Shown: positions 1 through 64,000 of the stretch, piece by piece
Layout of the letters: every line of letters begins with the position of its first letter
Position numbering within the stretch: position 1 is the first letter of the stretch
Position numbers and translations under genes: made by a program
Assembly (NCBI GenBank): GCA_016217905.1
Contig: JACRFL010000013.1
Coordinates: forward strand, 3,184-67,183
Source of the DNA: Candidatus Kaiserbacteria bacterium
GTDB taxonomy: Bacteria > Patescibacteriota > Minisyncoccia > Phycocordibacterales > Phycocordibacteraceae
Reading direction: 5' to 3'
Length of the DNA: 64,000 nt
Notes under the pieces: generated by a model
The model's database searches: none
What the model was told of the DNA's origin: nothing
Seen by the model: the letters and a program-made list of their open reading frames with translations, nothing else

Positions 1-524
1 ACGCGAAAAAGATCTTGAGCGAGCTCGCGGGCTCCGGATTCACGATTGCCATTCTCACCGGCGACCGGAAGGAACACGCCGAAACGATGTTCGCCGGCCT
101 GTCGCTCGACATTCGCGCCGACTGCACGCCAGAAGGGAAATACCGTGTCGTCGAGGAAGCGCGGAAGCGCGGAGAGGTCATCGTCATGATCGGCGACGGA
201 CTCAACGACGCGCCCGCGCTCGCGAAAGCGGACATCGGCATCGTCTTCTCCGGCACCGAGAACAGCGCGTCAATCGAAGCGGCCGATGCCGCCATCCTCG
301 GGCACGATCTCCTGCTCATACAGGAGCTTTTCGCGCTCTCGAAACGCTCCGTGAGCATCGCGCGCGAAAGCGTTTACGCCGGCATCGGCCTCTCGACCGT
401 CGGCATGCTCGCCGCCGCGTTCGGTCTCATCGCACCGGTCGGAGGCGCCGTCATCCAAGAAGGCATCGACGTCATAGTCATCGTACACGCCCTGCGCGCG
501 GCATTCCGGCCGCGCGCGGCATAA
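1..524 (+). CDS. C-terminal fragment of a P-type (heavy-metal type) cation-transporting ATPase; 5' end lies outside the window
   Basis: Translation contains the P-type ATPase hinge motif MIGDGLNDAPALAKADIGI followed by two C-terminal hydrophobic helices. The ORF is open to the window edge. Confidence 0.75.
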   Translation, partial: AKKILSELAGSGFTIAILTGDRKEHAETMFAGLSLDIRADCTPEGKYRVVEEARKRGEVIVMIGDGLNDAPALAKADIGIVFSGTENSASIEAADAAILGHDLLLIQELFALSKRSVSIARESVYAGIGLSTVGMLAAAFGLIAPVGGAVIQEGIDVIVIVHALRAAFRPRAA

Positions 525-615
525 GCAAAAAGATGTTCTCGGCGGCGCGCCCTTACCAACATACGAAGGCCGCGCCGCGCCTTGACGCGTCCTGCGAATG
601 CTATTGTAGAAGCAC

Positions 616-1791
616 GTGACGGTTATGAGCGTACTTTTTTGGGTGAATATTATCGCACTTCTCTTTTCCTTCTTCGTCGTTGGAGCTGTTCTCGGCGCGC
701 TCTTCTCCAAGCCGATACGCGATAAGCTCGCCGGCCTCTTGCGCCTCAAGGAGCTTCGACGCTTCCTTCTTCTCGACCGGTCTCTCCGCAATCCAATCCT
801 CAAGCCCGGGACGCACCCGTGGACGGCCGAGGCGGTCATGAATCCGGCAGCGGCCATCCTCGACGGTCGCACATATCTCATATATCGCGCTATCGGCATA
901 GACGGCGTCTCGCGGCTCGGTCACGCGAGCAGTCCAGATGGCATCGCCTTCGACCGGCGCCTTCCCTATCCGGTCTACGTCGCGAGGAATCCGCACAATC
1001 CCGCGACGCATCTGCGACGCTATTCTCCCGTTTTGTATCCCTCGGGCGGCAGCTGGGGCGGGTGCGAAGACCCGCGCATGGTGGTCATTGAGGGGCGCGT
1101 GTACGTTACATTCAATATGTTCGAGAATTGGAAACTCCGCGTTGCGGCCATAGAAATGGACGTGGATGACTTTCTCGCCGAGCGCTTTACCGCCTGGGAG
1201 GGGCCGACCATACTCTCGCATAGCGACCGGGACAAGAACTGGGTGCTCTTCCCCGAGAAGATCGGCGGGCAGTTCGCCGTCCTTCACAGCATCATCGGCG
1301 ACGATGAATATCACGTACGCATCGAATACGTTGACGACCTCGCAACCCTGGCCACGCGGAAGTTCGCGAGCCCCGACCCGCAGAGGGTCCCCGATACGCC
1401 CGTTGCGTGGCACGTCCACACGCGAAGCGCCGGACCGCCGCCCCTCAAGACCGAGAGGGGGTGGCTCGTCCTCTATCACGCCAACGACGCGAAAGAGGGA
1501 CACCGCTATAAGCTCGGCTCGATGCTCTTAGACCTCACTGAACCGACCAGGGTGCTCTATCGCTCTGCGGCGCCCATTCTCTCTCCGGATGAGCCGTACG
1601 AGAACCACGGCAAGCCCGGCATCGTCTACGCCTGCGGCGCGACCGTCCAGGGCGGAAAACTCTTTGTATACTATGGCGGGGCGGACAAGGTCATCTGCGT
1701 CGCGACCGCGCCGCTTGACGCCTTTCTTGACGCGCTCGTCGCGGGCAGCCAGCCCTCGCTCGCAGCGATGACGCCTGCGCGAACTATATAA
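616..1791 (+). CDS. Membrane-anchored GH130-family glycoside phosphorylase/hydrolase (start GTG 616 or ATG 625)
   Basis: N-terminal TM helix. GH130 hallmarks present: NPAAAILDGRTYLIYRAIG, GCEDPRMVVIEG, LFPEKIGGQFAVLHS, C-terminal VYYGGADKVICVATA. Confidence 0.75.
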   Translation: MTVMSVLFWVNIIALLFSFFVVGAVLGALFSKPIRDKLAGLLRLKELRRFLLLDRSLRNPILKPGTHPWTAEAVMNPAAAILDGRTYLIYRAIGIDGVSRLGHASSPDGIAFDRRLPYPVYVARNPHNPATHLRRYSPVLYPSGGSWGGCEDPRMVVIEGRVYVTFNMFENWKLRVAAIEMDVDDFLAERFTAWEGPTILSHSDRDKNWVLFPEKIGGQFAVLHSIIGDDEYHVRIEYVDDLATLATRKFASPDPQRVPDTPVAWHVHTRSAGPPPLKTERGWLVLYHANDAKEGHRYKLGSMLLDLTEPTRVLYRSAAPILSPDEPYENHGKPGIVYACGATVQGGKLFVYYGGADKVICVATAPLDAFLDALVAGSQPSLAAMTPARTI

Positions 1792-1793
1792 CC

Positions 1794-3710
1794 ATGTTCG
1801 TCATCCGCCGAGAGCCGCATAACCCGATCCTCGCGCCGCAGCGCGAGCGCCCGTGGGAGGCGCGCGCCACCTATAACCCTTCCGCCGTGCGTACCGAGGA
1901 TGGCGTACGCCTTTTCTATCGCGCATTCGGGGATCCGGACGCTCTCCAGACGCCCATGGCGGGGCTCTCGACTATCGGCACCGCCTTTGCCGAAGACGGC
2001 GTCCATTTCCATTCACGACAGCAGGTCATCGCTCCTGAGGAGCAGTGGGACATATTCGGCTGCGAGGATCCGCGCGTCACGTTCTTTGAGGGACGCTGGT
2101 ACTGCTTTTATACCGCGCTCGGCGGCTACCCTTTCGGCCCCGACAACATCAAGATCGCGGTCGCTATCGGGGATACGCCCGACAACTTTACCGAACGGCA
2201 CCTCATTACTCCCTTTAATGCAAAAGCGGCGACCCTGTTCCCCGAACGCATCGATGGCGATATCGTGTTACTCCTCACCGCGCACACCGATTGGACGAGC
2301 GAGCACCCGCGGCCGACGATCGCCCTTGCGCGCGCGAAACGGATGGAAGATTTCTTTGATCCAGACTATTGGAATCGGTGGCACGCAATACTCGCCGATC
2401 ATGCACTTCCTGAAATGCGCCGCGGTGATGATGATCATGTTGAAGTCGGCGCTTCTCCCCTTCTCACGCCGCACGGCTGGCTGCTCATCTACTCGTATAT
2501 CCAAAATTACTACGACGAACGCAAACGCATCTTTTCGATCGAAGCGGCGCTCCTCGATCGCGACGATCCACAAAAACTCATTTCGCGTACCGAATCAATA
2601 CTCGTGCCGCAGGAATTTTATGAAGCGTATGGCCTCGTGCCGAACATTGTCTTCCCCACAAGCGCGACGGTCGGTGAAGGCGGCCTCCTCGATATCTGGT
2701 ACGGCGCGGCCGACACCGTCTGCGCGAAGGCGAGCGTGAAGCTTCACGATCTCATGCGCGCGCTTGACCCCGATCGGCCGGCGCGCACTTTCATCCGCGC
2801 GCCGCAGAACCCTATTCTCACGGCGAGGGGAAAAGGCTTTGAAAGCAGAGATGTGTTTAATGCCGCCGCCATCGACCTTAACGGCTCGGTCTACATTCTC
2901 TATCGCGCTATGGATCAGGCGGACACCTCGACCATCGGACTCGCCGTCTCGTCTGACGGCATCGCCATTGACGAACGCTTATCCGAGCCGATATACGTGC
3001 CGCGCGCTGATTTCGAAGCGAAGCGCGGAAATCCTGCGGGCAATTCCGGCTGCGAGGATCCGCGCATCGTGCGCATCGGCGACATGCTCCACATGACTTA
3101 CACCGCCTACGATGGCGTCCACTCGCCCGCCGGCGCGATCTCGTAGATAAGCGTGAGTGACTTTCTTGCACGCCGATGGCAAATGTGGAGCGCGCCGTTT
3201 TTGCTGACGCCCGACAATGTCGACGACAAAGACCTTGCGCTCCTGCCTGAAAAAATCGGCGCAAACTATCTTCTCTATCATCGCGTGAACAATCAAATCT
3301 GCGCCGATCTCCTACCCGACCTCGCCTCGGGCAAGCGGGTGAGCCGCTGTATCGAGGTGATTGGCCCCAGGCGCGGCATGTGGGACGGAGAGAAGGTCGG
3401 CAGTGCAGCCCCTCCCCTCAAGATCGGAGACAAATGGTTGATGATCTATCACGGCGTCTCGCGCCACGCCACCTACCGTCTCGGTGCCGCGCTGCTTGGA
3501 GCGAATGGTACGACGGTTCTTGCGCGCACCGCCGATCCGATCTTCGAACCGCTTGAAGACTATGAAAAGAGGGGCGAGATTGCGAACGTCGTCTTCTCCT
3601 GCGGCGCTGTCGTTCGCGACGATATGCTCTTTCTCTACTACGGCGCCGCCGACAAGGTCATCGGCGTCGCGACCGCGTCGCTCGCGCACATTCTCGATGC
3701 GCTTTCATAA
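1794..3710 (+). CDS. Tandem double-GH130-domain protein interrupted by an in-frame TAG at 3144-3146 (ORFs 1794-3146 and 3153-3710 are one reading frame)
   Basis: Domain A (1794 to about 2760) is a complete GH130 unit (GCEDPRVTFFEG ... IWYGAADTVCAKAS). Domain B starts near 2780 (NPILTARG ... GCEDPRIVRIG ... TYTAY) and continues in the same frame after the TAG (LLPEKIGANYLLYHR ... LFLYYGAADKVIGVATA). The TAG falls in a variable position when aligned to the upstream paralog. Confidence 0.6.
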
Positions 3711-4453
3711 TGCCACCACTCGTCATTTTCGACCTTGACGGCACGCTCGCGGAAAGCAAGCAACCGATCACGAGCGAGATGGGGATGCTCGTTGCGAAAT
3801 TGCTCGACGTGACGCAGGTCGCGGTCGTCTCTGGCGGCGCGCTTTCCCAATTTTTGAAGCAGGTGGTGGCGAAGCTCCCTCCGGATGCGCGCCTTGAACA
3901 TTTATATCTTCTCCCGACATCTGGCGCCGCGCTCTACGAGTGGCGAGGCGACGCGTGGAGCAAAATATACGAGGAGCGTCTCTCCGAAACGGAAAAAGAA
4001 ACCATCGAGACAGCGATACGTGCGGCGGCGAAGGAGACCGGATGTATCGACTTCTCGAAAAGTGCGTGGGGCGAGCGCATCGAATATCGCGGCGGGCAGG
4101 TGACGCTCTCCGCGCTCGGCCAGCAGGCGCCGCTCGACGAGAAAAAGGCCTGGGACCCCGACCACTCGAAACGTCATGCACTCCACGCCGTGCTGAAAGA
4201 ACGGCTGCCTAACTTTTCGGTGGGCATCGGCGGCGCCACGAGCATCGACATCACAAAACGCGGCGTCGATAAGGCATACGGCATTCGAAAACTCTGCGAA
4301 CGTCTCGGTATTCCGGAATCCGAGGTGCTCTATATCGGCGACGAGCTTGCCTCCGGCGGCAATGACGAGGCGGTCTACAAAACGAACGTGCGTGCGGAAA
4401 ACGTCGGCGGCCCGTCCGATACCGAACGCCTTATCAAAAGCATGGTGAAATAA
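3710..4453 (+). CDS. Eukaryotic-type phosphomannomutase (PMM/Sec53 family, HAD-IIB)
   Basis: FDLDGTL nucleophile motif at the N-terminus. PMM-like blocks IEYRGGQVTLSALGQ, SVGIGGATSIDITKRGVDKAYGI, YIGDELASGGNDEAVY. The start overlaps the GH130 stop (TAATG). Confidence 0.7.
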   Translation: MPPLVIFDLDGTLAESKQPITSEMGMLVAKLLDVTQVAVVSGGALSQFLKQVVAKLPPDARLEHLYLLPTSGAALYEWRGDAWSKIYEERLSETEKETIETAIRAAAKETGCIDFSKSAWGERIEYRGGQVTLSALGQQAPLDEKKAWDPDHSKRHALHAVLKERLPNFSVGIGGATSIDITKRGVDKAYGIRKLCERLGIPESEVLYIGDELASGGNDEAVYKTNVRAENVGGPSDTERLIKSMVK

Positions 4454-4484
4454 TAAATCGATTCGCTTCGCCGCGCGCCGGACA

Positions 4485-6152
4485 CTATTGCGAGCGCATG
4501 AGCCGCACGAGGCGGATGGTTTCGAAGGAGTGGCGGCCGCCAAGAGCGTGGAAAACGGGCGAGAGGCGGTCGCCGCCCTCCGCAAAAAGCGTTTCGTGAA
4601 TCTCCTCAAGCGCGCCCTCCGACACGAGGTGAGCGAAATCCGCGCGCACGAGACGGCCGAGCTCGGCGAGCTCTTCGAGGTGCTTTACAATAGTCGAAGC
4701 GACGAGTCCGCGCGCTTTCGCCGCATCCTTCAGATTTTTTGCATCTCGCACTGCCTGCAGGGTTTCCGCCAATCTTCCCGGCAACCCTGTTTGGTTTTTG
4801 CTTACACCTTTCCCCTTGCCGCTTACGTCTTCAACCGACGCCCCTCCCATCGCTTTGACAAACTTTTTCTGCAGTGCGAGTTTTTCCATCTCGGGCATGT
4901 CTGCGAATGCGTCCCGCGCCGCCTCTGAGGCGGCGCGAAAATCCCTGTCTTTCTCAAGTATTTCCGGATGCACTTCAAGCGCGCGCTCGTTGAGTCCGGT
5001 GAGGTACACCCCCGCAAGCCGCCGCACCCGGGAAAGCGCGACGTACCCCTGTCCGTATTCAAATGCCCTCGAGAGATCCATGATGGCAGCGTCCATGCTC
5101 ATCCCCTGGCTCTTGTGGACCGTCATTGCATAGGAAAGACGCAGCGGTATCTGCGAGATGCTCGCCTTCACCTTCCCCTGCTCTTCGAGTTGCCATTCCA
5201 TCGGCTCGGTGGTGATCTTCACGCCATCTTTCGTCTTTACGATCGGCATCCCGTCCGTATCCCAGCCGGTCACGACGCCGAGAGTCCCGTTGACAAACTT
5301 CCCCTGCGGCGAGTTCTTGGTGAACATTACTGCCGCTCCCTCTTTCAATTCCAACACTTCGGGCGAGAGGCATCCGCGCTTGAGCCCATCCACAAGCGAA
5401 TCCTTCCCCTTCGAGCTCATGCGGAATTTCTTCGCCGTGCCCGGGAGCTTTGCGAGCTCCTCCGCATTGATGCGATCCACGTCCGCGTTATGCGAGAAGA
5501 GCTTCGGCGCGTTCGCGGGAACCGCCGAAGGGTCGGTGTGGTGCCGCATCAACTCCTCGTAGTGCGCCTCCTCGACCTCTCCCGAGCGTATCGCGGAGAG
5601 TACGCCGAGGAATTCGGTGTCGTCTTGCCGGTATTGCTCGGTGAGATAGCAGACGATCGGGTTGAGCTCGCGCCAGAGCTTCGACGCGAACGCGAACGCG
5701 ACTTCGCGGCCTCTTGAGACCGGCGGAAGCTGGAAGAAATCTCCGACGAGAATGGCCGTGAGACCGCCGAATGGCTTGTCCGTGCGTCGCACTTCTCGAC
5801 AGACCGTATCCGCCATCTCAAATGTCGAAGAAGAGAGCATTGAGATCTCCTCGATGATGAGCATCTTTGCTTTCTGGATGCGCCGCGCGACATGCTCTTT
5901 ACTGGCGATGCGGTCGACATCCGCGCGCGAGAGCGACTCCGCGACGCCGATGCCGCTCCAGGAGTGGAGCGTCATGCCCGCGACATGCGTCGCGGCGATG
6001 CCGGTCGCGGCGGTTACCGACGGATCGATACCCGAGGCGCGCAGCCATGCGATGAACTCGTTTATCGTGTGCGTCTTCCCGCTCCCGGGGCTCCCGGTGA
6101 GGTACACGTTCGCGCCGGTCTTCAGTATCGTGAGCGCTTCAGCTTGAGTCAT
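4485..6152 (-). CDS. PIF1/RecD-family ATP-dependent DNA helicase
   Basis: Walker A GSPGSGKTHTI, PIF1/AAA_30-like core, UvrD_C_2-like C-terminal part with helix-hairpin-helix tail. Confidence 0.75.
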   Translation of the reverse strand: MTQAEALTILKTGANVYLTGSPGSGKTHTINEFIAWLRASGIDPSVTAATGIAATHVAGMTLHSWSGIGVAESLSRADVDRIASKEHVARRIQKAKMLIIEEISMLSSSTFEMADTVCREVRRTDKPFGGLTAILVGDFFQLPPVSRGREVAFAFASKLWRELNPIVCYLTEQYRQDDTEFLGVLSAIRSGEVEEAHYEELMRHHTDPSAVPANAPKLFSHNADVDRINAEELAKLPGTAKKFRMSSKGKDSLVDGLKRGCLSPEVLELKEGAAVMFTKNSPQGKFVNGTLGVVTGWDTDGMPIVKTKDGVKITTEPMEWQLEEQGKVKASISQIPLRLSYAMTVHKSQGMSMDAAIMDLSRAFEYGQGYVALSRVRRLAGVYLTGLNERALEVHPEILEKDRDFRAASEAARDAFADMPEMEKLALQKKFVKAMGGASVEDVSGKGKGVSKNQTGLPGRLAETLQAVRDAKNLKDAAKARGLVASTIVKHLEELAELGRLVRADFAHLVSEGALEEIHETLFAEGGDRLSPVFHALGGRHSFETIRLVRLMRSQ

Positions 6153-6181
6153 CCGAATACTCTACCAGATGCGCGCGGATT

Positions 6182-6721
6182 TCAACGAATGCCGGTGTCG
6201 CAGGAAATGTTTGCTGCGACGTACCCGGTCGGAGGGACGGAGACATCGACTGGCAAACAGCGCGGGAGCGCCTTACCGCCTGACGGGGCCAGCGTGTAGG
6301 AACCGGGAGGAAGCGAAAAGTTGAACGTGCCGCTTGCATCCGAATTCCCGATGATAAACGGCAATTCCGAACCGGCGCGGTACACCGTTATTGCCGCCGC
6401 GTACGGCTTGTCGGCGCACGTATGGTCGGGCGGTATACGAGCGACCGGGCAGGTCGGCCCGAGCATAACCGTCCCGCGTACGCCGGAATTGTAGGGTAAG
6501 ATACCGACTCCGCCCGTGGTGCTTGCGGCGTCTGCCGTGGGACACGGGGCGAATTCACAGTTGGGGCCGGTGCGGCCTACCGAGGAGCCGTCGGGGCAAA
6601 TTTTGGCCTCCTGTGTGCATGCCCGCGGGCCGGGCGCATTCGCCACGCGCGCACCGATTGCCCAAAGAGCAAGAAGAACCGCTATCGCGACGATGCCAAT
6701 AACGAGCGCATACTTCCTCAT
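6182..6721 (-). CDS. Secreted Cys-containing hypothetical protein
   Basis: N-terminal signal/TM segment (MRKYALVIGIVAIAVLLALWAIGA) followed by a Cys/Pro/Gly-rich mature part. No recognisable family. Confidence 0.5.
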   Translation of the reverse strand: MRKYALVIGIVAIAVLLALWAIGARVANAPGPRACTQEAKICPDGSSVGRTGPNCEFAPCPTADAASTTGGVGILPYNSGVRGTVMLGPTCPVARIPPDHTCADKPYAAAITVYRAGSELPFIIGNSDASGTFNFSLPPGSYTLAPSGGKALPRCLPVDVSVPPTGYVAANISCDTGIR

Positions 6722-7045
6722 ACCCTAAGCATAGCAGGTTATTTCTGTACCTGGTGTTCAGAACAAAATACATTGACATTGATAGCTCGACGTGTTTGAA
6801 TGTGCCTAACGTCGTTTGTTCATTTTCATTTTGCAGCAGGTTACGACGTTTCCTGCGGGCAAAGGAGAAAGCCATGGAATCAAGCACACATGCAAGACTC
6901 ATCGTACCGCAGGTATACCGACCACGTGCGGGTGAGCGAGATCTTCACCTGACGACCGTTGCAGTTACATAGGGCTGCCCTATGTATTTTCTATGTATTT
7001 CAAATTGTGCATGCTCTCATTTCCCGATTTTTGATGTCCTAGTTT

Positions 7046-7477
7046 CTACCAAGTTTCTTTTGTCCTAAGATACGTCCGCACGATTTTGACTAGAGAAACG
7101 ATGACGAGAATGATGTAGAGGATGCCGATGACAAGAGCATCGAACGCGCCCGATACTGCGCCGCTGATGCCTATGCCCCCGCCGCCGCCCGCGTTTTGTA
7201 AAAAGAGCGTCACCGCGATAATCACCGGCACCCACCACCGTGCGAATCTCCACCACGCCTGGAAGACTTCGTCTTTCAGGCGATACGTGATGAGGGAGAA
7301 AATGAGAATTGGCACTAAAGGGAACACCGAGACAGCAACAATTTCGTAAGAATCATTGCAAAAAAACCAATTTTTCTGATAACAAGACAGGATTTGGTTC
7401 AAGATAGCCGGAAGAAATAACAAAATGCTTCCAACTATTCCCAGAAACAATACATTCTTTTTTGTATTCATAATCAA
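7046..7477 (-). CDS. Small integral membrane protein (hypothetical), in low-GC island
   Basis: Four predicted TM helices and a Gly run (GGGGGIGISG). Local GC is visibly lower than surrounding genes. Confidence 0.5.
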   Translation of the reverse strand: MIMNTKKNVLFLGIVGSILLFLPAILNQILSCYQKNWFFCNDSYEIVAVSVFPLVPILIFSLITYRLKDEVFQAWWRFARWWVPVIIAVTLFLQNAGGGGGIGISGAVSGAFDALVIGILYIILVIVSLVKIVRTYLRTKETW

Positions 7478-7482
7478 AAAAA

Positions 7483-10224
7483 TTAATAATTCACCTCGAT
7501 CTTCCCCTTATTAGTCGTAAGATCGATGACAGCTAATCCCGGTAAGATTTTCTTGATCTCTCTTTCACTCTTATCTTCTTCGCTCTTTACCTCTTCCTCA
7601 ATCCTTGTCACGTTCTTCTTCGCATCGTAATGACCCTCGATCTTCAGAGTGCCCACTGTTGTTTTTTCTTCAAGCTCTTTAATGGCTTCGGTTTTGTCTG
7701 TGGACCACTCATATTTTAACATCGTCTTAGGGAGCAGTTCCGCAGATATGCCGCTGTATCGGAGCTCTTGGATTTCCAATTTGAGTTCGTGTTTTCCTTG
7801 ATTGAGTTTCTTGAAGACGATCTGCAGTGTGTTGCCGGCTTCGTCGGCAATGGTGGTGCTCGTGGCTGTTGTTAGGACAGTGGTACTGGAGAGATTATCA
7901 GTCCCGATAATCTTAAATTTTTGCGATGCCGGATCGAAAGTCAGGACTGCTTCCGGCGGTGTGATGTCGAACACAATCGTCTTTCCGATTTCCGACTTGA
8001 ACGAGAAGTCGGTCGTGCCATTCCCATCATAGTCGAGAAGAAGAGGTGAGGCGTTTTGGAGGGTGCCGTCGATAAATGTCATAGTCGCTTTGGTGCTTGT
8101 TGCAGACGGGATGGCGGAGAGGGTGCTTGAGGCGATAATGGTATTGCTCCCGTCTATTTCTTGCATATCAAGCGTGAATGAGCCTGTGGCGTAGCCGTCA
8201 AGGTTGAGGGTGAGAGGAGTGTTCTTGGGAACGGTGATCACTTGAACTTCGCCGTAGCGCTTAAAGCGGCCGCCGGGGATGGTGGAAGTGGCAGCATTAA
8301 CGACGTTGCCGAGGTTATCGGTGGCAGAGAGATTGAGAGGCGAGTGGAGAAGGAAGCGGAGACGTTTGTCGGCAACTGCGTCGGTGGCAGGTTGGGTGGT
8401 GAAAATAAATGCCAGTGGTGTTGTTGAGGTGGAATTGGTGAGAATGTTTTGAACCAGCGTGCGGAGTTCGGGGATTTCGAGGATGTCGGCGTGCTTGCGC
8501 GGGACATTTCCATTAAGCCACCATTTATTATAATCCTCCAAATTCACCCAGTACTTCCCCGCTGTCGAAGCAGTCGTTGTCCACAGTGCGCTCGGAACGA
8601 GTACCGTGCCATCTCCTTCCACAACCTCTTTGGGGCTGTAGGTGATTGCCGGAGAGACGGTGCAGGTGCGCACATCTGACATATCACTGCAATACGTTTT
8701 CCTCCCTTCCTGGTATTCAATCGTCGCAAGGGTATCCTCTCCCCACCCGGCGATTTCGTAGAGCTGCACTCCCTGCGGAGGCGCCCACGTATCAAGAGCA
8801 TTATGAACCGCTTCCGCTTTGGAAAGAAGTACCGCATTCCCTACACTCGGGTAGATGAGGTCGCTTGGTGATGATGAAGCGAGACGTCACGCGTCGGCAA
8901 TGAAGTTTTTAAGTTGCGCTCCGTCATGAATCGTACTGCCATAACGCGCGCGGAATGCGGCGAGAAAATCTGAATCATCAAACTTCACGACCGGATTATC
9001 GACATAGGTGAAATAGTTTGCCGACGGGAGAAGGTTGTACGCACTTGGCATATTTGCTGTAAGCGTGCGAGCGGTTTCGGGAGAAAGGAAAACAGAAAGC
9101 CAATCCTTGGGCAATCCCTGTTCGTATCCGTGAAGAATCGCGCTAATCGCTTGCGGCGTTCCCGCCTGCGGCACGGCAATAAAAATGATCTTGTCGATGA
9201 GTTTGGCGGCTTCCGTATCGACGAGCTTCTGGATAAGCGCTTTGGTCATGAGTCCGCCGTTACTGTGCGCGACGATGGTCACCTTGCCCGTCTTCGAGCT
9301 TTTAGCCAGTCGGCGGAGCTCTTGACTGATATAGGGCGACGAAGTCGCCCTAAGGTCGCCGGAATAGTAGATGCGGCCGTCGGGAATGGGAACGGGCACC
9401 ACCAGACTCGTGGTAACGACGTGCCCGGATCCATCGTAGGCGGTGATGGTAATTTTAATTGAGGCGGCGATACTGAGAGCGTTCGACGGACTGTCGTTAA
9501 GAATAAATGGCACACGAGTGAATGAGCCATCGACCGAGGAAGCGATCGCTGTTGTGAGCAAATTTTTGCCATAGTCAATTCCACCGCTGGAACCAAAAAT
9601 CGGATTCCCTAGTGCGTCCCATAACGTTTCCCTGATCTGATATATGGTTAAAACGCTACCGGTGCCGTCCGATAACCCGCTCAAATACATAACGTCGCCT
9701 TTTTGGGGCGGCACGACTGAGAATGAAATGTCAGTGAGCGAAATCGTCGGCGGAACGTTGTCGATTATTATCTTCGTGCTACCCGTGGCAACATTCCCCA
9801 CCGCGTCAGTGGCTATCACCGAGATGGTCTTAAGACCATCGGGAACATCCGCACCGATAGTTAGCGGCCAGAATTTAAAAAAATAATCCGGGTAATAATC
9901 GGCACCATTGATATAAAAATGATACGGATTATTTCCCCCCGATAAAGGCGTAGTGGTCGGGCTTAAGAAACCTATCTGTGAAAGATCGGCTGAGATGGTC
10001 GGTACCCCTTGCCAGCTTTGCACGTTAATTGTAATCTGCTGGTTCGCGTCACCCGCTTTAAGTGTGGTTTGATACATTCCGTATCCCAAAGTCGAAATCA
10101 TCGGCAGGTCTCCAATTCTGACTTGAGCCACGTACAGTGGTGAACTCGCCTGAACTAAGGACGGAAAAATAAAAAACACGAGCGAAAAGAAAAACGGCCA
10201 AAAAACTTGTGCACGGGTGTGCAT
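7483..10224 (-). CDS. Giant secreted alpha/beta-hydrolase (lipase/PGAP1-like) domain protein; ORFs 8887-10224 and 7483-8769 are joined in frame across a TGA at 8887-8889
   Basis: N-terminal signal peptide (MHTRAQVFWPFFFSLVFFIFPSLVQASS). Lipase-type nucleophile elbow VTIVAHSNGGLMTKAL. The frame is continuous from the TGA to the downstream ORF (…FIADA*RLASSSPSDLIYPSVGNAVLL…GVQLYEIAGW…) with no independent ATG or RBS for the second ORF. Atypically low GC. Confidence 0.55.
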
Positions 10225-10273
10225 CGTATCTAATGTAGCACCAATACTCGTGGAACGAGTATACTATGCACAT

Positions 10274-11965
10274 ATGACAAAAGACGAATTGAAAAACGCG
10301 CTTGCGGGTGTCCTGCAAGGGGAAGTATCGAATGATGCGGTGGCGCTTGAGAAAGCGAGCCGCGACACCTCCCTCTTCGAGCGAATGCCGAAGCTGGTAG
10401 TGTATCCAAAAGATGCCAAGGACGTGAGCGCGGCGGTGAGAGAGGTAGCCCGCGCCCGCTCCGCGGGCGCGGATGTATCGCTTGCGGCGCGCGCGGGCGG
10501 GACCGATATGTCGGGCGGCCCCTTGACCACTAGCATCGTGGTTTCCTTCACCAAACACATGAATCATGTACTCGAGGTTTCCTCCAACTTGGAGGCCCGG
10601 CCTCCAAGTGAAGGATATGCGGTGACGGAACCGGGGGTTTATTATAGGGATTTTGAAAAGGCGACGCTTGAAAAAGGCTTCATACTTCCCTCTTATCCCG
10701 CCAGCCGCGAGATAGCCGCCATGGGCGGCATCGTCGCGAACAATTCCGGCGGCGAGCGCACGCTCAAGTACGGCCAGACGGAGCGGTACGTCGAGGAACT
10801 GGAGGTCGTGCTCTCTGACGGTTCGCAAGTTACGTTCAAAGCGTTGACACCTGCGGAATTGGAGGAAAAAAAGAAACTTCAGACGCTTGAAGGCGCCATC
10901 TACCGCGAGATGGACGCGCTTATCACCGACAATGCCGGGCTCATCGAGGGGCGCCGGCCGCGCGTGTCGAAGAATTCCGCCGGCTACGCGCTCTGGAGCG
11001 TACTTGATGCGAAAACCGGCACCTTCAATCTCGCGAAGCTGATCTGCGGCTCCCAGGGGACGCTCGCCCTCTGGACGAAGGCGGAGCTCTCCCTCGTGAA
11101 GCCGAAAGGGCACCGCGCGATGCTCGTCGCCTTCCTCTACGACCTTTCCGACCTCCCCGAAATAGTAAAGCGCGTGCTCGCGCAGGGCCCGGAATCTTTC
11201 GAATCTTATGACGACCACACCTTCACGCTTGCGGTGAAATTCATTCCCGAGATGCTTTCGCAGATGGGCTTGTTTAAGGCCGCGCGGCTCGGCATCGACT
11301 TCATCAGCGAAGCGGCAATGGTCGCCACCGGCGGCGTGCCGAAGCTCATCTTGATGGCGGAATTCGCCGAGGACACTATCGAGGAAGCCGATCGGAAGGC
11401 GCTTCTCGCGAAGGAAGCGCTCGCCGACCTTCATCTTCATACCAAAATAGAGAAGGATGAGAAAGAGTCGGAGAAGTATTGGATCGTCCGACGCGAGAGC
11501 TTCTCGCTCCTGCGCAAGAACGTTCACGGGCTCCACACCGCGCCTTTCATCGACGATTTCGTCGTTCCGCCTTCGAGCTATCCCGACTTCCTGCCGAAAC
11601 TGAACGCGCTTCTCGAGGAATACTCATCGCACTTCATCTACACGATCGCGGGACACATCGGCAACGGCAACTTCCACATCATTCCGCTCATGGATCTCAC
11701 GAAGGAGGAGAACCGACAAGTCATCCTCGACCTTGCGCCCCGAGTCTACGAACTCGTCACCCGAGAGGGTGGCACGACGACCGGCGAGCACAACGACGGC
11801 ATCATCCGCACGCCGTACCTCAAGCTGGTTTTCGGCGCGGAAATGGTCGCGCTCTTCGAGCGGACGAAAAAAATCTTCGATCCTTTGAATATTTTCAACC
11901 CCGGGAAGAAAGTCGGCGGCACGTTTGCTGACATCGAGCGGGACATGATTAAGACGGCACCGTAA
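10274..11965 (+). CDS. FAD-linked oxidase (GlcD / D-lactate dehydrogenase-like, PCMH-type FAD-binding domain) carrying an in-frame palindromic insertion
   Basis: FAD-binding PCMH-type N-terminal domain and FAD-oxidase C-terminal domain (HGLHTAPFID, GEHNDGIIRTPYL). ATG at 10274 (MTKDELKNAL) is preferred over the tracker start 10217. Confidence 0.75.
   Translation: MTKDELKNALAGVLQGEVSNDAVALEKASRDTSLFERMPKLVVYPKDAKDVSAAVREVARARSAGADVSLAARAGGTDMSGGPLTTSIVVSFTKHMNHVLEVSSNLEARPPSEGYAVTEPGVYYRDFEKATLEKGFILPSYPASREIAAMGGIVANNSGGERTLKYGQTERYVEELEVVLSDGSQVTFKALTPAELEEKKKLQTLEGAIYREMDALITDNAGLIEGRRPRVSKNSAGYALWSVLDAKTGTFNLAKLICGSQGTLALWTKAELSLVKPKGHRAMLVAFLYDLSDLPEIVKRVLAQGPESFESYDDHTFTLAVKFIPEMLSQMGLFKAARLGIDFISEAAMVATGGVPKLILMAEFAEDTIEEADRKALLAKEALADLHLHTKIEKDEKESEKYWIVRRESFSLLRKNVHGLHTAPFIDDFVVPPSSYPDFLPKLNALLEEYSSHFIYTIAGHIGNGNFHIIPLMDLTKEENRQVILDLAPRVYELVTREGGTTTGEHNDGIIRTPYLKLVFGAEMVALFERTKKIFDPLNIFNPGKKVGGTFADIERDMIKTAP
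10584..10610. repeat. Palindromic element family A copy (CCAACTTGGAGGCCCGGCCTCCAAGTG), in frame inside the FAD-oxidase CDS
   Basis: Stem of 10 bp (ACTTGGAGGC / GCCTCCAAGT) with a 3-nt loop. Encodes SNLEARPPSE. The same sequence recurs at 38450 and 42379. Confidence 0.8.
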
Positions 11966-12010
11966 AAAAGGCGCCTCGCGCGAGGCGCCCTTGCGGAAAG
12001 GACCAGGAAA

Positions 12011-12430
12011 TCATCTGGCCCACTTCGCTAACTGGAGTTCGGCGGACAATCGCGCGCCGCGGTCGTTCCGGGCTGAGAAGGGCAGGTGCAGATGGTCGTA
12101 CCGCTCCCCAACATCGGCCACGATCGGCGGTCTATACACCCGCATATCGAACCAGTACTTGAACAATTCGCCGGTCGGCTGTGACTCGTCGATTTTGTCC
12201 AGCTCGCAATTTTCGCACGCGCCGGAGTTGATCGGAAACGGGCAATCCCGACACCCTGTTGGTTCAGCCGCAATGCCGCAGACTGTCGACTCGGTGTCTA
12301 GCTCGTTCGGGTCAGGCGCCGCGTCCGCGTGATGCGCGGGAAGACGTAGAGCGGCCCATCGGACGATTCCCTTCACTGCTTTGGCTCGAGCTGCAGCCTC
12401 TTCTTCTCTGAACGGTAAGTAACGAGGCAT
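12011..12430 (-). CDS. Hypothetical Cys-rich protein (possible zinc ribbon)
   Basis: ATG at 12430 preceded by AAAAGGGGAAATATC (RBS-like). Motifs CGIAAEPTGCRDC ... CENCELD. The tracker N-terminal extension was rejected. Confidence 0.5.
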   Translation of the reverse strand: MPRYLPFREEEAAARAKAVKGIVRWAALRLPAHHADAAPDPNELDTESTVCGIAAEPTGCRDCPFPINSGACENCELDKIDESQPTGELFKYWFDMRVYRPPIVADVGERYDHLHLPFSARNDRGARLSAELQLAKWAR

Positions 12431-12721
12431 GATATTTCCCCTTTTTTGCGAAAGTTTTTGAAAGATCAATCTCCTTGCCGGAAGTCGCACGCCGGAGGCG
12501 CTTGACTTATGGCACTTTTATACTACAACGTTTCCCGAATAACAGCAAGTGCTCTTTGGGGATAGCCGCCCCGCGGACGGCTTTGCCGTCCGCGGGAACT
12601 CTGCTATATTCCCTTGATGAAGCGCGCCCTCGCCGTCACTATCGTCGTCCTCTTGGCGCTTGGCATGCTCGGGATGTTCTTCCCCGCCCTCGTCTCCGGC
12701 AGACTCTGATTTTGTCCGGAG

Positions 12722-12964
12722 CTATTCCGGATCGCGTGAATAGCGAATCCAGGCGAGCCATGCAAGCAATCCCGCGAGAATCACGGAAAGCGGAATAACA
12801 ATGCATTCATTCCGGAAGATAAGCGCATAGGCGAGCGCGAGGAGGATGCCTCCGATGAGGAACAGCGCCCTCTTCAATCGGTACTCGCGAGGCGGCATAC
12901 TCTCCGCATAACCGCGCCATACGCTGATCAGCATCCATGCCACCAGGAGGCCGACGAGTACCAT
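12722..12964 (-). CDS. Small membrane protein (hypothetical)
   Basis: 80 aa, three hydrophobic helices. Confidence 0.45.
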   Translation of the reverse strand: MVLVGLLVAWMLISVWRGYAESMPPREYRLKRALFLIGGILLALAYALIFRNECIVIPLSVILAGLLAWLAWIRYSRDPE

Positions 12965-13146
12965 GAGCGGAATGAGAAGGCAATCGAACGATGCGGAGAA
13001 TTCGAAGAAACCGGGCGGCAGGCCAAGAAGTGCGGCGGCCGCGAGCGTGCCCCCCGCTTCTCCCGCGGTCTCCCCGCTTGAGGTCGCTTGCGCGCCCTTC
13101 GCGCCCCCTTCAGTCGGAGTCTGAAGCGCGACATTCCCCCCGCCTT

Positions 13147-14133
13147 CTATCGTTTTGCCGCCTCCGGAGGAAGACCCGGGAGCGGGCGTCGAACCGCCCC
13201 CACTGGACTGTTCGTCGAACCGCCTGCTTGCGCCAACAAGGGCACCGTGAACCGGCGCTCAACGCTTATCGTCGGCGGCGAGGCCCGAGAGATGACGCGG
13301 TATACGTACGTCTCTCCCGGCGTCAGACCGGTGAGTAAGAAAGAATGATTCGTTACTTTCGTCGTGTCTTCGGGAGTGGCGAACGGGTAGCCAAAATTCG
13401 GAGGTATCAGGACCAGAGCGTAGGGGCCGCCGGAGACCGGGCCATAGACGACCTGGCTGGTCGAGAGAAGATTTGTTTCCCACGTTATCGTGGCTAGTCC
13501 GGACTGGCCCACGTTCGATATGTCGAGGGCTTTTTCGTTGAATATGAAGAGACTGTTCCCAATCGATCCCCCGCCTCCTCCTCCGCCAGAACCAAGAATA
13601 GTCCCACCGCCCGGCGGCGTTCCACCTCCTCCGCCGCCTTCGCCTCCTACGACCGTGTTGCCGCAGCGGGTGGTACCCCCGTTGAACCCGACGCATACGT
13701 CGAAGCCGAGCGTCTTTCCTTGATACGAATTATCGCTTGAATCGATGAAGGAAACGTTGTACGTGAACGTCTTTGATTCTCCGTTTCCAATCGCACCGAG
13801 AGGGACTTCACCGGCGGTCGAGAGGAAATTCGCAAGAGAGTCGTCGAAGAGTGTTCCGCTGTTCCCGGTTATAGAGAGATGCAGAAGGGCGCTGAAGTTG
13901 CCGGCATCAAAAACATTAATGGCTTCGGTCAAGACGTTTTGTGTCGCGCCGGAATTATTGGTGACCGTAACGGTGCCGGCCGTCGAGTCGAGCGGAAGAA
14001 AATTCGATTTGTTGAACAGCGGATCCGGGACGAACTGGACGCCAAGCGGCGCCTGTGCCAAGGCAACGCCGGCGAAGCCCGTCAGAGAGAGGGCGACGAC
14101 CGGCAGTATCGAGATTTTAAGAAAGTTCTTCAT
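13147..14133 (-). CDS. Secreted Gly-rich protein with C-terminal FN3-like domain (true start at MKNFLK; tracker Arg-rich extension rejected)
   Basis: Signal peptide MKNFLKISILPVVALSLTGFAGVALAQA. Poly-Gly linkers GGEGGGGGGTPPGGGTILGSGGGGGGGS. C-terminal beta-sandwich-like block (ATITWETN ... LTPGETYVYRV). The start lies 4 nt after the stop of the upstream LTD gene. Confidence 0.65.
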   Translation of the reverse strand: MKNFLKISILPVVALSLTGFAGVALAQAPLGVQFVPDPLFNKSNFLPLDSTAGTVTVTNNSGATQNVLTEAINVFDAGNFSALLHLSITGNSGTLFDDSLANFLSTAGEVPLGAIGNGESKTFTYNVSFIDSSDNSYQGKTLGFDVCVGFNGGTTRCGNTVVGGEGGGGGGTPPGGGTILGSGGGGGGGSIGNSLFIFNEKALDISNVGQSGLATITWETNLLSTSQVVYGPVSGGPYALVLIPPNFGYPFATPEDTTKVTNHSFLLTGLTPGETYVYRVISRASPPTISVERRFTVPLLAQAGGSTNSPVGAVRRPLPGLPPEAAKR

Positions 14134-14137
14134 ACGT

Positions 14138-16135
14138 TTATTCGGCCGGGGTCGCCTCCGTCGGAGCGCTCTCGACAACTGCCGGAGCGCTCTCCGCCAC
14201 CACTGCCGCCGGCTCCGCTGGAGCGACTGCGGGCTCGGGGATGGCTGGCTCGACCGGCGTTTCCACGGCCGCTTCCGGCTCCGGAGAGAGAATGTCCTCT
14301 TCACGTGTGACGGCCGGCTCGACCGCCGCCGGCTGATCGGGAGCGGCCGTCTCCGCGGGAGCGGTCTCTTGAGACGTTCCCTCTGTCGAGATAGTCGTTT
14401 CAGACGCCACGATCTCGGTCTCCTCGGACGCACCTTCCTCGACCGGCAGCGGCGCCACGACGTTCTCCGGCCCGATGAAGAGGGGGAACGGATCATAGAT
14501 TCGGCCGCTCACGCTGCCAGAATTGAGCATCGGATTTTCCGGACCGATGGCGACGAGATGGATCCAGATGTAGCCGAGGAATCCGGACGGCACCGTCCAG
14601 GTAAACGCGCCGTCGTTTCCAGTAGTTTCGACTATCGTGTGCGTCGTGTCACCCAGACTTATTTTTCCGTCGTGGTTTACGTCCTTCACGTAGTAGATGC
14701 CGATGTCGAGGTCGCCGTCGGGGCCGTTGTTATTCGTCGCCGTCCACTTGATCTCGTAACTGTGCGTCCAGTACCACGTGTACGAGCCTCCCTCGTCCGG
14801 GTAGACGAGATCGATCGAAGGCGGCACGAGTTCTTTCCAATCGGAGGGCGCGTCGGTGTCGTAACCGGAAGGTACTCGAGCAAGGACGTTGCCCTCGGCG
14901 ACATTTGCCGCCCCGGGATCCCAGACGTTCGGATTGTAATTCGTCCATCCGGTGTCGGGGGTGCCCCAGTTCATCTGGTCGACGATAATCCTGTCGGGAC
15001 GTTTGAGGACAAGCATGTCGGCGTCGTTATCCAAACCGCCCCCGATTTTCGAATGTATGTTGATTTCGGTCACCTCGCTCGGCAGATACCAGTACGCGGG
15101 CAGGCCGCTCGAAACGGTCGTTGAGGTGGCGGTGGTTGACGTGGCAACGATGACCGCATATTTCTGCGCGGGAATGAGGAGTGTCGTCGGCAGGGTGTCA
15201 CACGAGGTGTTGTCGCAAATCTGCCATCCGGAAATATCCAAAGGCACGTTTGTCTGATTGTAGATCTCCACCCATTCGTTCGTACCCTCCGCACCGCGCT
15301 CCGGCGTTTTCACGTTGTAGTAGATCTTGTTGATCCGGAATCCCCACGAAGCGAGATGGTTTTTTACTTTTTCCGTATCGTTAAATCCGCCACCCTCGTA
15401 GCTCGGGTAGTCGTGCCGCGTTTGCCAGCCGTTGTAATCGATGTCGAAGTCGCAGGTGCGGTTTTGGAGATTGCTGGTCCCCGCCGTGTAGGCGAATTCC
15501 CACGGGTCGAGCGCGGTTGTCGTGGCGGTGAGGAGCCCCGTAAGAGGACCGTGATACATCTGGGTGCCCCCGCGCGTCGCGGTAACGTCAAGCCCCGAGC
15601 AGAAATCGGCATCGCCGGTAAAGTTGGTCGAGGTGGCGAAGTATTGAAACGGATTGCTCGCTTGCGGGTCGATCGCAACCGTCTTTTTCGTAACATCTCC
15701 GGGCGGCATCGACACGGCCGTACTCGTCGCCTGCCAGCCGGAAGTTGTCAGCGAGAAATCGACCGAACCCGCCCGGAAGGCATTCTCGGTCGAGCTCTCG
15801 ATATCGTTGTAGTATCCCCTTGTACTGCCGAGGCCGGTGATGCCGACGCTGTTAAGGCCGATCATGAGCGTGACGGCGAGCGCTTTAAGCGACAGCCGCG
15901 GCGTCGCCCTTATAAAAAACGGAGAGAGGACGCTCTTGCGCCTGTTCGCCCGCGCCGCGCGCGGCGCGCACGCGGCGCGCGGGCGCAGATCGAGCACATG
16001 CGCAGACGACGCGACGCGACGCGCCTTCCTCCTGGCGACCCTTCTCACCGGCACGGAAACACGCGCAGCGACAGTCGCTTTTTCTTTTTTCCGGGGAGTC
16101 TTCTTTATCGCTCCCGTTTTAATATGTACCGCCAT
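14138..16135 (-). CDS. Lamin-tail-domain (LTD) protein with SipW-cognate-like signal region and Pro/Glu/Ala-rich C-terminal tail (start uncertain: 16135 or internal MIGLNS)
   Basis: N-terminal K/R-rich segment then TM (LKALAVTLMIGLNSVGITGLG). This is followed by GYYNDIESSTENAFRAGSVDFSLT, resembling the TasA/camelysin SipW-cognate motif. LTD signature GTNEWVEIYNQTNVPLDISGWQI ... IPAQKYAVIVA. C-terminal low-complexity PEPEAAVETPVEPAIPEPAVAPAEPAAV. Confidence 0.65.
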   Translation of the reverse strand: MAVHIKTGAIKKTPRKKEKATVAARVSVPVRRVARRKARRVASSAHVLDLRPRAACAPRAARANRRKSVLSPFFIRATPRLSLKALAVTLMIGLNSVGITGLGSTRGYYNDIESSTENAFRAGSVDFSLTTSGWQATSTAVSMPPGDVTKKTVAIDPQASNPFQYFATSTNFTGDADFCSGLDVTATRGGTQMYHGPLTGLLTATTTALDPWEFAYTAGTSNLQNRTCDFDIDYNGWQTRHDYPSYEGGGFNDTEKVKNHLASWGFRINKIYYNVKTPERGAEGTNEWVEIYNQTNVPLDISGWQICDNTSCDTLPTTLLIPAQKYAVIVATSTTATSTTVSSGLPAYWYLPSEVTEINIHSKIGGGLDNDADMLVLKRPDRIIVDQMNWGTPDTGWTNYNPNVWDPGAANVAEGNVLARVPSGYDTDAPSDWKELVPPSIDLVYPDEGGSYTWYWTHSYEIKWTATNNNGPDGDLDIGIYYVKDVNHDGKISLGDTTHTIVETTGNDGAFTWTVPSGFLGYIWIHLVAIGPENPMLNSGSVSGRIYDPFPLFIGPENVVAPLPVEEGASEETEIVASETTISTEGTSQETAPAETAAPDQPAAVEPAVTREEDILSPEPEAAVETPVEPAIPEPAVAPAEPAAVVAESAPAVVESAPTEATPAE

Positions 16136-16158
16136 ATATCGGTGTGGAGGTCAGACCT

Positions 16159-16704
16159 TCATAGCGCGGCAGAATCACCGAGAGGATCTTCTCCTTTCGG
16201 CCGCTTCATCTTCCGCACCTCCCTCCGGATATTCTGCGCTTCGTCGAAGACGACGATGACAGCCGGCACGCCGATGAGAAGAACGAATCCGAACGGCTTT
16301 TTCGCGAAGTCGAGCAGGTAGCCGAGATACGGGACCGAGAAGAGCACCTTCCCGATTACCTCGCTTTGCCGCACCAGCTGCGGATCGGAATCTTCGTTCG
16401 CGTCTCCCTTCGTCGTGTAGTAGAAGACGCCGCCCCTCACCTCGTCAGAGACGATGCGATGGGTCGTCGGGACTTGCGTCTTCGTGTCCGGCCCGAACAT
16501 GATGACGTCTCCCACCGCGTACTTCCCGAGAGGCTTGACCACCGTGAGCGCGCCCGTCTTGATGGTCGGCTCCATTGAGCCCGACTGAACTATTTTCACC
16601 TCGATATTCCCCGGTATCGGCACCAGGCTCACCACGAGGAGCGCGCCAAGCGCAAGGACGGCGCCGACGAGGACGTAATATGCGGTTTTGAAGAGTGTGT
16701 GCAT
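16159..16704 (-). CDS. sipW: Signal peptidase I, SipW/archaeal-eukaryotic type (S26B)
   Basis: N-terminal TM then SGSMEPTIKTGALTVV catalytic-Ser block typical of SipW/Sec11-type peptidases. Sits between the TasA-like genes and the LTD gene. Confidence 0.8.
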   Translation of the reverse strand: MHTLFKTAYYVLVGAVLALGALLVVSLVPIPGNIEVKIVQSGSMEPTIKTGALTVVKPLGKYAVGDVIMFGPDTKTQVPTTHRIVSDEVRGGVFYYTTKGDANEDSDPQLVRQSEVIGKVLFSVPYLGYLLDFAKKPFGFVLLIGVPAVIVVFDEAQNIRREVRKMKRPKGEDPLGDSAAL

Positions 16705-16798
16705 GCGTGGCTCCGCTCGAGCCCCGGCTCTTCCGCGCCGCGAACATGCGGCGCGGAACCTGCCGATACTCGAGCGCTACTCGGTCAAGAGAGATCTC

Positions 16799-18127
16799 TT
16801 ATTCAGGAGTGTAGGGCGGACGACTCGCAATACTCGTGCACCTGAAGCCAGAGTTGCTCCTTGTTTGCTCTGCGTACGCCGTCAAAGACGCCGAGAATGA
16901 ATCCGACTGCGCAATGTTACCCATTCCAGAACCGTTGCAGCCGAATGCGCTGCCTGGAGTAGCGGTGAGCGTTCCTGCACACCATACAAGACCGATATTC
17001 TTGGTAGTGGTGGCGGTGAGGAATTGACCATTGCTGGGATCCATACTCATGATGCTGGTGAGCGATGAGAGCGGTCCGACGCCGCCGAGAGGAGTCTCGC
17101 CCACGTCATAGAGACCATTCCCGTTGGTATCTCCCCAGGTGAATACATTGAGGAAGTTGGATAACTCGCCTTTTCCAGTTGGATTACCAACCCCGTTCGC
17201 GTCACCCGCTGCTATTTCAGGAGCGAGTGGTTGTGCCGGGTTCTCTTGGTCATCTTTGTCGCCCACGATAAGGCATGAGTAGGCATCGTTGCTCGACACA
17301 TGAAGCGATATTTCATTTGTACCCCAGTCAGCCGGCTTTACATCTCCAAAGTTGAAGAATGTATCTCCTTGGCCAAGGTCCTTTTCCGTCCAAAGCCGGC
17401 AGACCTGCTGGAAGGCAGAATCTGCTTTACACTGCGCCGGATCACGATGAATATTCAGCTTGAAGAGAAGTCCAGCCGGATTCCCTGAAGAGCCTCCGCC
17501 GGCAGACATGTTACGAACAACTATGTCAAGCGTGTTCTGTCCGTTCACCATCGCTCCCATGAAGGCGGCCTCTTGAGCGCCAGTCAAGGAAACAGCCGGA
17601 TTATAGTTGAACTCGAGAGGGAGCTTATCGACAATAGTTGTTCCGTTGAGGATAATCTTGTACCCGTTGTCAGCCGCGAGAGCGAGATCTAAGTTCACGC
17701 TCACGACAGAGCCGTTCCACTGGAACTTGTTCTCGAATGTGTACTCTGCGTTATTGGTCGTATCGTTCAACGTTGTCGGATCAGTCGCCCAGATCCACTG
17801 CGCCGGAGCGAGAGCGGCTTCGCTCTGCCAGGCCGGATGTGGGCTGCTCACGTCAACAGCCGGAATGGGGAAAGGACCCTGATTTGAGGCTCCCGCGCTT
17901 GCTGCCACGACCTTTGTTGCTGTAGAGCTGTACACATTCACACTGCACGTCTCACAGTCTACGCCATTGTAGGTCTGCTTCGTGTGATCCACCTTGAGGT
18001 CAATGGAACCCGCGGTGAAGATGTTGCCCGTCGAGGTCTCGGTGTCAGCGTAGAACGCGATGGTCCCGCCGACCGCGAGAGCCGCGACGACCGCTATCGT
18101 CCCAGCGCTAAGAAGAATTTTATTCAT
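16799..18127 (-). CDS. TasA/camelysin (CalY)-family protein with SipW-cognate class signal peptide
   Basis: N-terminus MNKILLSAGTIAVVAALAVGGTIAFYADTETSTGNIFTAGSIDLKVD matches the TIGR04088-type SipW-cognate signal (GT.A.F.D.E.S.GN.FTAG..DL). Confidence 0.8.
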   Translation of the reverse strand: MNKILLSAGTIAVVAALAVGGTIAFYADTETSTGNIFTAGSIDLKVDHTKQTYNGVDCETCSVNVYSSTATKVVAASAGASNQGPFPIPAVDVSSPHPAWQSEAALAPAQWIWATDPTTLNDTTNNAEYTFENKFQWNGSVVSVNLDLALAADNGYKIILNGTTIVDKLPLEFNYNPAVSLTGAQEAAFMGAMVNGQNTLDIVVRNMSAGGGSSGNPAGLLFKLNIHRDPAQCKADSAFQQVCRLWTEKDLGQGDTFFNFGDVKPADWGTNEISLHVSSNDAYSCLIVGDKDDQENPAQPLAPEIAAGDANGVGNPTGKGELSNFLNVFTWGDTNGNGLYDVGETPLGGVGPLSSLTSIMSMDPSNGQFLTATTTKNIGLVWCAGTLTATPGSAFGCNGSGMGNIAQSDSFSASLTAYAEQTRSNSGFRCTSIASRPPYTPE

Positions 18128-18148
18128 GTTCTTTTGTTAGGCTGGTGA

Positions 18149-18973
18149 CTATGCCGACCTCGGTGAACAAAGGAATCCTGGATTGTTTCGAGATTGCACT
18201 GCACGGAAGCTCACATCAGCAGTCAAACTGTCGGTCTGCGTGATGTTGTTTACCTGGGAACCATTGCAGACGATACCTCCAGTTGAATTGGCCGGGGTTC
18301 TTGGGCTGGTCGTACCCATCCCATCCTGCTCAAGAGGAGCTGCCGAAATAGCGCCAAAACACCACGCCTTACCGATGAAGCGCTCTGAACCGCCCGGCAA
18401 TGGACCTCCTTCATCCGTCCAGATGTTCGTTTGAGAGTCAGCGAGGGCAACCGACGATGTCGCTGAGGCCGAGGCAAGCGTTCCCGAAGGGAGCGGCGTT
18501 TCGTTGTTCTCTAGAACATTGTCTCCGTCGTCAGCCCACCACATGAAGTTTACTGCCTGTGCCAATTCTCCGTTACCGGCACCATCTGATACATCACCAT
18601 CCTGCCTTTCCGGTTCCGTAATACCGTTATCATCGTTACTCGTCAGCTTTACGTCAGCACAAACGTAGGCATCGTTGTTGTTTACGTGGAGACTGATAGT
18701 GTCCTCCCCTCGATCGCCTGGCTTAAGATCAAGAAAATTAAAGAATTTCTCAATCGTCAAATCCTTTAATTCCCAAGTCGTGTCTTGATTCAGAACACCG
18801 TTATAATAACTTTCGTTATCAACCTTCAGATCAATCGCGCCGGCGGTGAAGGTGTTGCCGGTTGATGTCTCCGTGTCCGAGAAGAACGCCCCTGTCGCGC
18901 CTAAAGTGGCCGCAACGACGAACACAATCACTCCCAGACTCAAGAGAATCCTTTTGTTAAGAAGTGCTGTCAT
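18149..18973 (-). CDS. TasA/camelysin (CalY)-family protein with SipW-cognate class signal peptide (start at MTALLNKR, 18973)
   Basis: MTALLNKRILLSLGVIVFVVAATLGATGAFFSDTETSTGNTFTAGAIDLKVD. The same conserved signal block as the neighbouring paralog. The tracker start 19060 adds an Arg-rich extension that was rejected. Confidence 0.78.
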   Translation of the reverse strand: MTALLNKRILLSLGVIVFVVAATLGATGAFFSDTETSTGNTFTAGAIDLKVDNESYYNGVLNQDTTWELKDLTIEKFFNFLDLKPGDRGEDTISLHVNNNDAYVCADVKLTSNDDNGITEPERQDGDVSDGAGNGELAQAVNFMWWADDGDNVLENNETPLPSGTLASASATSSVALADSQTNIWTDEGGPLPGGSERFIGKAWCFGAISAAPLEQDGMGTTSPRTPANSTGGIVCNGSQVNNITQTDSLTADVSFRAVQSRNNPGFLCSPRSA

Positions 18974-19092
18974 AACGTATTCTTTGTTTACGCACCTTCT
19001 AAATAGGTGTCTGCAAACACGAATAGAGCGCGTTCGCACCCGCAGACGCCCCGTCTGCAACTGCCATAAGTAGATACCTCCCTAAGATCAAA

Positions 19093-19106
19093 GTCAACTT
19101 GTTGAC
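19093..19106. promoter_or_regulatory. Perfect 14-nt palindrome GTCAACTTGTTGAC in the divergent intergenic region between the TasA-like operon and the RRM gene (candidate operator)
   Basis: Seen directly. Shares the CAACTTG end-motif with palindromic family A. Confidence 0.35.
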
Positions 19107-19299
19107 AAGAACAAGAAATGCAATGCAATCATGGAGGCCGGACCTCCGCTAGAGACGGGCGACACTATCCCCACCCACACTTGCGCCTCCAGGACATTTC
19201 TGGCATACTGCGGGCACTCGCAGAGTATTCGAGCTTCGCTCGGCCGCTTGCGGCCGCAAGTGTTCAGTTTCGGCGAGGTTAACCGGTTAGACCCACCAC

Positions 19300-19650
19300 A
19301 TGGATAATCAGCAGTCAGTTCAGGGGAACAAGCTTTACGTAGGCGGAATCCCCTACCGCTCGACAGAAGACGATCTCAAGAAGACCTTTAGCGAGGCCGG
19401 CACGGTCGTCTCCGCGAGCATCATCAGCGACCGCATGACGGGCCGCTCGAGGGGCTTCGGCTTCGTCGAGATGGCTACCGAGGCGGAAGCGCAGGCGGCT
19501 ATCGACCGCTGGGACGGCAAGGAGATGGACGGGCGCACGCTCTCGGTCTCTTTCGCACGCCCGCAGGGCGATCGTCCCCCGCGCCGCGAAGGCGGCTTCG
19601 GCGGCGGCGATCGCGGAGGCAACGGCGGCTATGGCCGCGGCGGATATTAA
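19300..19650 (+). CDS. Glycine-rich RNA-binding protein with RRM domain
   Basis: RNP-2 LYVGGIP and RNP-1 RGFGFVEM. C-terminal RGG/GGY-rich tail. Confidence 0.85.
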   Translation: MDNQQSVQGNKLYVGGIPYRSTEDDLKKTFSEAGTVVSASIISDRMTGRSRGFGFVEMATEAEAQAAIDRWDGKEMDGRTLSVSFARPQGDRPPRREGGFGGGDRGGNGGYGRGGY

Positions 19651-19661
19651 TCCTTCTCGAC

Positions 19662-19697
19662 AAAACAAAAACGCCCCTCGCCGGGGCGTTCTTGTTT
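19662..19697 (+). terminator. Rho-independent terminator-like hairpin after the RRM gene
   Basis: AAAACAAAAACGCCCCTCGCCGGGGCGTTCTTGTTT: a 7-bp GC stem, 5-nt loop, T-rich tail. Confidence 0.6.
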
Positions 19698-19916
19698 ACC
19701 CCGTTCATCCTCTCGATGGGAATGAGCCTCGGTTTTATAGGTGGTCTTAGGTAGCGAACAATAGTTCGCATGTAACGGACCGGTAAAAGTGTTAAGGTTC
19801 TTCCCGCGTGAGAACGAACTCTCTATAGTCTCATCGATACATTTCAAATGTCAAGCAAAATCTGAGGAAAAAACAGTGCAGAAGCTGTGCATATCTCTGT
19901 ATACTACGTGCATATC

Positions 19917-20669
19917 ATGACTCGCGACGAGAAGTGGCTCTTGGAGGAAAAATATCATGGAAACGCGACAGTCGCATATGCGGCGGATGCGAAGCGGCTC
20001 GCCTCCGGCGAGCCGCTCGGCTATGTGATCGGCTGGCAGCCGTTTCTCGGCCTCAACATCTATCTCGATTCGCACCCTCTCATCCCCCGCCCCGAGACGG
20101 AGTGGTGGACGGAGCAACTTCTAACCAACTTGGAAGCGAAGCTTCCAATTGGAAGCTTCGCTTCCAAGTTTAAGTTCCTCGACCTGTGCGCCGGATCCGG
20201 TGCCATCGGCTGTGCCGCGCTCGCGAGACTGCCGGACGCCCGGGTATATTTCGGCGAGATCGATCCGGCGCATACCGCGACCATTGTGAAAAACATTCGA
20301 GAAAATAATCTCGACGAACCACGCGCGGACATCCTCACCGGTGATCTCTTCGGACCGTTCGCCGGTTTGCGCTTCGACGTCATCGCGGCGAACCCGCCCT
20401 ACGTTTCCGCAGGCCGCGCGCTCCCCTCAAGCGTCGCGGGCTACGAGCCGGCTACGGCCCTCTTCGCCGGAGAGGATGGCCTCGATATCATCCGCCGCAT
20501 CGCGAAAGAGCTTTCGAAATATCTTAAAGAGAGCGGTACCGCGTGGATCGAGTGCGACAGCGCGCACGCGGCAGCCGCGTGCGCGCTCTTCGCGGAGCAG
20601 GGATTCGACGCACAGATACGCACCGACCAATACGGCGACTCGCGCGTTCTCGTAGTATCATTCCCCTGA
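19917..20669 (+). CDS. prmC: Release-factor N5-glutamine methyltransferase (HemK/PrmC family) carrying an in-frame 44-nt perfect palindrome
   Basis: NPPY catalytic motif (IAANPPYV), SAM-binding LDLCAGSGAIG. Start MTRDEKW at 19917. Confidence 0.75.
   Translation: MTRDEKWLLEEKYHGNATVAYAADAKRLASGEPLGYVIGWQPFLGLNIYLDSHPLIPRPETEWWTEQLLTNLEAKLPIGSFASKFKFLDLCAGSGAIGCAALARLPDARVYFGEIDPAHTATIVKNIRENNLDEPRADILTGDLFGPFAGLRFDVIAANPPYVSAGRALPSSVAGYEPATALFAGEDGLDIIRRIAKELSKYLKESGTAWIECDSAHAAAACALFAEQGFDAQIRTDQYGDSRVLVVSFP
20127..20170. repeat. 44-nt perfect palindrome (AACTTGGAAGCGAAGCTTCCAA | TTGGAAGCTTCGCTTCCAAGTT) in frame inside prmC; variant of family A
   Basis: Perfect 22+22 inverted repeat. Encodes NLEAKLPIGSFASKF between the conserved EQLL and LDLCAGSG blocks, where E. 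coli PrmC has a shorter linker. Confidence 0.8.
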
Positions 20670-20950
20670 TGCCGGATCAACCGCTTCGACCGTTTGCGCC
20701 CCCGCCCGCCCTGTTCGACACGCTGCATGTGTCGGGGATTTCTTCCGACGCACTGGTGACGTGGGCTCTGTACGCGGTTTTCACATTCTGGGCGGTCTAC
20801 ACGCTCGTCGCCGTCTATCACTGGCTCAAATATTCGCACGCCTCGTGGATCGCCTTCCCCGCGATCGCGGCACACGTGTTCGTATCATTCGCGCTCATGC
20901 TCTATGCGCTCTCCGGCGCCGCGTTCCCGTTCACTTCCTATTTGCCATGA
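20669..20950 (+). CDS. Small membrane protein (hypothetical)
   Basis: ATG overlaps the prmC stop (TGATG). Two or three TM helices. Confidence 0.5.
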   Translation: MPDQPLRPFAPPPALFDTLHVSGISSDALVTWALYAVFTFWAVYTLVAVYHWLKYSHASWIAFPAIAAHVFVSFALMLYALSGAAFPFTSYLP

Positions 20951-21483
20951 AAGAATTCGAGCTTGAGCCGGGCGAACATGTCGTGCTCGAAACCCGCAAA
21001 CACTGGTTCCTCTTCTTAACTGAACTCCTGCCGTATTCCATCATCGCCCTCACTCCTTTCGCTCTCCCGAAGCTGCTTGTGCTCGCGCCGCCTCTGGTAC
21101 CGTATGCGACATTTTTCGACTACCACACGCCGTTTTCGCGCGCGGCGCTCGGCGTCTGGCTGCTCGTCGCGTGGACGAGCGCGTGGGGCGCCTTCACCCG
21201 CTACTTCCTCAACGCGTGGATACTCACCAACGAACGCATTGTGAACATCAAGCAGCGCAGATACTTCTCCCGCGGAGTCTCCAGTCTCTTTCTCTCGCGC
21301 GTGCAGGACGTGACGACAGATGTTACGGGTGTGCTCCCCTCGCTCCTCGGCCTCGGCGACATCAAGGTGCAAACCGCGTCGGAGGATGTCGAGTTCGTCA
21401 TGCGCGGCATCCCGCGCCCGGAGCAGATGCGCGACCTGATCCTTAAATACGTTCCCGAAGAACCCCAAAATACCGGCGTCTGA
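20947..21483 (+). CDS. Membrane protein with bacterial PH (bPH_2/YdbS-like) domain
   Basis: Start MKEFELEPGEHVVLETRKHWF (ATGA overlap with the upstream gene). Two TM helices then a bPH-like domain. Confidence 0.55.
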   Translation: MKEFELEPGEHVVLETRKHWFLFLTELLPYSIIALTPFALPKLLVLAPPLVPYATFFDYHTPFSRAALGVWLLVAWTSAWGAFTRYFLNAWILTNERIVNIKQRRYFSRGVSSLFLSRVQDVTTDVTGVLPSLLGLGDIKVQTASEDVEFVMRGIPRPEQMRDLILKYVPEEPQNTGV

Positions 21484-21498
21484 TATACTCAAACGTAT

Positions 21499-22734
21499 AT
21501 GGCTGAGCCGCTCTCAACCGACCCGTACAAGGGTGTCCGCGACTTCTACCCCGCCGAGTGGGAGAGGGTGGGCGCGATGTTCAGCGCAATTCGGGATACG
21601 CTTCGCGCCTGGGGATACGAAGAATACAACGCCTCCCCGCTTGAGCGCACCGAACTCTACGAGGCGAAGACGTCAGAAGAGATAGTGAACGAGCAGACCT
21701 ACACCTTCACCGACCGCGGCGGTCGAAGCGTGACGCTCCGCCCCGAGATGACTCCCACGCTTGCGCGCATGGTCGCCGCCAAACGCCGCGAACTCACCTT
21801 TCCGCTGCGTTGGTTTTCCATCGGCAACCGCTTCCGCTACGAGCGTCCGCAGAAAGGCCGCCTCCGCGAGTTCTACCAGGCGGACATCGACCTCGTCGGT
21901 CTTCCCGAGGGCGAGGCGGACATCGAAATCGTACAACTCGCCTCGGCGATACTCACTGCGTTTGGCGCTACAGAACGCGATTTTATTATTCGAGTTAACT
22001 CTCGCTCACTTCTAAACGCCGCGTGCGAAGCGGCTGGACTTACCGGCGACGCAGTCAGACAGTATCTGCGTCTTCTCGATAAGAGATCGAAAATGACTCC
22101 TGAGGCCTTCCGAGCTGCTTCAACCGCGATTACCGCAACCGATCCGCTCACGCTCATCGATTCAAAAAAAATGGATGCCTTTATCTTTACGCTCAAAGAG
22201 CGCGGCATCGGCAATATCGTCTTCGACGCCGGCATCACGCGCGGTTTTGACTATTACACCGGCATGATTTTTGAGGTATTCGATACGAATCCGACGAACC
22301 CGCGCTCGCTCTTCGGCGGCGGACGCTATGACGGCCTGGTCGCACTCTGGGGCGACGACGCCGTCCCGGCGGTCGGCTTCGCGCTCGGGGATGTTACGCT
22401 CGCCGACTTTCTTGAGACGCATTCGCTCCTACCGAAGTCAGACTTCGGTAGGCCGCAGGTGTATCTTGGCACGCCGACCGCCGGCGACATCCCCGCTGCA
22501 CAAGCATTCGCTGATACGCTGCGCAAAGAGGGCTTCCGCGTTTTCGTCAATCTCTCCGACCGCTCGCTCGGCGACCAAATAAAAGATGCCGTGAAGCGCG
22601 GCGTCCCGCTCTTCCTCGCGTATGGTGTCGACGAGGTTGCTCGCCAAACGGTCCGCATGAAGATACTCCGTACCGGCGAAGAAGCTGAACTCCCGGCGTC
22701 CGAGCTCCCCGCGCGGCTGCGCGCTGGGAGCTAG
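21499..22734 (+). CDS. hisS: Histidyl-tRNA synthetase
   Basis: Class-II aaRS motifs and HisRS-specific blocks (RPEMTPTLARMV, FRYERPQKGRLREFYQ, GGGRYDGL). Contains a 25-nt perfect palindrome in frame. Confidence 0.9.
   Translation: MAEPLSTDPYKGVRDFYPAEWERVGAMFSAIRDTLRAWGYEEYNASPLERTELYEAKTSEEIVNEQTYTFTDRGGRSVTLRPEMTPTLARMVAAKRRELTFPLRWFSIGNRFRYERPQKGRLREFYQADIDLVGLPEGEADIEIVQLASAILTAFGATERDFIIRVNSRSLLNAACEAAGLTGDAVRQYLRLLDKRSKMTPEAFRAASTAITATDPLTLIDSKKMDAFIFTLKERGIGNIVFDAGITRGFDYYTGMIFEVFDTNPTNPRSLFGGGRYDGLVALWGDDAVPAVGFALGDVTLADFLETHSLLPKSDFGRPQVYLGTPTAGDIPAAQAFADTLRKEGFRVFVNLSDRSLGDQIKDAVKRGVPLFLAYGVDEVARQTVRMKILRTGEEAELPASELPARLRAGS
22428..22452. repeat. Palindromic element family B copy (CCTACCGAAGTCAGACTTCGGTAGG) in frame inside hisS
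   Basis: Perfect 12-bp arms around a central A. Encodes LPKSDFGR. Confidence 0.8.
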
Positions 22735-22738
22735 CCCT

Positions 22739-23320
22739 ATGCGCGCGATCACTTTCGACATCGAGTCCATCTCCGATTCCATGGTGCGCGGGCGCATCGA
22801 TGTCACCGAACAGGAGCTCACCGTCGTCGCCATCCACGATTCGGAAACCGGCGAGTTTTCTTCATATTTCAAAGAAGACTTGCCGAGACTCTGGCCGGTA
22901 CTCGAGCGCGCCGATATGCTCATCGGTTTCAATTCCGATGCGTTTGATATTCCGCTCTTGAACCGCTACTACCCAGGCGATCTCTCCCCTATCCGCTCGC
23001 TTGACCTGCTCGCCGAAGTGCAAAAAGTCCTCGGCCGGCGCATCCGCCTCCAATCGCTCGCGGAAGCGACCTTGGGCAAAGGGAAAAAGGGCGACGGCCT
23101 TTTGGCCGGCGAGTGGTGGCGCGAGGGGAAGAAAGACAAGGTCGCGCAGTACTGCATCGAGGACGTCCGGCTGACGCGCGCTCTCTACGACCACGCGATG
23201 GCGCACGGCGTCCTCAAATACAAAGACCTGCGCGATATCCGCGACATCAAGCTCGACACGTCGCACTGGAACGGCGCCATTTCCGCGACCCCCACGATGA
23301 CTCATGCGCTCCCGCTATGA
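22739..23320 (+). CDS. DEDD-type 3'-5' exonuclease (RNase H-like superfamily, PolB-exo-like)
   Basis: Exo I FDIES, Exo II GFNSDAFDIPLL, Exo III YCIEDV. Confidence 0.6.
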   Translation: MRAITFDIESISDSMVRGRIDVTEQELTVVAIHDSETGEFSSYFKEDLPRLWPVLERADMLIGFNSDAFDIPLLNRYYPGDLSPIRSLDLLAEVQKVLGRRIRLQSLAEATLGKGKKGDGLLAGEWWREGKKDKVAQYCIEDVRLTRALYDHAMAHGVLKYKDLRDIRDIKLDTSHWNGAISATPTMTHALPL

Positions 23321-23988
23321 AATCCTCTCTTACAATTCCCCTCTCGATAATTCTTGGCGGCGTGATCGTTGCGATAGCAGTCTACGCTTCAATGCCCAAA
23401 AAAATCCAGACTGATTCGGGATCCGGTAACCCCGCCCTCGTACGGCCGGTAAGTGCAAGCGACCATATCCTCGGTAATCCCGCAGCGAAAGTCGTGATTG
23501 TCGAATATTCCGACTTCGACTGTGACTACTGCAAAAGTTTTCACGACACGCTACACCAGATTATCGCGAACGAGGGCGCGCGGGGCGACGTCGCGTGGGT
23601 CTTCCGCGAATTCCCTCTTTCTGAAATACACCCGAACGCGCTCTCCCACGCCCGCGCCGCCGAGTGCGCTGCGGCCGCCTCCGGCAATGACGCGTTCTGG
23701 AAATTTGCAAATGCGCTCTTCGCGAATCAGCCGGCTGACCCGAAGGACTACGGTATCATCGCCGCCGCGGCGGGCATCTCGGGCGACGCCTTCGCGGCCT
23801 GCTACGCGACCGCTTCAACGACGCTTGACGCGCGAATCGCTGCCGATCGCCGAAACGCGCTCGATGTCGGCGCGCAGGGCACCCCGTATTCGCTCCTCAT
23901 CACCGCCGACAAACCGCCTGTCGTTATCGACGGCGCCTATTCCTATGAGGCGGTAAAAGAACTCGTCGACCAAACACTTGGAAACTAG
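23318..23988 (+). CDS. DsbA-family thiol:disulfide oxidoreductase (membrane-anchored)
   Basis: Start MKSSLTIPLSIILGGVIVAIAVYA (TM), thioredoxin-fold CxxC FDCDYCKSFH. The tracker start 23113 was rejected. Confidence 0.7.
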
Positions 23989-24000
23989 AGTCGGCAGTTT

Positions 24001-24843
24001 TTACTCCTCCACCAACTTAAGCCGATAGATATCAAACGAATTGTCGCCTTCAAACATATCGGAGGGGTTGGGGAGATATTTTCTTTGTCTTGAAATTTCC
24101 TCGGTCGCATCGTTGATAAGACGATGAAAGACCGCGAAATCTTCTTCGCGCTCTTTGAAGTCTATTTCATATCGCCGCATCTGCGGAGAGCCATCGGCAT
24201 TCTTCGTCTTCTTGCATTCATACACGATGAAGCGCCGTACTGGCTTCCCGAACATAACACTTGCGGTGTAGTAGTTGAATATCGCCTGAATGATGAAAAG
24301 CGTCTTCGCCGCGCCCCTCTTCGTAAAGGACGCGACGAACTTGTGGTCCACGATGTCGACCGCGCCCTTTTGAATACGCGACTCTACCATCAGATCCGAA
24401 ACCGCCTTGATCGGGAGCGAGAGCCCTTCCACTTCTACCACTCCCCGCACTTCAACGCCAAGTACTTTATGCTTTGGCGGTCGCGCCAAATAATAACCAA
24501 TGGCCCGCGAATATTCCGTTTCCATCGCCTTCCGCTTCTCCCTCTTCGCGCTTCGCGTTGTTGCCGTTCCGAAATCAATCTCGAAGTCTCCGACGTCGCG
24601 CAGGTAATCGAGACCTTTTTGTATAGCACTATCTTTGGACACGCCCAAGTAGAAATGTTCGAGCGCTCGGTGAGCGGCACGTCCGACGACCGAAGCGGGT
24701 GTTGTCGGCGTGTCGTATATCTCTTCCACATAGCGCTTGTACCAGGCAAGCGGATTGCGCAGGAACGCCATCAAGCTTGAGTGGCTCCAGTGCTTGATGG
24801 GCGGTTTCGGTCTCCTTTTTGTCGCCTTTTTCTTTCCCCCCAT
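24001..24843 (-). CDS. PD-(D/E)XK nuclease superfamily protein (RecB/Cas4-like fold, no Fe-S cysteines)
   Basis: Catalytic block GAVDIVDHKFV (D ... DxK). N-terminal WSHSSLMAF is typical of this family. Confidence 0.55.
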   Translation of the reverse strand: MGGKKKATKRRPKPPIKHWSHSSLMAFLRNPLAWYKRYVEEIYDTPTTPASVVGRAAHRALEHFYLGVSKDSAIQKGLDYLRDVGDFEIDFGTATTRSAKREKRKAMETEYSRAIGYYLARPPKHKVLGVEVRGVVEVEGLSLPIKAVSDLMVESRIQKGAVDIVDHKFVASFTKRGAAKTLFIIQAIFNYYTASVMFGKPVRRFIVYECKKTKNADGSPQMRRYEIDFKEREEDFAVFHRLINDATEEISRQRKYLPNPSDMFEGDNSFDIYRLKLVEE

Positions 24844-24859
24844 AGGAGGAGTATACCTT

Positions 24860-26101
24860 CTAGTACGACTTCAGGTGCCGCGCGCTCTCGTGCGTACGAA
24901 TCTTCTCAAGCGCCTTCGCTTCAATTTGACGGATGCGCTCCCGAGTCACGCCGAATTCCCTCCCCACTTCTTCAAGCGTGTGGTAAATGCCGTCCATGAG
25001 GCCGTGACGCATCTCGAGGATCTTGCGCTCTTTGGGCGAAAGGTCGGAGAGGATGGCGCGTACTTGTTCCGCGAGGATGCGCTCCGAGGATTCCTGTATC
25101 GGGGACGGGATCTTGTCGTCGGGGATGAAGTCGCCCAAGGTCGACTTCTCGTCGTCGTCGGAGCCGACCGGATTCTCAAGCGAGAGGGTGTCCTGATTGA
25201 TTTTCTCTATCTGATATATCTTCTCCGGCTCCACCCCCATCTCCACCGCGATCTCCTCCGCCTGCGGGTCGCGACCGAGCACCTGGGCGAGGCGGCGCGA
25301 TACCTGCTTGTATTTGGCGATGGTCTCGACCATGTGGACGGGGATGCGGATGGTGCGCGACTGATCCGCGAGCGCGCGCGTAATCGCCTGGCGAATCCAC
25401 CACGTCGCGTACGTCGAGAACTTGTATCCTTTCTTCCAGTCGAATTTGTCCACCGCGCGGAAGAGGCCGAGGTTCCCCTCCTGGATGAGGTCGAGGAGAG
25501 TGAGGTCGGGACTGCGTCCGACGTATTTCTTCGCAATGGAGACCACGAGGCGAAGATTGCTCCTCGCGAGAATGTTGCGCGCTTCTGCGTCCCCCTTCTC
25601 GATGCGCTTGGCAAGCTCGCGCTCCTCAGCGGCGGTCAGGAGCGGATACTGCCCGATCTCGCGCAGGTAGATTTGAATGGAGTCGTAGCTCGTCGAGTGG
25701 CGATCTTTGATGTTGCGTGTGGCAAGGTACTCGTCTGCGGCGTCCTCAAGCATGCCGCCCTCGAGCACGTCAACGCCGGCCGCGGCGAAGCGCTCGTAGA
25801 GCGACTCGAGGAAGCTTACATCGTCCTCGATGTGCGGGAACGACTTGAGAATTTCGCTGTAGGTCACATAACCGCGCTCCTTTCCTTTCTCGATGAGCGA
25901 GTCCGCCGAGAGCGACTTCTGCACGTACGCTTTCGCCTTCGCGCCGCGCAGGGCGGCGTGGACGATTTGTTTCTTCGTACGCCTGGGCGCGACACGACGC
26001 TTCGCGACTTTTCTCTTCTTCGCGGGCGCGCGCCTCTTCGCGGCGCGCTTGAGTCCCATCCGAAACGTCCTTTTTTTCTTGCGTATGATTGATTTTGCCA
26101 T
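24860..26101 (-). CDS. rpoD: RNA polymerase sigma-70 factor
   Basis: Regions 2-4 ([13 protein letters not shown], helix-turn-helix [23 protein letters not shown]). Confidence 0.9.
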
Positions 26102-26122
26102 GTGAAAATGAATAGAGGGGAA

Positions 26123-27814
26123 CTATGCACCGAGTGCGGCGAGCCGCGCGGAAAGCTTTGCACACTGTTTTTGCATATCACCGACCAACAAGGCGTCTTC
26201 CGATGCCTCGGCCCTGCGTAGCGCCCTTACCGCTTCCTGATACGCCTCGCGGATAACCGCTTCTTCAAGGGCGCAAAGAAGCTCGTCTCCCGCCTTCTCG
26301 TCCGGATTTTCGCCGAATGTCTGTTCTGCATAGAACAGGGACGATTCCAAAAGCGCGATAGGCGGCAGTTCTTGAGCTTCGGTAATCCGACAATACTCCG
26401 ATGTGACGCGCTTCGCAAGCGGCGTATCGGGATAAGCCCGGATAACCGCAAGAAGTTGTTCCGAACGGATTTCCGATGCCGAACGGGCCGGCGGCGTTGT
26501 TTTTCGCATGCTCGCCGTATCCGTGTCGACCGTAAAATCTTTCGGCAAGCGTTTGAGCGATTCGCGCACGGCCTCGCCGGAGATCCCGAGCGCGCGGGCG
26601 GCCGCTTGTACGAAATGTTCGCGCTCCATCGGGCTCGGTATCGCGTTGATGAGCGGAAGCACGATGCTTTCGGCCAGCCGCAAGAACCGGTGAGGGTCGC
26701 GCTCCTGCTCGGCGAGAACGCCGAGAAAGAACTCTACGACCGGTTTAGCGGCGGCGACGCGCTTGCCGAATTCCGCCGCATCTTCGCTGATAAGGTCAGC
26801 CGGATCTTTTCCGAAAGGCAGTGCGACTGCCTTGACCCGAAGTCCCTGGCGAAGGGTCAGTTCGGCCGCGCGCGCCGTCGCTTTGAGTCCGGCGGGATCG
26901 GCGTCAAGAACAAGCATCACGTTCTCGCTGTAGCGCTTCATAAGACCCGCGTGACGGCCAGTGAGGGCCGTGCCCGAGAGAGCGATCGTGTTCTGGAAGC
27001 CCGCCTGGTGCGCCAAGATAACGTCTATCTGCCCTTCAACGAGCATCGCGAAGCCGCGCGTGCGAATGGCGTCTTTCGCCATATCCATACCGAACAATAC
27101 TTCGGACTTGTGGTAGAGCTCGGTCTCGGGGCTGTTGAGATACTTCGCCTGCTCGTCCGCGGAGAGCGCGCGGCCGGTGAAGCCGACCACGCGGCCGACG
27201 GCGTCGCGTATCGGGAACATCAGCCGATTGCGGAAGCGGTCGTAGTAGGTGCCCGGCTTCCCGTCGGCTTCTTTGATGAGTCCCGCGGCAAGCAATTCCT
27301 GCGTGGAGAATCCTTCCGCAGTCATCGCCTCAAGCAGCGCGCGCCATGCCTCCGGCGCATACCCGAGCCGCCAGGCGCGGATAGTTTCCTCCGTAAGACC
27401 GCGCCGCTTCGCATACGGAGCGGCGGGACTCTCGGCGAGCTTGCCCGCATACCATTCGCTCGCGCGATTCATCAGGGCGCGCAGACGCTCTTTCTTCGAT
27501 GTATCTTCTTTCCCGGCACTACCATATATGGTAGTGATTTGGACGCCAGCCTTCTCGGCAAGAATCTTGAGCGCGCCCTTGAAATCAACTCCTTCGATCT
27601 TTTCAATGAAAGAAAAACCGTCGCCGCCCTCCCCACAACCGAAGCAGTGCCACGTCCCGCGTTCGGAACTCACGTGAAAGGACGGCGTTTTCTCTTTATG
27701 GAACGGGCAGAGGCCGCGCATGGACTTTCCCGCCCGCGTGAGCTTCACATAGGGGTTGATAATCTCGACGATGGAGAGACGGTCTTTGATTTGGGCGACC
27801 GTGTCTTTCGCCAT
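26123..27814 (-). CDS. dnaG: DNA primase
   Basis: Zinc-binding CPFHKEKTPSF ... HCFGCG, TOPRIM domain (MLVEGQIDV, VLDADPAG). Confidence 0.9.
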   Translation of the reverse strand: MAKDTVAQIKDRLSIVEIINPYVKLTRAGKSMRGLCPFHKEKTPSFHVSSERGTWHCFGCGEGGDGFSFIEKIEGVDFKGALKILAEKAGVQITTIYGSAGKEDTSKKERLRALMNRASEWYAGKLAESPAAPYAKRRGLTEETIRAWRLGYAPEAWRALLEAMTAEGFSTQELLAAGLIKEADGKPGTYYDRFRNRLMFPIRDAVGRVVGFTGRALSADEQAKYLNSPETELYHKSEVLFGMDMAKDAIRTRGFAMLVEGQIDVILAHQAGFQNTIALSGTALTGRHAGLMKRYSENVMLVLDADPAGLKATARAAELTLRQGLRVKAVALPFGKDPADLISEDAAEFGKRVAAAKPVVEFFLGVLAEQERDPHRFLRLAESIVLPLINAIPSPMEREHFVQAAARALGISGEAVRESLKRLPKDFTVDTDTASMRKTTPPARSASEIRSEQLLAVIRAYPDTPLAKRVTSEYCRITEAQELPPIALLESSLFYAEQTFGENPDEKAGDELLCALEEAVIREAYQEAVRALRRAEASEDALLVGDMQKQCAKLSARLAALGA

Positions 27815-27817
27815 AGG

Positions 27818-30800
27818 TCAGAGCGCTCGCGGAGTGCGCGGGGCAAAGGATGTCGTGCGCGATTCGTAGGTCGGTGCCGGGCGCTCGGCCTGGAGCTTCT
27901 TGATGTACGCGAACTTCTTGCTGCCAGAGAAACCGGTCCCCGACGGTATGAGTCGGCCGAGAATGACGTTCTCTTTCAGTCCGCGCAAGCGATCCACCGA
28001 TCCGCGAAGCGCGGCATTGATAAGGATCTTCGTCGTCTGCTCAAAGGAGGCAGCCGAGAGGAACGAGCGGCGGGAAAGCGCGCTCTCCTTGATGCCAAGC
28101 ACGATCTCGTGCGCCGAGGGAGCCATCTTGCCCGCCTCCTCCATCTCCGCGACCGATTTCGCAAACTCCCAATCTTCCACGACGTCGCCGACCGAATAGT
28201 CGGTGTCGCCCGCATCCGTGATCTTCACGCGCGAGAACATCTGCTTCACGACGACCTCGAGGTGCTTTCGAGAGACGGGCGCGCCCTGGAGTTCGTATAT
28301 CTTGGACGCCTCCGTGATGATGTACTCCTGCACCGTCGCTCGGCCGGCGTGCTCGAAGAGGTCGTCGAGGTCAGCAGAACCGTCGGTGAGTATCCGGCCC
28401 TTTGTGACCGTATCGCCCTCCTTCACCAAAGGAACGCGCGGATACGGCGCGAGGTACTCGTACGCCGAACCGTCCTTCTTCCCTTGTCCGGCAAGCGGCG
28501 CCACGACGATGACCTTCTCGCGTCCCTCCTCTTTTATCTCGGTCACGATGCCGTCGGACTTGCTGATGACGGCCGGATTCTTCGGGGAGCGCTTCTCGAA
28601 TACCTCCTCGACGCGCGGAAGGCCGCTCGTGATATCGCCGCCGACCGATGCGACGCCGCCGGCATGGAAGGTGCGCATGGTAAGTTGCGTGCCCGGCTCG
28701 CCGATGGCCTGCGCCGCGATCGTGCCCACCGCCTCGCCGAGATCGACGAGCTCCTGGGTCGTGAGATCCATGCCGTAGCAGGTCTGGCAGACGCCGTAGC
28801 GCGTCTCGCACGACATCGCCGAGCGTGCGACGATCGACACGATCGAGGAAGCCGAAAGATCCTCGGCGTCAATCGCGGAGAGATAGTGCCCCTTCTTGAA
28901 AAGGGTCATGCCGTCTTCGCTCTTTGCGTCTTCGGCGAGGACGCGGCCGCGAAGCGCTTCGGCATAATTGATCTGGATGCCCGAAGCACTCACGCGATTG
29001 ATCTTCACGCCGCGCTTCGTGCCGCAGTCTTTCTCGGTTACGATGGAGTCCTGCGCCACGTCGAAGAGGCGGCGCGTGAGATATCCGGCTTTTGCGGTGC
29101 CGAGCGCGGTGTCGGTAAGGCCCTTCCGCGCGCCATGGGTGCTCATGAAGTACTCGATCGGATTCAACCCCTCGATCATCGACGAGGTGATCGGCACCTC
29201 GATGGTCTGGCCCGCGGTGTTCTGGATAAGACCCTTCATGCCCGCCATCTGGGTAAGGTTGCCGAGGGTACCGCGCGCTCCGCTTCGTACCATGTCGGCG
29301 ACGGAGCCCATCGGGTCGAGCTCGAGCGCGACCTGCTCCTCAACCGCCTGCTTGGATCCCTGCCAAATCTCGATGGCCATGCGACGCTTCTCTTCCTCGG
29401 AAAGAAGGCCGTTTTTATAATCCTCTTCTATCTTGGCGACCTTGGTGACCGCCTCCGCGACGATGCGCGCTTTCTCCTTCGGCACGGAAACGTCGTCGAT
29501 CGCCCACGAGATGCCCGAGCGCGTCGCGTAGTCGAAGCCGAAGCGCTTCACCTTGTTTACGATGTCCGGAACGGCGTCGAGGCCGTAGCGGGCGATGCAA
29601 TCGTTGACGATCCACGCGAGCGCTTTTTTGGTGATGGTCTCGTTGACGAACGGATAGTCGGCGGGTAGGACGGTGTTGAAGAGGAGCCGGCCGACCGTGG
29701 TCTCGAACGGACGGTTCTCGAATGCCGCGTACTTCTCCTTGCCGCTCATCGGAAGCACCCGGACCTTGGCTCGCAGATCGATGGCGCCGTATTCGGACGT
29801 GAGGATCGCCGCGTTCGGCGATGCGAAATACTCTCCTTCGCCCTTCGCGGCGTCGACCGCCTTCGTGAGCCAGTAGACGCCGAGAATGATGTCGAGTGGT
29901 TTCCCCGTGAGCACGATCATCTCGCCGGAACCCGGCTTGAGGATGTTCTTGTTCGCGCTCATGATATTTTTGGCTTCCCACTGCGCCTCCTCCGAAAGGG
30001 GCACGTGCACCGCCATCTGGTCGCCGTCGAAGTCCGCGTTGAACGCGTTGCAGACGAGCGGATGGAGCTGGATGGCGTCTCCTTCGATGAGCCGAGGACG
30101 GAACGCCTGGATGCCCTGGCGGTGCAGGGTCGGCGCGCGGTTGAGGAGCACGTGCTTCCCCTTGATGGCTTCTTCAAGAAGTTCCCACACTTCGGCAACG
30201 CCGTCCTCGATGAGGCGACCGGCGCCGCGAATGTTGAACGCGAGTTCGCGTTCGAGCAGACCCGCGATGACGAACGGGCGGAAAAGCTCGAGCGCCATGT
30301 GCTTCGGAAGACCGCACTCGTCGAGCTCGAGGTCCGGACCGACGACGATGACCGAGCGGCCGGAGTAGTCAACGCGCTTGCCGAGAAGATTCTGACGGAA
30401 GTATCCTTGCTTGCCCTTGAGGTAGTCGGCGAGCGACTTGAGCGGTCGGCGCTGCGCGAGCGTCATCGCGCCGGCGGAAGCGCCCCCCTTCCTCACGGAA
30501 TTGTCGAGGAGCGCATCGACCGCTTCCTGGAGAATGCGCTTCTCGTTCCGGAGGATGACCTCCGGCGCATGAATGTCGATGAGCTTCTTGAGGCGGTTGT
30601 TACGGTTGATGACGCGGCGATAGAGGTCGTTGACGTCGCTGGTCGCGTGGCGGCCGCCCTCAAGAGCGACCATGGGGCGAAGCGCCGGCGGGATGACCGG
30701 GATGCGCGTGAGGAACATCCACTCGGGCCGCACTCCGGAGGCGATGAGGCCAGCAATGAGCGAAAGGCGTTTTGCGAGCTTCTCGCGCTCGGCGGCGCCG

Positions 30801-31537
30801 GCGTGCTCGTAACGCGCCGCGAGAGTCTTCTCAAGCTCCGTGAGGTCAATCGAACGGAAAATATCATAAATAGCCTCGGCCCCAATCCTCGCTTCAAAGA
30901 GACCGCCGTACTTCACCGAGAAGCGGTGATACTCGAGCTCGTCGAGGACCTTGCCGACGACGACGCCTTCGATCTCGGATTTTGCGAGCGTCATCTTCTC
31001 CTTCAGAGCATCGCGATCTTTATCGCTTCCGAGCGACTTGTACTTCGACTTATACTCGCTCTCGAGCTCGGCGAGGAGGCGCTTCTTTTCCTCTTCGACG
31101 ACCTTCGTGACGATGTAGCCCGCGAAGTAGACGACCTTCTCGATATCGGCCGCGGAAGCACCGAGCAAGAGCGCCATACGCGAGGGCACCGAGCGGAGGA
31201 ACCAGATGTGCGCGACCGGCGTGCACAACTCGATGTGGCCCATGCGTTCGCGGCGCATGATGGAGCGGGTGATCTCGACGCCGCACTTGTCGCAGACGAT
31301 GCCCTTGTACCGGATGCCCTTGTATTTGCCGCAATAGCACTCGTAGTCCTTTTCCGGGCCGAATATCTTCTCGTCGAAGAGCCCGTGCTTCTCCGAACGC
31401 TGGGTGCGGTAGTTGATGGTCTCCGGCTTCGTCACTTCGCCCGAGGACCACGCGAGGATGCGCTCGGGCGAGGCGAGCGTGAGCCGAAGCGCGTTCCACG
31501 TATCGCGCGGAAGAAGTTTACGGGGGGTGAAGGACAT
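27818..31537 (-). CDS. rpoC: DNA-directed RNA polymerase beta' subunit
   Basis: Zn finger CYCGKYKGIRYKGIVCDKCG, catalytic NADFDGDQM. Confidence 0.95.
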   Translation of the reverse strand: MSFTPRKLLPRDTWNALRLTLASPERILAWSSGEVTKPETINYRTQRSEKHGLFDEKIFGPEKDYECYCGKYKGIRYKGIVCDKCGVEITRSIMRRERMGHIELCTPVAHIWFLRSVPSRMALLLGASAADIEKVVYFAGYIVTKVVEEEKKRLLAELESEYKSKYKSLGSDKDRDALKEKMTLAKSEIEGVVVGKVLDELEYHRFSVKYGGLFEARIGAEAIYDIFRSIDLTELEKTLAARYEHAGAAEREKLAKRLSLIAGLIASGVRPEWMFLTRIPVIPPALRPMVALEGGRHATSDVNDLYRRVINRNNRLKKLIDIHAPEVILRNEKRILQEAVDALLDNSVRKGGASAGAMTLAQRRPLKSLADYLKGKQGYFRQNLLGKRVDYSGRSVIVVGPDLELDECGLPKHMALELFRPFVIAGLLERELAFNIRGAGRLIEDGVAEVWELLEEAIKGKHVLLNRAPTLHRQGIQAFRPRLIEGDAIQLHPLVCNAFNADFDGDQMAVHVPLSEEAQWEAKNIMSANKNILKPGSGEMIVLTGKPLDIILGVYWLTKAVDAAKGEGEYFASPNAAILTSEYGAIDLRAKVRVLPMSGKEKYAAFENRPFETTVGRLLFNTVLPADYPFVNETITKKALAWIVNDCIARYGLDAVPDIVNKVKRFGFDYATRSGISWAIDDVSVPKEKARIVAEAVTKVAKIEEDYKNGLLSEEEKRRMAIEIWQGSKQAVEEQVALELDPMGSVADMVRSGARGTLGNLTQMAGMKGLIQNTAGQTIEVPITSSMIEGLNPIEYFMSTHGARKGLTDTALGTAKAGYLTRRLFDVAQDSIVTEKDCGTKRGVKINRVSASGIQINYAEALRGRVLAEDAKSEDGMTLFKKGHYLSAIDAEDLSASSIVSIVARSAMSCETRYGVCQTCYGMDLTTQELVDLGEAVGTIAAQAIGEPGTQLTMRTFHAGGVASVGGDITSGLPRVEEVFEKRSPKNPAVISKSDGIVTEIKEEGREKVIVVAPLAGQGKKDGSAYEYLAPYPRVPLVKEGDTVTKGRILTDGSADLDDLFEHAGRATVQEYIITEASKIYELQGAPVSRKHLEVVVKQMFSRVKITDAGDTDYSVGDVVEDWEFAKSVAEMEEAGKMAPSAHEIVLGIKESALSRRSFLSAASFEQTTKILINAALRGSVDRLRGLKENVILGRLIPSGTGFSGSKKFAYIKKLQAERPAPTYESRTTSFAPRTPRAL

Positions 31538-31577
31538 ATGCGTGATGTTTAAATTTTTAAATGTTTAAATATTCCAT

Positions 31578-34500
31578 TCACGCCTCCGGCTCCGACGGGA
31601 GCGAGAGCGGCTCGACATCAAGCGCGAGGCCGCGGATCTGGTTGGTGAGAACGGCGAAGGAAGCCGGGGTACCCGTATGACTGATCGGTTCGCTTTTGAC
31701 AATCGCATCGAAAGCGGCGGAACGCCCCTGGATGTCGTCCGACTTGATGGTGAGCATCTCGCGCAACGTGTACGCGGCGCCGTAGCCCAAGAGCGCCCAC
31801 ACCTCCATTTCGCCGAAGCGCTGGCCGCCGTTCTGCGCCTTGCCGCCAAGCGGCTGCTGAGTGATGAGCGAGTACGGGCCGATGGAACGCATGTGGATCT
31901 TGTCCTCCACCATGTGATGGAGCTTGAGAACGTACATGTAGCCGACCGCGATATCCTGCGCGAAGGCCTCGCCCGTGCGGCCGTCGTAGAGCCGCATCTT
32001 GCCACTCTTGTCGAATCCAGCGAGAGCGAGTTCTTCGCGGATCTCGTCAGCGGTCGCGCCCGCAAACGGCGGGACGACTGCCTGATACTGGAGCGTATGC
32101 GCCGCGAGCCCGAGATGCATCTCGAGAATCTGTCCGAGGTTCATGCGCGACGGGACGCCAAGCGGCGTGAGGATAATGTCGACCGGATTGCCGTCCTTGT
32201 CGTACGGCATGTCGGCAATCGGCAGCACGCGGCTGATAACGCCCTTGTTACCGTGACGTCCGGCAAGCTTGTCACCGACCGAAACATTGCGTACTTGCGC
32301 GACCGTCACGACGATCTTCTTAATGATACCCGTCTCGAGCTGATCGCCCTTCTCGCGGGAGAAAACACGCACGCCGATGACGCGGCCGCGCTTCCCGCCC
32401 TCCATCCGGAGCGACGTGTCCTTCACGTCCTTCGCCTTGTCGCCGAAAATGCTCCGGAGGAGGCGCTCTTCCGGCGTGAGCTGCGTCTCGCCCTTCGGCG
32501 TTACCTTGCCGACGAGGATGTCGCCCGGGCGCACCTCCGCGCCGATGCGGATCACGCCCTCTTCGTCGAGGTTCTTGAGCCGGAGTTCGCCGACGTTCGG
32601 GATGTCGTGCGTAGTCGTCTCGGGGCCGAGCTTCGTGTCGCGCACCACGCACTCGAAGTCTTCGATGTGTACGGTCGTGAACTTCGCCTCTTCGACGAGA
32701 CGTTCGGAGATGATGATGGCGTCTTCGTAGTTGGCGCCATTCCAGCTCATGAACGCGACGCGCACGTTCTGACCGAGCGCGAGCTGGCCCTGATCGGTCG
32801 AGGAGTTGTTCGCGAGCACGTCGCCCTTCTTCACCCTTTCGCCGAGAGCGACCGAGGGCCGCTGCATGAACGCAGAGTTCTGGTTGGTCTGGGTGAGTCC
32901 CTGGAGGCGGTACTCCTTCTTCTTCCCCTCCTTGTTTTCTACGACGATTTTGCGCGCATCGACGTATATGACTTCGCCGGATTCGCTTGCGAGCACGAGG
33001 CGGCCGGTCGAGCGCGCCGCGTGCGTCTCGATGCCGGTGGCGACAAGCGGCGCCTCGGGGATGAGGACCGGAGTCGCCTGCTTCTGCATGTTGGAACCCA
33101 TAAGCGCGCGGTTCGCGTCGTCATGGTCGACAAACGGAATCATCGATGTCGCAATGGAGAACATCTGGTAGGTTGAAGCATCCATGAGCGTGATCGAGTC
33201 GCGCGGAACGATGATCGGATTGCCCTTGTGGCGCGCCTCGACGAAGTCGGATGCTATTCTGCCGGAGTCATCGAGCTTGGTCGCGCCGTGCGCGATCATC
33301 TCAAGTTCCTCGTCAAGCGCGTTCAGATATACAACCTCATCGGTCACCTTTCCCCTCGAAACGCGGATGTAGGGCGTTTCAATGACGCCGAAATCGTTCG
33401 TGCGCGCGTGGGTCGCGAGCCGAAGGATAAGGCCGATGTTCTGCCCTTCCGGCGTATGGATGGGACAGAGGCGGCCGTAGTGAGAAGGATGCACATCGCG
33501 CACCTCGAAGCCGGCGCGCTCTCGGGTGAGGCCGCCAGGGCCGAGCGCGGAGAGCGTGCGCATGTTCTCGAGCTCGGCGAGGATGTTCTGCTGGTCCATG
33601 AACTGCGAGAGCTGGTTCGCGGTGAAGAACTCGTGCACGGAAGCGTGAAAGGGGCGCGGATTGACGAGCGCCATCGGGAGCGTGGTCTCGCTCTCAATCG
33701 TCGACATGCGATCCTGGATGTTGCGCTTCATGCGGCTCATGCCCACCCGCATGCGCGCCTGGAGAAGCTCGCCGACGAAGCGGACGCGGCGGAAGCCGAG
33801 GTGATCGATGTCGTCGGGACGTGCCGACAGATCCGCATTCAGCTTCGTGATCTCCGAAATGATGCGGACGAAGTCCGCGAGCGCGAGCGTGCGCCTCTCG
33901 AGCGCCTTCTCGGTCGTCGGCAAACCGAAACGTGCATTGAGACGATGGCGGCCGACCTTCCCGAGGTCGTAGCGTTCGGCGCTGAAGAGTGATTGCACAA
34001 AATTTTTCGCATTCTCTGGCGTCGCGAGGTCGCCGTCGCGCATGCGGCGGTGGATCTCGACGTACGCTTCCTCGACCGACTTCGCCTCGTCGTGGACTAG
34101 GGTCGCTTTTATCGCCGCGAGCGCGAGCGGATCGTTTGCGAAGTGCTTGGCTACCGCCTCGCCGACGACGCCGCCGAAGACGGTGAGTATCTGAGTGATG
34201 GGAAATTTGCGTTTCCGGTCGATCTTCATGAATATCGCGCCGTCGGCCTCCGAGTCGATCTCGATCCACACGCCCCGAAGCGGGATGATCTTCGAGCCGA
34301 AGTACTGCTTCCCGCGGATGAGCTCGGAGACGAAGAACGCGCCGAAGCTCCGGGCAAGCTGCGGGACGATGGCGCGCTCGACACCCGAGACGATGAAGGA
34401 GCCGTGCGGCGTCATGATCGGCATGTCGGTGAGGAAGATGTCCTGCGTCTTCTCCGAACCGAGCGTTTTATTCACGAGACGGACAGTCACCTTGATTGGC

Positions 34501-34754
34501 GCCTCGTACGTGCGCATATTTTCGCGCGCGAAGTCCTCGTCGTATTTGGACTCGCCGACTTCGAAATCTTCAAACCGCAACTCGAACTTCTTCCCCGAGT
34601 AATCGGTGATCGGTGAGAATTCCTTGAAAAGCTCGGTGAGACCGTCTTTGAGAAGCCAGTCGAACGAGCTGCGCTGGTGCCCCACGAGATCCGGGAATGG
34701 CACCTGCGGCGCCCGGAACGCGCCGAAAGTCTTCTGGACGATGTTTTTGCGCAT
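31578..34754 (-). CDS. rpoB: DNA-directed RNA polymerase beta subunit
   Basis: Conserved rifampicin-cluster and catalytic regions (GPGGLTRERAGFEVRDVHPSHYGRLCPIHTPEG). Confidence 0.95.
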   Translation of the reverse strand: MRKNIVQKTFGAFRAPQVPFPDLVGHQRSSFDWLLKDGLTELFKEFSPITDYSGKKFELRFEDFEVGESKYDEDFARENMRTYEAPIKVTVRLVNKTLGSEKTQDIFLTDMPIMTPHGSFIVSGVERAIVPQLARSFGAFFVSELIRGKQYFGSKIIPLRGVWIEIDSEADGAIFMKIDRKRKFPITQILTVFGGVVGEAVAKHFANDPLALAAIKATLVHDEAKSVEEAYVEIHRRMRDGDLATPENAKNFVQSLFSAERYDLGKVGRHRLNARFGLPTTEKALERRTLALADFVRIISEITKLNADLSARPDDIDHLGFRRVRFVGELLQARMRVGMSRMKRNIQDRMSTIESETTLPMALVNPRPFHASVHEFFTANQLSQFMDQQNILAELENMRTLSALGPGGLTRERAGFEVRDVHPSHYGRLCPIHTPEGQNIGLILRLATHARTNDFGVIETPYIRVSRGKVTDEVVYLNALDEELEMIAHGATKLDDSGRIASDFVEARHKGNPIIVPRDSITLMDASTYQMFSIATSMIPFVDHDDANRALMGSNMQKQATPVLIPEAPLVATGIETHAARSTGRLVLASESGEVIYVDARKIVVENKEGKKKEYRLQGLTQTNQNSAFMQRPSVALGERVKKGDVLANNSSTDQGQLALGQNVRVAFMSWNGANYEDAIIISERLVEEAKFTTVHIEDFECVVRDTKLGPETTTHDIPNVGELRLKNLDEEGVIRIGAEVRPGDILVGKVTPKGETQLTPEERLLRSIFGDKAKDVKDTSLRMEGGKRGRVIGVRVFSREKGDQLETGIIKKIVVTVAQVRNVSVGDKLAGRHGNKGVISRVLPIADMPYDKDGNPVDIILTPLGVPSRMNLGQILEMHLGLAAHTLQYQAVVPPFAGATADEIREELALAGFDKSGKMRLYDGRTGEAFAQDIAVGYMYVLKLHHMVEDKIHMRSIGPYSLITQQPLGGKAQNGGQRFGEMEVWALLGYGAAYTLREMLTIKSDDIQGRSAAFDAIVKSEPISHTGTPASFAVLTNQIRGLALDVEPLSLPSEPEA

Positions 34755-34953
34755 ATGGTGGTAACGTGAGGTGGTTAAAAAGGAAAACTATATACAAATG
34801 CGAACGCACGGAAATAAATCCGCTTGCGCTATCGCGTTTTTCTCCGGTTCCCGTATGAACTACCCAGCCCTCCATTCCATTACTCACTCGTATCTTGTAT
34901 GCTCACTGTATCAGCTCGCCTCTTTTCGCGCAAGAGGTGTTGGGGATAAGAAG

Positions 34954-35622
34954 CTAACGCTTCGTGCGCCACGCATCAATCTTGGCGTGGTGGCCGGTTC
35001 GGAGAACTTTGGGAACGCGATACTTCTTACCTTTGTATAAAATTGTCTCGGGGCGGGTGTAGACGGCCGATGAGGCGATACGACGCTCCTCCACGGAGGC
35101 GTCCTTGCCGAGGACGCCCGGCAGGCGGCGCGTGACCGCATCCACGATTGCGAGCGCCGGCACTTCCCCTCCGGTATACACCGCTTCGCCGACGGCAAAT
35201 TCTTTCACCGGCGCGAACGTCTTGAGGATCTTCTTCGCGCGCTCGTCGATGCCCTCGTAGCGGCCGCAGACAAGGACGACATCCGTGTACTTTGCAAGCG
35301 CGTCTGCATACTTATTTGTGAATTGCTTCCCGCTCGGACTAAACCATATAATTAGCGGCTTTTTCATGTAGGACGTACGACGTCCTACATTCTTTTTCAA
35401 AGCTTTTTCCACGGCTTTGACGACCGGGAGTGCGGTCATCACCATCCCGGGGCCGCCGCCATACGGACGTTCATCCACCTTGCCCCACTTGTTGTCGACG
35501 AAATCACGCGGGGTCTGATACGTTACAGAAATCTTCTTCTCCTTCCGCACGCGCCCGATAATCGACGCCGAAAGATACGCGTCGCACGCTTCTTCAAACA
35601 ATGTAATCAAATGGAATTTCAC
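34954..35622 (-). CDS. trmD: tRNA (guanine37-N1)-methyltransferase
   Basis: SPOUT/TrmD blocks ERPYGGGPGMVM. Confidence 0.9.
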   Translation of the reverse strand: MKFHLITLFEEACDAYLSASIIGRVRKEKKISVTYQTPRDFVDNKWGKVDERPYGGGPGMVMTALPVVKAVEKALKKNVGRRTSYMKKPLIIWFSPSGKQFTNKYADALAKYTDVVLVCGRYEGIDERAKKILKTFAPVKEFAVGEAVYTGGEVPALAIVDAVTRRLPGVLGKDASVEERRIASSAVYTRPETILYKGKKYRVPKVLRTGHHAKIDAWRTKR

Positions 35623-35624
35623 TT

Positions 35625-35924
35625 CTATAATTCTTCAACGACCTGATCCACGGTCTTGAACTCCTGTTCGCGCTTGCCACCGACCGGCTCGTTTATTTTG
35701 AGATTCACGCGCGCATTCCCTTTCATCCCGACGACCCGCAGAAGGATGCGAAGCGCCTCGGCGGTCTTGCCGCTCTTACCGATTATCTTGCCCATGTCCT
35801 CCGGGTGGACGGTGAGCGTGAGGAGGACGCCCATCTGATCAATGGTGCGCGTGATCTCGACCGCCTCGGGACGGTCGACGAGCGCCTTCACTGCGTATTC
35901 CAGAAATGCTTGGTCAGATTCCAT
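35625..35924 (-). CDS. KH-domain RNA-binding protein (YlqC/UPF0109 family)
   Basis: GKIIGKSGKTAEALR KH GxxG loop. Classical rpsP-KH-trmD neighbourhood. Confidence 0.8.
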   Translation of the reverse strand: MESDQAFLEYAVKALVDRPEAVEITRTIDQMGVLLTLTVHPEDMGKIIGKSGKTAEALRILLRVVGMKGNARVNLKINEPVGGKREQEFKTVDQVVEEL

Positions 35925-35968
35925 ACAGGGATATTTAGAATGGTAGCACCGCCCTGTGGGCGATGGGG

Positions 35969-36451
35969 TTACGCGGCCGGTGCCTCTTCGGCTGCCGGAG
36001 CTTCCGCGGGCGCAGCATCTTCTGCCGGAGCCGGTTCAGCTTCCACGGCGACTTCTGTCTCCGTCGACATAGGTGCTGCCTCTGCTGGAGCTTCGGCTGC
36101 GGCCTTTTCAGCGACCGCGGCGACCTTCGCGGCTTCCGCCGCCGCCGCTTCTGCGGCGATGACTTCTTCGCTCTTCTGCGGGGACTTGCGCGGGAGGACG
36201 TTCACCTTCTTCCCTCCGATGACGCCTTTATTGATAAGAAGATTGCGGATGGAGTCGGTTGGTTGGGCGCCCTTCGCGATCCACTCCTTCACGCTCTCTT
36301 CGTCGAACGTAAGTGCTTTGCTGCGCGGGTTGTAGGTACCGAGAAGTTCGACAATGTTGCCCGCTTTCGCCGCGCGCTCCTTCTCAAGGACGACAATGCG
36401 AAACGCCGGATCGTTGGTCCGGCCGATGCGCTGAAATCGAATCATCAACAT
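35969..36451 (-). CDS. rpsP: 30S ribosomal protein S16 with Ala/Glu-rich C-terminal extension
   Basis: MLMIRFQRIGRTNDPAFRIVV S16 N-terminus. Roughly 80-aa low-complexity tail. Confidence 0.85.
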   Translation of the reverse strand: MLMIRFQRIGRTNDPAFRIVVLEKERAAKAGNIVELLGTYNPRSKALTFDEESVKEWIAKGAQPTDSIRNLLINKGVIGGKKVNVLPRKSPQKSEEVIAAEAAAAEAAKVAAVAEKAAAEAPAEAAPMSTETEVAVEAEPAPAEDAAPAEAPAAEEAPAA

Positions 36452-36498
36452 AAGCGCGACTATAGCAGAAGCGCTGCAATATTGCTAGAGTACGAGAA

Positions 36499-38448
36499 AT
36501 GGCAGCGGAAACACTCTACGAGGGCCCGATAACGATGACCCGGAAAGGCATCGGCTTTTTCTCGGTTGGCGCCGATACGGAGGACCTGATTATCCCGCCG
36601 GAGTGGACCCATCACGCGCTTCACGGCGACATCGTGAAGGTCGCTCCGGCCGGCAGCTATCGCGACCCGAGGGGGATGATGCCGCCGAGAGAGGCCGGCA
36701 AGGTCGCCGAGATCGTCTCGCGCGCGCGCGAGACATTCGTCGGCACGCTAATCGAGGAAAACGACCTCACGATGATGGCGCCGGACTACAAGAAGATGCA
36801 TGTGCCGATTGTCATTAAGGACAGAGGCGATGCGCCGCTCGGCTATAAAGTCCTCGTGCGGCTCGCAAGCTGGGAGGCTGACAAAGAATATCCGCTCGGT
36901 ACTATCGAAGAAGTTATCGGCAAGGCTGGCGCGCATGAGACCGAGATGCGTGCACTCGCGCTTGGGCAGGGATTCTCGCCCGCCTTCCCTCCCGGTGTTG
37001 TCGCCGATGCGAAACATCTCGAGGAGCACGGACGCGCGCTGCTCGCCGAAGAGGCGAAAAATTCAAAGCGTCGCGACTTCAGAAACGTCAGCACCTGTAC
37101 CATCGACCCCTTCGACGCAAAAGACTTCGACGATGCGCTCTCCGTGCGGAAACTTCCTGACGGGAACATCGAAGTCGGCGTCCATATCGCCGATGTCTCT
37201 TTCTTCGTGAAGCCCGGTACCGCGCTCGACAAGGAGGCGGTGGAGCGCGCGACAAGCGTATACCTCGTCGACCGCACGATCCCGATGCTCCCCGAGATTC
37301 TCTCGACCAACCTCTGCTCGCTGAATCCGAACCAGGACCGCCTCGCCGTCTCTGCGGTCTTTACGCTCGATGAAGAGGCGAATATCAAGGATACCTGGTT
37401 CGGCGAGACGGTCATCCACTCCGACAAACGCTTTACGTATGAAAACGCTCAAGAGGTGCTCGACCGAGGCGAGGGCGATTTACACGCAGAGCTCTCGACA
37501 CTTCTCGAACTTTCCAAGAAGATCCGCGCGCGGCGCGCGGCGAAGGGCGCTATTGAATTTGATACCGCCGAGGTCAAGGTCGAGCTCGATGAGGCAGGTA
37601 AGCCGATCGCTATCCGTCTCAAAGAGCGCAAGGCGACGAACCTCCTCATCGAGGACTTTATGCTGCTCGCTAACGAAGCAGTGGCGAAGCATCTCTCTGC
37701 GCTCACGAAGAATGGCGGGCCGCACTTCTACTCGCTCTACCGTATTCACGATGTGCCGGACACCGACCGTATCGAAAATCTCGCGAACCTGCTTCGCTCC
37801 ATGGGCTACCACTTGAAAACGTCCGGCGGCGGCCAAGTCACCGGTGCCGAATTAAACAAACTTCTCGAATCGGTAAAGGGGAAGCCGGAAGAATATCTTG
37901 TAAAAACCGCGGCGCTGCGCTCGATGAGCAAGGCCGTCTACGCGACCCGCAACATCGGCCACTTCGGCCTCGCGTTCGACTACTACACGCACTTCACCTC
38001 CCCCATACGCCGCTACCCCGATCTCGTTGCCCATCGACTTATCAAGGCGCATGCAGGCGGCGCCCCGATAACGTCGGAAGAGATGCGGGAGTTTGATAAA
38101 CTCGCATTCCACGCCTCCGAGCGCGAGGTGGCCGCCGCCGACGCCGAGCGCGACTCGATCAAGATGAAGCAGGTGGAGTTTCTCGCCGAGCGCATCGGCG
38201 AAGAATTCGATGCCGTTATCTCTGGCGTCACCGATCGCGGCCTCTACGTCGAAGAACAGGCGACTCATGCCGACGGCATGGTCCGCATCAAAGACGTCGG
38301 CGACGATTATTTCGAATACGAAGAGAAGCAATATCGACTTGTCGGCCGCCGCACGAAGAAGGCGTACCGCCTCGGCGACCCCATCCGCGTGCGCCTCTCC
38401 GCCGCGCGCATCGCGGAAAAAGAACTGGACTTCGTTCCGGTCGTCTAA
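36499..38448 (+). CDS. rnr: RNase II/R-family 3'-5' exoribonuclease
   Basis: RNB catalytic domain and C-terminal S1 domain. Confidence 0.8.
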   Translation: MAAETLYEGPITMTRKGIGFFSVGADTEDLIIPPEWTHHALHGDIVKVAPAGSYRDPRGMMPPREAGKVAEIVSRARETFVGTLIEENDLTMMAPDYKKMHVPIVIKDRGDAPLGYKVLVRLASWEADKEYPLGTIEEVIGKAGAHETEMRALALGQGFSPAFPPGVVADAKHLEEHGRALLAEEAKNSKRRDFRNVSTCTIDPFDAKDFDDALSVRKLPDGNIEVGVHIADVSFFVKPGTALDKEAVERATSVYLVDRTIPMLPEILSTNLCSLNPNQDRLAVSAVFTLDEEANIKDTWFGETVIHSDKRFTYENAQEVLDRGEGDLHAELSTLLELSKKIRARRAAKGAIEFDTAEVKVELDEAGKPIAIRLKERKATNLLIEDFMLLANEAVAKHLSALTKNGGPHFYSLYRIHDVPDTDRIENLANLLRSMGYHLKTSGGGQVTGAELNKLLESVKGKPEEYLVKTAALRSMSKAVYATRNIGHFGLAFDYYTHFTSPIRRYPDLVAHRLIKAHAGGAPITSEEMREFDKLAFHASEREVAAADAERDSIKMKQVEFLAERIGEEFDAVISGVTDRGLYVEEQATHADGMVRIKDVGDDYFEYEEKQYRLVGRRTKKAYRLGDPIRVRLSAARIAEKELDFVPVV

Positions 38449-38449
38449 A

Positions 38450-38475
38450 ACAACTTGGAGGCCGGGCCTCCAAGT
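38450..38475. repeat. Palindromic family A copy (CAACTTGGAGGCCGGGCCTCCAAGTG) between convergent rnr and smc; probable bidirectional terminator
   Basis: Same element as at 10584 in opposite orientation (loop CGG vs CCG). Sits 2 nt after the rnr stop and 3 nt before the smc stop. Confidence 0.75.
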
Positions 38476-38477
38476 GC

Positions 38478-40688
38478 TTATTTTGCGACGGAGACCGCTT
38501 CGTCGAACTTCACCGAGAGGAGCTTGGAAACGCCGTCGCCGCCCATGGTAACGCCGTAGAGAACGCTCGTGCGGCTCATGGTTTCGCGATTGTGGGTGAT
38601 GACGATGAGTTGCGACTTCTGCGCGAGGTTCTCGATCATGTCGCCGTAGCGGCGGCTGTTCGCCTCGTCCAAGGCGGCATCGGTTTCATCGAGTATAAGA
38701 AATGGCGGCGGGTTCACCTGGCTCATCGCGAAGATGAGCGCGATCGAAGTGAGCGCGCGCTCGCCGCCCGAGAGCTGCATCAAGGAGCGCACCTTTTTCT
38801 TCGGCAGATTGACGGCTATTTCTATGCCGGGACGCTCTTCTTTCTCTGGTTCGTCGCTCGATTCTTCTTCACCATCTTCTAACTCTTCGGGTTCTTCCGG
38901 CTCTTCGAGCGTGAGCCGCGCGCCGCCGCCGCCGAACATAAGCGCGAAGTATTCGCCGAACGATGCGTTCACCTTGGTGAGCCCTTCGGAGAAATGCTTC
39001 GCGAGCTCTGTGTCAAGGTCGTGGATGAGCGAACCGAGACCTGCAGAGGACTTCGCAAGATCCTCAAGCTCGGTCGCAAGAAACGCTTCTCGCTCCGACA
39101 CCTCCTTGTGCTCCTGCCGGATCTCTTCGCCGGTACCACCCGCCTCCTCGAGGCGAATCTTGGTGCGCTCAAGGACGCGCTTACGATCTTCTTGCACTTT
39201 GCGCTCCCCATCGGGCAGTTGTGCAAGAGGCGCATACGAGATGGTCGCCGTGCCAGCGATGGCGAGCGCTTCTCCTTTGTCACGTTCAAGCGACTCGGCG
39301 AGGAGCGTGAGTTCGAACTCGCGCGCCTCGGCCTTGGCTATCTCGCCCTCCTCGCGCGCCTTCGTTTGTGCAAGGTCGAGGATGCGTCGCCTCACTTCGC
39401 GGCCGGTCTCTTCAAGCGCAAGCATCGCTTCGCGGGAGCGCGCACGCGCCGACTCGGCATTCTCGAGCGCCGCCGAGGCGGCCGCATATTTCTCGGCGAG
39501 CGCGCTTCGCTCCTGCTCAAGCTTCAGAGCGGCATTTTCCTCCTCGGAGAAATAGTCGTCTCGGGGCGCGCCGTGCCGGGAGAAGAAGAATCTGACCGCC
39601 GCAGCGATCGCGTCAAGCGCGGCGCGTAACGCCTCGACGCTCCCACCGGCGACGGTCTGAGCCTGCTTCTCGACCTCGTCGCGCAACGCTTCGAGCTCTT
39701 CGCGCGGCACCTTCGCGTACGGCTCACGTGCGACCGCAGAGGCGCGCCGCTTCACCTCCGCGAGCGCGCCCTCGACGCGGCCGATATCGCGCGAGAGCGA
39801 GGCGCGCGCACTCGAGTTCTCGACGACCTCCCGTTCCGCCCTCCGCAGCGCTTCGGCGCGCTGAACCGTCTCATGGTCTGCCGACTTTGGGTCTGCGACC
39901 CGATCGAGCTCGACGCTCACTACCGCAAGGCGTTCGGTCGCGTTTCGCTTCTCTCCAGCAACTTTTATTTTCTCTTGCGCAAGATAGGCGTCCTCGATTG
40001 CAAAGTACGTCTGCGCGAGTCCGACGAGCTCGACGCGGAGCGTATCGGCGCGCTCAAGCTTCTTCACCTGTCCTTCGAGGAATCGCAGATGCGGCGCGAG
40101 CTCGCGCCGCAACGAGTTGACCTGCGCAATATTCTCTTCGGTCTTTTCAAGTTTTTTCTCCGCCTCGCGTTTTTTAAATTCGTAAATCTTTAGTCCAAGC
40201 GCGTCCTCAAGTATCGCGCGGCGGTCGCGGGGAGAGGCGAGCAGTATCCTATCCGCCTCGCCCTGGGAAATGATGTGGTGCCCCGTCTCGCCGATGTTCG
40301 CGCCGGCCAAGAGCTCCTCTATGTCGCGCAGCCGCACGCGCGAGCCGTTAATGGAGTACTCGCTCGCTCCGTCGCGCAGCACGGCGCGCTCGATCGAGAC
40401 TTCGTCGAAGTCGATCTTGAACGTACGCCGGGAATTATCGAATACGATCGTCACAGCCGCGCGATTTGCCCTTGGGACTGTATGGGAACCGCCCCAGATG
40501 AGGTCCTCCGCACGCTTGCCGCGCATGCTCTTCATCGACTGCTCGCCGAGCGCGAAGCGGAACGCCTCGGCGACATTCGATTTGCCTGAGCCGTTCGGGC
40601 CGACGATCGCGGTCGTAGAATTGGAAAAATCCAAAACCGTCTTCTTGGCGAACGACTTAAACCCGACGATCTCCAATCGCTTCAGCAT
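38478..40688 (-). CDS. smc: SMC-family chromosome segregation ATPase (unusually short, 736 aa)
   Basis: N-terminal Walker A GPNGSGKSN. C-terminal signature/Walker B LSGGERALTSIALIFAM ... FLILDETDAALD. Long coiled-coil middle; no clear hinge seen. Confidence 0.7.
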   Translation of the reverse strand: MLKRLEIVGFKSFAKKTVLDFSNSTTAIVGPNGSGKSNVAEAFRFALGEQSMKSMRGKRAEDLIWGGSHTVPRANRAAVTIVFDNSRRTFKIDFDEVSIERAVLRDGASEYSINGSRVRLRDIEELLAGANIGETGHHIISQGEADRILLASPRDRRAILEDALGLKIYEFKKREAEKKLEKTEENIAQVNSLRRELAPHLRFLEGQVKKLERADTLRVELVGLAQTYFAIEDAYLAQEKIKVAGEKRNATERLAVVSVELDRVADPKSADHETVQRAEALRRAEREVVENSSARASLSRDIGRVEGALAEVKRRASAVAREPYAKVPREELEALRDEVEKQAQTVAGGSVEALRAALDAIAAAVRFFFSRHGAPRDDYFSEEENAALKLEQERSALAEKYAAASAALENAESARARSREAMLALEETGREVRRRILDLAQTKAREEGEIAKAEAREFELTLLAESLERDKGEALAIAGTATISYAPLAQLPDGERKVQEDRKRVLERTKIRLEEAGGTGEEIRQEHKEVSEREAFLATELEDLAKSSAGLGSLIHDLDTELAKHFSEGLTKVNASFGEYFALMFGGGGARLTLEEPEEPEELEDGEEESSDEPEKEERPGIEIAVNLPKKKVRSLMQLSGGERALTSIALIFAMSQVNPPPFLILDETDAALDEANSRRYGDMIENLAQKSQLIVITHNRETMSRTSVLYGVTMGGDGVSKLLSVKFDEAVSVAK

Positions 40689-40728
40689 TGTCTCTTTATT
40701 GTATCAAATGAAAAGAGTTGTTTTCTGC

Positions 40729-41418
40729 TTACCAACCCATCTTCTCGAGTGCGTTCTGAGCGGAAGATTGTTCGGCTTCTTGCTTAGAGTTCCCTTCTCC
40801 GCGGGCGATTTCGGAGGAGCCAATGAAGACGCCGACGGTGAAGCGCTTGTCGTGATCGGGCCCGACTTCAGAGAGAGTCTCGTAGGCAGGCGTGATGCCC
40901 CGCTTCTCCTGTGCGCTTTCCTGGAACCTGCTCTTCGCGTCTTGGTAGGAGCGCTTGGCGATAACCTCGTCGATTTTAATGTACACATTCCGCGCGATGA
41001 ATTGTTCGGCCGGCGCGTAGCCCTGATCCAAATAGATTGCGCCGATGACTGCTTCGAACGCATCCGCGAGGATCACATCGCGCGCGCGGCCGGTATCTTT
41101 CGCCTCACCCTTCGAGAGCAGCAAAAAATCATTGATGCCGAGCGCCTGCGCGCGCTCGGCCAAGGAGACGGTGTTTACGAGCGCGGCGCGATACGCCGTG
41201 AGCTCCCCTTCGGGCTTCTCGGGGAATTTTTTAAAAAGAAAATCAGTAGTGGCGAGCTCAAGCACCGCATCACCGAGAAACTCGAGCCGCTCGTTGTGAG
41301 ACCCCGTGTATTCGCGGTGCTCGTTGAGGTAGGAGCGGTGCGTCAGGGCCTCGATAAGAAGGTCGAGGCTGTTGAAGGAGAGACCGAGTCGTGCTGCGAA
41401 AACGTTGAAATCAGGCAT
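40729..41418 (-). CDS. rnc: Ribonuclease III
   Basis: RNase III signature ERLEFLGDAVLE plus C-terminal dsRBD. Start at MPDFNVF (41418). Confidence 0.88.
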   Translation of the reverse strand: MPDFNVFAARLGLSFNSLDLLIEALTHRSYLNEHREYTGSHNERLEFLGDAVLELATTDFLFKKFPEKPEGELTAYRAALVNTVSLAERAQALGINDFLLLSKGEAKDTGRARDVILADAFEAVIGAIYLDQGYAPAEQFIARNVYIKIDEVIAKRSYQDAKSRFQESAQEKRGITPAYETLSEVGPDHDKRFTVGVFIGSSEIARGEGNSKQEAEQSSAQNALEKMGW

Positions 41419-42328
41419 GAAGTTGCGTCTCACGTGCGGCGCCGGCGTGGTCGAGGAGTTTCTGGACGGCGACAGTGACGATGGGGAGCATATCATCGTA
41501 GAAATTGAGATCAATGATGTCCTGGAGCCGGAACCATTTCGCGTCGTCGAGCCCGCCGCTCTTCTTCAGCTGAAGCGGCTCGAAGTTGCTCGACGCGAGG
41601 AAGAACCAGACGTGCTTCCTGACCTTCCCTTTCTCCGGGTGCGAAGCGACGTATTCGTTCTCGCCGACCTGTGCGCCCACGGAAGCGGTGAGACCGAGTT
41701 CTTCCTTGATGACGCGCGCGACGCCCGTCTGCGGCGTCGCGTCCTCTTCGATGTGGCCCTTCGAGAGCGTCCAGTGGCCGAAGACGTCGTGCACGAGCGC
41801 GAGGTAATACTGTCCCTCGTGCTTGGCATACACGATGGCGCCGCCCATTTTCTCAAGCGGCAATTCTTCGCGCTTTACTTTCTTTCCTCCGTGCTCGTTC
41901 TTGCCGGGTTCGCCGAGCTCCTTGTAGACCGCGCCGAGGACTCCGTTAACGAACCGGCCGCTCGAGTCGCCGCCGAAGGTCTTCGCGAGCTCGATGGCTT
42001 CGTTGATAGCGACTTTTGCGGGTACCTGTGTGCGATCGGCGAAGAGGAGTTCGTGGAGCCCGAGGCGGAGGATGTTGCGGTCAATGGGTGCGATGCGCTC
42101 CAAAGGCCACTCGGGAGCGGCTTTTTCGATGACGAGATCGATGTCGCTTTTCTTGGTGAGGACGCCCGAGAGAAGGCCATTCATGAACGATTGGTCGACA
42201 TCGCCGCTGCCGAACTCCTCGACATTGCGCGCGAGGATCGCGAACGTGTCCTTCTCGGACGCATGCATGGTGTCCCACTCAAAGAGTGTTTGAAGGACAA
42301 TGGAACGCGCGAGGTGTCGATTCGCCAT
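41411..42328 (-). CDS. nusB: NusB antitermination factor fused to a C-terminal Nudix hydrolase domain (start at MANRHL, 42328; tracker TTG start rejected)
   Basis: NusB fold from the start to about residue 150 (IVLQTLFEWD ... RFVNGVLGAVYKE). This is followed by a Nudix-box-like GHIEEDATPQTGVARVIKEELGL and a Nudix C-terminal part. Confidence 0.65.
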   Translation of the reverse strand: MANRHLARSIVLQTLFEWDTMHASEKDTFAILARNVEEFGSGDVDQSFMNGLLSGVLTKKSDIDLVIEKAAPEWPLERIAPIDRNILRLGLHELLFADRTQVPAKVAINEAIELAKTFGGDSSGRFVNGVLGAVYKELGEPGKNEHGGKKVKREELPLEKMGGAIVYAKHEGQYYLALVHDVFGHWTLSKGHIEEDATPQTGVARVIKEELGLTASVGAQVGENEYVASHPEKGKVRKHVWFFLASSNFEPLQLKKSGGLDDAKWFRLQDIIDLNFYDDMLPIVTVAVQKLLDHAGAARETQLHA

Positions 42329-42378
42329 GTTAAAGATCTGTGCTCGTAGTATAGCAAACAACGCGGCCGCGTGGATTG

Positions 42379-42407
42379 CCAACTTGGAGGTCCGGCCTCC
42401 AAGTTGG
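42379..42407. repeat. Palindromic family A copy (CCAACTTGGAGGTCCGGCCTCCAAGTTGG) in the rpmF-nusB spacer; terminator/attenuator-like hairpin
   Basis: 12-bp perfect arms, 5-nt loop. Confidence 0.75.
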
Positions 42408-42408
42408 A

Positions 42409-42762
42409 TTATGCGCCGCCGCCGAAGCCGCTACGCGCCTTGGGGCGGCCGCCGGTCGCGAGCTTTCCGAAAATTCCTTTCGAGCTTTTTGCGTCGGCAT
42501 TCGCGTGCTCCTCGTGCGCGTGTTCATGAGCATGCTTTGCTTCGGGCGAGGTCGAAGGGCCTTTCACCTTTTCTTTTGAAACACGCGTCCCGCGGGCTGG
42601 TGCGATCTGCTTGCCGCGGTACATTCCCGTCGCTTCGTCGAGGCGGTGCGGGAGGCGTGCGTTGCCGCTCTCTTTATCATTCACGATATTCGTGTTCTTG
42701 AGCGCGTGGTGTGACCGGCGATTGCTGGTGTGGCCTCTGGTGTGGCGCATGCGAATTGACAT
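42409..42762 (-). CDS. rpmF: 50S ribosomal protein L32 with long His/Ala/Gly-rich C-terminal extension
   Basis: N-terminus [21 protein letters not shown] ... GMYRGKQI matches the L32 RRSHDAL ... GYYRGRK signature. About 60 extra C-terminal residues ([10 protein letters not shown]). Confidence 0.7.
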
Positions 42763-42839
42763 AGGCACCACCCTATCATGCCGCGGATAAAAAATCAAAA
42801 CGTCGCCTATAGGGCGACGTTTGCTAATCTGGGAGTCCG

Positions 42840-43133
42840 CTAAGTGGCGGCCTCGGTTTTCCTGCAGGCACAGGTCTGCGCCTCCGCAGCGGAAACTGCG
42901 GCGCGCTGAATCCCGCAACACACCGTAAACTTACTGATGCCCTTTCTGTCAATTGCCGTCGGGCCGATGCAGCCGACGCAATTCTTAAAACCGAAAGTTC
43001 TCAATGCATCGGGCGTTGGTTTGACCGTCCCATTTTCATTTATGTGGAACTCTTGTAGGCGGTCACGTTGGCCGCTAAGCGACCCTTCTTGTTGCAGCAT
43101 ATCTTCTCCTTGAAAGATCTCGTTCTTGCCCAA
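42840..43133 (-). CDS. Small Cys-rich hypothetical protein upstream of rpmF
   Basis: 97 aa with CVGC ... CC ... CAC. Positionally where DUF177/YceD is often found, but homology is not established. Confidence 0.4.
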
Positions 43134-43165
43134 CCCCCATGGCTGGACAAGCGACTACCATATCC

Positions 43166-43765
43166 TTATTCCCGAATGGAATCAAGATGCAGGAAGGAAC
43201 GGCGGTGGATAACGCAGGGGCCGTATTTTTCAAGTGCTTCGTAATGCGCGCGGGTACCGTAGCCCTTGTGCTTCTCAAAACCGTAGAGCGGGTACTCTGC
43301 CGACAGCCGGACCATGAGCCGGTCGCGGCTGACCTTCGCCGCAATAGAGGCGAGTGAGATAAGCGGAACGAGCTCGTCGCCGCCCACGATAGTTTCTTGC
43401 GCATATTCAGGCGGCGCCTTGAGTGCCCCGTCCAGCAGAATACGGAAGTCAGACTTCCGTACTTCTCCTACGAGAACACGTACGCCGCGGAAGAGCGCGC
43501 GACGCACGGCTGTTACGATTCCTTCCCTGTCGATTATTCCGGCGCTCTCGAACTCGACCGTAAAGCGCGCGTCGCCCAGGGCGACGCGCGCTTCGAGCAT
43601 CCGGTAAATCGCCTCCCTTTTCTTTTCTGAAAGTTTTTTCGAGTCCCTGACGCCCGGGAACTCGCCCGCCACATCGAACCCTTCCGGCATCGCGACCACG
43701 CCGACCGCCAAGGGTCCCGCCAAGGGTCCCCGCCCCGCTTCATCCACCCCGAGCAAGAATCGCAT
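43166..43765 (-). CDS. rnhB: Ribonuclease HII
   Basis: LGVDEAGRGPLAGPL catalytic N-terminus. Contains a family B palindrome in frame. Confidence 0.88.
   Translation of the reverse strand: MRFLLGVDEAGRGPLAGPLAVGVVAMPEGFDVAGEFPGVRDSKKLSEKKREAIYRMLEARVALGDARFTVEFESAGIIDREGIVTAVRRALFRGVRVLVGEVRKSDFRILLDGALKAPPEYAQETIVGGDELVPLISLASIAAKVSRDRLMVRLSAEYPLYGFEKHKGYGTRAHYEALEKYGPCVIHRRSFLHLDSIRE
43441..43461. repeat. Palindromic family B copy (TACGGAAGTCAGACTTCCGTA) in frame inside rnhB
   Basis: 10-bp arms. Encodes RKSDFR on the coding (minus) strand. Confidence 0.8.
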
Positions 43766-43785
43766 ACAGAAAGTATACTAGTCCC

Positions 43786-46700
43786 ATGGCCTCGCGCTTC
43801 ATCCACCTGCATACGCACAGCCACTACAGCTTTCTCCAGGCGTTACCGAAAGTTGACGAGCTGGTGGAGAAAGCGAAAAAGGAGGGCATGGATGCGCTCG
43901 CGCTCACCGACGCGGGTAACATGCACGGCGCGATAGAGTTCTACAAAGCGGCGAAAGCGGCCGGCGTAAAGCCCATTCTCGGAGTCGACGCGTATCTCGC
44001 TCCGCGCTCGCGGCACGACCGAGACCACGCCCTCGACGCGAAGCGCTCACGCCTCGTCCTTCTCGCAGAAAACAACGAAGGTTACGCGAACCTCCTCGCG
44101 CTTGTGACGAAGTCGTGGACGGAGGGGTTCTTCGAGCGTCCGCGCCTCGACAAGGAGCTTCTGCGCGAATATTCGCGCGGCATCATCGCGCTTCTGCCCT
44201 CGTTCGCGGGCGACATCGCGCAGTGTTTGCGCGCCGGAGACGCTGACGGCGCCGCAGCCGCGCTCGCCGAATTCAAAAATATCTTCGGCGCCGGGAACGT
44301 CTTTTTGGAAATTACGCACCATCCGAAAGTCGAGGGACATGAAGCGCTCATGCAAAAAATCGTTGCGCTCGGGCAGACGAGCGGTACGCCGCTCGTCGCC
44401 CAGCACGACGTGTACTATCTGGAGACCTCCGACCGCGAAGCGACCGAGATTATGCGCCGCATCCAGCACGGCGCACACGGCAGGAATGAGGACGAGGATT
44501 TCTCCTTTATTGGCGAAAAAGCCGCGGAGAAAATTTTTAAGGATACTCCCGACGCGATCGACAATTCGCGGAAGATCGCAGACCGCTGTTCCGTCTCTTT
44601 TGACCTCGGGAAATGGACCTTCCCCGCCGTGCCGGTGTCGCCCGGTTTTAAAAACCACGACGAAGAGCTCCGAGCGAAGGCGTACGCCGGCATCGCGACA
44701 CGGAAACTCGAAGAAACAAAAGAGGTTACCGACCGCATCGAATACGAATTGAATATCATTATCGGCAAAGATTTTGCGGTGTATTACCTCATCGTCGCGG
44801 ACCTGCTCGCGTTCGCGCGGCGCGAAGGCATCCTCACCACCACACGCGGGAGCGCTGCCGGAAGCCTCGTCGCGTATCTCATCGGCATCACGAACGTGAA
44901 TCCGCTTTTCTACAAGCTCCCCTTCGAACGGTTCCTCAATCCGGAGCGCCCGAAAGCGCCGGACATCGACATGGACATGGCCGACAACCGCCGCGACGAG
45001 ATGGTCGCGTACACGAAGCGGAAATACGGCGAAGACCACGTCGCACAGATAGGAACCTTCGGCACGATGATGGCGAGGGCGGCGGTGCGCGATGTCGCGC
45101 GCGCTCTCGGCCACGCCTATAGCGCCGGCGACCGCATCGCAAAGCTCATTCCGATGGGTTCTCAGGGTTTCCCGATGACCATCGACCGCGCGCTCGAGCT
45201 CGAGTCGGATCTGAAAGCGCTCTACGATGAGGACGACGAGTCGCGGGAAATACTCGACCTCGCAAAGCGCATTGAGGGCTGCGTGCGGCACGTGGGAGTG
45301 CATGCGGCGGGCGTCGTGGTCGCGCCGACCCCGCTTATCGAGTGGACGCCTATCCAGCCCGACCCGAAGGGTACCGGCAAGCTCATTACGCAATACGACA
45401 TGTACTCCATTACTGACGAGTACGGCGGTGTCGGGCTCCTGAAATTCGATTTCCTCGGCATCAAGAACCTTGCCATCCTCGCCGACGCGGTTGCACGCGT
45501 GAAAGAGACGCGCGGTATTGAGATCGATATCGAAAATGTTCCTATCGACGATGGTAAAACGTATCAGATGCTCGCTCGCGGTGAGACGGAGGGGACCTTC
45601 CAGCTAAACGGCTCCGGCATGACCCGCTGGCTGAAGGAGCTGTGCCCCACGACCATCCACGACATCAACGCGATGGTCGCGCTCTATCGCCCGGGGCCGA
45701 TGGAGACGATTCCGCAATACATTGAACGAAAGCACAATCCCAAGCTCGTCCGCTACGCGGACGAGCGCATGAAGGAGTATCTTGACTTCTCCTACGGCCT
45801 CCTCGTCTACCAAGATGACGTGCTCCTTACCGCCATCAAGCTCGCCGGCTATTCCTGGCTCGAGGCGGACCAGCTTCGCAAAGCGATGGGGAAAAAAATC
45901 CCGAAAGTCATGCAGGCGGAAAAACAGAAACTGACCCGGGGGTTCATCGGATACGGAAAACTTTCGGAGAGCATGGCGGAAAAACTCTGGAAGCTCATTG
46001 AGCCGTTCGCCGCGTACGGCTTCAACAAGGCACACGCAGCTTCATACGGCAAGGTCGCCTATCAAACGGCGTATATGAAAGCGAATTATCCGGTGGAGTA
46101 TCTCGCCGCACTCCTGACCGCCGACTCGGGCGACACCGACTCCATCGCCATTTTCGTCGCTGAAGCCAAGCGCATGGGTATCCCCGTATTTCCCCCGGAC
46201 GTGAACGAAAGCGGAACGGCATTTACCGTTGTCGGCGCGGATAGAGACGCGATCCGCTTCGGTTTGTCGTCCATTAAGAACTTCGGTGACGGCATCTCGG
46301 AGGCGATCATCGCCGAACGGAAGAAGCGCGGCCCTTTTGCTTCCCTCTCCGATTTCCTCTCTAGCGTCGGCTCGAGAAACCTGAACCGAAAATCGCTTGA
46401 GTCCTTGATCAAATGCGGAGCGCTTGACTCTCTAAACTCCTCACGCGACGGACGCGGCACCTTGCTCGACGGCATCGAAACCCTTCTCGCCTTTCATAAA
46501 GAGGCGACCGTGGTGGCGCCGCAAGATTCCCTTTTCGGCTCGCTCAACTTGGCGCCTTCGCTTACGCTTCCGGAAGGCAAGCCGACCTCGCTCTTTGACA
46601 AGCTCGCCTGGGAAAAGGAATTGCTCGGTATTTACGTAAGCGGCCACCCGCTTGATGCGCATGAAGCCATCGTCAAAAAATCTGCCTTTTCCGTTAAAAA

Positions 46701-46968
46701 AATAAAAGAAGAACCGCAGCCAGGAATGCTTCTCATCCTGCCCGTGCTCGTCTCAATCGTGCGCGCTCTTCTTACTAAGAGCGGCGAAAAGATGGCGTTC
46801 GTCACGATGGAAGACACCACAGACTCCATTGAAGCGGTCGTCTTCCCGAAACTTTTTAAAGAACATGCGGGCGTCATCGTGCCCGGAACATGTCTCCTTG
46901 TGAAAGGGAAAGTTTCGGTCCGAAACGGCGAACCCTCGCTCGCGATAGAAGAGCTCAAGCCGCTGTGA
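43786..46968 (+). CDS. dnaE: DNA polymerase III alpha subunit (compact, 1060 aa)
   Basis: PHP domain HLHTHSHYSF ... ALTDAGNMHG, polymerase core, OB-fold C-terminus. Confidence 0.92.
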   Translation: MASRFIHLHTHSHYSFLQALPKVDELVEKAKKEGMDALALTDAGNMHGAIEFYKAAKAAGVKPILGVDAYLAPRSRHDRDHALDAKRSRLVLLAENNEGYANLLALVTKSWTEGFFERPRLDKELLREYSRGIIALLPSFAGDIAQCLRAGDADGAAAALAEFKNIFGAGNVFLEITHHPKVEGHEALMQKIVALGQTSGTPLVAQHDVYYLETSDREATEIMRRIQHGAHGRNEDEDFSFIGEKAAEKIFKDTPDAIDNSRKIADRCSVSFDLGKWTFPAVPVSPGFKNHDEELRAKAYAGIATRKLEETKEVTDRIEYELNIIIGKDFAVYYLIVADLLAFARREGILTTTRGSAAGSLVAYLIGITNVNPLFYKLPFERFLNPERPKAPDIDMDMADNRRDEMVAYTKRKYGEDHVAQIGTFGTMMARAAVRDVARALGHAYSAGDRIAKLIPMGSQGFPMTIDRALELESDLKALYDEDDESREILDLAKRIEGCVRHVGVHAAGVVVAPTPLIEWTPIQPDPKGTGKLITQYDMYSITDEYGGVGLLKFDFLGIKNLAILADAVARVKETRGIEIDIENVPIDDGKTYQMLARGETEGTFQLNGSGMTRWLKELCPTTIHDINAMVALYRPGPMETIPQYIERKHNPKLVRYADERMKEYLDFSYGLLVYQDDVLLTAIKLAGYSWLEADQLRKAMGKKIPKVMQAEKQKLTRGFIGYGKLSESMAEKLWKLIEPFAAYGFNKAHAASYGKVAYQTAYMKANYPVEYLAALLTADSGDTDSIAIFVAEAKRMGIPVFPPDVNESGTAFTVVGADRDAIRFGLSSIKNFGDGISEAIIAERKKRGPFASLSDFLSSVGSRNLNRKSLESLIKCGALDSLNSSRDGRGTLLDGIETLLAFHKEATVVAPQDSLFGSLNLAPSLTLPEGKPTSLFDKLAWEKELLGIYVSGHPLDAHEAIVKKSAFSVKKIKEEPQPGMLLILPVLVSIVRALLTKSGEKMAFVTMEDTTDSIEAVVFPKLFKEHAGVIVPGTCLLVKGKVSVRNGEPSLAIEELKPL

Positions 46969-46982
46969 TATATTCCACAGAT

Positions 46983-48224
46983 ATGGATATGCCTGCGGAG
47001 AAAGAACGCGATCATAAGAAGCTCGGCAAAGAGCTTGACCTCTTCACCTTCTCGGACTCGGTCGGCAAAGGACTTCCTCTTTTCACCCCCAAGGGCTCGG
47101 TTGTTCGCCGCGAACTTGAACGTTTTATTGTTGACGAAGAGATTCGACGCGGCTACCTCCACGTGTACACGCCCGATATCGCGAAAATTGATTTGTATAA
47201 AAAAAGTGGTCACTATCCGCACTACAAGGATTCTATGTACGCGCCTATTGAAATAGACAAGGAACAATTTATGCTCCGTCCGATGACTTGTCCGCATCAC
47301 TTTGAACTCTACCTGCGCAAGCCGGTGAGCTATCGTGAGTTGCCGATGCGCATTGCCGAGCTCGCGAAACTGTATCGTTACGAACAGTCCGGCGAAATTA
47401 TGGGGCTGCAACGAGTTCGCACTTTCTGTCTGGCCGATGCACATATTATTTGCGCAAACGAAGAACAGGCCGTGGATGAAATCAGCGGGGCGCTTGACCT
47501 CATTGAATACGTCACTTCCGTATTCGATCTCGCGCTTGACGTGGATTACCGTTATCGCCTTTCGCTCGGCGATCGCGCGAACACAGAAAAATATTATGCA
47601 AATGACGACGGCTGGGAGAAAGCGGAGGACCTTCTGCGAAAGCTGATGCAAAAGCGCGGTTCAAAATTTGAAGAAGCGAAGGATGAGGCCGCCTTCTATG
47701 GACCGAAAATTGATATTCAAATGAAAAATGTGAACGGAAAAGAAGATACTGCCTTTACCGTGCAGTACGACTTTTGCATGCCGGAGCGATTTGACCTTTC
47801 ATACATCGGCGAGGATGGTGAAAAGCATCGTGCGTTTGTTGTGCATCGCTCCTCTATCGGTGCCATTGAACGTATTATGGCGTTCCTCATAGAGAAATAT
47901 GCGGGTGCCTTCCCGCTCTGGCTTGCGCCCGTGCAGGCCACAGTGTTGAGCGTGTCGGAGAAACATGCGGCGTATGCGCGGGAAGTCGCCAATGCGCTTA
48001 GGGCAGAGAACATCCGTGCGAACGTAGACGACACGAACGAATCGCTTGGGAAAAAGATACGCAACGCGAAGACGGAAAAAATTCCCTACTCGCTTGTCGT
48101 CGGCGATGCCGAAGTCGCCGCAAAGACAGTTTCGGTCGACAGCCGCGACCACGGAAAGCTCGGCGCGACTTCCCTGTCTGATTTCATTGCAAAAGCGGTT
48201 GAAGAAATAAGAGATCGAAAATAA
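46983..48224 (+). CDS. thrS: Threonyl-tRNA synthetase, catalytic plus anticodon-binding domains only (no N-terminal TGS/editing domains)
   Basis: Begins at the catalytic-core entry RDHKKLGKELDLF (about residue 240 of E. coli ThrRS). Class-II motifs. No upstream ORF encodes the editing domain. Confidence 0.8.
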   Translation: MDMPAEKERDHKKLGKELDLFTFSDSVGKGLPLFTPKGSVVRRELERFIVDEEIRRGYLHVYTPDIAKIDLYKKSGHYPHYKDSMYAPIEIDKEQFMLRPMTCPHHFELYLRKPVSYRELPMRIAELAKLYRYEQSGEIMGLQRVRTFCLADAHIICANEEQAVDEISGALDLIEYVTSVFDLALDVDYRYRLSLGDRANTEKYYANDDGWEKAEDLLRKLMQKRGSKFEEAKDEAAFYGPKIDIQMKNVNGKEDTAFTVQYDFCMPERFDLSYIGEDGEKHRAFVVHRSSIGAIERIMAFLIEKYAGAFPLWLAPVQATVLSVSEKHAAYAREVANALRAENIRANVDDTNESLGKKIRNAKTEKIPYSLVVGDAEVAAKTVSVDSRDHGKLGATSLSDFIAKAVEEIRDRK

Positions 48225-48239
48225 GGAAGTCTGACTTCC
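48225..48239. repeat. Palindromic family B copy (GGAAGTCTGACTTCC) immediately after the thrS stop; bidirectional terminator-like
   Basis: 7-bp arms, opposite orientation (central T). Confidence 0.6.
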
Positions 48240-48243
48240 CTAC

Positions 48244-51063
48244 TTAGGCGCCGAGGATCGCGAGCGCACGAGTAAGCGCGAGCTTCGCGCCCGTCACGCC
48301 CGTCGAGTAGCTGGAGTCGATAGCGGTTGTGAGGGAGGCAACGAGCTTCTCCAGAACCGGCGTCGAAAATCGGGCGGTCAAGCGTACGATTCCGGCATCG
48401 CAGGTAGTGCCGTCAATACGCGCGCGATACGCGTCGTCGATGAGGCAGACGATGCTTGAGAGAAGCTGCTCCGGCGCACCGGCACCCTGCACATGCCCCC
48501 GCAACCCAGCGAAGACCGCGGCACGGTCGCCCTCAAGCAGCGCGGCGGCAAAATCGCGAACGGATGCGGGTGCTGCAACTGCCGTCGCCGCCTCGCCGGT
48601 ATCGGCGGCAATCGGTTCGACGTTTTCATACACCGGCTCAACCCTTTCATATATCGGCTCTACTCGCGGCGCCGGTTCCCCTTTTTCTTCGACAGTTCGC
48701 GGAAGATGGTGCCGCGAAAGGCTCTTCACGATGTCATCAATCGAGAGCGCGCCGTCGTGCGCAAAAGACTTGAATCCGTGGTACGGCGAATACCCGCGCG
48801 GCGTCGCGGGCTCTGGCACAGGGAGAAGAGATTCGTTTTTCTCCGGAGGTTTCGGGTGCGGCGGAGCTACGGAAACGGCCCGCGTGGAAAGCGCAGTCGA
48901 AACGCGGGAAACGAAGCTGCGAATCGAGCGGTTCGCGAACGGCACCGCGCCGAAGAGCACGAGATACGCAAGCGCGAGCGCCCATCCGACAAGGGCGATC
49001 CAATACAGTACCGTGCCGACGGGTCCGAGCTCAAGGCCGGTGTACGGAATTTGAGAAAGATAGAGATACGCGAGCGGTTGCGCGTTCACGTGCGGAAGCG
49101 CCGCAAGCGTGATGGTCGGCGGAGGCGGGCCTCCTCCGCCACCACCGCCACCACCGCAGTTGCTGGTGCATCCGCCTCCGCCTCCGCCAGTCACAGAGAG
49201 CGCCGCGGTACAGGTGAGCGTCTGGCCGGTATTCGCCGTGAATACACCGGTGTACGTGTAGCTGCCTACGGCCGTCGGCGACACACTTGTCGAACTCGGT
49301 ATCGTCGTCGTCGCGCCGACACCGTTGTCTATAGACACGCTTTGTATTCCCGAGCCGCCCCACGAGAGCGTCGCCGAACTGCCAGAAACAATGCTGGTCG
49401 GACTGACGGCGAGAACGCACGACGGACCTCCGCCGCCGCCTCCGCCTGTGTTAACCGAGACCGTCGCGGTACAAGTCGCGGTTCCACCCGTCGGACTCAC
49501 CACTGTGCCGGTAAAGATAGTGTCCGCATTGATCGCGAGAGACATTATCGAACCGCCCACTGCGGGACTCACCGAGCCGATGCCCTGATTAATACTGAAA
49601 GTGTCGGCATTTGTGGCCGTCCACGTAAGCGATGCGCGATCGCCTCTATTCACTTTCACCGGAGAGGCGAGAAGCGTGCAGGTGGGTGCGGACGGAGGGG
49701 GTGGGGGTGGGGGTTTCGTCGTGACCGTCACCGTCGCCGCGCAAGTTGCCGAGCCGCCCGCGCCGGTGGCGGTGCCGGTGTACGTGGTGGTAAGGGTCGG
49801 CGAGACCGACTTCGAGCCGGACGCGACCGGCGCCACGGAGCCGATAGTGTGATTAATCGAGAACGATGCCGCATTCGCGGTCGTCCAAGAAAGTGTCGAA
49901 GGCGAGCCGGTCTGAATAGTCGTCGGCGATGCGACAAGGGTGCAGGTGGGAGCGGGAGGTGGGGGTGGGAGATGCGGGTATGTGCAGGTGATACCGGCCT
50001 GGCTCGTCGCAGCCGGGTTGTAGTTGGTGGCGGAGGGGTCCATACAGCCGTAAACGGGAGGGGGCGGGGGCGGTGTTGGGGTGACCGTAACGGTTGTCGA
50101 GCACGTTACAGAACCGCCCGCGCCGGTGGCGGTGCCGGTGTACGTGGTGGTAAGGGTCGGCGAGACCGACTTCGAGCCGGACGCGACCGGCGCCACGGAG
50201 CCGATAGTGTGGTCGATGGAAAATGCCGCAGCACTCGTCGTCGTCCATGAAAGCGTTAAAGAGGAGCCGACTTGGACGGTCGAAGGCGACGCCGAGAGTG
50301 CACAGGCAGGAGTGACAAGGGGCGGAGGAGCGCAACCCGGATCAGTCCCTATGTATTTATAGTTTCGCGGAGTCGAATCATCGTAGGCCCAGATCTGCCA
50401 GTTATTCCCGTTTAGATCATTACCGCCAGTACAGTAATTGGTCCAGATGGGCTCGACGACAACGGGAGCGACACATCCGTTCGCAATCGTTCCGTTTTCT
50501 ACAAACAGGTAGTTCGTCGGGGTGGAATTATCGTATGCCCATATTTGCCATGGGTGCAAAACGTCATTCGCTCCCGTACAGTAATTAGTCCACACGGGGG
50601 GCGGGGACGAGACTGCGATCTCAGCCGTACAGGTACCCTCCCCGCCCGGGCCCGAGACAGTCATCGTGTAGTTCGTCGTCGCTGTGACGGAGATTGTTCG
50701 AGAGCCGGAGTCAGCGGGCGAAACCGCTCCTACACCGTTGTCGATAGCTGCGCCCGTGGCCGTAGTCGTTGTCCACGAGAGCGTCGAGGAGCCGCCGCCG
50801 AAGGCGAGCGAAGCCGGGTTCGCGGAGAGCGCGCAGGTGGGTGCGGGCGGCCCGTCTAGACCGCCGCCGCCGCCGTCACCAGCGCCGCCTCCTCCCCCGC
50901 CCCCATCTCCGCCGCCACCTCCTCCACCGCCCCCATCTCCCTCGGCAAGCGCATGGAGAACGCCGAACGGAGACAACTCACCGTAGTGCTGCAGCACAAA
51001 GCCGCGCGAGAGCGCGAGTAGCATAAAAAGCAGTATCAGGGTGATCGAATATCGGAAAGGCAT
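48244..51063 (-). CDS. Giant cell-surface protein with tandem Ig-like repeats, poly-Gly/Pro linkers, a C-proximal IPYTG + TM + basic segment and a roughly 200-aa cytoplasmic tail
   Basis: Signal peptide MPFRYSITLILLFMLLALS. At least five repeats of about 75-90 aa (P.C.L.ASP..V..G...TLSWTT ... Y.GT.TG.GG. ..C). Two repeats share about 100 nt of identical DNA (49750-49850 vs 50110-50210). Sorting-signal-like SQIPYTGLELGPVG[TM]NRSIRS. Confidence 0.65.
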   Translation of the reverse strand: MPFRYSITLILLFMLLALSRGFVLQHYGELSPFGVLHALAEGDGGGGGGGGGDGGGGGGGAGDGGGGGLDGPPAPTCALSANPASLAFGGGSSTLSWTTTTATGAAIDNGVGAVSPADSGSRTISVTATTNYTMTVSGPGGEGTCTAEIAVSSPPPVWTNYCTGANDVLHPWQIWAYDNSTPTNYLFVENGTIANGCVAPVVVEPIWTNYCTGGNDLNGNNWQIWAYDDSTPRNYKYIGTDPGCAPPPLVTPACALSASPSTVQVGSSLTLSWTTTSAAAFSIDHTIGSVAPVASGSKSVSPTLTTTYTGTATGAGGSVTCSTTVTVTPTPPPPPPVYGCMDPSATNYNPAATSQAGITCTYPHLPPPPPAPTCTLVASPTTIQTGSPSTLSWTTANAASFSINHTIGSVAPVASGSKSVSPTLTTTYTGTATGAGGSATCAATVTVTTKPPPPPPPSAPTCTLLASPVKVNRGDRASLTWTATNADTFSINQGIGSVSPAVGGSIMSLAINADTIFTGTVVSPTGGTATCTATVSVNTGGGGGGGPSCVLAVSPTSIVSGSSATLSWGGSGIQSVSIDNGVGATTTIPSSTSVSPTAVGSYTYTGVFTANTGQTLTCTAALSVTGGGGGGCTSNCGGGGGGGGGPPPPTITLAALPHVNAQPLAYLYLSQIPYTGLELGPVGTVLYWIALVGWALALAYLVLFGAVPFANRSIRSFVSRVSTALSTRAVSVAPPHPKPPEKNESLLPVPEPATPRGYSPYHGFKSFAHDGALSIDDIVKSLSRHHLPRTVEEKGEPAPRVEPIYERVEPVYENVEPIAADTGEAATAVAAPASVRDFAAALLEGDRAAVFAGLRGHVQGAGAPEQLLSSIVCLIDDAYRARIDGTTCDAGIVRLTARFSTPVLEKLVASLTTAIDSSYSTGVTGAKLALTRALAILGA

Positions 51064-51163
51064 GCGTTAATTCCTATTTCCGAGACGCCTCATCGAGACG
51101 TGCCGGAAAAGGGATCCATCGGGAGATGCGCGAACGCACCTCCGATGGACACGAGCGCAGAGA

Positions 51164-52261
51164 TTATTCGATCCAGTGCTCGTTCATGATGCAATCCGGG
51201 ACCGGATTGCTGTCCCACTCGCCGAGCGTAGTGCCCGGCAAACGGTTGAAGAACCGGAGCTCGTGGAGCCCCGTTTGGTGATATCGAGGCGGCGATACGA
51301 CATCATCGTTTATCGATACAACCCGGATTGCATCCCAAGTCTCGAGCTGAGCTCGTGAAAACTGAAGCTCGTGGAGCCCCGTTATCGGGACATCGCCAAG
51401 GACGTGCTCCTCGGTTACCGCAGGCGCTTCGCCGCGAACCTCCGGTGTCATGATGAACGACACACGGAAGACCCTGGTGGTCGCACTGCGCGCGATTTCT
51501 CCGGCAGCGTAGGCCTTGCGGAACTGCCCGCCGTGCATCCGCGAGACATGCGATGCTCCGACGAATTTTTCTTCGAGCTCTTCTTTTGCCGCCGTGCGCT
51601 CGACCCCAGGAAGGTTGAATGCTTTGCGTTCCCAAACGTTCACCTTCAGGGTGTACACGTCCGGGCACGCCCCGAGTGGCTTGAGAACGGCAGGCACTAC
51701 CGGTTGTTCCGGAGAAGCCGTTGCCACCCAGCTGACGTTGAAGCACACGAATGGGAGGTACAGAACGTAAACCTTCCCTTCGTGCGCAAACGTCCACGAG
51801 AACGCCTTCGCCGCTTCGGCGACCGCGCCCTTGCGGTACGACCGGCCGTCGGGCGATTTGAGAACCGGCAATTCCCCCACCGTGACGTTGTTCATCACGT
51901 GCGGTTTGGGGCCGCCGCTCCACATCTGCTCGAGCCGCTGGTGCGGCGTAAGCCACACCTCGGTGCCGCCTTTGCAGGTGGCGCCGAGAGCGGCCTTGAA
52001 ATGCTCCTTGACCGGCGGCGGCATGTTAAAGCCGTCGATGGACTCAATAAGCACTTTCGCGCATGCTTCCTCTTTCGAAGAAGCAAACGGTGCGATGTTC
52101 CACCTGTCCCATTTCACTCCGGCCTCGGCTGCTCGCACCTCCGGGATGACCATTGTCGGAATGAATATGAGCAGCAAAAACGCTGCGAACAGGAGAAGCA
52201 CCTTGAAGGCGATTTCCCGCACTTTGATTTTCATAGCACTTCTCCTGCCTGTGCCGCGCAA
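51164..52261 (-). CDS. Secreted/membrane-anchored hypothetical protein
   Basis: N-terminal hydrophobic signal-anchor (AFKVLLLFAAFLLLIFIPTMVIP). No recognisable family. C-terminal NRLPGTT motif without a following TM. Confidence 0.5.
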   Translation of the reverse strand: MRGTGRRSAMKIKVREIAFKVLLLFAAFLLLIFIPTMVIPEVRAAEAGVKWDRWNIAPFASSKEEACAKVLIESIDGFNMPPPVKEHFKAALGATCKGGTEVWLTPHQRLEQMWSGGPKPHVMNNVTVGELPVLKSPDGRSYRKGAVAEAAKAFSWTFAHEGKVYVLYLPFVCFNVSWVATASPEQPVVPAVLKPLGACPDVYTLKVNVWERKAFNLPGVERTAAKEELEEKFVGASHVSRMHGGQFRKAYAAGEIARSATTRVFRVSFIMTPEVRGEAPAVTEEHVLGDVPITGLHELQFSRAQLETWDAIRVVSINDDVVSPPRYHQTGLHELRFFNRLPGTTLGEWDSNPVPDCIMNEHWIE

Positions 52262-52298
52262 GCGGCGATTGGTTGAAAGAACTTTTCTCTCCCTTACG

Positions 52299-52344
52299 GA
52301 GAGCCACGCGATTTCCGGCGTTAGCCGGAAATCGCGTGGCTCTC
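52299..52344. repeat. 21-bp perfect inverted repeat straddling the sortase stop codon (GAGAGCCACGCGATTTCCGGC gtta GCCGGAAATCGCGTGGCTCTC)
   Basis: Seen directly. The right arm encodes the last seven sortase residues (ESHAISG). No T-tract follows. Confidence 0.7.
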
Positions 52345-52998
52345 AACAAAGTCTGCGGTGACAACGAACCGGTCCGTTTTCTTCCCGAAGGAGTCGCAGG
52401 TCACAAGCGTAAGCACCTTCCCCCCTGTAGAAAGCGGAATGGCCGTGTTATCGTTCGCGCTTTCTTTCGCGACGCTTTGCACCCGGTACGTATACGCCGC
52501 GCCCGAAGCGTACACGATAATCGCGTCTCCGGCAACGAGCTTCTGGATGCCGTTGAAGGTCTTGTACGCTTGATTCTTGACGACCGGCAGGTAGCTCGAG
52601 TGCCCGAAGAGAACGACATTGCCCGTCTCTCCGAGCAGGGCCGATGTCGGGTAGCGCACCGCTCCCGACAGGAGCTCTCGGTCAAGCGCATCGATTGCGG
52701 TCGTTGTCGGGTTCACGACTGCCGCCGAAAGGCCGATGGCGGAAATTTCTATCTTCGTCGGCAATTCAGAAACGACCGGTGACGCCTGCGTTCTCCGCTC
52801 CGATGTCGCGCGCGAGACGGCCGGAGACGCGGAAACGGCACCGGTCGCACGCGCTTCCGGCAAAAGATCGAGCCTGCCGAGCACGGCGATGCTTCCGAGA
52901 AACAGTGCGGCGAAAAAACAAAGAAAGCTCCACTTCCGCGCGTACGCGCGCTCCGCGGCTTCGACAAGCCCCACGATAAAATCAATAAACTTCTGCAT
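52321..52998 (-). CDS. Sortase-family transpeptidase (membrane-anchored)
   Basis: N-terminal TM. Catalytic His (VVLFGHSSY), TLxTC cysteine motif (LTLVTCDSFG), conserved Arg (RFVVTADF). Confidence 0.7.
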   Translation of the reverse strand: MQKFIDFIVGLVEAAERAYARKWSFLCFFAALFLGSIAVLGRLDLLPEARATGAVSASPAVSRATSERRTQASPVVSELPTKIEISAIGLSAAVVNPTTTAIDALDRELLSGAVRYPTSALLGETGNVVLFGHSSYLPVVKNQAYKTFNGIQKLVAGDAIIVYASGAAYTYRVQSVAKESANDNTAIPLSTGGKVLTLVTCDSFGKKTDRFVVTADFVESHAISG

Positions 52999-53061
52999 AT
53001 CGTCTTATCAAGAAATACACCATTGTGTTACACCTGTCAAGCTTGACATAGAAAGTACATC

Positions 53062-53844
53062 ATGTTATGTATAACGCATCCTATGGACACACCGGACACC
53101 CATATGTCAGCCCGCCAGACGGCCACAAACGTCCTTGCGGTCGTCGGCTTCATCGCGATTATCGGCGCGAGCCTCTGGCTCGCCGCGTACTCGACGCGTT
53201 TCGTCCCCTCGGTGGCGGGGCGCATCGGCAGCGCGGCCGTGTACCTCGGCTCGATCTTCTCCTCTTCCGAGGAACCCGCTCTCTCGGTTGTCTCGACGCC
53301 AGCCGCGTCCTCGACAATCACTTTTGGTGAGGCGGTTTTAACCACGACTGATGAAATAACGCTTCCCGTAACGCCCCCAAAAGCGCCCGCCCCGACCCCG
53401 GGCGCAAAGACGAGCAACGTGTACTCGCTCGGCAGTGCAACGACGACCGCCCCCGCCGTGCAAGGGGGACTTCCTGATCTCATCGTAAACATCGATGCGA
53501 TCGGCTACCTCGCCACAACCTCGGCGGAATCCTTCATCGCCAGCTCGACCGTCCCCGTTCACAACCGCCCGGCGGTCGCGTTTACTATCAAAAACGTCGG
53601 TACGGGCGCGACCGGAACGTGGCGCTGGAGCGCATCCATCCCGACGCAAACTGCATATATATACCAGTCGCAGCCGCAGCAGTCGCTGAATCCAGGCGAC
53701 CGTATCGACTATACACTCGGCTTCGACCAGGCGAATAAGGGCGCTCAGACCATCTCCATTACCGCAAACTTCGACCGCGCTGTCGTCGAGTCGAACTCGA
53801 ACAATAACAGCGCTTCCGTAAACGTAACTATTCTCGGTTCCTAA
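53062..53844 (+). CDS. Secreted/membrane-anchored CARDB-domain protein (alternative start 53104)
   Basis: TM anchor. C-terminal CARDB-like beta-sandwich (DLIVNIDAIGY ... FTIKNVGTGATG ... ESNSNNNSASVNV). Confidence 0.55.
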   Translation: MLCITHPMDTPDTHMSARQTATNVLAVVGFIAIIGASLWLAAYSTRFVPSVAGRIGSAAVYLGSIFSSSEEPALSVVSTPAASSTITFGEAVLTTTDEITLPVTPPKAPAPTPGAKTSNVYSLGSATTTAPAVQGGLPDLIVNIDAIGYLATTSAESFIASSTVPVHNRPAVAFTIKNVGTGATGTWRWSASIPTQTAYIYQSQPQQSLNPGDRIDYTLGFDQANKGAQTISITANFDRAVVESNSNNNSASVNVTILGS

Positions 53845-55931
53845 ACGTCCAGATTCGCAAGTTTCGCATTGCTTTGGATGAAGGACTTGCGCGAGGCGAC
53901 GTCTGTACCCATGAGAATGTCGAAGATGCGGTCGGCCGCCTCGGCGTCGTCGATGGAAACCTGCTTTAACACGCGGCGCGTAGGATCCATCGTCGTCTCC
54001 CAGAGCTCGCTCGGATTCATTTCTCCGAGACCTTTGTAGCGCTGGATATTCACCTTCGTCGCCTTCTTCGTCGCGACGACTTCCCCTTCGGCCTCCTCGA
54101 GGGCTTCATCGCCCTCAAGCGGATTTTCCGAAATCTCCCCCGTGGCGGTACCGAGCTCTTTCAATACCGCCTCCTTCTCTTTATCCGAATACGCGTACGC
54201 GACGGATTTGCCTTTGACAATTTTATACAGAGGCGGTTGGGCGATGTAGACGAAACCGCCTTCGATAATCGGCCGGAAGTGGCGGTAGAGAAGCGTGAGA
54301 AGCAGCGTGCGGATGTGCGCGCCGTCGACGTCTGCATCGGTCGCGATGATGATCTTGTGGTAGCGCAGCTTGGAAATGTCGAAGACGTCCCCGATGGCGG
54401 TACCCATCGCGATGACAAGCGCGCGGATCTCGATAGAGGCGAGCATGCGGTCGATGCGCGCGCGCTCGACGTTGAGGATCTTCCCGCGCAAGGGAAGAAT
54501 GGCTTGCGTTCGACGGTCTCTGCCCTGCTTGCTCGAGCCGCCAGCCGAATCGCCCTCCACGATGAAGAGCTCGCCCTCCTCCGCGCTCTTAGTCTGGCAG
54601 TCGGCGAGCTTGCCGGGGAGCGTCATGCCCTCGAGAGCCCCCTTGCGCAGCACCGAATCCTTGGCCGCCTTCGCCGCCTTGCGCGCCTTCAGCGCCAGCA
54701 AGACTTTGTTGATGATGGCGCGCGCATCATCCGGGTTCTCCTCAAGAAACGCGCTTAGCGCCTCTCCAAAGACGGTCGAGACGGCGCCCTGCGCCTCGAC
54801 CGAGCCGAGCTTCGCCTTCGTCTGCCCCTCGAACTGAATCTCGGGAAGCTTGACCGAGATAACGGCGGTGATGCCCTCAAGCACGTCGTCGCCGGTGAAG
54901 TTTTCGTCCTTCTCTTTCAGGATGTTCGCGCTTCTGCCGTAGGTGTTGAGCGCGCGGGTGAGCGCCGTCTTGAAACCGGTGATGTGCGTGCCGCCCTCGC
55001 TGTTGTAGGTGTTGTTGGCGAAGGCGGCGATGCGCGAGGTTATATCATCGACATACTGAAGCGCGACTTCGACCTGTACATTGTCCTGCTCGCGCTCGAC
55101 GTAGAAAATGTTTTTGTGCACGGGCGTTTGGTGCTTGTTATAAAAGGCGACGAGCGACTTGAGACCCCCCTCAAAGTAGAATGTCATCGACGGAACGTTC
55201 AGCTTCTGCTCGCGAAGGAAGAGCGTATCCGTTTCAAACGCATCCTTCGCTGCGCGCGCGTCAATGAGCGCAATGCGGACGCCTTTCACCAGATACGCCT
55301 GCTGGCGCAGATGCGTAACGATCTTCTCCCAGCTCCATTCGACGCCTTCCTTGAAGATAGTCGCGTCCGGCTTGAAAAAGACGATTGTGCCGTGCTCTTT
55401 CGTCGTGCCAATCTTCTTCACTTTCGCGAGCGGCTTGCCGATCTTGTATTCCTGCATGTGCTGGCCGCCATCCTGGTGCACGACGACCTTCGTGTGTTCG
55501 GAGAGCGCGTTCACCACGGACGCGCCGACGCCGTGAAGGCCTCCCGAGATCTTGTATCCGCTCTCATCGCCGCCGAACTTCCCGCCGGCGTGGAGCGTCG
55601 TCATGATGGTCTCAAGCGCAGAGACCTTTGTTTTCGGATGGATGCCCACGGGAACGCCGCGGCCATTGTCGGCGACGCGCACGTAGCCGTCGGGCAAAAG
55701 CGCGACTTCAATGTCGCCCGCATACCCGCCCATCGCCTCGTCGCGCGCATTGTCGAAGATCTCCCACACGAGGTGGTGGAGACCGTCTGGCCCGGTCGTC
55801 CCGATATACATCCCCGGGCGCTTCCGCACCGGCTCGAGTCCCTCAAGGACGGTAATAGACGAGGCATCATACGCCTTCGCGGCGCCTTTGGCGCCGCGCT
55901 TTTCCCCGCCTTTTTGAGCCGTTTTCGCCAT
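53841..55931 (-). CDS. gyrB: DNA gyrase subunit B (type IIA topoisomerase ATPase subunit)
   Basis: GHKL ATPase (ITVLEGLEPVRKRPGMYIG), TOPRIM (LFIVEGDSAGGS), C-terminal domain. Confidence 0.85.
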   Translation of the reverse strand: MAKTAQKGGEKRGAKGAAKAYDASSITVLEGLEPVRKRPGMYIGTTGPDGLHHLVWEIFDNARDEAMGGYAGDIEVALLPDGYVRVADNGRGVPVGIHPKTKVSALETIMTTLHAGGKFGGDESGYKISGGLHGVGASVVNALSEHTKVVVHQDGGQHMQEYKIGKPLAKVKKIGTTKEHGTIVFFKPDATIFKEGVEWSWEKIVTHLRQQAYLVKGVRIALIDARAAKDAFETDTLFLREQKLNVPSMTFYFEGGLKSLVAFYNKHQTPVHKNIFYVEREQDNVQVEVALQYVDDITSRIAAFANNTYNSEGGTHITGFKTALTRALNTYGRSANILKEKDENFTGDDVLEGITAVISVKLPEIQFEGQTKAKLGSVEAQGAVSTVFGEALSAFLEENPDDARAIINKVLLALKARKAAKAAKDSVLRKGALEGMTLPGKLADCQTKSAEEGELFIVEGDSAGGSSKQGRDRRTQAILPLRGKILNVERARIDRMLASIEIRALVIAMGTAIGDVFDISKLRYHKIIIATDADVDGAHIRTLLLTLLYRHFRPIIEGGFVYIAQPPLYKIVKGKSVAYAYSDKEKEAVLKELGTATGEISENPLEGDEALEEAEGEVVATKKATKVNIQRYKGLGEMNPSELWETTMDPTRRVLKQVSIDDAEAADRIFDILMGTDVASRKSFIQSNAKLANLDV

Positions 55932-55991
55932 GTTTCTAATACTTTCATTCTATCACAAAACGCCCCTGTTTGCAGAGTGAAATAACGTCAG

Positions 55992-58543
<2,552 letters not shown>

Positions 58544-58579
58544 TCCAGAAATATAGCAGATTGTGGTACAGTGGCCACG

Positions 58580-59815
58580 ATGAGTCCCGAGGCGTTTGCA
58601 TATCCGTTTCTTTTCATCGCGATATTCTTCGAGTCGTTCATCCTTGTGACGTTCCTCTCGAAGCCCGCGCGCGCTGCGCGCGCGCGTACGCCAAATACGG
58701 AAACGCCCGCGGTCGCCGTCATCGTGCCTTGCTACAATGAGGCCGCGACGGTCGCCGGCACCTGCGAGTCGCTCCTCGCGCTTGACTATCCGAAGGAGAA
58801 GCTCGAGGTCATCCTCGTCGACGACGGTTCGACCGACGGAACCACGAAAGCGATGGCGCGCTTCCGGGGTCATCCGCAGATTCGCGTCATCCGCAAGGAA
58901 AACGGCGGGAAGCATACCGCGCTCAACGCCGGCATCGCCGCGACCTCTGCGGAAATCATCGGGTGTCTCGACGCCGATTCATTCGTCGAGCCGGACGCGC
59001 TCCGTGAGATCGTACCGTGCTTCGCGAATTCGCGCGTGGCGGCGGTCACCGCCGCCATGTCGGTGCATCGCCCGAAAAACCTGCTCCAGCACATGCAGAA
59101 CGCCGAATACACTTTCGGCATCACGCTCCGCCACACGCTCGCCTCGATCAACGGCCTCTACGTCACCCCAGGACCTTTCTCGTTTTATCGACACACCACG
59201 CTCAAGGAGATTGGAGACTTCCGGTACGGCCACCAGACCGAGGACATGGAGATGGCTCTCCGCATCCAGCGGGCGGGTTATGAGATCGAGAACGCGCCAC
59301 GCGCGCGCGCGTACACGAAATCGCCGAACACCATTGCGAAACTTCTCAAGCAGCGCACCCGCTGGACGACCGGATTCTTGAGGAACATTCTCGGAGAATA
59401 TCGCTGCCTCGTGGGGAATCGCGCCCACGGCGCTCTCGGTATGCTGGTGCTCCCTACCGCACTCATCGCCATCGGCGGCGGCATTCTTACTTTTTCTGCC
59501 ACGCTTTTCAATTTTGCCCGGCACGCTATGGCCGCAGCCGAGGTCCGCGCCGGCGTTCCGCTCTCCTATACGCTCCTGATGCGCGGCCCGTTCGATTGGT
59601 TCTATCTCCCCGTGAGTTTTTTCCTGCTGCTCGGCGCGACGATGCTTGTCGCCTCGTTTTCTTTGATCGTCACCGGCAAGCGCATTTCAAAAACGCCGGG
59701 TAACCTTGTGCTCGGCATCGTCTCATATGCGTTCCTCTACGGCCTCGTCGCGCCGCTGTGGCTCCTGCGCGCCACTACCGATGTCGCGCTCGGAAAGCGC
59801 CGCCAGTGGCGCTGA
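58580..59815 (+). CDS. GT2-family processive beta-glycosyltransferase (NodC/HasA/PgaC/cellulose-synthase-like), polytopic membrane protein
   Basis: VIVPCYNE, ILVDDGSTDGT, CLDADSF, QTEDMEM, KQRTRWTTG (QxxRW). Start MSPEAFAYPFLF at 58580; the tracker start 58151 was rejected because it overlaps pheS. Confidence 0.75.
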   Translation: MSPEAFAYPFLFIAIFFESFILVTFLSKPARAARARTPNTETPAVAVIVPCYNEAATVAGTCESLLALDYPKEKLEVILVDDGSTDGTTKAMARFRGHPQIRVIRKENGGKHTALNAGIAATSAEIIGCLDADSFVEPDALREIVPCFANSRVAAVTAAMSVHRPKNLLQHMQNAEYTFGITLRHTLASINGLYVTPGPFSFYRHTTLKEIGDFRYGHQTEDMEMALRIQRAGYEIENAPRARAYTKSPNTIAKLLKQRTRWTTGFLRNILGEYRCLVGNRAHGALGMLVLPTALIAIGGGILTFSATLFNFARHAMAAAEVRAGVPLSYTLLMRGPFDWFYLPVSFFLLLGATMLVASFSLIVTGKRISKTPGNLVLGIVSYAFLYGLVAPLWLLRATTDVALGKRRQWR

Positions 59816-59822
59816 TTCTCCC

Positions 59823-60491
59823 ATGTCGCTTCTCGCCAGAAACGCTCTCATAGCCCTTGTCATCACGATCGTGCTCATCGGTACGGTCGCCTATGCACTC
59901 AGCTACCTGAACAACGCCCGCATCGCCGAACTCGCCGCCATCGAGGATCAGCTCTCAATTGACACGCTCTCTCTCGATACGCAATTCTCCCTCCTTGAAG
60001 CGGCGCCGTGCGACAGCGCCGCTTCGTCGACCGCATTTACCGGAACGCTCGCTGACTTGGGCGACCGCCTCTCCTACGCCGAAAGCCAGCTCGGTACGGA
60101 CAACCCACAGGTGGTGCGGCTGAAGCAGCACTATTCCCTGCTCGAGATACGCGACTATCTCATTACCAAGAAACTCGCCGCCGCTTGCAAGACGAAACCC
60201 ATAACCGCGCTCTATTTCTACAGCAATGCCGGCGACTGCGCCGATTGCGACCGGGCTGGCTACGCGCTTTCTTATCTGCGCGACACGTACCCGAATCTGC
60301 GCGTCTATTCGTTCGACTACAATCTCGACCTTGGCGCTTTGGAAACGTTCATCGCGCTCGAGGGCGTGCGGCGGTCGTTGCCGGCTTTCGTCATTAACGA
60401 GAAACCGTTCTACGGCTTTACCTCGCTCGAAGAGCTTGAAAAACAATTCCCGAAAGGGGTGTTCGCAACGACAACCGGTTCCACGCTTTGA
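59823..60491 (+). CDS. Membrane-anchored hypothetical protein with CxxC (CADC) motif downstream of the GT2 synthase
   Basis: N-terminal TM (ALIALVITIVLIGTVAYAL). No family recognised. Confidence 0.45.
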   Translation: MSLLARNALIALVITIVLIGTVAYALSYLNNARIAELAAIEDQLSIDTLSLDTQFSLLEAAPCDSAASSTAFTGTLADLGDRLSYAESQLGTDNPQVVRLKQHYSLLEIRDYLITKKLAAACKTKPITALYFYSNAGDCADCDRAGYALSYLRDTYPNLRVYSFDYNLDLGALETFIALEGVRRSLPAFVINEKPFYGFTSLEELEKQFPKGVFATTTGSTL

Positions 60492-60569
60492 GTCTCAATT
60501 GTACTCCGCTAGAATCTAGTTTAGCAAAAATCTCGACCGACTTCGCACGCGCCGAGGCCGTATGCGCTT

Positions 60570-60607
60570 GCCCCAGAGCCCGCGCGTACTCGCGCGGGCT
60601 CTGGGGC
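60570..60607. terminator. 17-bp perfect hairpin (GCCCCAGAGCCCGCGCG tact CGCGCGGGCTCTGGGGC) between convergent genes
   Basis: Seen directly. Lies 5 nt from the stop of the minus-strand gene. No clear T-tract. Confidence 0.45.
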
Positions 60608-60611
60608 AGAA

Positions 60612-62324
60612 TCACGAATTCGAAATGTCTCGTATCTCTTTTGTAACCACTTCTTCTGCCTCTTCAAGTTTTTGCTCAAATTGTTCCAAAAATTCCGCTT
60701 CTTCGTCTGTCAGTTTTCTATTGACTTTCTTGAGCCGAGCCACATGTTTTTGAACGCCATCGCGAAGGACCTTAAACGCTCGTTCGGATGTTTTCTCCGC
60801 CTCCCGTGCTTCACGTCGCATACGCGATATGGTGCGGGGAATCCTAAACCAGAGGCGAGCTCCGATCCAAACAAGAGCGCCGAGTGCGAGCAATATTAGG
60901 ATTGCGACAGAAAGATATTTCAAAGTGAAACCAATAAGACCTGTCACAAACTCCGATCGAACGGTAATCGTAAGTGGGGATGTTTCTGCACTCTGTGCTC
61001 CTCGATCATCTTTCACGTGGAGGATTATGGTGTACACGCCGGGGTCAAGCCGTTTGGTGGCCACAAGCGCAAAGTCGCCCAAAGAGTTGCTTCGGGTAAA
61101 TTCCTCCGACATCAGTGAGTTACCTTCGCGGATGGAGACGATTACATCGGAATCGGGATAGGTCGTTCCCCTGACTTTCAGAATATCTCCCTCTTCTATC
61201 GCCTCCGGATAGTGGGTAATGACCGGAGCGTCGATGCCTTCAATCGTAAACTCTGCCGATCCGCTGCGAATGTTGCCGGCGTTGTCTATGGCCGATACAA
61301 AAAGAGTATAGGCACCGGGAATCTGTGACGGGAGAACATACGGATTGGATTCCGCAAGGGGAGCTGTCTTGACCGGCTTCGTATCACTTCCTATTTTGAT
61401 TTCGTAGTGACTTATCCCCGATTCGTTGTCTGTCGTGTTGAAGAAAACGACCGGCTGGGGTTCCAGCCCCTTGTTTCCGTGCGGGAAGGAGATAGAGAAT
61501 GGTTTCGGCGGAGTGGTATCAATATTCACGCGGTACCGCGAGACTGCGCTCCAGCCGGCAGAGGTGCGCGCTTGGAGCGAGAAGTAATAGGTACCATCCG
61601 GAAGCTCATCAATTTTCTTTTTTGAGATAGGCGGAATGTAGGAAACCGACGGATTGCCTACGGGAGATTTTCCAATGAGCGTGCGGACTTCAAGTGTACC
61701 CTCCGGCAACTTCCACGAAAATTCTGGCGTATTGTCTGCATACCATTTCCCCTGGTCCGGATGCGTGGCAGAGGTGATGCCGAGTGTGTTCCCGGTCGCG
61801 ACCGGGGGCGTTTCCGTTTGAGGCGCAAGAGGAGGCCTCTCTCCCGCGGCGGTGAGCGTAAAGACCGCCATCCGAAGCCCGTTTAAGATATTCATCCCTG
61901 TGCCATCGTTTGCCAGAACAGAGCCAGAGGAAAAGCTTAGATTCGCTTGCCCGGCACTCCGCGCGCGGAAGGTAATAGTAAGGATTTTCCCAGAGGCACC
62001 CGTATAGCCGGGGTTAAGCACGATACCTTCAAAAGAAACAGTGCCTTGGCTGTTCGAAAAAGACGGCTCCGCAGGCCAGAGAGAGAAAATTGACCCCTGT
62101 TTGGAAATAGAGACGACTTCAAACTTGTCCCACGGAAAAGACACGACGCCGGAAGCGGCATTCATCGCCTGATCGGAGCTCTCTACATTCACGTTTACAG
62201 AAAAGGTGCTGCCGACACTGTACGAACCAGACGGCGGCGAAAAATTGAGAGATGCCGCCTGCGCCGAAAACGGCGCAAGTACGAACAGTGCGAACACGAA
62301 CGTTATTTTATAAATCGTATCCAT
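60612..62324 (-). CDS. Surface protein with N-terminal cohesin-like domain, Ig-like region, C-proximal TM and cytoplasmic coiled-coil tail
   Basis: Signal peptide MDTIYKITFVFALFVLAPFSAQA. Cohesin-like beta-sandwich (ASLNFSPPSGSYSVGSTFSVNVNV ... KILTITFRARSAGQANLSF). TM TGLIGFTLKYLSVAILILLALGALVWIG. Charged tail. Confidence 0.55.
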   Translation of the reverse strand: MDTIYKITFVFALFVLAPFSAQAASLNFSPPSGSYSVGSTFSVNVNVESSDQAMNAASGVVSFPWDKFEVVSISKQGSIFSLWPAEPSFSNSQGTVSFEGIVLNPGYTGASGKILTITFRARSAGQANLSFSSGSVLANDGTGMNILNGLRMAVFTLTAAGERPPLAPQTETPPVATGNTLGITSATHPDQGKWYADNTPEFSWKLPEGTLEVRTLIGKSPVGNPSVSYIPPISKKKIDELPDGTYYFSLQARTSAGWSAVSRYRVNIDTTPPKPFSISFPHGNKGLEPQPVVFFNTTDNESGISHYEIKIGSDTKPVKTAPLAESNPYVLPSQIPGAYTLFVSAIDNAGNIRSGSAEFTIEGIDAPVITHYPEAIEEGDILKVRGTTYPDSDVIVSIREGNSLMSEEFTRSNSLGDFALVATKRLDPGVYTIILHVKDDRGAQSAETSPLTITVRSEFVTGLIGFTLKYLSVAILILLALGALVWIGARLWFRIPRTISRMRREAREAEKTSERAFKVLRDGVQKHVARLKKVNRKLTDEEAEFLEQFEQKLEEAEEVVTKEIRDISNS

Positions 62325-63172
62325 GTCCTTTTATAGAGAAGTGCAACGAGAACTAACACTATAAGTATAGCGAATAATCCTGACTTCTCCCACGGCGCGC
62401 GTGCATAGCGCGCCGGAACAACGGCAACTCGCTCATTTCCGGCGTGGTCTACCGCTTTCACATACACATCTCGGTTAAGGTCTCGATACTTTAGAAGATA
62501 GGGACTTTCTGCTTCTCTAAAGAATCCCCATCTACCTTCACGCACTTCATAATGGTCAATCCCCGAGGTTTTATCTTGAGTTGCGAAAACGAGAAAGTAT
62601 TTCCCGTCAAATAGGTTTGGGTCGCTTGAAATAGTCGGGTTAAAATCTTCCGGCAATTCCGTATCAATCAATGTCTCTTTACGCACATTGCTGTCTCCGT
62701 GTTTTATAGAAACGGCTGTATCACGAGTTGAGAGAACCGATTCTGTGCCTAGTCCATCATTTTTCAAAGCTTTTATATTTTGTAGCGCGACAGAAGCCAC
62801 TCCCGTATTTTTTGCCTCAAAAACTACGGAAAAGATATTGTTGTTCGCCCCGCTAAATCCTCCGGGAGTGATGCCGGAAAACAAGACGATACCCGGCGTG
62901 TCAACGCGGGGCTTCTCAACCCAGAAATTGATAACAGAATTACCATCGCGAATCTCTTTAACAGAAAGCAAATCCTGCGGAAATACCAGTCGCCCCTCAA
63001 TCGCATTTACAGACTCCTTCGAATGAAGGACTATATCTATCAAAAATTGCTCGCCAAAGTTAATTTCTGATTTATTCGCATCAAGGCGAATTTCCGCGGC
63101 GTATGCGCCATAGGGAACGCACGCGAGAAGCGCGAATGCAAAAAAGATGAGGGTTTTGTAAGAAAAAGTCAT
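62303..63172 (-). CDS. Surface protein with N-terminal cohesin-like domain and C-terminal TM anchor (start MTFSYK at 63172)
   Basis: Signal peptide MTFSYKTLIFFAFALLACVPYGAYA. Cohesin-like block (EIRLDANKSEINFGEQFLIDIVL ... NIFSVVFEAKNTGVASVAL). C-terminal TM LFAILIVLVLVALLY + KRTW. Confidence 0.55.
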   Translation of the reverse strand: MTFSYKTLIFFAFALLACVPYGAYAAEIRLDANKSEINFGEQFLIDIVLHSKESVNAIEGRLVFPQDLLSVKEIRDGNSVINFWVEKPRVDTPGIVLFSGITPGGFSGANNNIFSVVFEAKNTGVASVALQNIKALKNDGLGTESVLSTRDTAVSIKHGDSNVRKETLIDTELPEDFNPTISSDPNLFDGKYFLVFATQDKTSGIDHYEVREGRWGFFREAESPYLLKYRDLNRDVYVKAVDHAGNERVAVVPARYARAPWEKSGLFAILIVLVLVALLYKRTWIRFIK

Positions 63173-63173
63173 G

Positions 63174-64000
63174 TTAGCCAGTCCAGTTAAAAGCCATGAT
63201 ACTAAAATCGACCAGATCAACTTTGCCGTCGCCATTCAAATCGCTCGACGCAGGGGGGCTCGCGCGTTTATACCAATACGCCGCTACCGAGAAATCGACA
63301 AGGTTCACCCGACCATCCCCATTTGTATCTCCTTTCGCTACGACCTTCGGCAATTGAGCGAGCACATTTTTCGTGCCGACGGCAAAACCTATCACTTTGC
63401 TAAAAGAGCTAATTTCACCATTCAGGGCGACTTTTGATTTTGTATTATGTTGCCCCATTTCAAGCACCGAGGTATCAAAATTGAGTAAATATACTCCACC
63501 AGCATCAGACATTTTCTTCACAAAAAATTCTTCATTTGAATTAACGCTGATGGTGATTTCCGATGCGGGCGCACTCTGGCCGAAAATAGCGATATTGTCT
63601 CCCCGCCTCACTTCACCCTTGTCAACGGCGATAGTGGGTGCGATAAAGATACCGCTGATTTTGGTGGTCACGCCCGAAGTGATGAAAATTGGAAAAGTAA
63701 ACAAGCTGGAACGGATATTATTTTTATCTTCTCCATATACCGCAAATGTATAGTTGCCCGTTGAAAGACCGCTTATCGTGGCAGTAAAATTGCTGTCGGG
63801 ACCGGCAATAGTGGTCAGGGCGATCTGTCCATCCTTGAGAATACTAACTCGGCTCAAAGGATAGGCTCTCCCAGAGAAAACAACATTGGTATCAGGAATT
63901 GATGGTGAAGACGGAGCACCTCCACCGCCCCCTCCTCCACCACCACCGGAGGAACCGGACGTACATTGCGAAGTATTAAACGTACACGCGGACGTGCAAG
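63174..64000 (-). CDS. Dockerin-containing secreted protein; 5' end lies outside the window
   Basis: C-terminal tandem dockerin type-I repeats GDTNGDGRVNLVDFSVAAY ... DLNGDGKVDLVDFSIMAF. The upstream frame is open through 64000 (poly-Gly/Pro linker). Confidence 0.65.
   Translation of the reverse strand, partial: CTSACTFNTSQCTSGSSGGGGGGGGGGAPSSPSIPDTNVVFSGRAYPLSRVSILKDGQIALTTIAGPDSNFTATISGLSTGNYTFAVYGEDKNNIRSSLFTFPIFITSGVTTKISGIFIAPTIAVDKGEVRRGDNIAIFGQSAPASEITISVNSNEEFFVKKMSDAGGVYLLNFDTSVLEMGQHNTKSKVALNGEISSFSKVIGFAVGTKNVLAQLPKVVAKGDTNGDGRVNLVDFSVAAYWYKRASPPASSDLNGDGKVDLVDFSIMAFNWTG

Follow-up and report, generated by a model that had tools for sequence, protein, structure and literature searches.

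The closest described counterpart of the locus studied here is TapA (YqxM) of Bacillus subtilis, the nucleator and anchor of TasA fibres. The donor strand of TasA comprises residues 28-38, and the N-terminus of TapA resembles this strand and nucleates fibres (PMC9674648). The signal of TapA is 43 residues long, and the protein has an essential N-terminus of 14 residues, an Ig domain with a disulfide and an unstructured C-terminus that is dispensable, and its gene shares a stop-start overlap with sipW (PMC10151520). More broadly, loci of the TasA superfamily combine genes for major subunits with genes for a dedicated SPase I and for accessory proteins, among them the predicted tip, minor-subunit and anchor proteins AbpX, AbpA/AbpB and Tafi, which have been suggested to enter the fibre through donor-strand complementation (10.64898/2026.01.04.697558). 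Lamin tail domains (LTDs) have been described in diverse bacterial hydrolases and have been suggested to target proteins to membranes or to structures associated with them (PMC6085458). Our literature searches for TasA together with LTD, and for TasA together with Patescibacteria/CPR, found no relevant paper. Patescibacteria (CPR bacteria) are ultrasmall cells that mostly live attached to others; type IV pili apart, the structures by which they attach have, to our knowledge, hardly been described.

Within a window of 64,000 nucleotides (the whole stretch of DNA analysed, from a Candidatus Kaiserbacteria contig), one complete gene encodes a protein, here called the LTD protein, that NCBI holds in identical 665-residue form as 'lamin tail domain-containing protein [Candidatus Kaiserbacteria bacterium]'. 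It is laid out as a leader, a hydrophobic segment, a donor-strand-like motif that opens a beta-sandwich, the LTD, an Fn3/Ig-like region and a tail (Table 1). Once exported, the protein most likely becomes part of a surface fibre or anchors one, because its front end copies the TasA-type plug-in strand and its back end carries the LTD, a second beta-sandwich and an acidic tail. More specifically, we give a probability of roughly 0.6 to a TapA-like accessory role: SipW would process the protein, which would then plug into a TasA-like fibre as a subunit by donor-strand complementation. Such a TapA-like arrangement has not yet been described for Kaiserbacteria or CPR bacteria.

Table 1. Features of the LTD protein and its neighbouring genes; coordinates are positions in the window.
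Feature	Residues	Coordinates	Strand	Basis and remarks
LTD protein CDS, complete	1-665	14138..16135	(-)	ORF list; 665 aa plus stop at 14138-14140
Basic N-terminal leader	1-84	15884..16135	(-)	Composition: net +22, pI 12; predicted cytoplasmic n-region
h-region / single TM segment (ALAVTLMIGLNSVGITGL)	85-102	15830..15883	(-)	Kyte-Doolittle; contains Met91
c-region, predicted signal-peptidase site G-S-T-R-G↓Y		15815..15829	(-)	T105 at -3, G107 at -1, Y108 next
Donor-strand-like motif YYNDIESSTENAFRAGSVDFSL	108-129	15749..15814	(-)	Predicted mature N-terminus; hhalign, TIGR04088
TasA/camelysin-family N-domain (assigned from sequence)	108-267	15335..15814	(-)	Beta-sandwich; AF2 pLDDT 81, nine strands
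Lamin tail domain	268-391	14963..15334	(-)	Pfam PF00932 and Foldseek
Linker and second Fn3/Ig-like beta-sandwich	392-555	14471..14962	(-)	Conservation profile, AF2, Foldseek
Acidic A/E/P/V-rich low-complexity tail	556-665	14141..14470	(-)	Composition; pI 4.05
SipW-type (archaeal/ER-type) signal peptidase I		16159..16704	(-)	TIGR02228 E=1.3e-28, 99.8 bits (cut-off 51.85)
TasA-like putative fibre subunit, 442 aa		16799..18127	(-)	Peptidase_M73 23.6 bits (GA 22.5); TIGR04088 22.3 bits (cut-off 19)
TasA-like putative fibre subunit, 274 aa from NCBI start		18149..18973	(-)	Peptidase_M73 28.9 bits; TIGR04088 20.9 bits
Conserved downstream cassette gene		13147..14133	(-)	Pfam: Fn3-like (Pur_ac_phosph_N) domain

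The preliminary description of this gene placed it in a SipW/TasA operon, and that is where it lies, after two TasA-like genes and with its start 23 nt past the stop of the TIGR02228 peptidase gene. The peptidase also matches the SipW model NF046067 (E=1.4e-30, below the equivalog cut-off). More than 3800 homologs exist for the 274-aa TasA-like subunit, some of them named 'TasA family protein', and its ORF stays open up to 19060. Another gene begins 4 nt past the LTD stop; its product has a Sec-type signal peptide, a beta-rich N-domain, a poly-Gly linker and an Fn3-like domain. As a candidate TasA-like subunit without a donor strand, this Fn3 protein was rejected (hhalign 19% against the N-domain of the LTD protein and 0.6% against the TasA-paralog profile). 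The resulting five-gene cassette, with two or three TasA-like genes, sipW, the LTD fusion and the Fn3 gene, recurs in dozens of Parcubacteria genomes. Its order is kept in about 28 of 32 Patescibacteria loci, with the LTD gene directly preceded by a SipW-type peptidase gene in 28-29, TasA-like genes present in 31 and the Fn3 gene downstream in 28; sipW overlaps the LTD gene start in loci L001-L003. The loci of AbpX, AbpA/AbpB and Tafi follow the same logic, but they are archaeal or belong to Bacillota or Chloroflexota and anchor via SLH or LPXTG, and among those reported none has an LTD, a long basic leader or an acidic tail, and none comes from Patescibacteria.

What ties the LTD protein to its neighbours is the predicted mature N-terminus. 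The motif shares 11 of its 22 residues with the 442-aa paralog, and hhalign relates the N-domain family to the paralog family with 96% probability (E=3.8e-9), over about the first 54 columns only; further comparisons of the N-terminal region with paralogs gave 94.6% and 90.7%. That a block is shared with the TasA paralogs had been seen early on, and only its spelling needed correction: two residues, not one, separate S-S from N, giving D-x-E-S-S-x-x-N-x-F-x-A-G-S-x-D. TasA/camelysin (PF12389) subunits and the LTD protein have in common a SipW-type signal, an N-terminus of the form F/Y-x-D-x-E-x-S-x-x-N-x-F-x-A-G-x-x-D and then an L-x-P-G-D strand. The sole PDB profile match is TasA itself (5of1, E=0.76), with the motif aligned to the TasA N-terminus, and four of five homolog N-termini tested pass the TIGR04088 model (19.9-23.3 bits), after which homolog P0003 is named at JGI. 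Judged by alignment, the motif corresponds to the stretch that serves TasA as donor strand and is not only a tag for SipW. In the AF2 model of the monomer it is disordered (pLDDT<50), whereas the core is confident. Mimicry of the co-encoded subunits by the N-terminus of the LTD protein is seen at about 30 loci, and the 15-22 residues past the cleavage site are conserved and match those subunits in two unrelated subunit families. In a variant cassette the LTD protein bears the N-terminus of that different subunit family (AFEAHVINVTA), where AFESHIINVTATIEN of the LTD protein matches AFEAHVINVTATIEN of the subunits encoded with it.

Behind the motif, the N-domain has invariant cysteines at 179 and 228 in the family alignment, and its family profile found 1549 cluster representatives. 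Because Peptidase_M73 (PF12389) matches this region directly in 26 of 64 sampled distant relatives, the N-domain can be placed, from sequence, in the TasA/camelysin family. At about 160 aa it is shorter than mature TasA (about 230 aa) and, unlike TasA, continues into a non-TasA payload of about 400 residues. Foldseek matches of the N-domain to the Ig-like/chaperone-usher pilins PsaA, AggA, FimA and FimH are weak (E>=1e-3, TM<0.5) and were kept as a hint only.

The motif follows the predicted cleavage site (T105-R-G107↓Y108) and does not lie inside the hydrophobic segment, which is the highest Kyte-Doolittle window of the protein (1.65) and conserved in the family alignment. Across homologs, position -3 is T in 101 of 110 and position -1 is A, G or S in 109 of 111. 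The site of the TasA-like paralogs is built likewise, as T-x-A↓F, and we infer that SipW cuts the LTD protein after Gly107. Ahead of the hydrophobic segment, the leader is translated from 16135. Of the two starts weighed in the preliminary description this is the right one, backed by alignments in which homologs match the leader over its full length, from residue 1, and by related loci where sipW abuts the LTD gene; the internal Met91 cannot be the start because it falls within the hydrophobic segment. An unusually basic leader had been recognised at about 60 residues, and its true length is about 84. It contains the blocks IKK, VPVRRVARR, VLDLR (47-51) and SPFF, which recur across homologs as VP[VI]R[RK][VI]AR, V[LI]DLR and SP.F, and aligns over its whole length with homologs P0034 (z 12.7), P0079 (z 8.0) and P0002 (z 7.6) against shuffles. 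Among 47 long leaders, 15 have a V[LI]DLR-type motif, where 0.67 would be expected. Of 112 homologs, 62 have a long leader and many others one of only 0-9 residues; one of these short leaders (6 residues) is encoded directly abutting sipW, so the leader appears dispensable for core function.

The lamin tail domain is significant by Pfam (PF00932, E=8.6e-11, 42.6 bits against a GA of 34.3) and has invariant cysteines at 307 and 312. An AF2 model of residues 262-560 (pLDDT 80.7) finds the lamin A/C Ig-fold as its best Foldseek match (6ghd_F, E=5.2e-5; 1ifr, TMt 0.62), so the early identification of the domain holds. Its supposed rarity in bacteria does not: one limited scan of species-representative genomes gave 259 confirmed relatives, Chloroflexota among them, and LTDs occur in diverse hydrolases (PMC6085458). 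The Fn3/Ig-like region that follows is the most conserved portion of the family (YPDE..TWYW, GPENPMLN). Pfam has no match to residues 392-555, but the AF2 model is all-beta there (pLDDT about 80-90), and Foldseek matches are to tandem Fn3/Ig modules (CbhA Fn3, RbmA, S-layer proteins). The Pro-rich acidic tail, once estimated at about 90 residues, extends over about 110, with 21-23% A, 20-21% E and 15-16% P depending on the boundary used and a net charge of -24 over the 113 residues past 552; the tail has no C-terminal TM segment or sorting motif. The net charge of the tail is negative in all 112 homologs (-12 to -126), and its sequence is not conserved. With this tail (112/112), the near-invariant -3/-1 site and leader alignments at z=8-13 against shuffles, the main features of the protein exceed chance.

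These observations suggest how the protein might work. Cleavage by SipW after Gly107 would free an N-terminal strand (about residues 108-118), the counterpart of TasA residues 28-38, which could enter the acceptor groove of a TasA-like subunit and so make the LTD-Fn3-tail payload covalently continuous with the fibre. The cell-proximal end is the likeliest position by analogy with TapA, which bears a donor strand, is low-copy and is encoded beside sipW; there the LTD protein may nucleate the fibre, anchor it or both, while the LTD and polyanionic tail contact the envelope or the surroundings. Within the fibre model, a tip or lateral adhesin position would be the main alternative. The parallels with TapA are several: both proteins are encoded beside sipW (overlapping it in related LTD loci), have an unusually long signal sequence, begin in mature form with a segment resembling the donor strand of the major subunit, continue into a beta-sandwich with a conserved Cys pair, end in a long unstructured acidic region and are single-copy alongside major-subunit genes (PMC10151520, PMC9674648). 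The two differ in gene order (tasA-tasA-sipW-X here, tapA-sipW-tasA for TapA) and in the N-domain, TasA-family here by its assignment and V-set Ig in TapA, and the LTD protein has in addition the LTD, the Fn3/Ig-like domain, the conserved 84-residue basic leader and a CPR host. The early idea of a tip, anchor or accessory component of the fibre thus draws support from the donor-strand match, the TasA-family N-domain and the mimicry in the variant cassette.

Several results count against a fibre subunit. The LTD protein itself reaches only 16.3 bits with TIGR04088 (E=0.0084), under the 19-bit cut-off, and has no match to Peptidase_M73 at E<=0.1; Foldseek of the N-domain against the PDB did not retrieve TasA; the profile homology covers only the 54 or so columns noted above; and the TapA model TIGR04087 does not match the protein, its best score on homolog N-termini being 11.3 bits (E=0.2) against a cut-off of 80, so that no sequence homology to TapA is seen. 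We also counted here the conservation of the 84-residue leader, which is unusual for a peptide that is merely cleaved off. A tentative variant of the fibre reading, which we consider possible but do not favour, is that the LTD-Fn3-tail unit is a portable payload carried on different donor-strand fibres (of the TasA and AFEAHVINVTA types) by swapping only the N-terminal strand and module, the unit being the adhesin with which these episymbionts contact a host or surface, with the leader as a cytoplasmic targeting or regulatory element. If this were true, the basic leader, with V[LI]DLR and its other blocks, would decide where and when the fibre starts.

The protein could instead be a stand-alone SipW-dependent secreted or surface protein, such as an adhesin or matrix binder, whose N-terminal block serves recognition and export only and which never enters the fibre. 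This would account for the shared signal type and the linkage to the peptidase, it fits LTD proteins elsewhere in bacteria, which for the most part are secreted or membrane-associated and not fibre proteins (PMC6085458), as well as the LTD-only loci without SipW that occur among those compared, and co-assembly with a fibre is, after all, something that we infer. We think it unlikely: signal peptidases mainly read positions -3 and -1, yet conservation runs 15-22 residues past the site, matches the co-encoded subunits in two unrelated families and involves the same residues that form the donor strand in TasA (PMC9674648), and the region behind the motif appears itself to be TasA-family. Slightly less likely still is an uncleaved signal-anchor (type II) membrane protein, in which the leader would be a cytoplasmic domain and the TasA-like strand and domain would tether the fibre base directly to the membrane. 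One would not expect leader blocks conserved at z 8-13 in a peptide that is thrown away, more than half of the homologs counted above have a long leader, and membrane anchors are a known component of TasA-superfamily loci (10.64898/2026.01.04.697558); against this, the near-invariant T-x-[GAS] site matches that of the cleaved paralogs, and the many homologs with leaders of 0-9 residues argue that the leader is dispensable. Conserved motifs within cleaved signal peptides also have precedents in YSIRK and ESPR, which speak against an uncleaved anchor. An enzyme or nucleic-acid binder seems very improbable, whether as a 'camelysin' metalloprotease, as the Pfam family name Peptidase_M73 might suggest, or as an eDNA-binding protein like the LTD-bearing nucleases, of which the extracellular nuclease ExeM of Shewanella is an example (PMC6085458). 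Like ExeM the LTD protein is a predicted secreted protein with PF00932, but it is without a hydrolase domain and its LTD is internal, behind the fibre-subunit module. Searches with Pfam, NCBIfam and the PDB found no catalytic domain, TasA is a structural fibre protein, and DNA binding is disfavoured because the mature LTD protein is strongly acidic (pI 4.1).

Taken together, the recurring cassette and the abundance of the N-domain, with about 1500 cluster representatives, lead us to predict that such Patescibacteria make donor-strand fibres of the TasA type and that these have a dedicated accessory subunit. Insertion of a strand made of residues 108-118 is a testable model, and N-terminal mimicry in two unrelated subunit families offers a simple sequence rule for spotting fibre accessory proteins. 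The LTD fusion also gives a bacterial lamin-tail domain a concrete structural context.

A sequence search of the whole LTD protein against the PDB gave no match, and a Pfam match to DUF7239 (E=0.066), under threshold, was set aside. At the DNA level, promoter and terminator scans gave counts not clearly over those of shuffles, and no tandem repeats were found in the tail coding region. The sole repeat found is a CG-rich simple repeat within the leader coding region.

The gene for the lamin-tail-domain (LTD) protein is a real, well-supported feature, fourth in a row of genes that share one direction, and its 665-aa product is identical to the NCBI entry 'lamin tail domain-containing protein [Candidatus Kaiserbacteria bacterium]', which assigns the window to a Parcubacteria/Patescibacteria (CPR) genome. 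Many long ORFs overlap in other frames or on the opposite strand across 13100..16300 (e.g. 13745..15124(+) and 15356..16321(+)); being Arg/Pro-rich run-ons typical of ~60% GC DNA, they are not to be read as genes. The 274-aa TasA-like paralog is a shortened form in this genome, since most close homologs are ~450 aa with an additional PF19403 domain; its reading frame stays open as far upstream as 19060, but NCBI and the homologs favour the 274-aa start.

Genes of the cassette (window coordinates) and segments of the LTD protein (residues); TIGR04088 is the NCBIfam 'cognate_SipW' model
Feature	Position	Strand	Evidence or property
TasA-like gene, 274 aa	18149..18973	-	Pfam Peptidase_M73 and TIGR04088 both passed
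TasA-like gene, 442 aa	16799..18127	-	Pfam Peptidase_M73 and TIGR04088 both passed
SipW-type signal peptidase	16159..16704	-	TIGR02228, E=1.3e-28
LTD gene, 665 aa	14138..16135	-	ORF list, NCBI identity
Secreted Fn3-like protein gene, 328 aa	13147..14133	-	start 4 nt past LTD stop
Basic leader	residues 1-84		composition; net +22, pI 12
Hydrophobic segment	residues 85-102		Kyte-Doolittle 1.65; only strongly hydrophobic one
Predicted signal-peptidase site G-S-T-R-G	residues 103-107		canonical -3/-1
N-domain	residues 108-267		AF2 nine-strand beta-sandwich, pLDDT 81, pTM 0.75
Lamin tail domain	residues 268-391		Pfam 42.6 bits vs cut-off 34.3
Acidic tail	residues 556-665		A/E/P/V-rich, pI 4.05

Profile-profile alignments and Peptidase_M73 matches of distant relatives argue that the N-domain is a divergent TasA/camelysin-family module. 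Its family aligns with the two co-encoded TasA-like proteins at 94.6% and 90.7% probability and with an alignment of 14 paralog relatives at 96% (E=3.8e-9), all three alignments spanning the cleavage-site Thr, the donor-strand-like motif and the next L-x-P-G-D strand. Among 1.84 billion cluster representatives the N-domain profile had 1549 matches, 975 of them at E<=1e-10; 52 of 64 sampled distant matches also carry an LTD, and 26 of the 64 have a Pfam Peptidase_M73 match on the N-domain region (best E 2.6e-10). The window protein itself has no Pfam Peptidase_M73 match, a Foldseek search with the N-domain did not retrieve TasA, and the profile's sole PDB sequence match, to B. subtilis TasA at its mature N-terminus, is weak (E=0.76). 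The motif, the first ~20 residues of the domain, is disordered in the AF2 model.

The preliminary description had proposed a SipW-cognate-like motif lying after a cleavage site, not within the transmembrane segment, and this is borne out, because the block [YF][YF]xDxE.S..N.F.AG..DF.L directly follows a conserved, predicted -3/-1 cleavage site, T-R-G in the window protein. In the set of 112 full-length homologs, Thr occupies -3 in 101/110, and Ala, Gly or Ser occupies -1 in 109/111. The isolated N-terminus of the window protein scores 16.3 bits with TIGR04088 against a cut-off of 19, which four of five homologs tested reach.

In B. subtilis, TasA polymerises by inserting an N-terminal strand (residues 28-38) into the next subunit, and TapA, whose N-terminus resembles this donor strand, is the proposed source of the first one (PMC9674648). 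TapA has a 43-residue signal, an essential 14-residue N-terminus, a disulfide-containing Ig domain and an unstructured, dispensable C-terminal region; the tapA stop codon overlaps the sipW start, and TapA:TasA stoichiometry is ~1:100 (PMC10151520). The LTD protein repeats this logic point by point, although the two are not homologous and the TapA model (TIGR04087) does not match it. The domain architecture, the homology of the N-terminus, the conserved cleavage site, the synteny and the N-terminal mimicry are direct findings. From these we infer that the LTD protein would be exported and cleaved by SipW after Gly107, that residues ~108-118 would then insert into a TasA-like subunit, and that the LTD-Fn3-tail payload would thereby sit at one fibre end, most likely the one nearest the cell, to nucleate or anchor the fibre; this position and any ligands are putative. 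We give this reading a probability of roughly 0.6.

It might instead be a stand-alone SipW-dependent surface protein, which we consider unlikely. Slightly less probable still is an uncleaved signal-anchor whose leader functions in the cytoplasm. That the protein is an enzyme or DNA binder seems very improbable.

Synteny was compared in 32 loci from species-representative genomes, each with the N-domain and the LTD in one gene and enough sequence upstream. In these, sipW is immediately upstream in 28 (29 on inspection), and TasA-like genes lie farther upstream in 31. LTD-only relatives, from Chloroflexota and other groups, mostly have no such neighbourhood (7/36). The AF2 model of residues 262-560 has its top match in the Ig-fold of lamin A/C (E=5e-5, TMt as high as 0.62), and the rest resembles tandem Fn3/Ig modules. 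The tail, without a terminal TM or sorting signal, is net acidic in 112/112 full-length homologs (-12 to -126), its sequence not being conserved.

The leader is translated, supporting the start at 16135; an internal Met91 start was rejected because it falls inside the hydrophobic segment. It aligns end to end with homolog leaders of other genomes (z vs shuffles 12.7, 8.0 and 7.6 for P0034, P0079 and P0002), sharing the blocks IKK, VP[VI]R[RK][VI]AR, V[LI]DLR (residues 47-51) and, just before the hydrophobic segment, SP.F; pentamers of the V[LI]DLR type are present in 15/47 long leaders vs 0.67 expected. Leader length ranges over 0-146 residues (median 34), and the long ones are basic with consistency (+0.23 charge per residue). 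In three related loci (L001-L003), with leaders of 76, 6 and 78 residues, the stop codon of sipW overlaps the start of the LTD gene each time, so there is never a long non-coding gap. The leader may be a targeting signal. A CG-rich simple repeat (15947..15987, periods 2-18) encodes its RPRAACAPRAARA stretch and could be a source of length variation.

Most informative among the comparisons is a variant cassette, seen in L084 and likewise in L013 and L071, that encodes an LTD-Fn3-acidic-tail protein with a different N-terminal module. Past the hydrophobic segment this protein reads ...SMFA then AFESHIINVTATIEN, and its two upstream putative subunits, of no Pfam family, ...PMFA then AFEAHVINVTATIEN; the payload thus bears the N-terminus of the neighbouring subunit family. 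Immediately upstream, the cassette encodes a small S24/S26 peptidase. These subunits (L084 4303..6974, L013, L071) form a second putative fibre-subunit family of 230-268 aa with mature N-terminus AFEAHV[IV]NVTATIEN, which in the variant LTD proteins precedes a helical module replacing the TasA-like domain.

Tip, minor-subunit and anchor accessory proteins joining TasA-superfamily fibres by donor-strand complementation were recently predicted in archaeal, Bacillota and Chloroflexota loci (10.64898/2026.01.04.697558), so the general kind of system is already known. Our literature search found no paper tying TasA to LTD or to Patescibacteria; what is new is the payload of LTD, Fn3 and polyanionic tail, the long basic leader with its conservation, the swapping of N-terminal modules and the CPR distribution. 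The family counts >150 close members, each bearing the name of a Parcubacteria-type lineage (Kaiser-, Pace-, Zambryski-, Wolfe-, Nomura-, Campbell- and Nealsonbacteria, CPR3). The preliminary description's view that LTDs are rare in bacteria finds no support in our scan of relatives in species-representative genomes or in PMC6085458.

The Fn3-like protein gene is a conserved fifth cassette member, downstream of the LTD gene in 28/32 loci; its product, which bears no similarity to TasA profiles, has a Sec-type signal (VALA before QA) and a beta-rich N-domain, joined through a poly-Gly linker to a Pur_ac_phosph_N domain of Fn3-like type. Some kb downstream of the cassette, 8887..10224(-) encodes a secreted protein of 445 aa; besides its signal peptide it has a C-terminal domain resembling LCAT/alpha-beta-hydrolases, and it matches Pfam Big_13 (bacterial Ig-like) weakly, below threshold. 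L003, a metagenome contig with the same cassette, also encodes homologs of CsgG, CsgF and CsgE (curli secretion; 1202..2924) on the other strand, ~5 kb upstream, unexpected beside a TasA-type system.

Follow-up and report, generated by a model that had tools for sequence, protein, structure and literature searches.

The 44-nt perfect palindrome that lies in frame within the prmC gene of a Candidatus Kaiserbacteria genome is very probably a REPIN-like element composed of two inverted, abutted REP hairpins, which are cognate to a clade of RAYT transposases from Patescibacteria. A known class of selfish DNA thus explains the palindrome, and no new mechanism is called for.

The prmC palindrome as an inverted doublet of hairpins

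The window analysed here is a 64-kb (64,000-nt) stretch of DNA, and the features under discussion are collected in Table 1. The sequence confirmed what a preliminary description had reported, namely that AACTTGGAAGCGAAGCTTCCAA is followed immediately by TTGGAAGCTTCGCTTCCAAGTT in a 22 + 22 inverted repeat with no mismatches and no spacer, and that the repeat is in frame in prmC. Each arm forms a hairpin of its own, with a stem of 8 bp and complementary loops of 3 nt (GAA in one arm and TTC in the other), such that the 44-mer represents one unit joined to its own reverse complement. The claim that the palindrome is non-random was borne out by shuffling: none of 100 dinucleotide shuffles yielded two arm matches, and the fold of the palindrome as single-stranded DNA (−24.1 kcal/mol, z = −9.4) was not equalled in any of 200 shuffles.

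The flawless symmetry follows from this architecture, because the palindrome consists of a unit and its reverse complement, its loops are complementary, and its AATT centre differs by one base from the AAGT centre common in doublets elsewhere. No special maintenance is needed to account for it, and the unknown maintenance mechanism proposed earlier can be dispensed with. Hairpin-templated correction may contribute to the symmetry; such correction would, in addition, account for the fact that all four arms change together from one relative to another, as described below. The stop-free reading frame on the reverse strand, which had been thought potentially meaningful, is a trivial outcome of the symmetry, since both strands are identical in sequence. 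The unit, like its ACTTGG/CCAAGT foot, is free of stop codons in all six frames. A search for the 22-nt arm, as had been suggested, revealed no second match across the 64-kb window with up to three mismatches allowed, and prmC is the only site of the exact GGAAGC unit there; the 23-nt unit was found elsewhere, in contig L206, and hairpins with GGAAGC stems were found in metagenome contigs.

The host ORF spans positions 19887–20669 and most likely starts with the ATG at 19917. Its product scores 128 bits against TIGR00536 (cut-off 115.5) and 185 bits against TIGR03534 PrmC, below the cut-off of 199, and is 100% identical to an NCBI protein named PrmC from Candidatus Kaiserbacteria. The palindrome is read in frame as NLEAKLPIGSFASK(F). 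As the insert preserves the reading frame and the unit brings in no stop codon, the element is translated into a 15-residue segment rich in Leu, Glu, Ala, Lys, Gly and Ser.

The AlphaFold2 model of PrmC (pLDDT 86.8) comprises a helix at residues 59–75, a loop at 76–81 and strand beta1 at 86–89, with lower confidence (pLDDT about 72) for the palindrome-encoded residues. According to this model, the segment encoded by the element comprises the last part of the helix and the connection leading to the Rossmann fold, and lies well N-terminal of the NPPY motif. The extra linker length that a comparison of PrmC proteins had been expected to reveal was indeed found: the interval from the helix (...ELALELIRKYGIKT) to beta1 (VADIGTGSG) in T. 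maritima HemK (1NV8/1SG9) is 6–7 residues shorter than here, and the window connector has four residues more than the 21-aa plain linker of outgroup orthologues. We infer that the element forms a harmless extra loop in PrmC and is neutral.

Table 1. Coordinates of the prmC palindrome, its units, its host gene and the other hairpin copies in the 64-kb window.
Feature	Positions	Strand	Remarks
44-nt perfect palindrome, inverted (head-to-head) doublet of a REP-type hairpin unit, probably REPIN-like	20127..20170	+	translated in frame
Unit 1: AAC-TTGGAAGC-GAA-GCTTCCAA	20127..20148	+	8-bp stem, GAA loop
Unit 2: TTGGAAGC-TTC-GCTTCCAA-GTT	20149..20170	+	reverse complement of unit 1, loop flipped
HemK/PrmC-family N5-glutamine methyltransferase gene (host)	19917..20669	+	element = residues 71–85, between helix 59–75 and strand beta1
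REP singlet ACTTGGAGGCC-C-GGCCTCCAAGT	10587..10609	+	in frame in FAD-linked oxidase gene (SSNLEARPPSE)
REP singlet ACTTGGAGGCC-G-GGCCTCCAAGT	38453..38475		between convergent gene ends; the unit doubled in the L082 prmC linker
REP singlet CCAACTTGGAGGTCCGGCCTCCAAGTTGG	42379..42407		between convergent gene ends

A dispersed superfamily with a constant foot and a covarying head

The CAACTTGGA(A/G)G termini that the palindrome had been said to have in common with a group of repeats designated "family A" are real, being present at 10585, 38451 and 42380. The superfamily is sparse in the window, with four loci in 64 kb, or about one per 16 kb. The copy at 10587, which lies in the FAD-linked oxidase gene in the context LEVSSNLEARPPSEGYAVTEPGV, is a clean insertion of 27 nt (nine codons), and 13 orthologues that lack it read LEVG---------DGYAVTEPGV. 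Such a clean presence/absence at one orthologous coding site is an observation of the kind associated with mobility. At the same site, REP variants are present in L039 and L024, and different inserts in further genomes. The idea that family A represents ordinary terminators was rejected, since the genuine terminators of these genomes look different (GC stems flanked by A/T tracts) and the 10587 copy lies in a gene.

The consensus of the hairpin is N-ACTTGG-(4–5 variable pairs)-loop-(partners)-CCAAGT-N′, with a unit of 23–25 nt, a stem of 8–11 bp and a 3-nt loop. In a gap-free alignment of 16 units from the window, its relatives and REPtrons, the six foot pairs ACTTGG/CCAAGT were invariant and three head pairs covaried, one of them showing all four Watson-Crick combinations; these units were hand-picked as hairpins, and the count serves as a description of the family, not as proof of selection. 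Judged by their sequences, "family A" and the prmC palindrome are one superfamily in which the foot is constant and the head covaries.

Metagenome contigs were scanned with TTGGAAGCNNNGCTTCCAA, the scan being restricted to GGAAGC stems, and at least 120 stretches were recovered. The hairpin is dispersed over at least 139 sites in at least 120 metagenome contigs, both intergenic and in frame within genes; the taxonomy of most of these contigs was deduced from the names on transposase homologues, and the G+C content of the contigs that host the listed sites ranges from 25% to 76%. The consensus that emerged among the 139 sites listed was N-ACTTGGAAGC-NNN-GCTTCCAAGT-N′, its terminal bases being complementary and its loops variable. 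Among these sites the flank pairs were CAC/GTG (35), AAC/GTT (18), TAC/GTA (16) and GAC/GTC (8). The unpaired GTAG/CGTC tag of REPs was absent among the 139 sites listed, the flanks having instead the paired form NAC...GTN′; GTAG was confined to the TAC/GTA subset and is paired there.

Long ORFs (at least 200 aa) contain 55 of the 139 sites listed, which are read in three frames (HLEAxLPS, TWKxxFQV and LGSxASK). This share, about 40% of the listed total, is below the presumed very high coding fraction, thus indicating that genic copies are tolerated, not preferred. There are 12 doublets among the 139 sites listed, and doublet partners abut, with spacers of 0–12 nt. The doublets are more frequent in long ORFs than the singlets (10/12 vs. 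45/127, p = 0.002, for the small sample of sites listed).

A RAYT-type transposase gene bracketed by the same hairpins

The contig L206 from NCBI, which belongs to a Kaiserbacteria MAG, contains a 222-aa ORF with AACCACTTGGAAGCGAAGCTTCCAAGTGGTT upstream, a variant REP downstream and two more copies inside. All positions of the prmC unit ACTTGGAAGCGAAGCTTCCAAGT (23/23) are matched by the REPs at L206:2149-2179, 2366-2388 and 2645-2679, located beside or within the RAYT gene: the upstream copy and both internal copies are identical to the window unit, and downstream there is a GGTGGTT variant that resembles the unit of L001. The same layout was found in at least nine metagenome contigs (L116, L137, L148, L189, L186, L200, L145, L096 and L174), where the hairpins bracket the transposase gene on both sides within 15–65 nt and one or two copies are usually internal. 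The conservation of two REP copies inside the transposase ORF, together with the covariation of their stems, hints at a cis-acting end or at self-regulation.

The proteins of 216–231 aa encoded at L116:146-841 and L137:927-1577 passed the gathering score of Pfam Y1_Tnp (PF01797), with 30.4 and 27.9 bits against a threshold of 23. Their best and only family match in NCBIfam was REP_Tyr_transpos (NF047646), at 27.4 and 33.1 bits, below the cut-off of 80. The HUH (NPNHYHF) and tyrosine (SAYVNLN) motifs, with residues H84, H86 and Y144, were invariant in 35 homologues. Sequence searches of the PDB with the RAYT, as a single sequence or as a profile, found nothing. When the AlphaFold2 model of the transposase (pLDDT 74.9, pTM 0.77) was submitted to Foldseek, the top match was 4ER8_A (E 2.7e-4, probability 1.0, TM (target) 0.57), the sole PDB match at E <= 1e-3, and the TnpA proteins of IS608 and ISDra2 came next. 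The 4ER8 structure is that of the E. coli REP-associated transposase bound to a REP hairpin.

Homologues bear names such as transposase of Patescibacteria, Kaiserbacteria or Yonathbacteria and "REP element-mobilizing transposase RayT". The family includes 4910 proteins at E <= 1e-10, which indicates that REP-RAYT systems are widespread in the ultra-small Patescibacteria. Their elements are commonly translated there within housekeeping proteins. Taken together, the motifs and the predicted fold identify the enzyme as a RAYT-type (HUH/Y1, IS200-like) transposase of a distinct clade, and the arrangement is that of a classical REPtron. There is no RAYT homologue within the 64-kb window; the window's own genome presumably carries a RAYT gene.

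The PrmC connector as a hot spot for hairpin elements

To describe the connector in relatives, we used 53 PrmC homologues of about 60–72% identity, and 80 genomic prmC loci served for the connector DNA. The homologues align well everywhere but in the connector, where the number of extra residues varies between 0 and about 90. In outgroup orthologues, the connector is plain, 17–21 aa long (HLKERFGDTPFRL) and unremarkable in structure; in the Kaiserbacteria-like clade, most connectors bear a strong hairpin, and the kinds are very different. They comprise ACTTGG...CCAAGT doublets (type A), a 27-nt hairpin, AATGTAGGACGTCGGACGTCCTACATT (type B), and three long structured elements of about 90–200 nt (types C, D and E). 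All the inserts keep the frame and lack stops. When seven loci with long linker elements were scanned permissively against Rfam, none of the linkers matched a credible family. The element types are patchy on the neighbour-joining tree of PrmC, which is star-like and too poorly resolved for a count of independent gains.

Other genes tell a similar story. In relatives, dnaG (primase, 26123–27814 in the window) has a comparable hot spot occupied by doublets of other hairpin families, and in a large ORF of L030 another hairpin forms an insertion of 7–8 aa. The type B hairpin lies in frame in the trmD gene of the window (35366–35390, NVGRRTSYM), where it encodes the same peptide as in the prmC connector of L034. 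In the syntenic neighbour hisS, 44 orthologues revealed no hairpin-bearing indel hot spot. A small hairpin at 22428 in hisS is not an indel. From the occupied sites in prmC, dnaG and the oxidase gene as against the clean hisS, it follows that the elements accumulate at a few permissive connectors; the prmC connector is one such hot spot, occupied in relatives by a doublet or by other hairpin elements. The preliminary description had held that same-length linkers with non-palindromic DNA in relatives would speak against a mobile origin. Some relatives do have plain linkers (14–21 aa), and most have linkers with other palindromic elements.

At the very junction that is occupied in the window, superfamily doublets are present in the type A relatives, whose PrmC proteins are about 70% identical to that of the window and which share both the left and the right junctions. 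The L081 gene contains a 42-nt perfect palindrome, ACTTGGAAGTCCGACTTCCAA followed by TTGGAAGTCGGACTTCCAAGT, in which all four arms are changed coordinately. In L082, the doublet is direct, not inverted, and consists of ACTTGGAGGCCGGGCCTCCAAGT, the exact hairpin found at 38453 in the window. L084 and L085, which are independent assemblies, carry the window's prmC unit twice with a 12-nt spacer, and L001 has a GGCGGTT variant with a spacer homologous to that of L084. The arms are accordingly GAAGC/GCTTC in the window and L084, GAAGT/ACTTC in L081, GGAGGCC in L082 and GGCGGTT in L001. Given doublets at the same junction in relatives of about 70% identity, the prmC site must have been occupied for long, with turnover or concerted change. 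The suggestion of a recent insertion is not established. The non-random mobile origin and the kinship with family A, also proposed in the preliminary description, are supported, the unit being a dispersed hairpin that occurs next to RAYT-type genes.

The same relatives provide arguments for another scenario, according to which a single ancestral REP singlet was inserted, and intrastrand template switching (quasipalindrome correction or inverted duplication) then gave rise to the doublets on the spot and preserved their symmetry, without any transposition of doublets. Thus, the type A relatives share both junctions and yet differ by a coordinated change of all four arms, the doublet of L082 is direct, and a homologous spacer is common to L001 and L084. 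However, near-identical doublets exist ready-made at unrelated loci and contigs: the L160 doublet, on a contig with 37% G+C, is identical to the window palindrome at 41 of 44 positions, the differences being confined to the two terminal bases and the centre (AAGT vs. AATT), and further ready-made doublets were found at the unrelated loci L152, L163 and L086. Drift in place also fails to predict that the window unit is identical to the RAYT-flanking REPs of another genome. We consider the in-place origin unlikely and favour the REPIN-like element dispersed as a doublet.

Less probable still is that the hairpin is a selected cis-acting structure serving prmC at the level of mRNA or DNA, i.e., an attenuator or terminator, an interdomain ribosome pause or an RNase site. 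Occupancy of the prmC site is widespread, the connectors of the clade are more structured than the neighbouring sequence (median folding z of −2.25 vs. −0.1 in outgroups), and a simple scan flags unit 2 together with GTTTAAGTTC as terminator-like, with a weak match to the consensus. Against this, the occupants have neither sequence nor shape in common and range in size from 27 to about 200 nt, L028 holds one of the element types in the opposite orientation, and the close orthologues L011, L017, L012, L004 and L002 do without a comparable hairpin. The genuine terminators described above are built differently, similar hot spots exist in dnaG and the oxidase gene, and the same hairpin occurs at no fewer than 139 sites elsewhere, at unrelated loci. 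The RNA structure specific for prmC that had been considered initially is likewise improbable, the hairpin being found at many unrelated loci in either orientation and missing from several close orthologues.

Perfect palindromes can also come from MDA chimeras or errors in the assembly graph, and two contigs (L059 and L066) end exactly at the prmC linker. For the palindrome of the window, a chimeric inverted junction created by assembly or amplification is hardly credible: on either side of it, the prmC sequence and its reading frame run on as usual, and independent assemblies (L081, L082, and L084 with L085) have equivalent doublets at this site. The architecture seen in L081, L082, L084, L085 and L001 therefore excludes an artefact of assembly and links the palindrome with "family A". 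The weakest proposal, to which we assign practically no chance, is a DNA-uptake-sequence-like or protein-operator motif enriched by uptake or binding instead of transposition; Patescibacteria are thought to depend on DNA uptake, and the motif is conserved across contigs of 25–76% GC, but the idea was rejected, as the 8-mer arms are almost always paired (278 in hairpins vs. 58 solo; chance alone would give about 21 solo), the density in the window is low, and the hairpin is tightly linked to RAYT genes.

Discussion

RAYT and IS200/IS605 enzymes recognise a folded hairpin on single-stranded DNA and cut beside its foot, and the form in which the repeats preferentially move is the doublet (REPIN). 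By analogy with these enzymes, the RAYT of Kaiserbacteria would bind the folded single-stranded hairpin, cut beside the hairpin foot and then move or copy the unit or the doublet to new sites; we infer from this analogy that the hairpins are transposed by RAYT. In a gene-dense Kaiserbacteria genome, copies would survive only where they are harmless, and such places would be the gaps between convergent genes and the surface connectors of proteins; in PrmC, the connector concerned is the helix-to-beta1 segment.

A broader view, that Patescibacteria possess a phylum-wide REP-RAYT system whose repeats are specialised for life inside genes, is put forward tentatively, as an extension that is possible but rather doubtful. 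It is suggested by the stop-free foot, the preferential location of doublets in long ORFs, the recurrent occupation of connector sites (prmC, dnaG and the FAD oxidase gene) and the conserved RAYT-internal copies. If true, the repeats would be a source of steady linker variation in essential proteins of genomes with almost no intergenic space.

The results are of practical importance as well. Variable "linkers" of CPR proteins may be repeat-encoded, which matters for annotation and affects alignments and phylogenies of CPR marker-gene proteins, and contigs break at REP-occupied sites during assembly. Moreover, the Kaiserbacteria hairpins offer a compact natural system in which hairpin transposons coexist with coding sequence.

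Comparison with known systems

The closest parallel is provided by the REP/REPIN elements and their RAYTs (E. coli TnpA-REP, 4ER8; Pseudomonas REPINs; BIMEs), which have, like the elements studied here, a short hairpin unit, inverted doublets that fold as one long hairpin, copies that flank an HUH/Y1 transposase gene in a REPtron, and singlets between convergent genes. To our knowledge, REP-RAYT systems have been studied almost only in Proteobacteria. In the library searched, we found no literature linking RAYT or REPIN to Patescibacteria or CPR, the matches being irrelevant, and Patescibacteria are not among the REP/RAYT host phyla listed in PMC3733652. According to the same source, REPs are usually located between convergent gene ends, yet intragenic REPs are known, and different REPs occupy the same recB site in two Xanthomonas species (PMC3733652). 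The Kaiserbacteria hairpin departs from classical REPs in several respects: it lacks the unpaired GTAG/CGTC tag, its doublet partners abut (spacers of 0–12 nt), and REP copies are conserved inside the transposase ORF. Its RAYT clade, in turn, differs from known RAYTs in scoring below the NCBIfam cut-off and in having no sequence match to 4ER8.

Rickettsia palindromic elements (RPEs) are palindromic repeats that have entered unrelated housekeeping genes in frame and form extra surface segments of the proteins (PMC10969869), and they carry the CGTC tag (PMC3733652). The insertion in frame into unrelated protein genes, here prmC, the FAD oxidase gene and the RAYT gene itself, is what our elements share with RPEs. 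The latter are about 100–150 bp long, specific for Rickettsia and have no dedicated transposase, whereas the Kaiserbacteria elements have a unit of about 25 nt, a doublet of 44 nt and a cognate RAYT; the comparison with the RPE consensus families covered length and tag.

Tiny mobile elements made of two adjacent hairpins are also present in mitochondria, namely the double-hairpin elements of the chytrid Allomyces and the GC clusters of yeast, which are tolerated in frame in the coding regions of compact genomes. They are organellar and unrelated in sequence to the Kaiserbacteria hairpin, and we know of no transposase for them. Finally, quasipalindrome template-switch correction is a route from imperfect to perfect inverted repeats and could help to keep the four arms identical; being a mutational process, it does not constitute an element family and leaves the identity to copies in other genomes unexplained. 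In sum, REPs, their dimers, RAYTs and intragenic REPs have already been described, and what stands out here is the host phylum, the repeated reoccupation of connectors in essential genes and the conserved REP copies inside the RAYT gene.

Structured elements of the prmC connector

In many relatives, the prmC connector, i.e., the variable segment between the helix and strand beta1 of PrmC, was found to carry a structured element of 90–130 nt with the core TTTTCAGCAGAAAA (peptide FSAEKYA), in which a long, variable outer stem is accompanied by a hairpin whose 4-bp stem covaries and closes a conserved GACG loop. Copies of this element also occur outside the connector, both in frame and between genes. 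A scan of the loci carrying long connector elements against Rfam gave no match for it.

A second long element in the same connector has the conserved core CGGTAGTAAGACTTGGCCTAGCGGCCCGGAGCGCGACCG, translated as SFSVVRLGLAARSATE. Its orientation in L028 is opposite to that in L032, the neighbour of L028 on the rough NJ tree of PrmC, and in two genomes a copy also lies just 3′ of the stop codon of an orthologous gene. A third element bears the core GGTCTGGCCGACCGAAGGGAGGAGAYCCGAGGACC (peptide WSGRPKGGDPRTF), and here the outer stem is supplied by the flanking prmC coding sequence, so that the codons downstream are complementary to those of the helix upstream.

The contigs L059 and L066 start exactly 3′ of the prmC connector (from query residues 83–86 onward), thus suggesting that assemblies break at the connector repeats.

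Positions of the elements and hairpins in the window and in the loci (L) of relatives and metagenomes
Feature	Location or reading	Positions
Structured element with GACG loop, 90–130 nt	prmC connector	L003:10187-10312, L005, L010, L013, L016, L018, L022, L029:733-888, L033
Structured element with GACG loop, further copies		L019:14300-14420; L023:4390-4530, 15120-15270
Second long element	sense	L008, L014:3157-3288, L032:2204-2335, L030, L039
Second long element	reverse	L028:10040-10171
Second long element, further loci		L006:14689; L032:6179
Third element		L006:10187-10288; L007:3834-3935; L021:5295-5402
dnaG connector hot spot	window	26123-27814 (whole dnaG gene)
dnaG connector hot spot	orthologues	L018:18364, L028, L034, L029:9280, L030:13615
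Diverged second RAYT with its own REPs	RAYT 8924-9346, minus strand	L003:8632-9409
REP hairpins inside the RAYT ORF	QLG[GS]xxSKL	L206:2366-2388, 2645-2679; L116:324, 627
Small perfect hairpins, window	trmD, in frame	35366-35390
Small perfect hairpins, window	pheT, in frame	57547-57567, 56182-56206
Small perfect hairpins, window	rnhB, in frame	43441-43461, 43563-43593
Small perfect hairpins, window	hisS, in frame	22428-22452

Hairpins in other genes and between genes

The connector of the primase gene dnaG, 3′ of the motif EAVRESLKRLPK, is a second hot spot, where the hairpin doublets differ between genomes and are read as QGRTLNSNIQGSTL, SGNVKHSHPEVGMFNIP and GKVRLSQPNVGESDFP; in the window this connector is plain. 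In the window, the housekeeping genes trmD, pheT, rnhB and hisS likewise contain small perfect hairpins that are in frame. The trmD hairpin, ATGTAGGACGTACGACGTCCTACAT (peptide NVGRRTSYM), belongs to the GTAG-containing family that occupies the prmC connector of L034, L031 and L025, and comparison of the hisS hairpin with orthologues revealed no indel.

Within prmC of the window, two more palindromes (19993–20017 and 20557–20589, with stems of 11 bp and 14–15 bp) encode the conserved peptides KRLAsGEPL and DSAHAAAACAL, respectively. Both recur as palindromes in numerous orthologues, the most distant of which has 43% protein identity; this recurrence may reflect either codon bias or selection on structure. 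Two long perfect hairpins with 4-nt loops, at 52299–52344 (stem of 21 bp) and 60569–60608 (18 bp), have no sequence relation to the REP family; the former overlaps the 3′ end of the minus-strand ORF 52321–52998, and the latter follows the ORF 59706–60491.

A spurious tblastn match (...LAEYSSFARP..ASVQFRRG) led to the detection of a candidate 5′ leader or small RNA: a non-coding block of the window at 19181–19279, upstream of the gene for an RRM protein (19300–19650), that is conserved in at least six relatives.

REP hairpins and RAYT genes

In L003, a Parcubacteria/Kaiserbacteria-like genome, a diverged second RAYT (38% identity) is located about 650 nt upstream of prmC and has its own REP family, ATACAAGGTGGAACCTTGTAT, which includes a perfect doublet of 45 nt. 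A fragment of this locus (L001:14-166) occupies the same position relative to prmC as in L003.

The ORF of the RAYT in L206 and L116 itself contains two internal REP hairpin sites, both read as the same peptide motif. The second of them, 3′ of NLNDRVH, was found in all 35 homologues of the protein alignment A3, and its residue changes (LGSEASKL, LGGEASKL, LGGETSKL, LGSSTPKL) fit the pattern of a compensated stem. The AF2 model of RAYT has low confidence at both REP-encoded segments. These internal hairpins may play a cis-acting or self-regulatory role.

Follow-up and report, generated by a model that had tools for sequence, protein, structure and literature searches.

Three GAAGTC-N-GACTTC palindromes are found in a 64-kb stretch of Candidatus Kaiserbacteria DNA (the window, meaning the whole stretch analysed), one within hisS, one within rnhB and one in the gap located 3′ of thrS. 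With about even confidence, we interpret these three sites as copies of a short, non-coding palindromic repeat family that acts at the DNA level, is templated by hairpins and is tolerated in loops and gaps. The copies are real, and sequence comparisons suggest that the family is previously undescribed and widespread in Parcubacteria (CPR). Literature searches on the core sequences and on CPR/Parcubacteria palindromic repeats returned no relevant report, and an Rfam scan of the whole window gave no family at its gathering score. The copies and their surrounding genes are the following:

hisS, 21499..22734, plus strand: histidyl-tRNA synthetase, 411 aa, Pfam tRNA-synt_His and HGTP_anticodon, host of copy 1.
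Copy 1, CCTACCGAAGTCAGACTTCGGTAGG, 22428..22452, plus strand: 25-nt perfect palindrome CCTACC-GAAGTCAGACTTC-GGTAGG in hisS, core at 22434-22446.
rnhB, 43166..43765, minus strand: RNase HII, 199 aa, Pfam RNase_HII, host of copy 2.
Copy 2, TACGGAAGTCAGACTTCCGTA, 43441..43461, minus strand: 21-nt perfect palindrome TACG-GAAGTCAGACTTC-CGTA in rnhB, core at 43445-43457.
Second rnhB palindrome, 43563-43593: 31 nt, within rnhB, encoding the peptide ARVALGDAR.
thrS, 46983..48224, plus strand: short ThrRS with only the catalytic core and anticodon domain, assigned by Pfam.
Copy 3, GGAAGTCTGACTTCC, 48225..48239, no strand assigned: 15-nt perfect palindrome between the convergent thrS and 939-aa ORF.
939-aa ORF, 48244..51063, minus strand: Gly/Pro/Thr-rich repeats, no Pfam match, convergent with thrS.

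The sequences, positions and gene assignments of the three palindromes, the latter by Pfam, were verified as given in the original prediction. GAAGTCWGACTTC has three exact matches in the window versus none in 100 dinucleotide-preserving shuffles, and no extra copies exist in the window at ≤2 mismatches. An independent assembly (Logan, SRR12113407) agrees with the hisS palindrome at every base, and the RNase HII that it encodes is identical; the palindromes are therefore not assembly artefacts. One Logan contig terminates within a 44-nt palindrome of the window.

The original prediction viewed the sites as a repeat family and not as a conserved protein motif, and this view holds. Solved structures of HisRS and RNase HII from unrelated organisms lack KSDF, as do most close orthologs. 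A conserved protein motif was rejected as an explanation, given that 87 of 120 RNase HII orthologs read LAPDAALVRIQ at the corresponding position and that the HisRS linker is hypervariable. Mapping onto AF2 models of both proteins, as proposed at the outset, places the two coding copies in loops or linkers. In the case of HisRS, the copy is translated as LLPKSDFGR, the palindrome itself providing L-P-K-S-D-F-G-R (residues about 310-317), within a disordered linker (308-319) where pLDDT drops below 50 at residues 313-317. Across 120 HisRS orthologs (74-81% identity), this linker is hypervariable in sequence and 23 aa long in 117. Since linker length is fixed, KSDF is not an insert in hisS, contrary to the earlier proposal, and because there is no length change, the hisS copy could have arisen in place. 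The site stays palindromic among orthologs through paired substitutions: the window core GAAGTC-A-GACTTC is replaced by GAAGTT-A-AACTTC in one locus (L182), where both paired changes are non-synonymous, and by GAAATC-A-GATTTC in another (L183).

The rnhB copy reads VRKSDFRI on the minus strand, and R-K-S-D-F-R corresponds to residues 103-108 of RNase HII, in the modelled loop joining helix 83-102 and strand 107-111. Among the 120 orthologs, the 87 with LAPDAALVRIQ have an 'empty' site, while about 24 carry one to three cores, the element occupying 54-58 nt in place of 27 nt. The closest relatives of filled alleles are empty alleles, as judged by nearest-neighbour identities, which were relied on instead of an NJ tree of RNase HII (190-aa protein) that was star-like and poorly resolved. 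In two filled alleles, the elements agree at 57 of 58 bases, the remaining gene being 74% and the 60-nt flanks 71% identical; because this identity ends at the element edges, there is no recombination tract. The identical rnhB site is filled in many unrelated lineages, which may reflect either recurrent gain or recombinational spread of one allele. The dnaE gene of locus L058 carries inserts of +14 aa and +17 aa, both missing in three orthologs, and the +17 aa insert corresponds to a 52-nt two-core palindrome. No target-site duplications or direct repeats were found at the dnaE and rnhB insertion borders. From these alignments, the rnhB and dnaE elements are genuine insertions or replacements, absent from most orthologs.

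The family extends across Kaiserbacteria and beyond. A metagenome scan with HisRS yielded 17 Kaiserbacteria-like loci, the sampled DNA being largely syntenic with the window, and 63 other loci (~30% identical) that served as negative controls. Thirteen cores are present in 254.5 kb of Kaiserbacteria DNA, a spacing of about one per 18-20 kb, whereas the 655 kb of unrelated control DNA contain none. An extended 267.5-kb Kaiserbacteria set contains 15 perfect, 3 one-mismatch and 18 two-mismatch copies, the chance expectation for the last two classes being 0.55 and 9.65, respectively; three of the 18 two-mismatch copies are symmetric doubles in which the palindrome is kept. A genome scan for GGAAGTCNGACTTCC returned at least 120 stretches, and 53 of the matches listed come from Parcubacteria/Patescibacteria records, with a GC content of 29-59%. 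Arm subfamilies specific to single genomes were recognised (L130, L133, L068 and L058), and one genome (L133) holds two copies with identical flanks at non-orthologous sites. The W-centred 15-mer matched viral contigs 53 times, always singly, which resembles background.

The unit is a ~27-nt perfect palindrome composed of a constant 13-15 nt centre, (G)GAAGTC-N-GACTTC(C), and arms of ~7 bp whose sequence varies between copies while complementarity is retained. In 82 copies assigned to CPR by record titles, Watson-Crick complementarity is seen at flank pairs 2-7 in 54-82%; all four pair types occur, and pairing is down to chance from position 8 outward; in 74 matches whose titles are non-CPR, the same pairs are Watson-Crick in ~30%. 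This measured covariation bears out the claim that the arms change in compensating fashion around a constant core. Two cores 18-29 nt apart often combine into one larger palindrome. Of 65 CPR copies, 43 lie within long ORFs, and the core with a C or G centre contains zero stop codons across six frames. It had been proposed that the core reads KSDF on either strand, which is true of hisS and rnhB, but other copies read GS[PRQ]TS or EV[GR]LP, so that three frames are in use. The outward-oriented flanks of the 82 copies show no enriched asymmetric motif, GTAG included, only a symmetric weak C-R-A-A-W-A-T-T consensus.

Related palindromes accompany the family, three of which are located in the window as follows:

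ACTTGGAGGCCCGGCCTCCAAGT, 10587..10609, plus strand: sister palindrome, in frame in an FAD-oxidase gene.
ACTTGGAGGCCGGGCCTCCAAGT, 38453..38475, no strand assigned: sister palindrome filling the 29-nt gap between convergent RNase R and SMC-like genes.
CCAACTTGGAGGTCCGGCCTCCAAGTTGG, 42379..42407, no strand assigned: sister palindrome at the start of the nusB-NUDIX gene (41411-42382, minus strand).

ACTTGGAGGCCCGGCCTCCAAGT has the GGA-NNNN-S-NNNN-TCC architecture of the GAAGTC family, and its arms equal those of GAAGTC-core copies in relatives. CCAACTTGGAGGTCCGGCCTCCAAGTTGG sits in the gap separating the nusB-NUDIX gene from the upstream L32 gene (42409-42921, minus strand), and a further convergent-gene gap, at 11970, is also filled by a sister palindrome. 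Sister cores with symmetric changes (GGCC, CATC and GGTC centres) carry common arms. The GAAGTC family had been described as independent of a 'first' palindrome family of the window, which is not so: relatives hold hybrids of both, ACTTGG-AAGTC-G-GACTT-CCAAGT and ACTTGG-GGGTC-G-GACCC-CCAAGT, whose window counterpart is ACTTGG-AGGCC-S-GGCCT-CCAAGT. Perfect palindromes are in general excess in Kaiserbacteria DNA, those with stems ≥10 reaching ~5x control DNA and ~4x codon-shuffled genes. Some conserved palindromes stem from self-complementary peptide motifs with preferred codons, such as RLAxGEP, encoded by CGGCTCGCCnnnGGCGAGCCG, and ARVALGDAR.

A possible scheme for the preferred reading, a hairpin-templated repeat family, is that the palindrome folds back as single-stranded DNA in replication, and that template switching (copy-choice) propagates it and keeps it perfect, arm-to-arm copying mirroring or correcting mutations. 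A switch at a short microhomology would place the core in a new site, where the arms would consist of one native flank and an inverted duplicate of that flank. Copies would last only where harmless, i.e., in frame in protein surface loops or linkers, or in very short gaps at gene 3′ ends, where some of them probably act as bidirectional hairpin terminators as well. Judging from sequence, the arms include native flank together with its inverted copy: the rnhB right arm CACATTCTGC is similar to the empty-allele sequence CACATACAGC, and the right arm of the L058 dnaE element overlaps a native GGC/GGG codon. We infer mobility itself, because the window genes include no mobilising enzyme, the dnaE and rnhB borders show no target-site duplication and the 82 flanks hold no asymmetric recognition motif. 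No transposase or HUH gene lies near the sites, only housekeeping genes; the neighbouring genes comprise rpoD, dnaG, SMC-like, RNase R, RNase III, nusB-NUDIX, PD-(D/E)XK nuclease and 3′-5′ exonuclease-like genes. We suggest, tentatively, that Parcubacteria might possess an actively maintained palindrome system that enters the same essential-gene sites (rnhB, dnaE and hisS) in independent lineages.

The core could instead be the putative binding site of a conserved dimeric Parcubacteria protein (of the parS, Noc-binding-site or matS type) or a DNA-uptake signal, which we consider unlikely; copies would then build up at any position that the coding sequence tolerates. Its 13-15-bp dyad symmetry is conserved class-wide at 29-59% GC; selfish repeats are as a rule confined to one species, so that a single 15-nt centre over such a range is atypical of them and could point to recognition by a conserved protein. 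The apparent copy number is low, at the spacing given above for Kaiserbacteria DNA, strand bias is absent, many sites are intragenic, and the hisS linker length is unaltered. However, duplex binding would not require covarying 7-bp arms, two cores nested in one palindrome of 52-58 nt, or inserts of 14-17 aa within essential genes; neither covarying arms nor multi-core insertions are expected of parS/NBS/matS-type sites. The symmetric sister cores with common arms also fit hairpin evolution better than the specificity of a single protein. As for uptake, the 57/58-identical rnhB element in 74%-identical genes is what biased uptake and recombination could give, yet the identity halts at the element edges, and known uptake sequences, at about one per kb, are far denser.

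Equally to be doubted is the proposal that the copies are functional RNA hairpins, serving as bidirectional terminators or 3′-end stabilisers in gaps and as RNase III or regulatory stem-loops in genes. Stable RNA folds are predicted for the hisS palindrome (-22.5 kcal/mol, z -4.65) and the rnhB palindrome (-18.4 kcal/mol, z -4.4), z ranging from -4.4 to -5.8 when the copy after thrS in locus L055 is included and reaching -10.8 for the two-core rnhB element. A perfect palindrome would function in both orientations, and intergenic copies adjoin the stops of convergent genes, i.e., thrS and the 939-aa ORF in the window, thrS and gyrB in L055, and gyrB in L166; the sister palindromes at 38453 and 11970 likewise occupy convergent-gene gaps. 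The start of thrS is placed near 46983, in an ORF open from 46890, because orthologs are 410-414 aa long, and GGAAGTCTGACTTCC begins 1 base past its TAA stop (48222-48224), occupying most of the 19-nt gap (48225-48243) that leads to the stop of the 939-aa ORF. For the hairpin originally predicted after thrS, the fold on the strand of thrS itself is weak and no better than shuffles (-6 kcal/mol, z +1.0); it is better on the opposite strand (-13.5 kcal/mol), where G.U pairs lengthen the stem of the minus-strand RNA over about 48219-48245 and UUUUCG comes next. This palindrome may be the terminator of the 939-aa ORF, but a terminator consensus scan of the window did not call the site. Three intergenic copies share the 3′ flank CCCTWYTTANGC, namely those at L055 5489 (after thrS), L055 4090 and L166 6532 (both after gyrB), and are orthologous or paralogous to the window thrS-gap copy. 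The L055 copy after thrS, AAAAAGGG...CCCTTTT, has the textbook form of a bidirectional terminator.

As a general explanation, RNA function is opposed by the location of about two thirds of CPR copies inside ORFs and by presence or absence among close relatives at one site, which argues against an essential regulatory role. Moreover, palindromy continues through the would-be loop to a single centre base, and complementary loop bases (GTC-N-GAC) are of no use to an RNA. Relative to the sense strand, C and G centres are about equally frequent (~15 vs 16), and sense-orientation mismatches (13 G.T vs 9 A.C) give no signal of G.U tolerance, at low power. Whichever strand is read, the 5′ consensus arm is rich in T and the 3′ one in A, so that the usual polarity is opposite to that of a terminator. 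The original claim of selection on RNA structure is therefore unsupported; because the loop is palindromic, sense-strand bias is absent and arm polarity is mostly reversed, maintenance at the DNA level fits better.

It is quite improbable that there is no mobile family at all, and that quasi-palindromes were instead perfected in place by template-switch mutation, aided by GC-rich codon complementarity, the shared core reflecting convergence or the common descent of a handful of old sites. The general excess of unrelated perfect palindromes in Kaiserbacteria genes speaks for such an origin, as do the RLAxGEP and ARVALGDAR palindromes, clearly by-products of peptide motifs, and the hisS copy without length change. 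Against it stand the identical 15-mer in different genes of dozens of distant CPR genomes, its absence from the control DNA, the net insertions in dnaE and rnhB, the genome-specific arm subfamilies and the nearly identical rnhB element within diverged genes. Finally, chance coincidence or an assembly artefact, for which only the small number of window copies (three) could speak, is refuted by the shuffles, the recurrence in many public genomes and the absence from control DNA, and is further opposed by the independent assembly and the in-frame position within intact essential genes, which leaves it practically no likelihood.

Among known systems, the repeat family resembles the Rickettsia palindromic elements (RPEs), which are about 150 bp long, form ten families with 44 integrations in R. 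conorii, and have nearly half of the copies of three families inside ORFs (PMC10969869). Both are palindromic selfish repeats, found in frame in unrelated housekeeping genes, which they extend by a short peptide where this is tolerated, as well as in intergenic DNA; in-frame insertion into unrelated genes is seen here in rnhB and dnaE and in the ORF-borne CPR copies. The core family differs in being 5-10x shorter (15-58 nt vs about 100-150 bp; units of 15-27 nt, composites of 52-58 nt) and in consisting of perfect palindromes with a single centre base. It is read in three frames and on both strands, giving three different peptides, whereas each RPE family encodes one conserved peptide; it also includes an equal-length replacement (hisS). 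It is class-wide, while RPEs belong to one genus, and its host is Candidatus Kaiserbacteria/Parcubacteria and not a member of the Rickettsiales.

REP/BIME elements, mobilised by RAYT (Y1 HUH) transposases, are 20-40 nt hairpin repeats present in tens to hundreds of copies. They often form inverted or tandem pairs, often lie at the 3′ side of genes, and probably work as hairpins of single-stranded DNA. The core family is also short, hairpin-forming, often paired and often at gene 3′ ends. However, REPs are extragenic, imperfect, species-specific palindromes with a conserved 5′ GTAG, whereas the core family is class-wide and mostly intragenic (2 of 3 window copies), and the flanks of the 82 copies hold no GTAG-type tetranucleotide. 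No RAYT or transposase was seen among the scanned genes of the 64-kb window and the DNA examined.

HIP1 of cyanobacteria (GCGATCGC) is a short palindrome conserved at the phylum level, abundant in coding regions and kept at orthologous sites; we know of no established function for it. The core family is likewise a short DNA palindrome conserved over a phylum-level group, abundant in coding regions and kept at orthologous sites, but HIP1 is 8 bp long, occurs ~once per kb, and is not known to have covarying arms or to create insertions. The uptake sequences DUS and USS are, like the core, short and clade-conserved and lie in genes in permissive frames; they double as terminators when they form inverted pairs after genes. 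They are asymmetric and occur ~once per kb, whereas the core is dyad-symmetric, has structure-preserving arms and occurs about once per 18-20 kb (254-267 kb surveyed). Recombination can carry Neisseria DUS and Haemophilus USS from one lineage to another (PMC2346458). MITEs are defined by a length of 50-500 bp, TIRs and target-site duplications; here, the dnaE and rnhB borders show no direct repeats, the element forms a single palindrome from end to end, and the length of single units falls well below 50 bp. Quasipalindrome template-switch mutagenesis, known from the Ripley model and reportedly investigated in E. coli by the Lovett group, makes imperfect inverted repeats perfect and generates simultaneous 'compensatory' arm changes, as seen at hisS and in the symmetric doubles. 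It is a mutational mechanism and not a family, and alone would leave the conserved dispersed core unexplained.

CPR bacteria have tiny, streamlined genomes that are thought to carry few repeats, and a dispersed, apparently class-wide palindrome family runs counter to this view. If the interpretation as a repeat family is true, it would add a further case of proteins shaped by selfish DNA, for which Rickettsia is so far the best-known source. If the actively maintained palindrome system is true, it would imply machinery, not so far known from bacteria, for copying, homing or recognition that is specific for hairpins or cruciforms, and CPR proteins would be reshaped by it. Should the core serve for protein binding or uptake, a conserved element of chromosome biology in CPR bacteria would come to light. 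In practice, the core is usable as a Parcubacteria DNA marker, and the palindromes likely cause contig breaks in CPR assemblies. The family also lets the creation and upkeep of perfect palindromes be studied in naturally occurring genomes, whether these depend on template switching or on an as yet undescribed enzyme.

The palindromic core GAAGTC-N-GACTTC occurs three times in the window, exactly where the original prediction had placed it, and the hosts named there are the ones identified by Pfam. Translation confirms the KSDF peptide in two of them, as LLPKSDFGR in HisRS and VRKSDFRI in RNase HII. That either strand encodes this peptide, as had been claimed, is true of the palindrome, but for one given frame only. 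Gene calls beyond the Pfam-checked genes rely on ORF heuristics, and a few are wrong.

Copies of the core in the window and their host genes (window coordinates)
22428-22452, gene on plus strand: hisS copy CCTACCGAAGTCAGACTTCGGTAGG, inside hisS
43441-43461, gene on minus strand: rnhB copy TACGGAAGTCAGACTTCCGTA, inside rnhB
48225-48239: intergenic copy GGAAGTCTGACTTCC, starting 1 base past the thrS TAA stop
21499-22734, plus strand: hisS (Pfam)
43166-43765, minus strand: rnhB (Pfam)
ending at 48224: thrS, short (Pfam)

The window's exact proteins carry Candidatus Kaiserbacteria annotations. This lineage falls in the Parcubacteria, part of the candidate phyla radiation (CPR), and the core belongs to a palindrome family dispersed across this clade. 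Kaiserbacteria-like DNA, 254.5 kb in all and mostly syntenic with the window, came from the window itself, 17 hisS loci and three syntenic rnhB loci; it holds 13 copies of the core, against none in 655 kb of control loci. A search for GGAAGTCNGACTTCC in one genome per prokaryotic species returned at least 120 matching stretches; among the 120 listed, 53 come from Parcubacteria/Patescibacteria-type records (GC 29-59%), with CPR and non-CPR assigned from record titles. The labels of these records comprise Parcubacteria, Patescibacteria, Kaiser-, Giovannoni-, Ryan-, Lipton-, Vogel-, Nomura-, Wolfe-, Campbell- and Tagabacteria, Paceibacterota, Minisyncoccia and auto-labelled 'Saccharibacteria' bins. 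Because such small genomes are a minor share of the collection, 53 among the listed matches is a strong enrichment. One contig labelled Lentimicrobiaceae (L154, 39% GC) carries two copies, at 6694 and 6857, with long Parcubacteria-style arms TTGTTGGAAGTCGGACTTCCAACAA near-identical to those of L175 (a Paceibacterota genome, same groundwater project); either transfer or the mis-binning of a CPR contig may account for this. The core is absent from the literature searched. Rfam returned no family at gathering threshold on either strand of the 64-kb window, which by that scan is thus without tRNA, rRNA or riboswitch.

The 13-nt core is bordered by G...C in nearly all of 82 CPR copies. At the six flank pairs beyond, 54-82% of copies show Watson-Crick pairing, all four pair types being represented, and complementarity is at chance from the eighth pair outward; the same flank positions are paired in about 30% of 74 non-CPR matches. 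This makes the unit a palindrome of about 27 nt whose centre is constant and whose arms covary. The arm consensus is weak and symmetric (...AATWTTYG-core-CRAAWATT...); arms are often alike inside one genome (three copies in L130, two in L133, also L068 and L058) and differ between genomes. Paired cores 18-29 nt apart are frequent (L059, L086, L099, L125, L153, rnhB and dnaE) and fold as a single long palindrome, the two-core rnhB element reaching -42 kcal/mol (z -10.8). An extended 267.5-kb Kaiserbacteria set, made of the 254.5 kb and three further rnhB loci, holds 15 perfect, 3 one-mismatch and 18 two-mismatch copies, for chance expectations of 0.55 one-mismatch and 9.65 two-mismatch copies; three of the 18 are symmetric doubles that are still palindromic. 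Degenerate copies are rare in this set, and the predicted sequence family, with covarying arms and paired changes that preserve the palindrome, is borne out across the CPR copies and the hisS lineages.

Among the 15-mer's CPR copies, 65 in number, long ORFs contain 43, in all three frames (GS[P/R/Q]TS, KSDF and EV[G/R]LP). As read from the sequence, a core with a C or G centre has no stop codon in any of six frames, which may be why these centres dominate the wider family; a T centre creates TGA in one frame, which may be why both A/T-centred coding copies in the window are read in the KSDF frame.

A DNA-level palindrome, acting through fold-back or cruciform formation or through symmetric recognition, is favoured by four features. 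Complementarity continues through the would-be loop up to a single centre base, C and G are about equally frequent at the sense-strand centre (roughly 15 to 16), and G.T sense-strand mismatches are not in excess over A.C (13 vs 9 in near-perfect intragenic palindromes, a count of low power). Finally, on either strand the 5' arm is usually rich in T and the 3' arm in A, the opposite of a terminator. We consider a conserved protein-binding or uptake site an unlikely explanation. The element does recall uptake-sequence pairs and cyanobacterial HIP1; density and arms differ from both.

A gap of 19 nt separates thrS from a 939-aa ORF convergent with it; the intergenic copy takes up most of this gap and sits 4 nt from the convergent stop. 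At locus L055, AAAAAGGGAAGTCCGACTTCCCTTTT lies immediately 3' of thrS and a one-mismatch copy 3' of gyrB, as does a copy in L166; the 3' flank CCCTWYTTANGC is common to these three and the window thrS copy. Of the hairpin predicted after thrS, the palindrome does adjoin the stop, but it is weak on the thrS strand (-6 kcal/mol, z +1.0) and stronger on the opposite strand, where G.U pairs extend it to -13.5 kcal/mol, followed by UUUUCG. The consensus terminator scan did not call the thrS 3' site. Sister palindromes occupy other convergent-gene gaps of the window (38453-38475 and 11970-11989), and it is plausible that the intergenic subset acts as terminators. An RNA-level hairpin function for the family, to which the opposite-strand fold would lend itself, is as improbable as the protein-binding site, given the four features that favour DNA.

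Around this gap, ThrRS (46890-48224) consists solely of a class II core plus an anticodon-binding domain and lacks the N-terminal TGS and editing domains; its ORF overlaps the dnaE end by 79 nt, and orthologues of 410-414 aa suggest a start near 46983. The last two ORFs of the window (62303-63857) have a third-position GC of 0.42-0.48, against mostly 0.55-0.82 elsewhere, and may be of foreign origin or a recent acquisition.

Within genes, copies reside in frame in loops, as replacements or net insertions relative to orthologues. The original prediction spoke of a KSDF insert and asked whether it sits in a surface loop. In HisRS it is not an insert: 117 of 120 orthologues have a linker of 23 aa joining the catalytic and anticodon-binding domains, with hypervariability at about eight positions. 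The predicted model shows this linker as a disordered stretch, residues 308-319 (pLDDT below 50 at 313-317). KSDF appears in about a dozen orthologues and KLNF in others, and KSDF is absent from solved HisRS structures, so that it is not a conserved HisRS motif. Three lineages have a palindrome at this position, with paired changes that differ between them: the window, L182 (TACCGAAGTTAAACTTCGGTA, C>T and G>A, both amino-acid-altering) and L183 (TTACCGAAATCAGATTTCAGTAA, changes at symmetric third codon positions); the remaining orthologues have unrelated sequence of equal length. An exonuclease-like gene (3'-5'; RNase_H_2 / DNA_pol_B_exo2; 22739-23320) lies directly 3' of hisS, and a PD-(D/E)XK nuclease gene (24001-24843) nearby.

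In RNase HII, the predicted model has helix 83-102 joined to strand 107-111 by a loop that holds the window copy, just ahead of the catalytic LLDG strand. KSDF is no conserved motif here either: in the solved E. coli and Thermotoga enzymes the position is gapped and lacks KSDF, and 87 of the 120 closest sequences read LAPDAALVRIQ (the empty allele). About 24 of the 120 differ at the site, mostly through a two-core element read ECGSQTS....KSDFHIL; rarer versions have one core, three cores or the sister core GGACATC-S-GATGTCC, read GHPMS...MSNF. Three filled orthologues have the DNA form GCAGAATGTG-core-spacer-core-CACATTCTGC. Filled alleles carry 54-58 nt in place of the 27 nt of the nearest empty allele, whereas the window copy, a one-core version, exceeds the empty form by just 2 aa. 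The right arm resembles native codons (CACATACAGC in empty, CACATTCTGC in filled alleles), and the left arm is its inverted copy. Outside the element, the nearest relative of most filled alleles is an empty one (P0009 shares 90% identity with empty P0010 and 84% with the nearest filled allele), so that, on a weakly resolved RNase HII tree, the filled state was gained repeatedly or moved between lineages; filled alleles recur at this one site in unrelated lineages. In one pair of filled alleles, 57 of 58 element bases are identical, against 74% identity in the rest of the genes and 71% in the adjacent 60 nt, and this identity ends at the element edges.

DnaE of L058 (GCA_041642995, 6702-9977) likewise has two inserts that the window, L055 and L057 lack: +14 aa (TPTSEVGVPTESVG) and +17 aa (HFNSPDLEVGLPLGSPTSK), the latter a 52-nt two-core palindrome. 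No target-site duplication is visible at the insertion borders, and on one side there is again overlap of the outer arm with a native codon. The insert arms CCCGAC/GTCGGG look like a genome-specific arm subfamily. In-place mutation alone, with no mobile family, would suit the equal-length hisS replacements; set against the rnhB and dnaE insertions, it is rated somewhat below the two preceding alternatives.

The family had been described as independent of a first palindrome family in the window (ACTTGG-AGGCC-S-GGCCT-CCAAGT type), which is not so: the two share arms and the frame GGA-NNNN-S-NNNN-TCC, and their centres differ symmetrically. Hybrids exist as ACTTGG-AAGTC-G-GACTT-CCAAGT within dnaE of L058, ACTTGG-GGGTC-G-GACCC-CCAAGT at L058 20449 and a two-core ACTTGGAGGTT.../...AACCTCCAAGT form in L181, all counterparts of the window type. 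The L186 palindrome ATGTAGGAC-ATC-S-GAT-GTCCTACAT parallels ATGTAGGACGTACGACGTCCTACAT at 35366. The latter (35366-35390, trmD) and GTGGGACGTACGACGTCCCAC (57547-57567, pheT) form another family with shared arms, with relatives ...ATGTAGGACATCSGATGTCCTACAT... in L186 (4866 and 9013) and L185 (1708); the GGACATC-S-GATGTCC core named above for rnhB goes with this family.

The window (58% GC) is unusually rich in perfect palindromes with stems of at least 10, at 25 loci, of which codon shuffling of called genes leaves about 6.5, most of them intergenic; the density is 27.5 per 100 kb in the 254.5 kb of Kaiserbacteria-like DNA and 5.8 in the 655 kb of unrelated control loci. Some are explained by self-complementary peptide motifs in preferred GC-rich codons, such as RLAxGEP (CGGCTCGCCnnnGGCGAGCCG at 19993), which orthologues keep, and ARVALGDAR (43563, rnhB). 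Such a by-product origin does not hold for the KSDF sites, placed as they are in hypervariable or insert-bearing segments. The ARVALGDAR palindrome (31 nt, 43563-43593, encoding EARVALGDARF; also L057 10176-10200) is self-complementary at codon level (GCG/CGC, GTC/GAC, GCC/GGC), is kept as peptide in Kaiserbacteria RNase HII and may be an old palindrome since fixed in the protein. A methyltransferase-like gene (19887-20669, Pfam MTS) contains in frame a 44-nt perfect loopless palindrome, AACTTGGAAGCGAAGCTTCCAATTGGAAGCTTCGCTTCCAAGTT (20127-20170); Logan contig L054 starts inside it, at 20134, which suggests that such palindromes break assemblies. The same gene has palindromes at 19993-20017 and 20559-20587, AGCGGCTCGCC-nnn-GGCGAGCCGCT (RLAxGEP) and AGCGCGCACGCGGC-n-GCCGCGTGCGCGCT, with orthologous sites of varying loops in L180, L181, L186 and L187; at least the RLAxGEP palindrome is due to a conserved peptide motif and GC-rich codons. 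Two very long palindromes of unrelated sequence (52299-52344 and 60569-60608), whose stems of 21 bp and 18 bp enclose 4-nt loops, are situated in intergenic DNA or where genes adjoin it.

Chance or artefact is a negligible explanation: GAAGTCWGACTTC has three matches in the window against none in 100 dinucleotide-preserving shuffles, with no extra copies there at up to two mismatches, and the palindromes are real, since an independent Logan assembly (run SRR12113407) reproduces that of hisS together with an identical RNase HII. In the way it works, the element is closest to REP elements and to Rickettsia palindromic elements, selfish palindromes lying in frame within housekeeping genes (PMC10969869); yet it is far too short, readable in three frames, mostly intragenic and from a different clade, and it lacks a GTAG motif and target-site duplications. 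Altogether, we give an even chance to a reading in which it is selfish DNA that would fold back as single-stranded DNA at replication, with arm-to-arm template switching keeping the palindrome perfect and mirroring mutations. Switching at short microhomology could copy the core between loci, leaving native flank and its inverted duplicate as arms, and selection would spare only in-frame, stop-free copies in tolerant places. The family would thus be a selfish DNA palindrome kept by fold-back template switching and co-opted in places, a few gene-gap copies perhaps serving as bidirectional terminators.

What the first reader, a model, noticed from the sequence alone, without database searches (positions are those of the whole stretch)
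48244..51063. Giant repeat surface protein with an IPYTG-TM-basic sorting-signal-like segment next to a sortase, plus very recent intragenic repeat homogenisation
The protein has at least five Ig-like repeats separated by poly-Pro/Gly linkers. Two repeats share about 100 nt of 100% identical DNA (49750-49850 vs 50110-50210), indicating recent duplication or gene conversion. Near the C-terminus SQIPYTG is followed by a TM helix and NRSIRS, resembling an LPxTG-type cell-wall sorting signal. Yet an unexpected roughly 200-aa cytoplasmic domain follows. A sortase gene (52321-52998) lies 1.2 kb upstream with one hypothetical secreted protein between them, and a CARDB protein follows divergently. This may be a non-canonical sortase substrate or surface-display system in an organism whose cell-wall architecture is unknown.
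Basis: partly seen in the sequence, partly recalled or inferred. Interest (0 to 1): 0.6.

Follow-up and report, generated by a model that had tools for sequence, protein, structure and literature searches.

The report
Sortase-linked surface protein with cytoplasmic tail
A tiny uncultured (CPR/Paceibacterota) bacterium encodes a repeat-rich surface protein whose sortase-type anchoring signal is followed by a large, highly conserved intracellular domain; it always sits beside its own sortase gene, which suggests an unusual two-part surface-display system.

Summary
Gene 48244-51063 (-) encodes a 939-aa protein with a signal peptide, Gly/Pro linkers and five Ig-like repeats (AF2 pLDDT 96). Two of the repeats share a 98-nt exact tract. 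After SQIPYTG come a TM helix, NRSIRS and a 222-aa cytoplasmic tail. The neighbour at 52321-52998 is a real sortase (Pfam E=5.5e-23).

Comparative data add to this. The anchor module is 50-70% identical in about 80 Paceibacterota species. The ectodomain ranges from 0 to 11 Ig repeats. Across 77 orthologues P, T and G of the pentapeptide are invariant and X varies (Y/Q/F/H), the LPXTG-type pattern.

Of about 50 loci with enough upstream DNA, all but one (L069, the variant described next) have a sortase upstream on the same strand. This includes five rearranged cassettes and three far more divergent relatives. A natural variant lacks the ectodomain, the motif and the neighbouring sortase, but keeps the tail. 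One relative carries LSQIPYTG in a classical C-terminal layout.

Best reading (0.55): a dedicated sortase substrate whose membrane and cytoplasmic remnant has its own function. Cleavage is inferred, not shown. No Pfam or NCBIfam model, and no paper among those searched, describes it. I rate it a new variant of a known kind.

The parts
48244..51063 (-). Gene for the 939-aa IPYTG surface protein: signal peptide, ectodomain, sorting-signal-like segment, cytoplasmic tail
   Evidence: ORF. Orthologues in about 80 species. No Pfam or NCBIfam hit.
50944..51063 (-). N-terminal signal peptide or signal anchor (aa 1-~40, MPFRYSITLILLFMLLALSRGF...HALA)
   Evidence: Read from the sequence. The same N-terminus occurs in orthologue L047. 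Not run through a predictor.
50857..50940 (-). Gly-rich linker (aa 42-69)
   Evidence: TRF period 15/30.
50605..50847 (-). Ig-like repeat 1 (aa 73-153, Cys77-Cys145)
50329..50598 (-). Two ~45-aa Cys-bracketed 'WTNYCTG...WQIWAYD' modules (aa 156-245)
   Evidence: Direct repeat D5; sequence. No family match.
50077..50316 (-). Ig-like repeat 2 (aa 250-329)
49975..50055 (-). 'GCMDPSATNYNP...C' short Cys-bracketed module (aa 337-363)
   Evidence: Recurs 0-6 times in orthologues and inside the 354-nt tandem unit of L002.
49717..49956 (-). Ig-like repeat 3 (aa 370-449), the repeat modelled by AF2
   Evidence: pLDDT 96.4, 7-strand sandwich. Ig-fold matches.
49447..49692 (-). Ig-like repeat 4 (aa 458-539)
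49186..49431 (-). Ig-like repeat 5 (aa 545-626)
49754..49851 (.). 98-nt tract identical to 50114-50211 (gene-conversion tract, copy in repeat 3)
50114..50211 (.). 98-nt tract identical to 49754-49851 (copy in repeat 2)
48913..49080 (-). Conserved sorting-signal-like segment, aa 662-717: QPLAYLYLSQ-IPYTG-LELGP, TM helix, NRSIRSF
   Evidence: Per-column counts over 77 orthologues. TM helix in the AF2 model.
49036..49050 (-). Pentapeptide IPYTG (aa 672-676), the putative sortase cleavage site between T675 and G676
   Evidence: Cleavage is inferred.
48247..48912 (-). Cytoplasmic tail (aa 718-939): GFKSFA..GALSIDDIVKSLS segment, EPxYE repeats, helical domain
   Evidence: Conserved at 50-70% identity. 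Tail length is 232-303 aa in the orthologues.
48610..48663 (-). VEPIYERVEPVYENVEPI short repeats in the disordered cytoplasmic linker (aa 801-818)
   Evidence: Alignment A1. Low pLDDT.
48247..48567 (-). C-terminal six-helix cytoplasmic domain (aa 833-939)
   Evidence: pLDDT 85-95. Weak fold match to clamp-loader domain III. Homologous in divergent relatives.
51164..52261 (-). Middle gene: 365-aa secreted or membrane-anchored hypothetical protein; this cassette slot is variable
   Evidence: No family. Detected in about half of the loci. Not similar to the L001 occupant (E=4.1).
52321..52998 (-). Sortase (225 aa, N-terminal TM; GHS His, TLVTC Cys, DRF Arg)
   Evidence: PF04203 E=5.5e-23. Below every class cut-off in NCBIfam. 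Motifs conserved in 51 orthologues. PDB sortase hits.
53062..53844 (+). CARDB-domain membrane protein, the fourth conserved member of the cassette
   Evidence: PF07705 E=9e-7. Adjacent to the cassette in nearly all loci, on either side.

Best explanation
The protein is the dedicated substrate of the adjacent sortase.

Proposed mechanism:
1. It is exported through Sec.
2. The TM helix and the basic NRSxRxF stretch hold it in the membrane, with IPxTG just outside.
3. The sortase (Cys in TLVTC) cleaves between Thr675 and Gly676.
4. The variable ectodomain of Ig-like repeats is transferred to the cell wall. The acceptor has not been determined.

Unlike classical substrates, the leftover is not a disposable peptide of about 30 aa. 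It is a conserved module of about 260 aa (GLDLGP, TM helix, 222-aa cytoplasmic tail) that stays in the membrane. This module probably has its own role, for example positioning or organising display from the inside, or reporting that processing has occurred.

The ectodomain evolves quickly by repeat gain, loss and gene conversion, as expected for a host- or partner-contact adhesin.

Shown: the architecture, the conservation pattern and the synteny. Inferred: cleavage, the acceptor and the tail's function.
For: - The sortase is genuine. Its His/Cys/Arg motifs are conserved in 51 orthologues.
- The motif behaves like LPXTG. Over 77 orthologues the counts are I73/L2/T2, P77, Y68/Q7/F1/H1, T77, G77, followed by a TM helix and basic residues.
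- Of about 50 loci with at least ~4.5 kb upstream, all but one (L069) have the sortase upstream on the same strand.
- In five loci with different flanks (L002, L008, L029, L056, L067) the sortase, target and CARDB genes still travel together.
- Three relatives share the PYTG motif but have diverged or extended tails. All three have the sortase upstream, in one case with a 2-nt gap.
- Natural loss experiment: L069 and P0118 have no ectodomain, a decayed motif (SPVATLGL) and no sortase within 8 kb, but the tail is intact.
- P0260 carries YLSQIPYTG, a TM segment and YKIK, then a stop and a terminator. That is the classical layout.
- The ectodomain is hypervariable (0-11 Ig repeats) while the tail is constant.
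- There is a precedent for functional sorting-signal remnants: the C-peptide sensed by SGO_1180 in S. gordonii, as discussed in PMC11326707.
Against: - No known sortase substrate has a folded cytoplasmic domain of 230-340 aa after the basic residues. The defining 'C-terminal' feature of a sorting signal is not met.
- The flanks (QPLAYLYLSQ, GLDLGP) and the TM helix are far more conserved than in ordinary sorting signals. This could reflect a structural or partner-binding role without cleavage.
- Much of the synteny is one ancestral locus (gyrB, CARDB, sortase, target, thrS, dnaE), so the roughly 50 loci are not independent observations.
- No LPXTG-anchor HMM hit was found.
- The sortase reaches no class cut-off.
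- The classical-layout relative is a single clean example.
- There is no biochemical or proteomic evidence.
Confidence: 0.55

Rival explanations
1. The protein is an uncleaved type I membrane adhesin or receptor. The IPxTG-containing juxtamembrane segment is a structural or partner-binding element. The protein works as one piece, with the ectodomain sensing or binding outside and the conserved tail acting inside. The neighbouring sortase serves other substrates and is adjacent only through inherited gene order.
For: - The cytoplasmic tail, the TM helix and the motif flanks are under strong constraint, which is unusual for a disposable signal.
- The whole gyrB-to-dnaE neighbourhood is conserved, so the adjacency could be inertia.
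- No LPXTG-anchor model hit.
Against: - The position-specific pattern (P, T, G invariant; X free) is what sortase recognition predicts.
- The cassette stays together when it moves to other flanks.
- The motif and the sortase are lost together with the ectodomain in L069 and P0118.
- No other candidate substrate lies in the window or in about 1 Mb of related loci.
Confidence: 0.27
2. The sortase acts at IPxTG but joins the ectodomain to a protein acceptor instead of peptidoglycan. The acceptor could be another copy (a pilus-like polymer), the CARDB protein or the product of the variable middle gene. The result would be a covalent surface fibre or complex.
For: - The sortase's best PDB sequence match is a class C (pilus) sortase, 8t28, E=4.9e-7.
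- The cassette always includes the CARDB membrane protein and usually a secreted middle protein.
- The ectodomain is built of Ig-like domains, as in pilins.
Against: - Only one gene in the cassette carries a PxTG signal.
- The window protein has no pilin-type Pfam domain (SpaA, CnaB) and no recognisable pilin-motif Lys.
- The class C NCBIfam score is 38 against a cut-off of 160.
- The middle gene is replaced by unrelated genes in different species.
Confidence: 0.12
3. The feature is an annotation or assembly artefact: two genes (a surface protein with a normal sorting signal and a separate cytoplasmic protein) are fused by a sequencing error, or the repeat identity comes from mis-assembly.
For: - Metagenome assemblies often break in this gene. 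Thirty of 80 loci end inside the ectodomain region and L047 has a scaffold gap.
- Public gene calls are often truncated.
Against: - The continuous reading frame from the motif through the tail is found in 77 independent orthologues, with tails of 232-303 aa.
- The truncated 'short' homologues are gene-caller artefacts of longer ORFs.
- Recent repeat turnover is also seen independently in L002: a 354-nt unit in 2.6 copies at 100% identity.
Confidence: 0.03

Closest known systems
Classical LPXTG cell-wall sorting signal substrates of housekeeping sortases (e.g. S. aureus protein A with SrtA; S. agalactiae beta antigen with LPYTG)
   Same: Signal peptide, repeat-rich ectodomain, [L/I]PxTG pentapeptide, hydrophobic helix and basic residues in the same order. 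The P/T/G-invariant, X-variable pattern also matches. LPYTG is itself a known motif variant (PMC4457541, listed).
   Different: The protein continues for 222 aa (232-339 aa in relatives) as a conserved cytoplasmic domain instead of ending. The motif flanks and TM helix are strongly conserved. There is no LPXTG-anchor HMM hit. There is one substrate per sortase, encoded side by side.
Dedicated sortase-target gene pairs (e.g. the proteobacterial 'marine'/class GN sortase TIGR03784 with its single adjacent target). The pairing is recalled from my own knowledge of the NCBIfam descriptions.
   Same: One sortase gene is kept next to one target gene across many genomes.
   Different: The sortase scores 19 bits against TIGR03784 (cut-off 158). 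The target is unrelated, and those targets end with a normal C-terminal signal.
Class C sortase pilus islands of Gram-positive bacteria
   Same: A sortase is encoded next to Ig-fold surface-protein genes. The best PDB sequence match is a class C sortase.
   Different: There is a single PxTG gene, no pilin motif or E-box, no SpaA/CnaB domains, and the class C model scores far below its cut-off.
Sorting-signal remnant ('C-pep') signalling in Streptococcus gordonii (SGO_1180 two-component system)
   Same: The idea that what sortase leaves in the membrane is functional and not waste (PMC11326707).
   Different: There the remnant is the ordinary peptide of about 30 aa, sensed by a separate kinase. 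Here the remnant would itself carry a folded, conserved domain of about 220 aa.
Clamp-loader gamma/delta' domain III helical bundle (fold only)
   Same: The C-terminal helical domain superposes over about 112 columns at rmsd ~2.7 A, Foldseek E=3e-3.
   Different: Only 14% identity and no sequence-profile hit in the PDB. This is probably a generic helical-bundle resemblance. It suggests oligomerisation at most.

Membership tests
Sortase (PF04203 / TIGR01076) | Significant match to the sortase domain model above the curated cut-off | tested here: met
   PF04203 81.5 bits against a cut-off of 26.6. TIGR01076 40.3 against 39.35.
Sortase (PF04203 / TIGR01076) | Catalytic His, TLxTC Cys and Arg present and conserved | tested here: met
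   LFGHSSY, TLVTC and DRFVV in the window. Each is conserved in at least 95% of 51 orthologues and aligns to PDB sortases.
Sortase classes A-F | Score above the class-specific NCBIfam cut-off | tested here: not met
   The best is class E at 51 bits against a cut-off of 160. Class D scores 39-42, class C 38 and class F 27. The class is unassigned.
LPXTG-type cell-wall sorting signal substrate | N-terminal signal peptide | tested here: inconclusive
   An n-region Arg plus a hydrophobic h-region is visible and is conserved in L047. No signal-peptide predictor was available.
LPXTG-type cell-wall sorting signal substrate | [LIV]PxTG pentapeptide conserved at P, T and G and free at x | tested here: met
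   P77, T77 and G77 of 77. x = Y68/Q7/F1/H1.
LPXTG-type cell-wall sorting signal substrate | Hydrophobic membrane segment followed by basic residues directly after the motif | tested here: met
   AF2 helix over aa 681-728. NR[RS]xRxF is conserved.
LPXTG-type cell-wall sorting signal substrate | The signal is C-terminal: the protein ends within a few residues of the basic tail | tested here: not met
   222 more residues in the window. Tails after the motif are 232-303 aa in 79 loci and reach 339 aa in the divergent relative L087. Only the distant relative P0260 ends classically.
LPXTG-type cell-wall sorting signal substrate | Match to the LPXTG anchor HMM (TIGR01167) | tested here: not met
   No NCBIfam family at E<=0.1 for the 939-aa protein.
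LPXTG-type cell-wall sorting signal substrate | Cleavage between T and G and amide linkage to peptidoglycan | not testable with these tools
   Needs biochemistry or proteomics.
Sortase-assembled pilin | Pilin-motif Lys or E-box, SpaA/CnaB domains, and several PxTG pilin genes in the cluster | tested here: not met
   The window protein has no such Pfam domains. Only one PxTG gene lies in the cassette.
Ig-like beta-sandwich repeat | Seven-strand sandwich fold matching Ig-fold structures | tested here: met
   AF2 pLDDT 96.4. Foldseek matches SoxY, Dscam and titin at TM 0.6-0.78. Sequence-level matches to Pfam Ig or PKD families are only marginal.
CARDB (PF07705), neighbour gene | Pfam match above the cut-off | tested here: met
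   29.5 bits against 22.7.

The most novel reading that the evidence does not exclude
Sortase cleavage here may not be simple anchoring. It may be a maturation step that splits one polypeptide into two functional products: a wall-linked, fast-evolving adhesin, and a conserved membrane-tethered cytoplasmic module that organises or signals from the inside. Possible roles for the module include marking the attachment site, oligomerising through its helical bundle, or reporting display status. This would be a new class of bipartite sortase substrate. It would also be a core, single-locus cell-surface system of Paceibacterota, and possibly the host-contact apparatus of these epibionts.
Probability: 0.3. 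Interest if true: 0.8.

Novelty: new variant of a known kind. Interest (0 to 1): 0.6.

Why it matters
How CPR/Patescibacteria cells build their surface and attach to partners is largely unknown. Sortases are known to be enriched in CPR (PMC6744442), but I found no paper describing their substrates.

This locus provides a concrete, conserved sortase-substrate pair:
- a defined recognition motif (IPxTG);
- an ectodomain that diversifies by repeat turnover, as adhesins do;
- a conserved intracellular domain attached to the sorting signal, which is unprecedented.

If the sortase does cleave it, the rule that sorting signals are short, disposable and C-terminal needs a documented exception. The remnant would then become a candidate organiser or signal. 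The motif and the enzyme could also be tested directly in vitro, without cultivating the organism.

Tried and rejected
- Short homologues. Many homologues of 270-300 aa seemed to lack an ectodomain, which would have argued against a sorting function. Reading the DNA showed they are truncated gene calls of longer ORFs. L047's short form is a scaffold gap.
- Fold search against afdb50 was unavailable.
- Function of the helical tail domain. There is only a weak Foldseek resemblance to clamp-loader domain III. No PDB sequence-profile hit was found. A profile search with alignment A3 returned only fragments of the same family. Pfam and NCBIfam found nothing for the tail.
- Literature searches for PYTG/IPYTG motifs in CPR, for sortase in Patescibacteria or Kaiserbacteria, and for sorting signals with cytoplasmic domains found nothing relevant.
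- A search for more classical-layout PYTG proteins, using the P0260 tail as query, found no candidates. That class rests on one clean example. P0208 and P0254 end soon after the motif but lack a convincing TM segment.
- The promoter and terminator scan of the cassette was uninformative.
- Covariation between sortase residues and the X residue. One loop column is T in the five IPQTG loci and A in most IPYTG loci. The five may be one clade, so this is a lead only.
- The pilus reading and the assembly-artefact reading were considered and ranked low (see rival explanations).
Full report
**Context.** The window is a housekeeping region of a high-GC CPR genome (Kaiserbacteria-like Paceibacterota). 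It carries rpoB, rpoC, dnaG, rpoD, smc, RNase R, dnaE, thrS, gyrB and pheT. The closest homologues of the target are all from Kaiserbacteria, Paceibacterota or Minisyncoccia MAGs.

**Observation check.** The ORF 48244..51063 (-) encodes 939 aa. Its parts, in order:
- a hydrophobic N-terminal signal;
- a Gly-rich linker;
- five ~80-aa repeats, each bracketed by a Cys pair (aa 73-153, 250-329, 370-449, 458-539, 545-626), 33-78% identical to each other;
- two 'WTNYC' modules and one 'GCMDPSATNYNP' module;
- poly-Pro and poly-Gly linkers;
- QPLAYLYLSQIPYTGLELGP, a TM helix and NRSIRSF;
- 222 further residues.

An AF2 model of repeat 3, built on a 17-sequence repeat alignment, is a confident seven-strand sandwich (pLDDT 96.4). 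Its best PDB matches are Ig-fold domains such as SoxY, Dscam and titin. Sequence-level Pfam matches are only marginal.

The claimed identical DNA is real. Nucleotides 49754-49851 equal 50114-50211 (98 nt). The rest of the 272-nt repeat pair is 65% identical. That sharp boundary is the footprint of gene conversion, not of a single old duplication. An orthologue (L002) has a 354-nt unit in 2.6 copies at 100% identity, so rapid repeat turnover is typical of this gene.

The neighbour at 52321-52998 is a sortase (PF04203, E=5.5e-23). The neighbour at 53062-53844 is a CARDB protein.

**What the gene family looks like.** The last ~290 aa (motif, TM helix, tail) retrieved 240 proteins at 50-70% identity (alignment A1). 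A scan of one genome per species found the module in 80 genomes.

Many database entries are short, at 270-300 aa. This looked like evidence against a sorting function. The DNA shows they are truncated gene calls. In L001 the real ORF is 482 aa. In L002 it is about 800 aa with the same Ig and NYN modules. The L047 'short form' is a scaffold gap. Thirty of 80 contigs end inside the ectodomain region, as expected for repeats.

Among 57 orthologues that are complete at the 5' end, the ectodomain ranges from 46 to 1226 aa and carries 0-11 Ig repeats. The tail after the motif stays within 232-339 aa. The family therefore combines a conserved anchor and tail with a hypervariable exterior.

**Is IPYTG a sortase motif?** Five lines of comparative evidence bear on this.

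1. Per-position counts over 77 distinct orthologues are I73/L2/T2, P77, Y68/Q7/F1/H1, T77, G77. Invariant P, T and G with a free fourth... more exactly a free third position is the signature of LPXTG-type recognition. The motif is followed by a TM helix and NR[RS]xRxF.
2. Of about 50 loci with enough upstream sequence, all but one have the sortase upstream on the same strand, and the CARDB gene is adjacent. The exception is L069. Much of this reflects one ancestral locus (gyrB, CARDB, sortase, target, thrS, dnaE). However, in five loci with different flanks the sortase, target and CARDB genes are still together in a rearranged order.
3. Three far more divergent relatives carry LSQVPYTG, LTRVPYTG or LTDVPYTG and have tails that include an extra 'EDGW' domain. 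All three have a sortase immediately upstream, and in one case the gap is 2 nt.
4. A natural variant (L069; P0118 in L085 and L086) joins an N-terminal TM segment to the anchor module with no ectodomain. In it the motif has decayed to SPVATLGL and no sortase lies within 8 kb, yet the cytoplasmic tail is intact. Motif, ectodomain and sortase are thus lost together, and the tail is retained independently.
5. One relative, P0260, has YLSQIPYTG followed by 26 hydrophobic residues, KIK, a stop codon and a strong terminator. That is a textbook sorting signal with the same motif.

No other xPxTG + TM candidate exists in the window or in about 1 Mb of related loci. This fits a dedicated pair.

**The sortase.** It has an N-terminal TM segment and the His (LFGHSSY), Cys (TLVTC) and Arg (DRFVV) motifs, which are conserved in 51 orthologues. 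It aligns to class C, A and D structures at E~1e-6. It reaches no class-specific cut-off; the best is class E at 51 bits against 160. It is therefore a sortase of unassigned class.

**The tail.** AF2 predicts three regions:
- a long TM helix;
- a disordered stretch containing the conserved GFKSFA..GALSIDDIVKSLS segment and the VEPIYE(N/R)VEP repeats;
- a confident six-helix C-terminal domain (aa 833-939).

The helical domain is homologous in the divergent relatives, with invariant D..YR..R and D..Y....K positions. It resembles clamp-loader domain III only weakly (E=3e-3, 14% identity). No Pfam, NCBIfam or PDB sequence match exists. Its function is unknown. An oligomerisation or scaffold role is a guess based on the fold.

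**Mechanism.** The most likely reading (0.55) is that this is the dedicated substrate of the adjacent sortase. After Sec export the protein is held by the TM helix and the basic stretch. It is cleaved at T675|G676, and the ectodomain is transferred to the wall or to another acceptor. The remnant of about 260 aa stays in the membrane with a function of its own.

A functional remnant has a precedent in S. gordonii, where the leftover C-peptide is sensed by a two-component kinase (PMC11326707). The main rival (0.27) is an uncleaved type I membrane adhesin whose juxtamembrane motif is structural. The unusually strong conservation of the flanks, the TM helix and the tail supports that view. The loss pattern in L069 and the co-mobility of the cassette argue against it. 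A pilus-like or protein-acceptor variant (0.12) and an assembly artefact (0.03) rank lower.

**Comparison with known systems.** The protein works like an LPXTG substrate. It fails one defining feature, because the signal is not C-terminal, and it has no anchor-HMM hit. It should not be filed as a canonical member.

Literature searches found no description of PYTG motifs or sortase substrates in CPR. It is known only that sortases are enriched in CPR (PMC6744442). I rate it a new variant of a known kind, with interest 0.6.

**Limits.** All of the evidence is computational. The synteny observations are partly non-independent. The classical-layout relative is a single example. Whole genomes could not be scanned for other substrates.

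Noticed in passing
window 48610-48663 (aa 801-818): The disordered cytoplasmic linker carries tandem short motifs VEPIYERVEPVYENVEPI, conserved as EP[IV]YENVEPI in orthologues. They look like tyrosine-based linear motifs (EPIYA-like, or YxN). No partner is known.
   Followed up: no
L069 4823-5908; L085 8001-8960; L086 2382-3341: Variant gene: an N-terminal TM segment resembling the N-terminus of the CARDB-gene product is fused to the anchor module. It has no ectodomain, a decayed motif and no nearby sortase; it lies next to tgt and ddl. How this fusion arose was not worked out.
   Followed up: partly
window 51164-52261 and the equivalent slot in L001, L002, L047: The gene between sortase and target is a secreted, Cys/Trp-rich protein that differs between species. 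The window and L001 occupants are not detectably similar (E=4.1). Some relatives have no middle gene at all (L087, L089).
   Followed up: partly
window 49975-50055; L002 4613-5549; P0024, P0060: A short Cys-bracketed module, 'GCMDxxATNYNxxATSQxGxTCTYP', recurs 0-6 times in orthologues, often alternating with the Ig repeats. It has no Pfam family.
   Followed up: no
window 50329-50598: Two ~45-aa 'PIWTNYCTGxND...WQIWAYDxSTPxNY...GC' modules with no detectable family.
   Followed up: no
sortase, window about aa 182 (loop before TLVTC): One alignment column is T in all five IPQTG-type loci and A in 35 of the IPYTG-type loci. This may reflect specificity covariation or simply shared ancestry.
   Followed up: partly
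public gene calls in L001 5789-5902 and L002 4656-5756: Gene callers place spurious minus-strand ORFs inside the Ig-repeat region and truncate the real gene. As a result many database 'proteins' of this family are only C-terminal halves.
   Followed up: yes
window 14138-16135 (-), 60612-62324 (-), 16799-19060 (-): Other likely surface proteins lie in the window: an LTD-domain protein, a cohesin/Big_13 protein and two camelysin (M73/TasA-like) proteins. None has a PxTG + TM signal.
   Followed up: partly
P0185, P0225, P0226, P0125, P0253, P0223, P0201: Divergent PYTG-TM proteins carry another conserved cytoplasmic domain, 'HAH..VLLS.DA....YP.EDGW[IV].[IL]N.ER', with or without the C-terminal helical domain. 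It has no Pfam match.
   Followed up: partly
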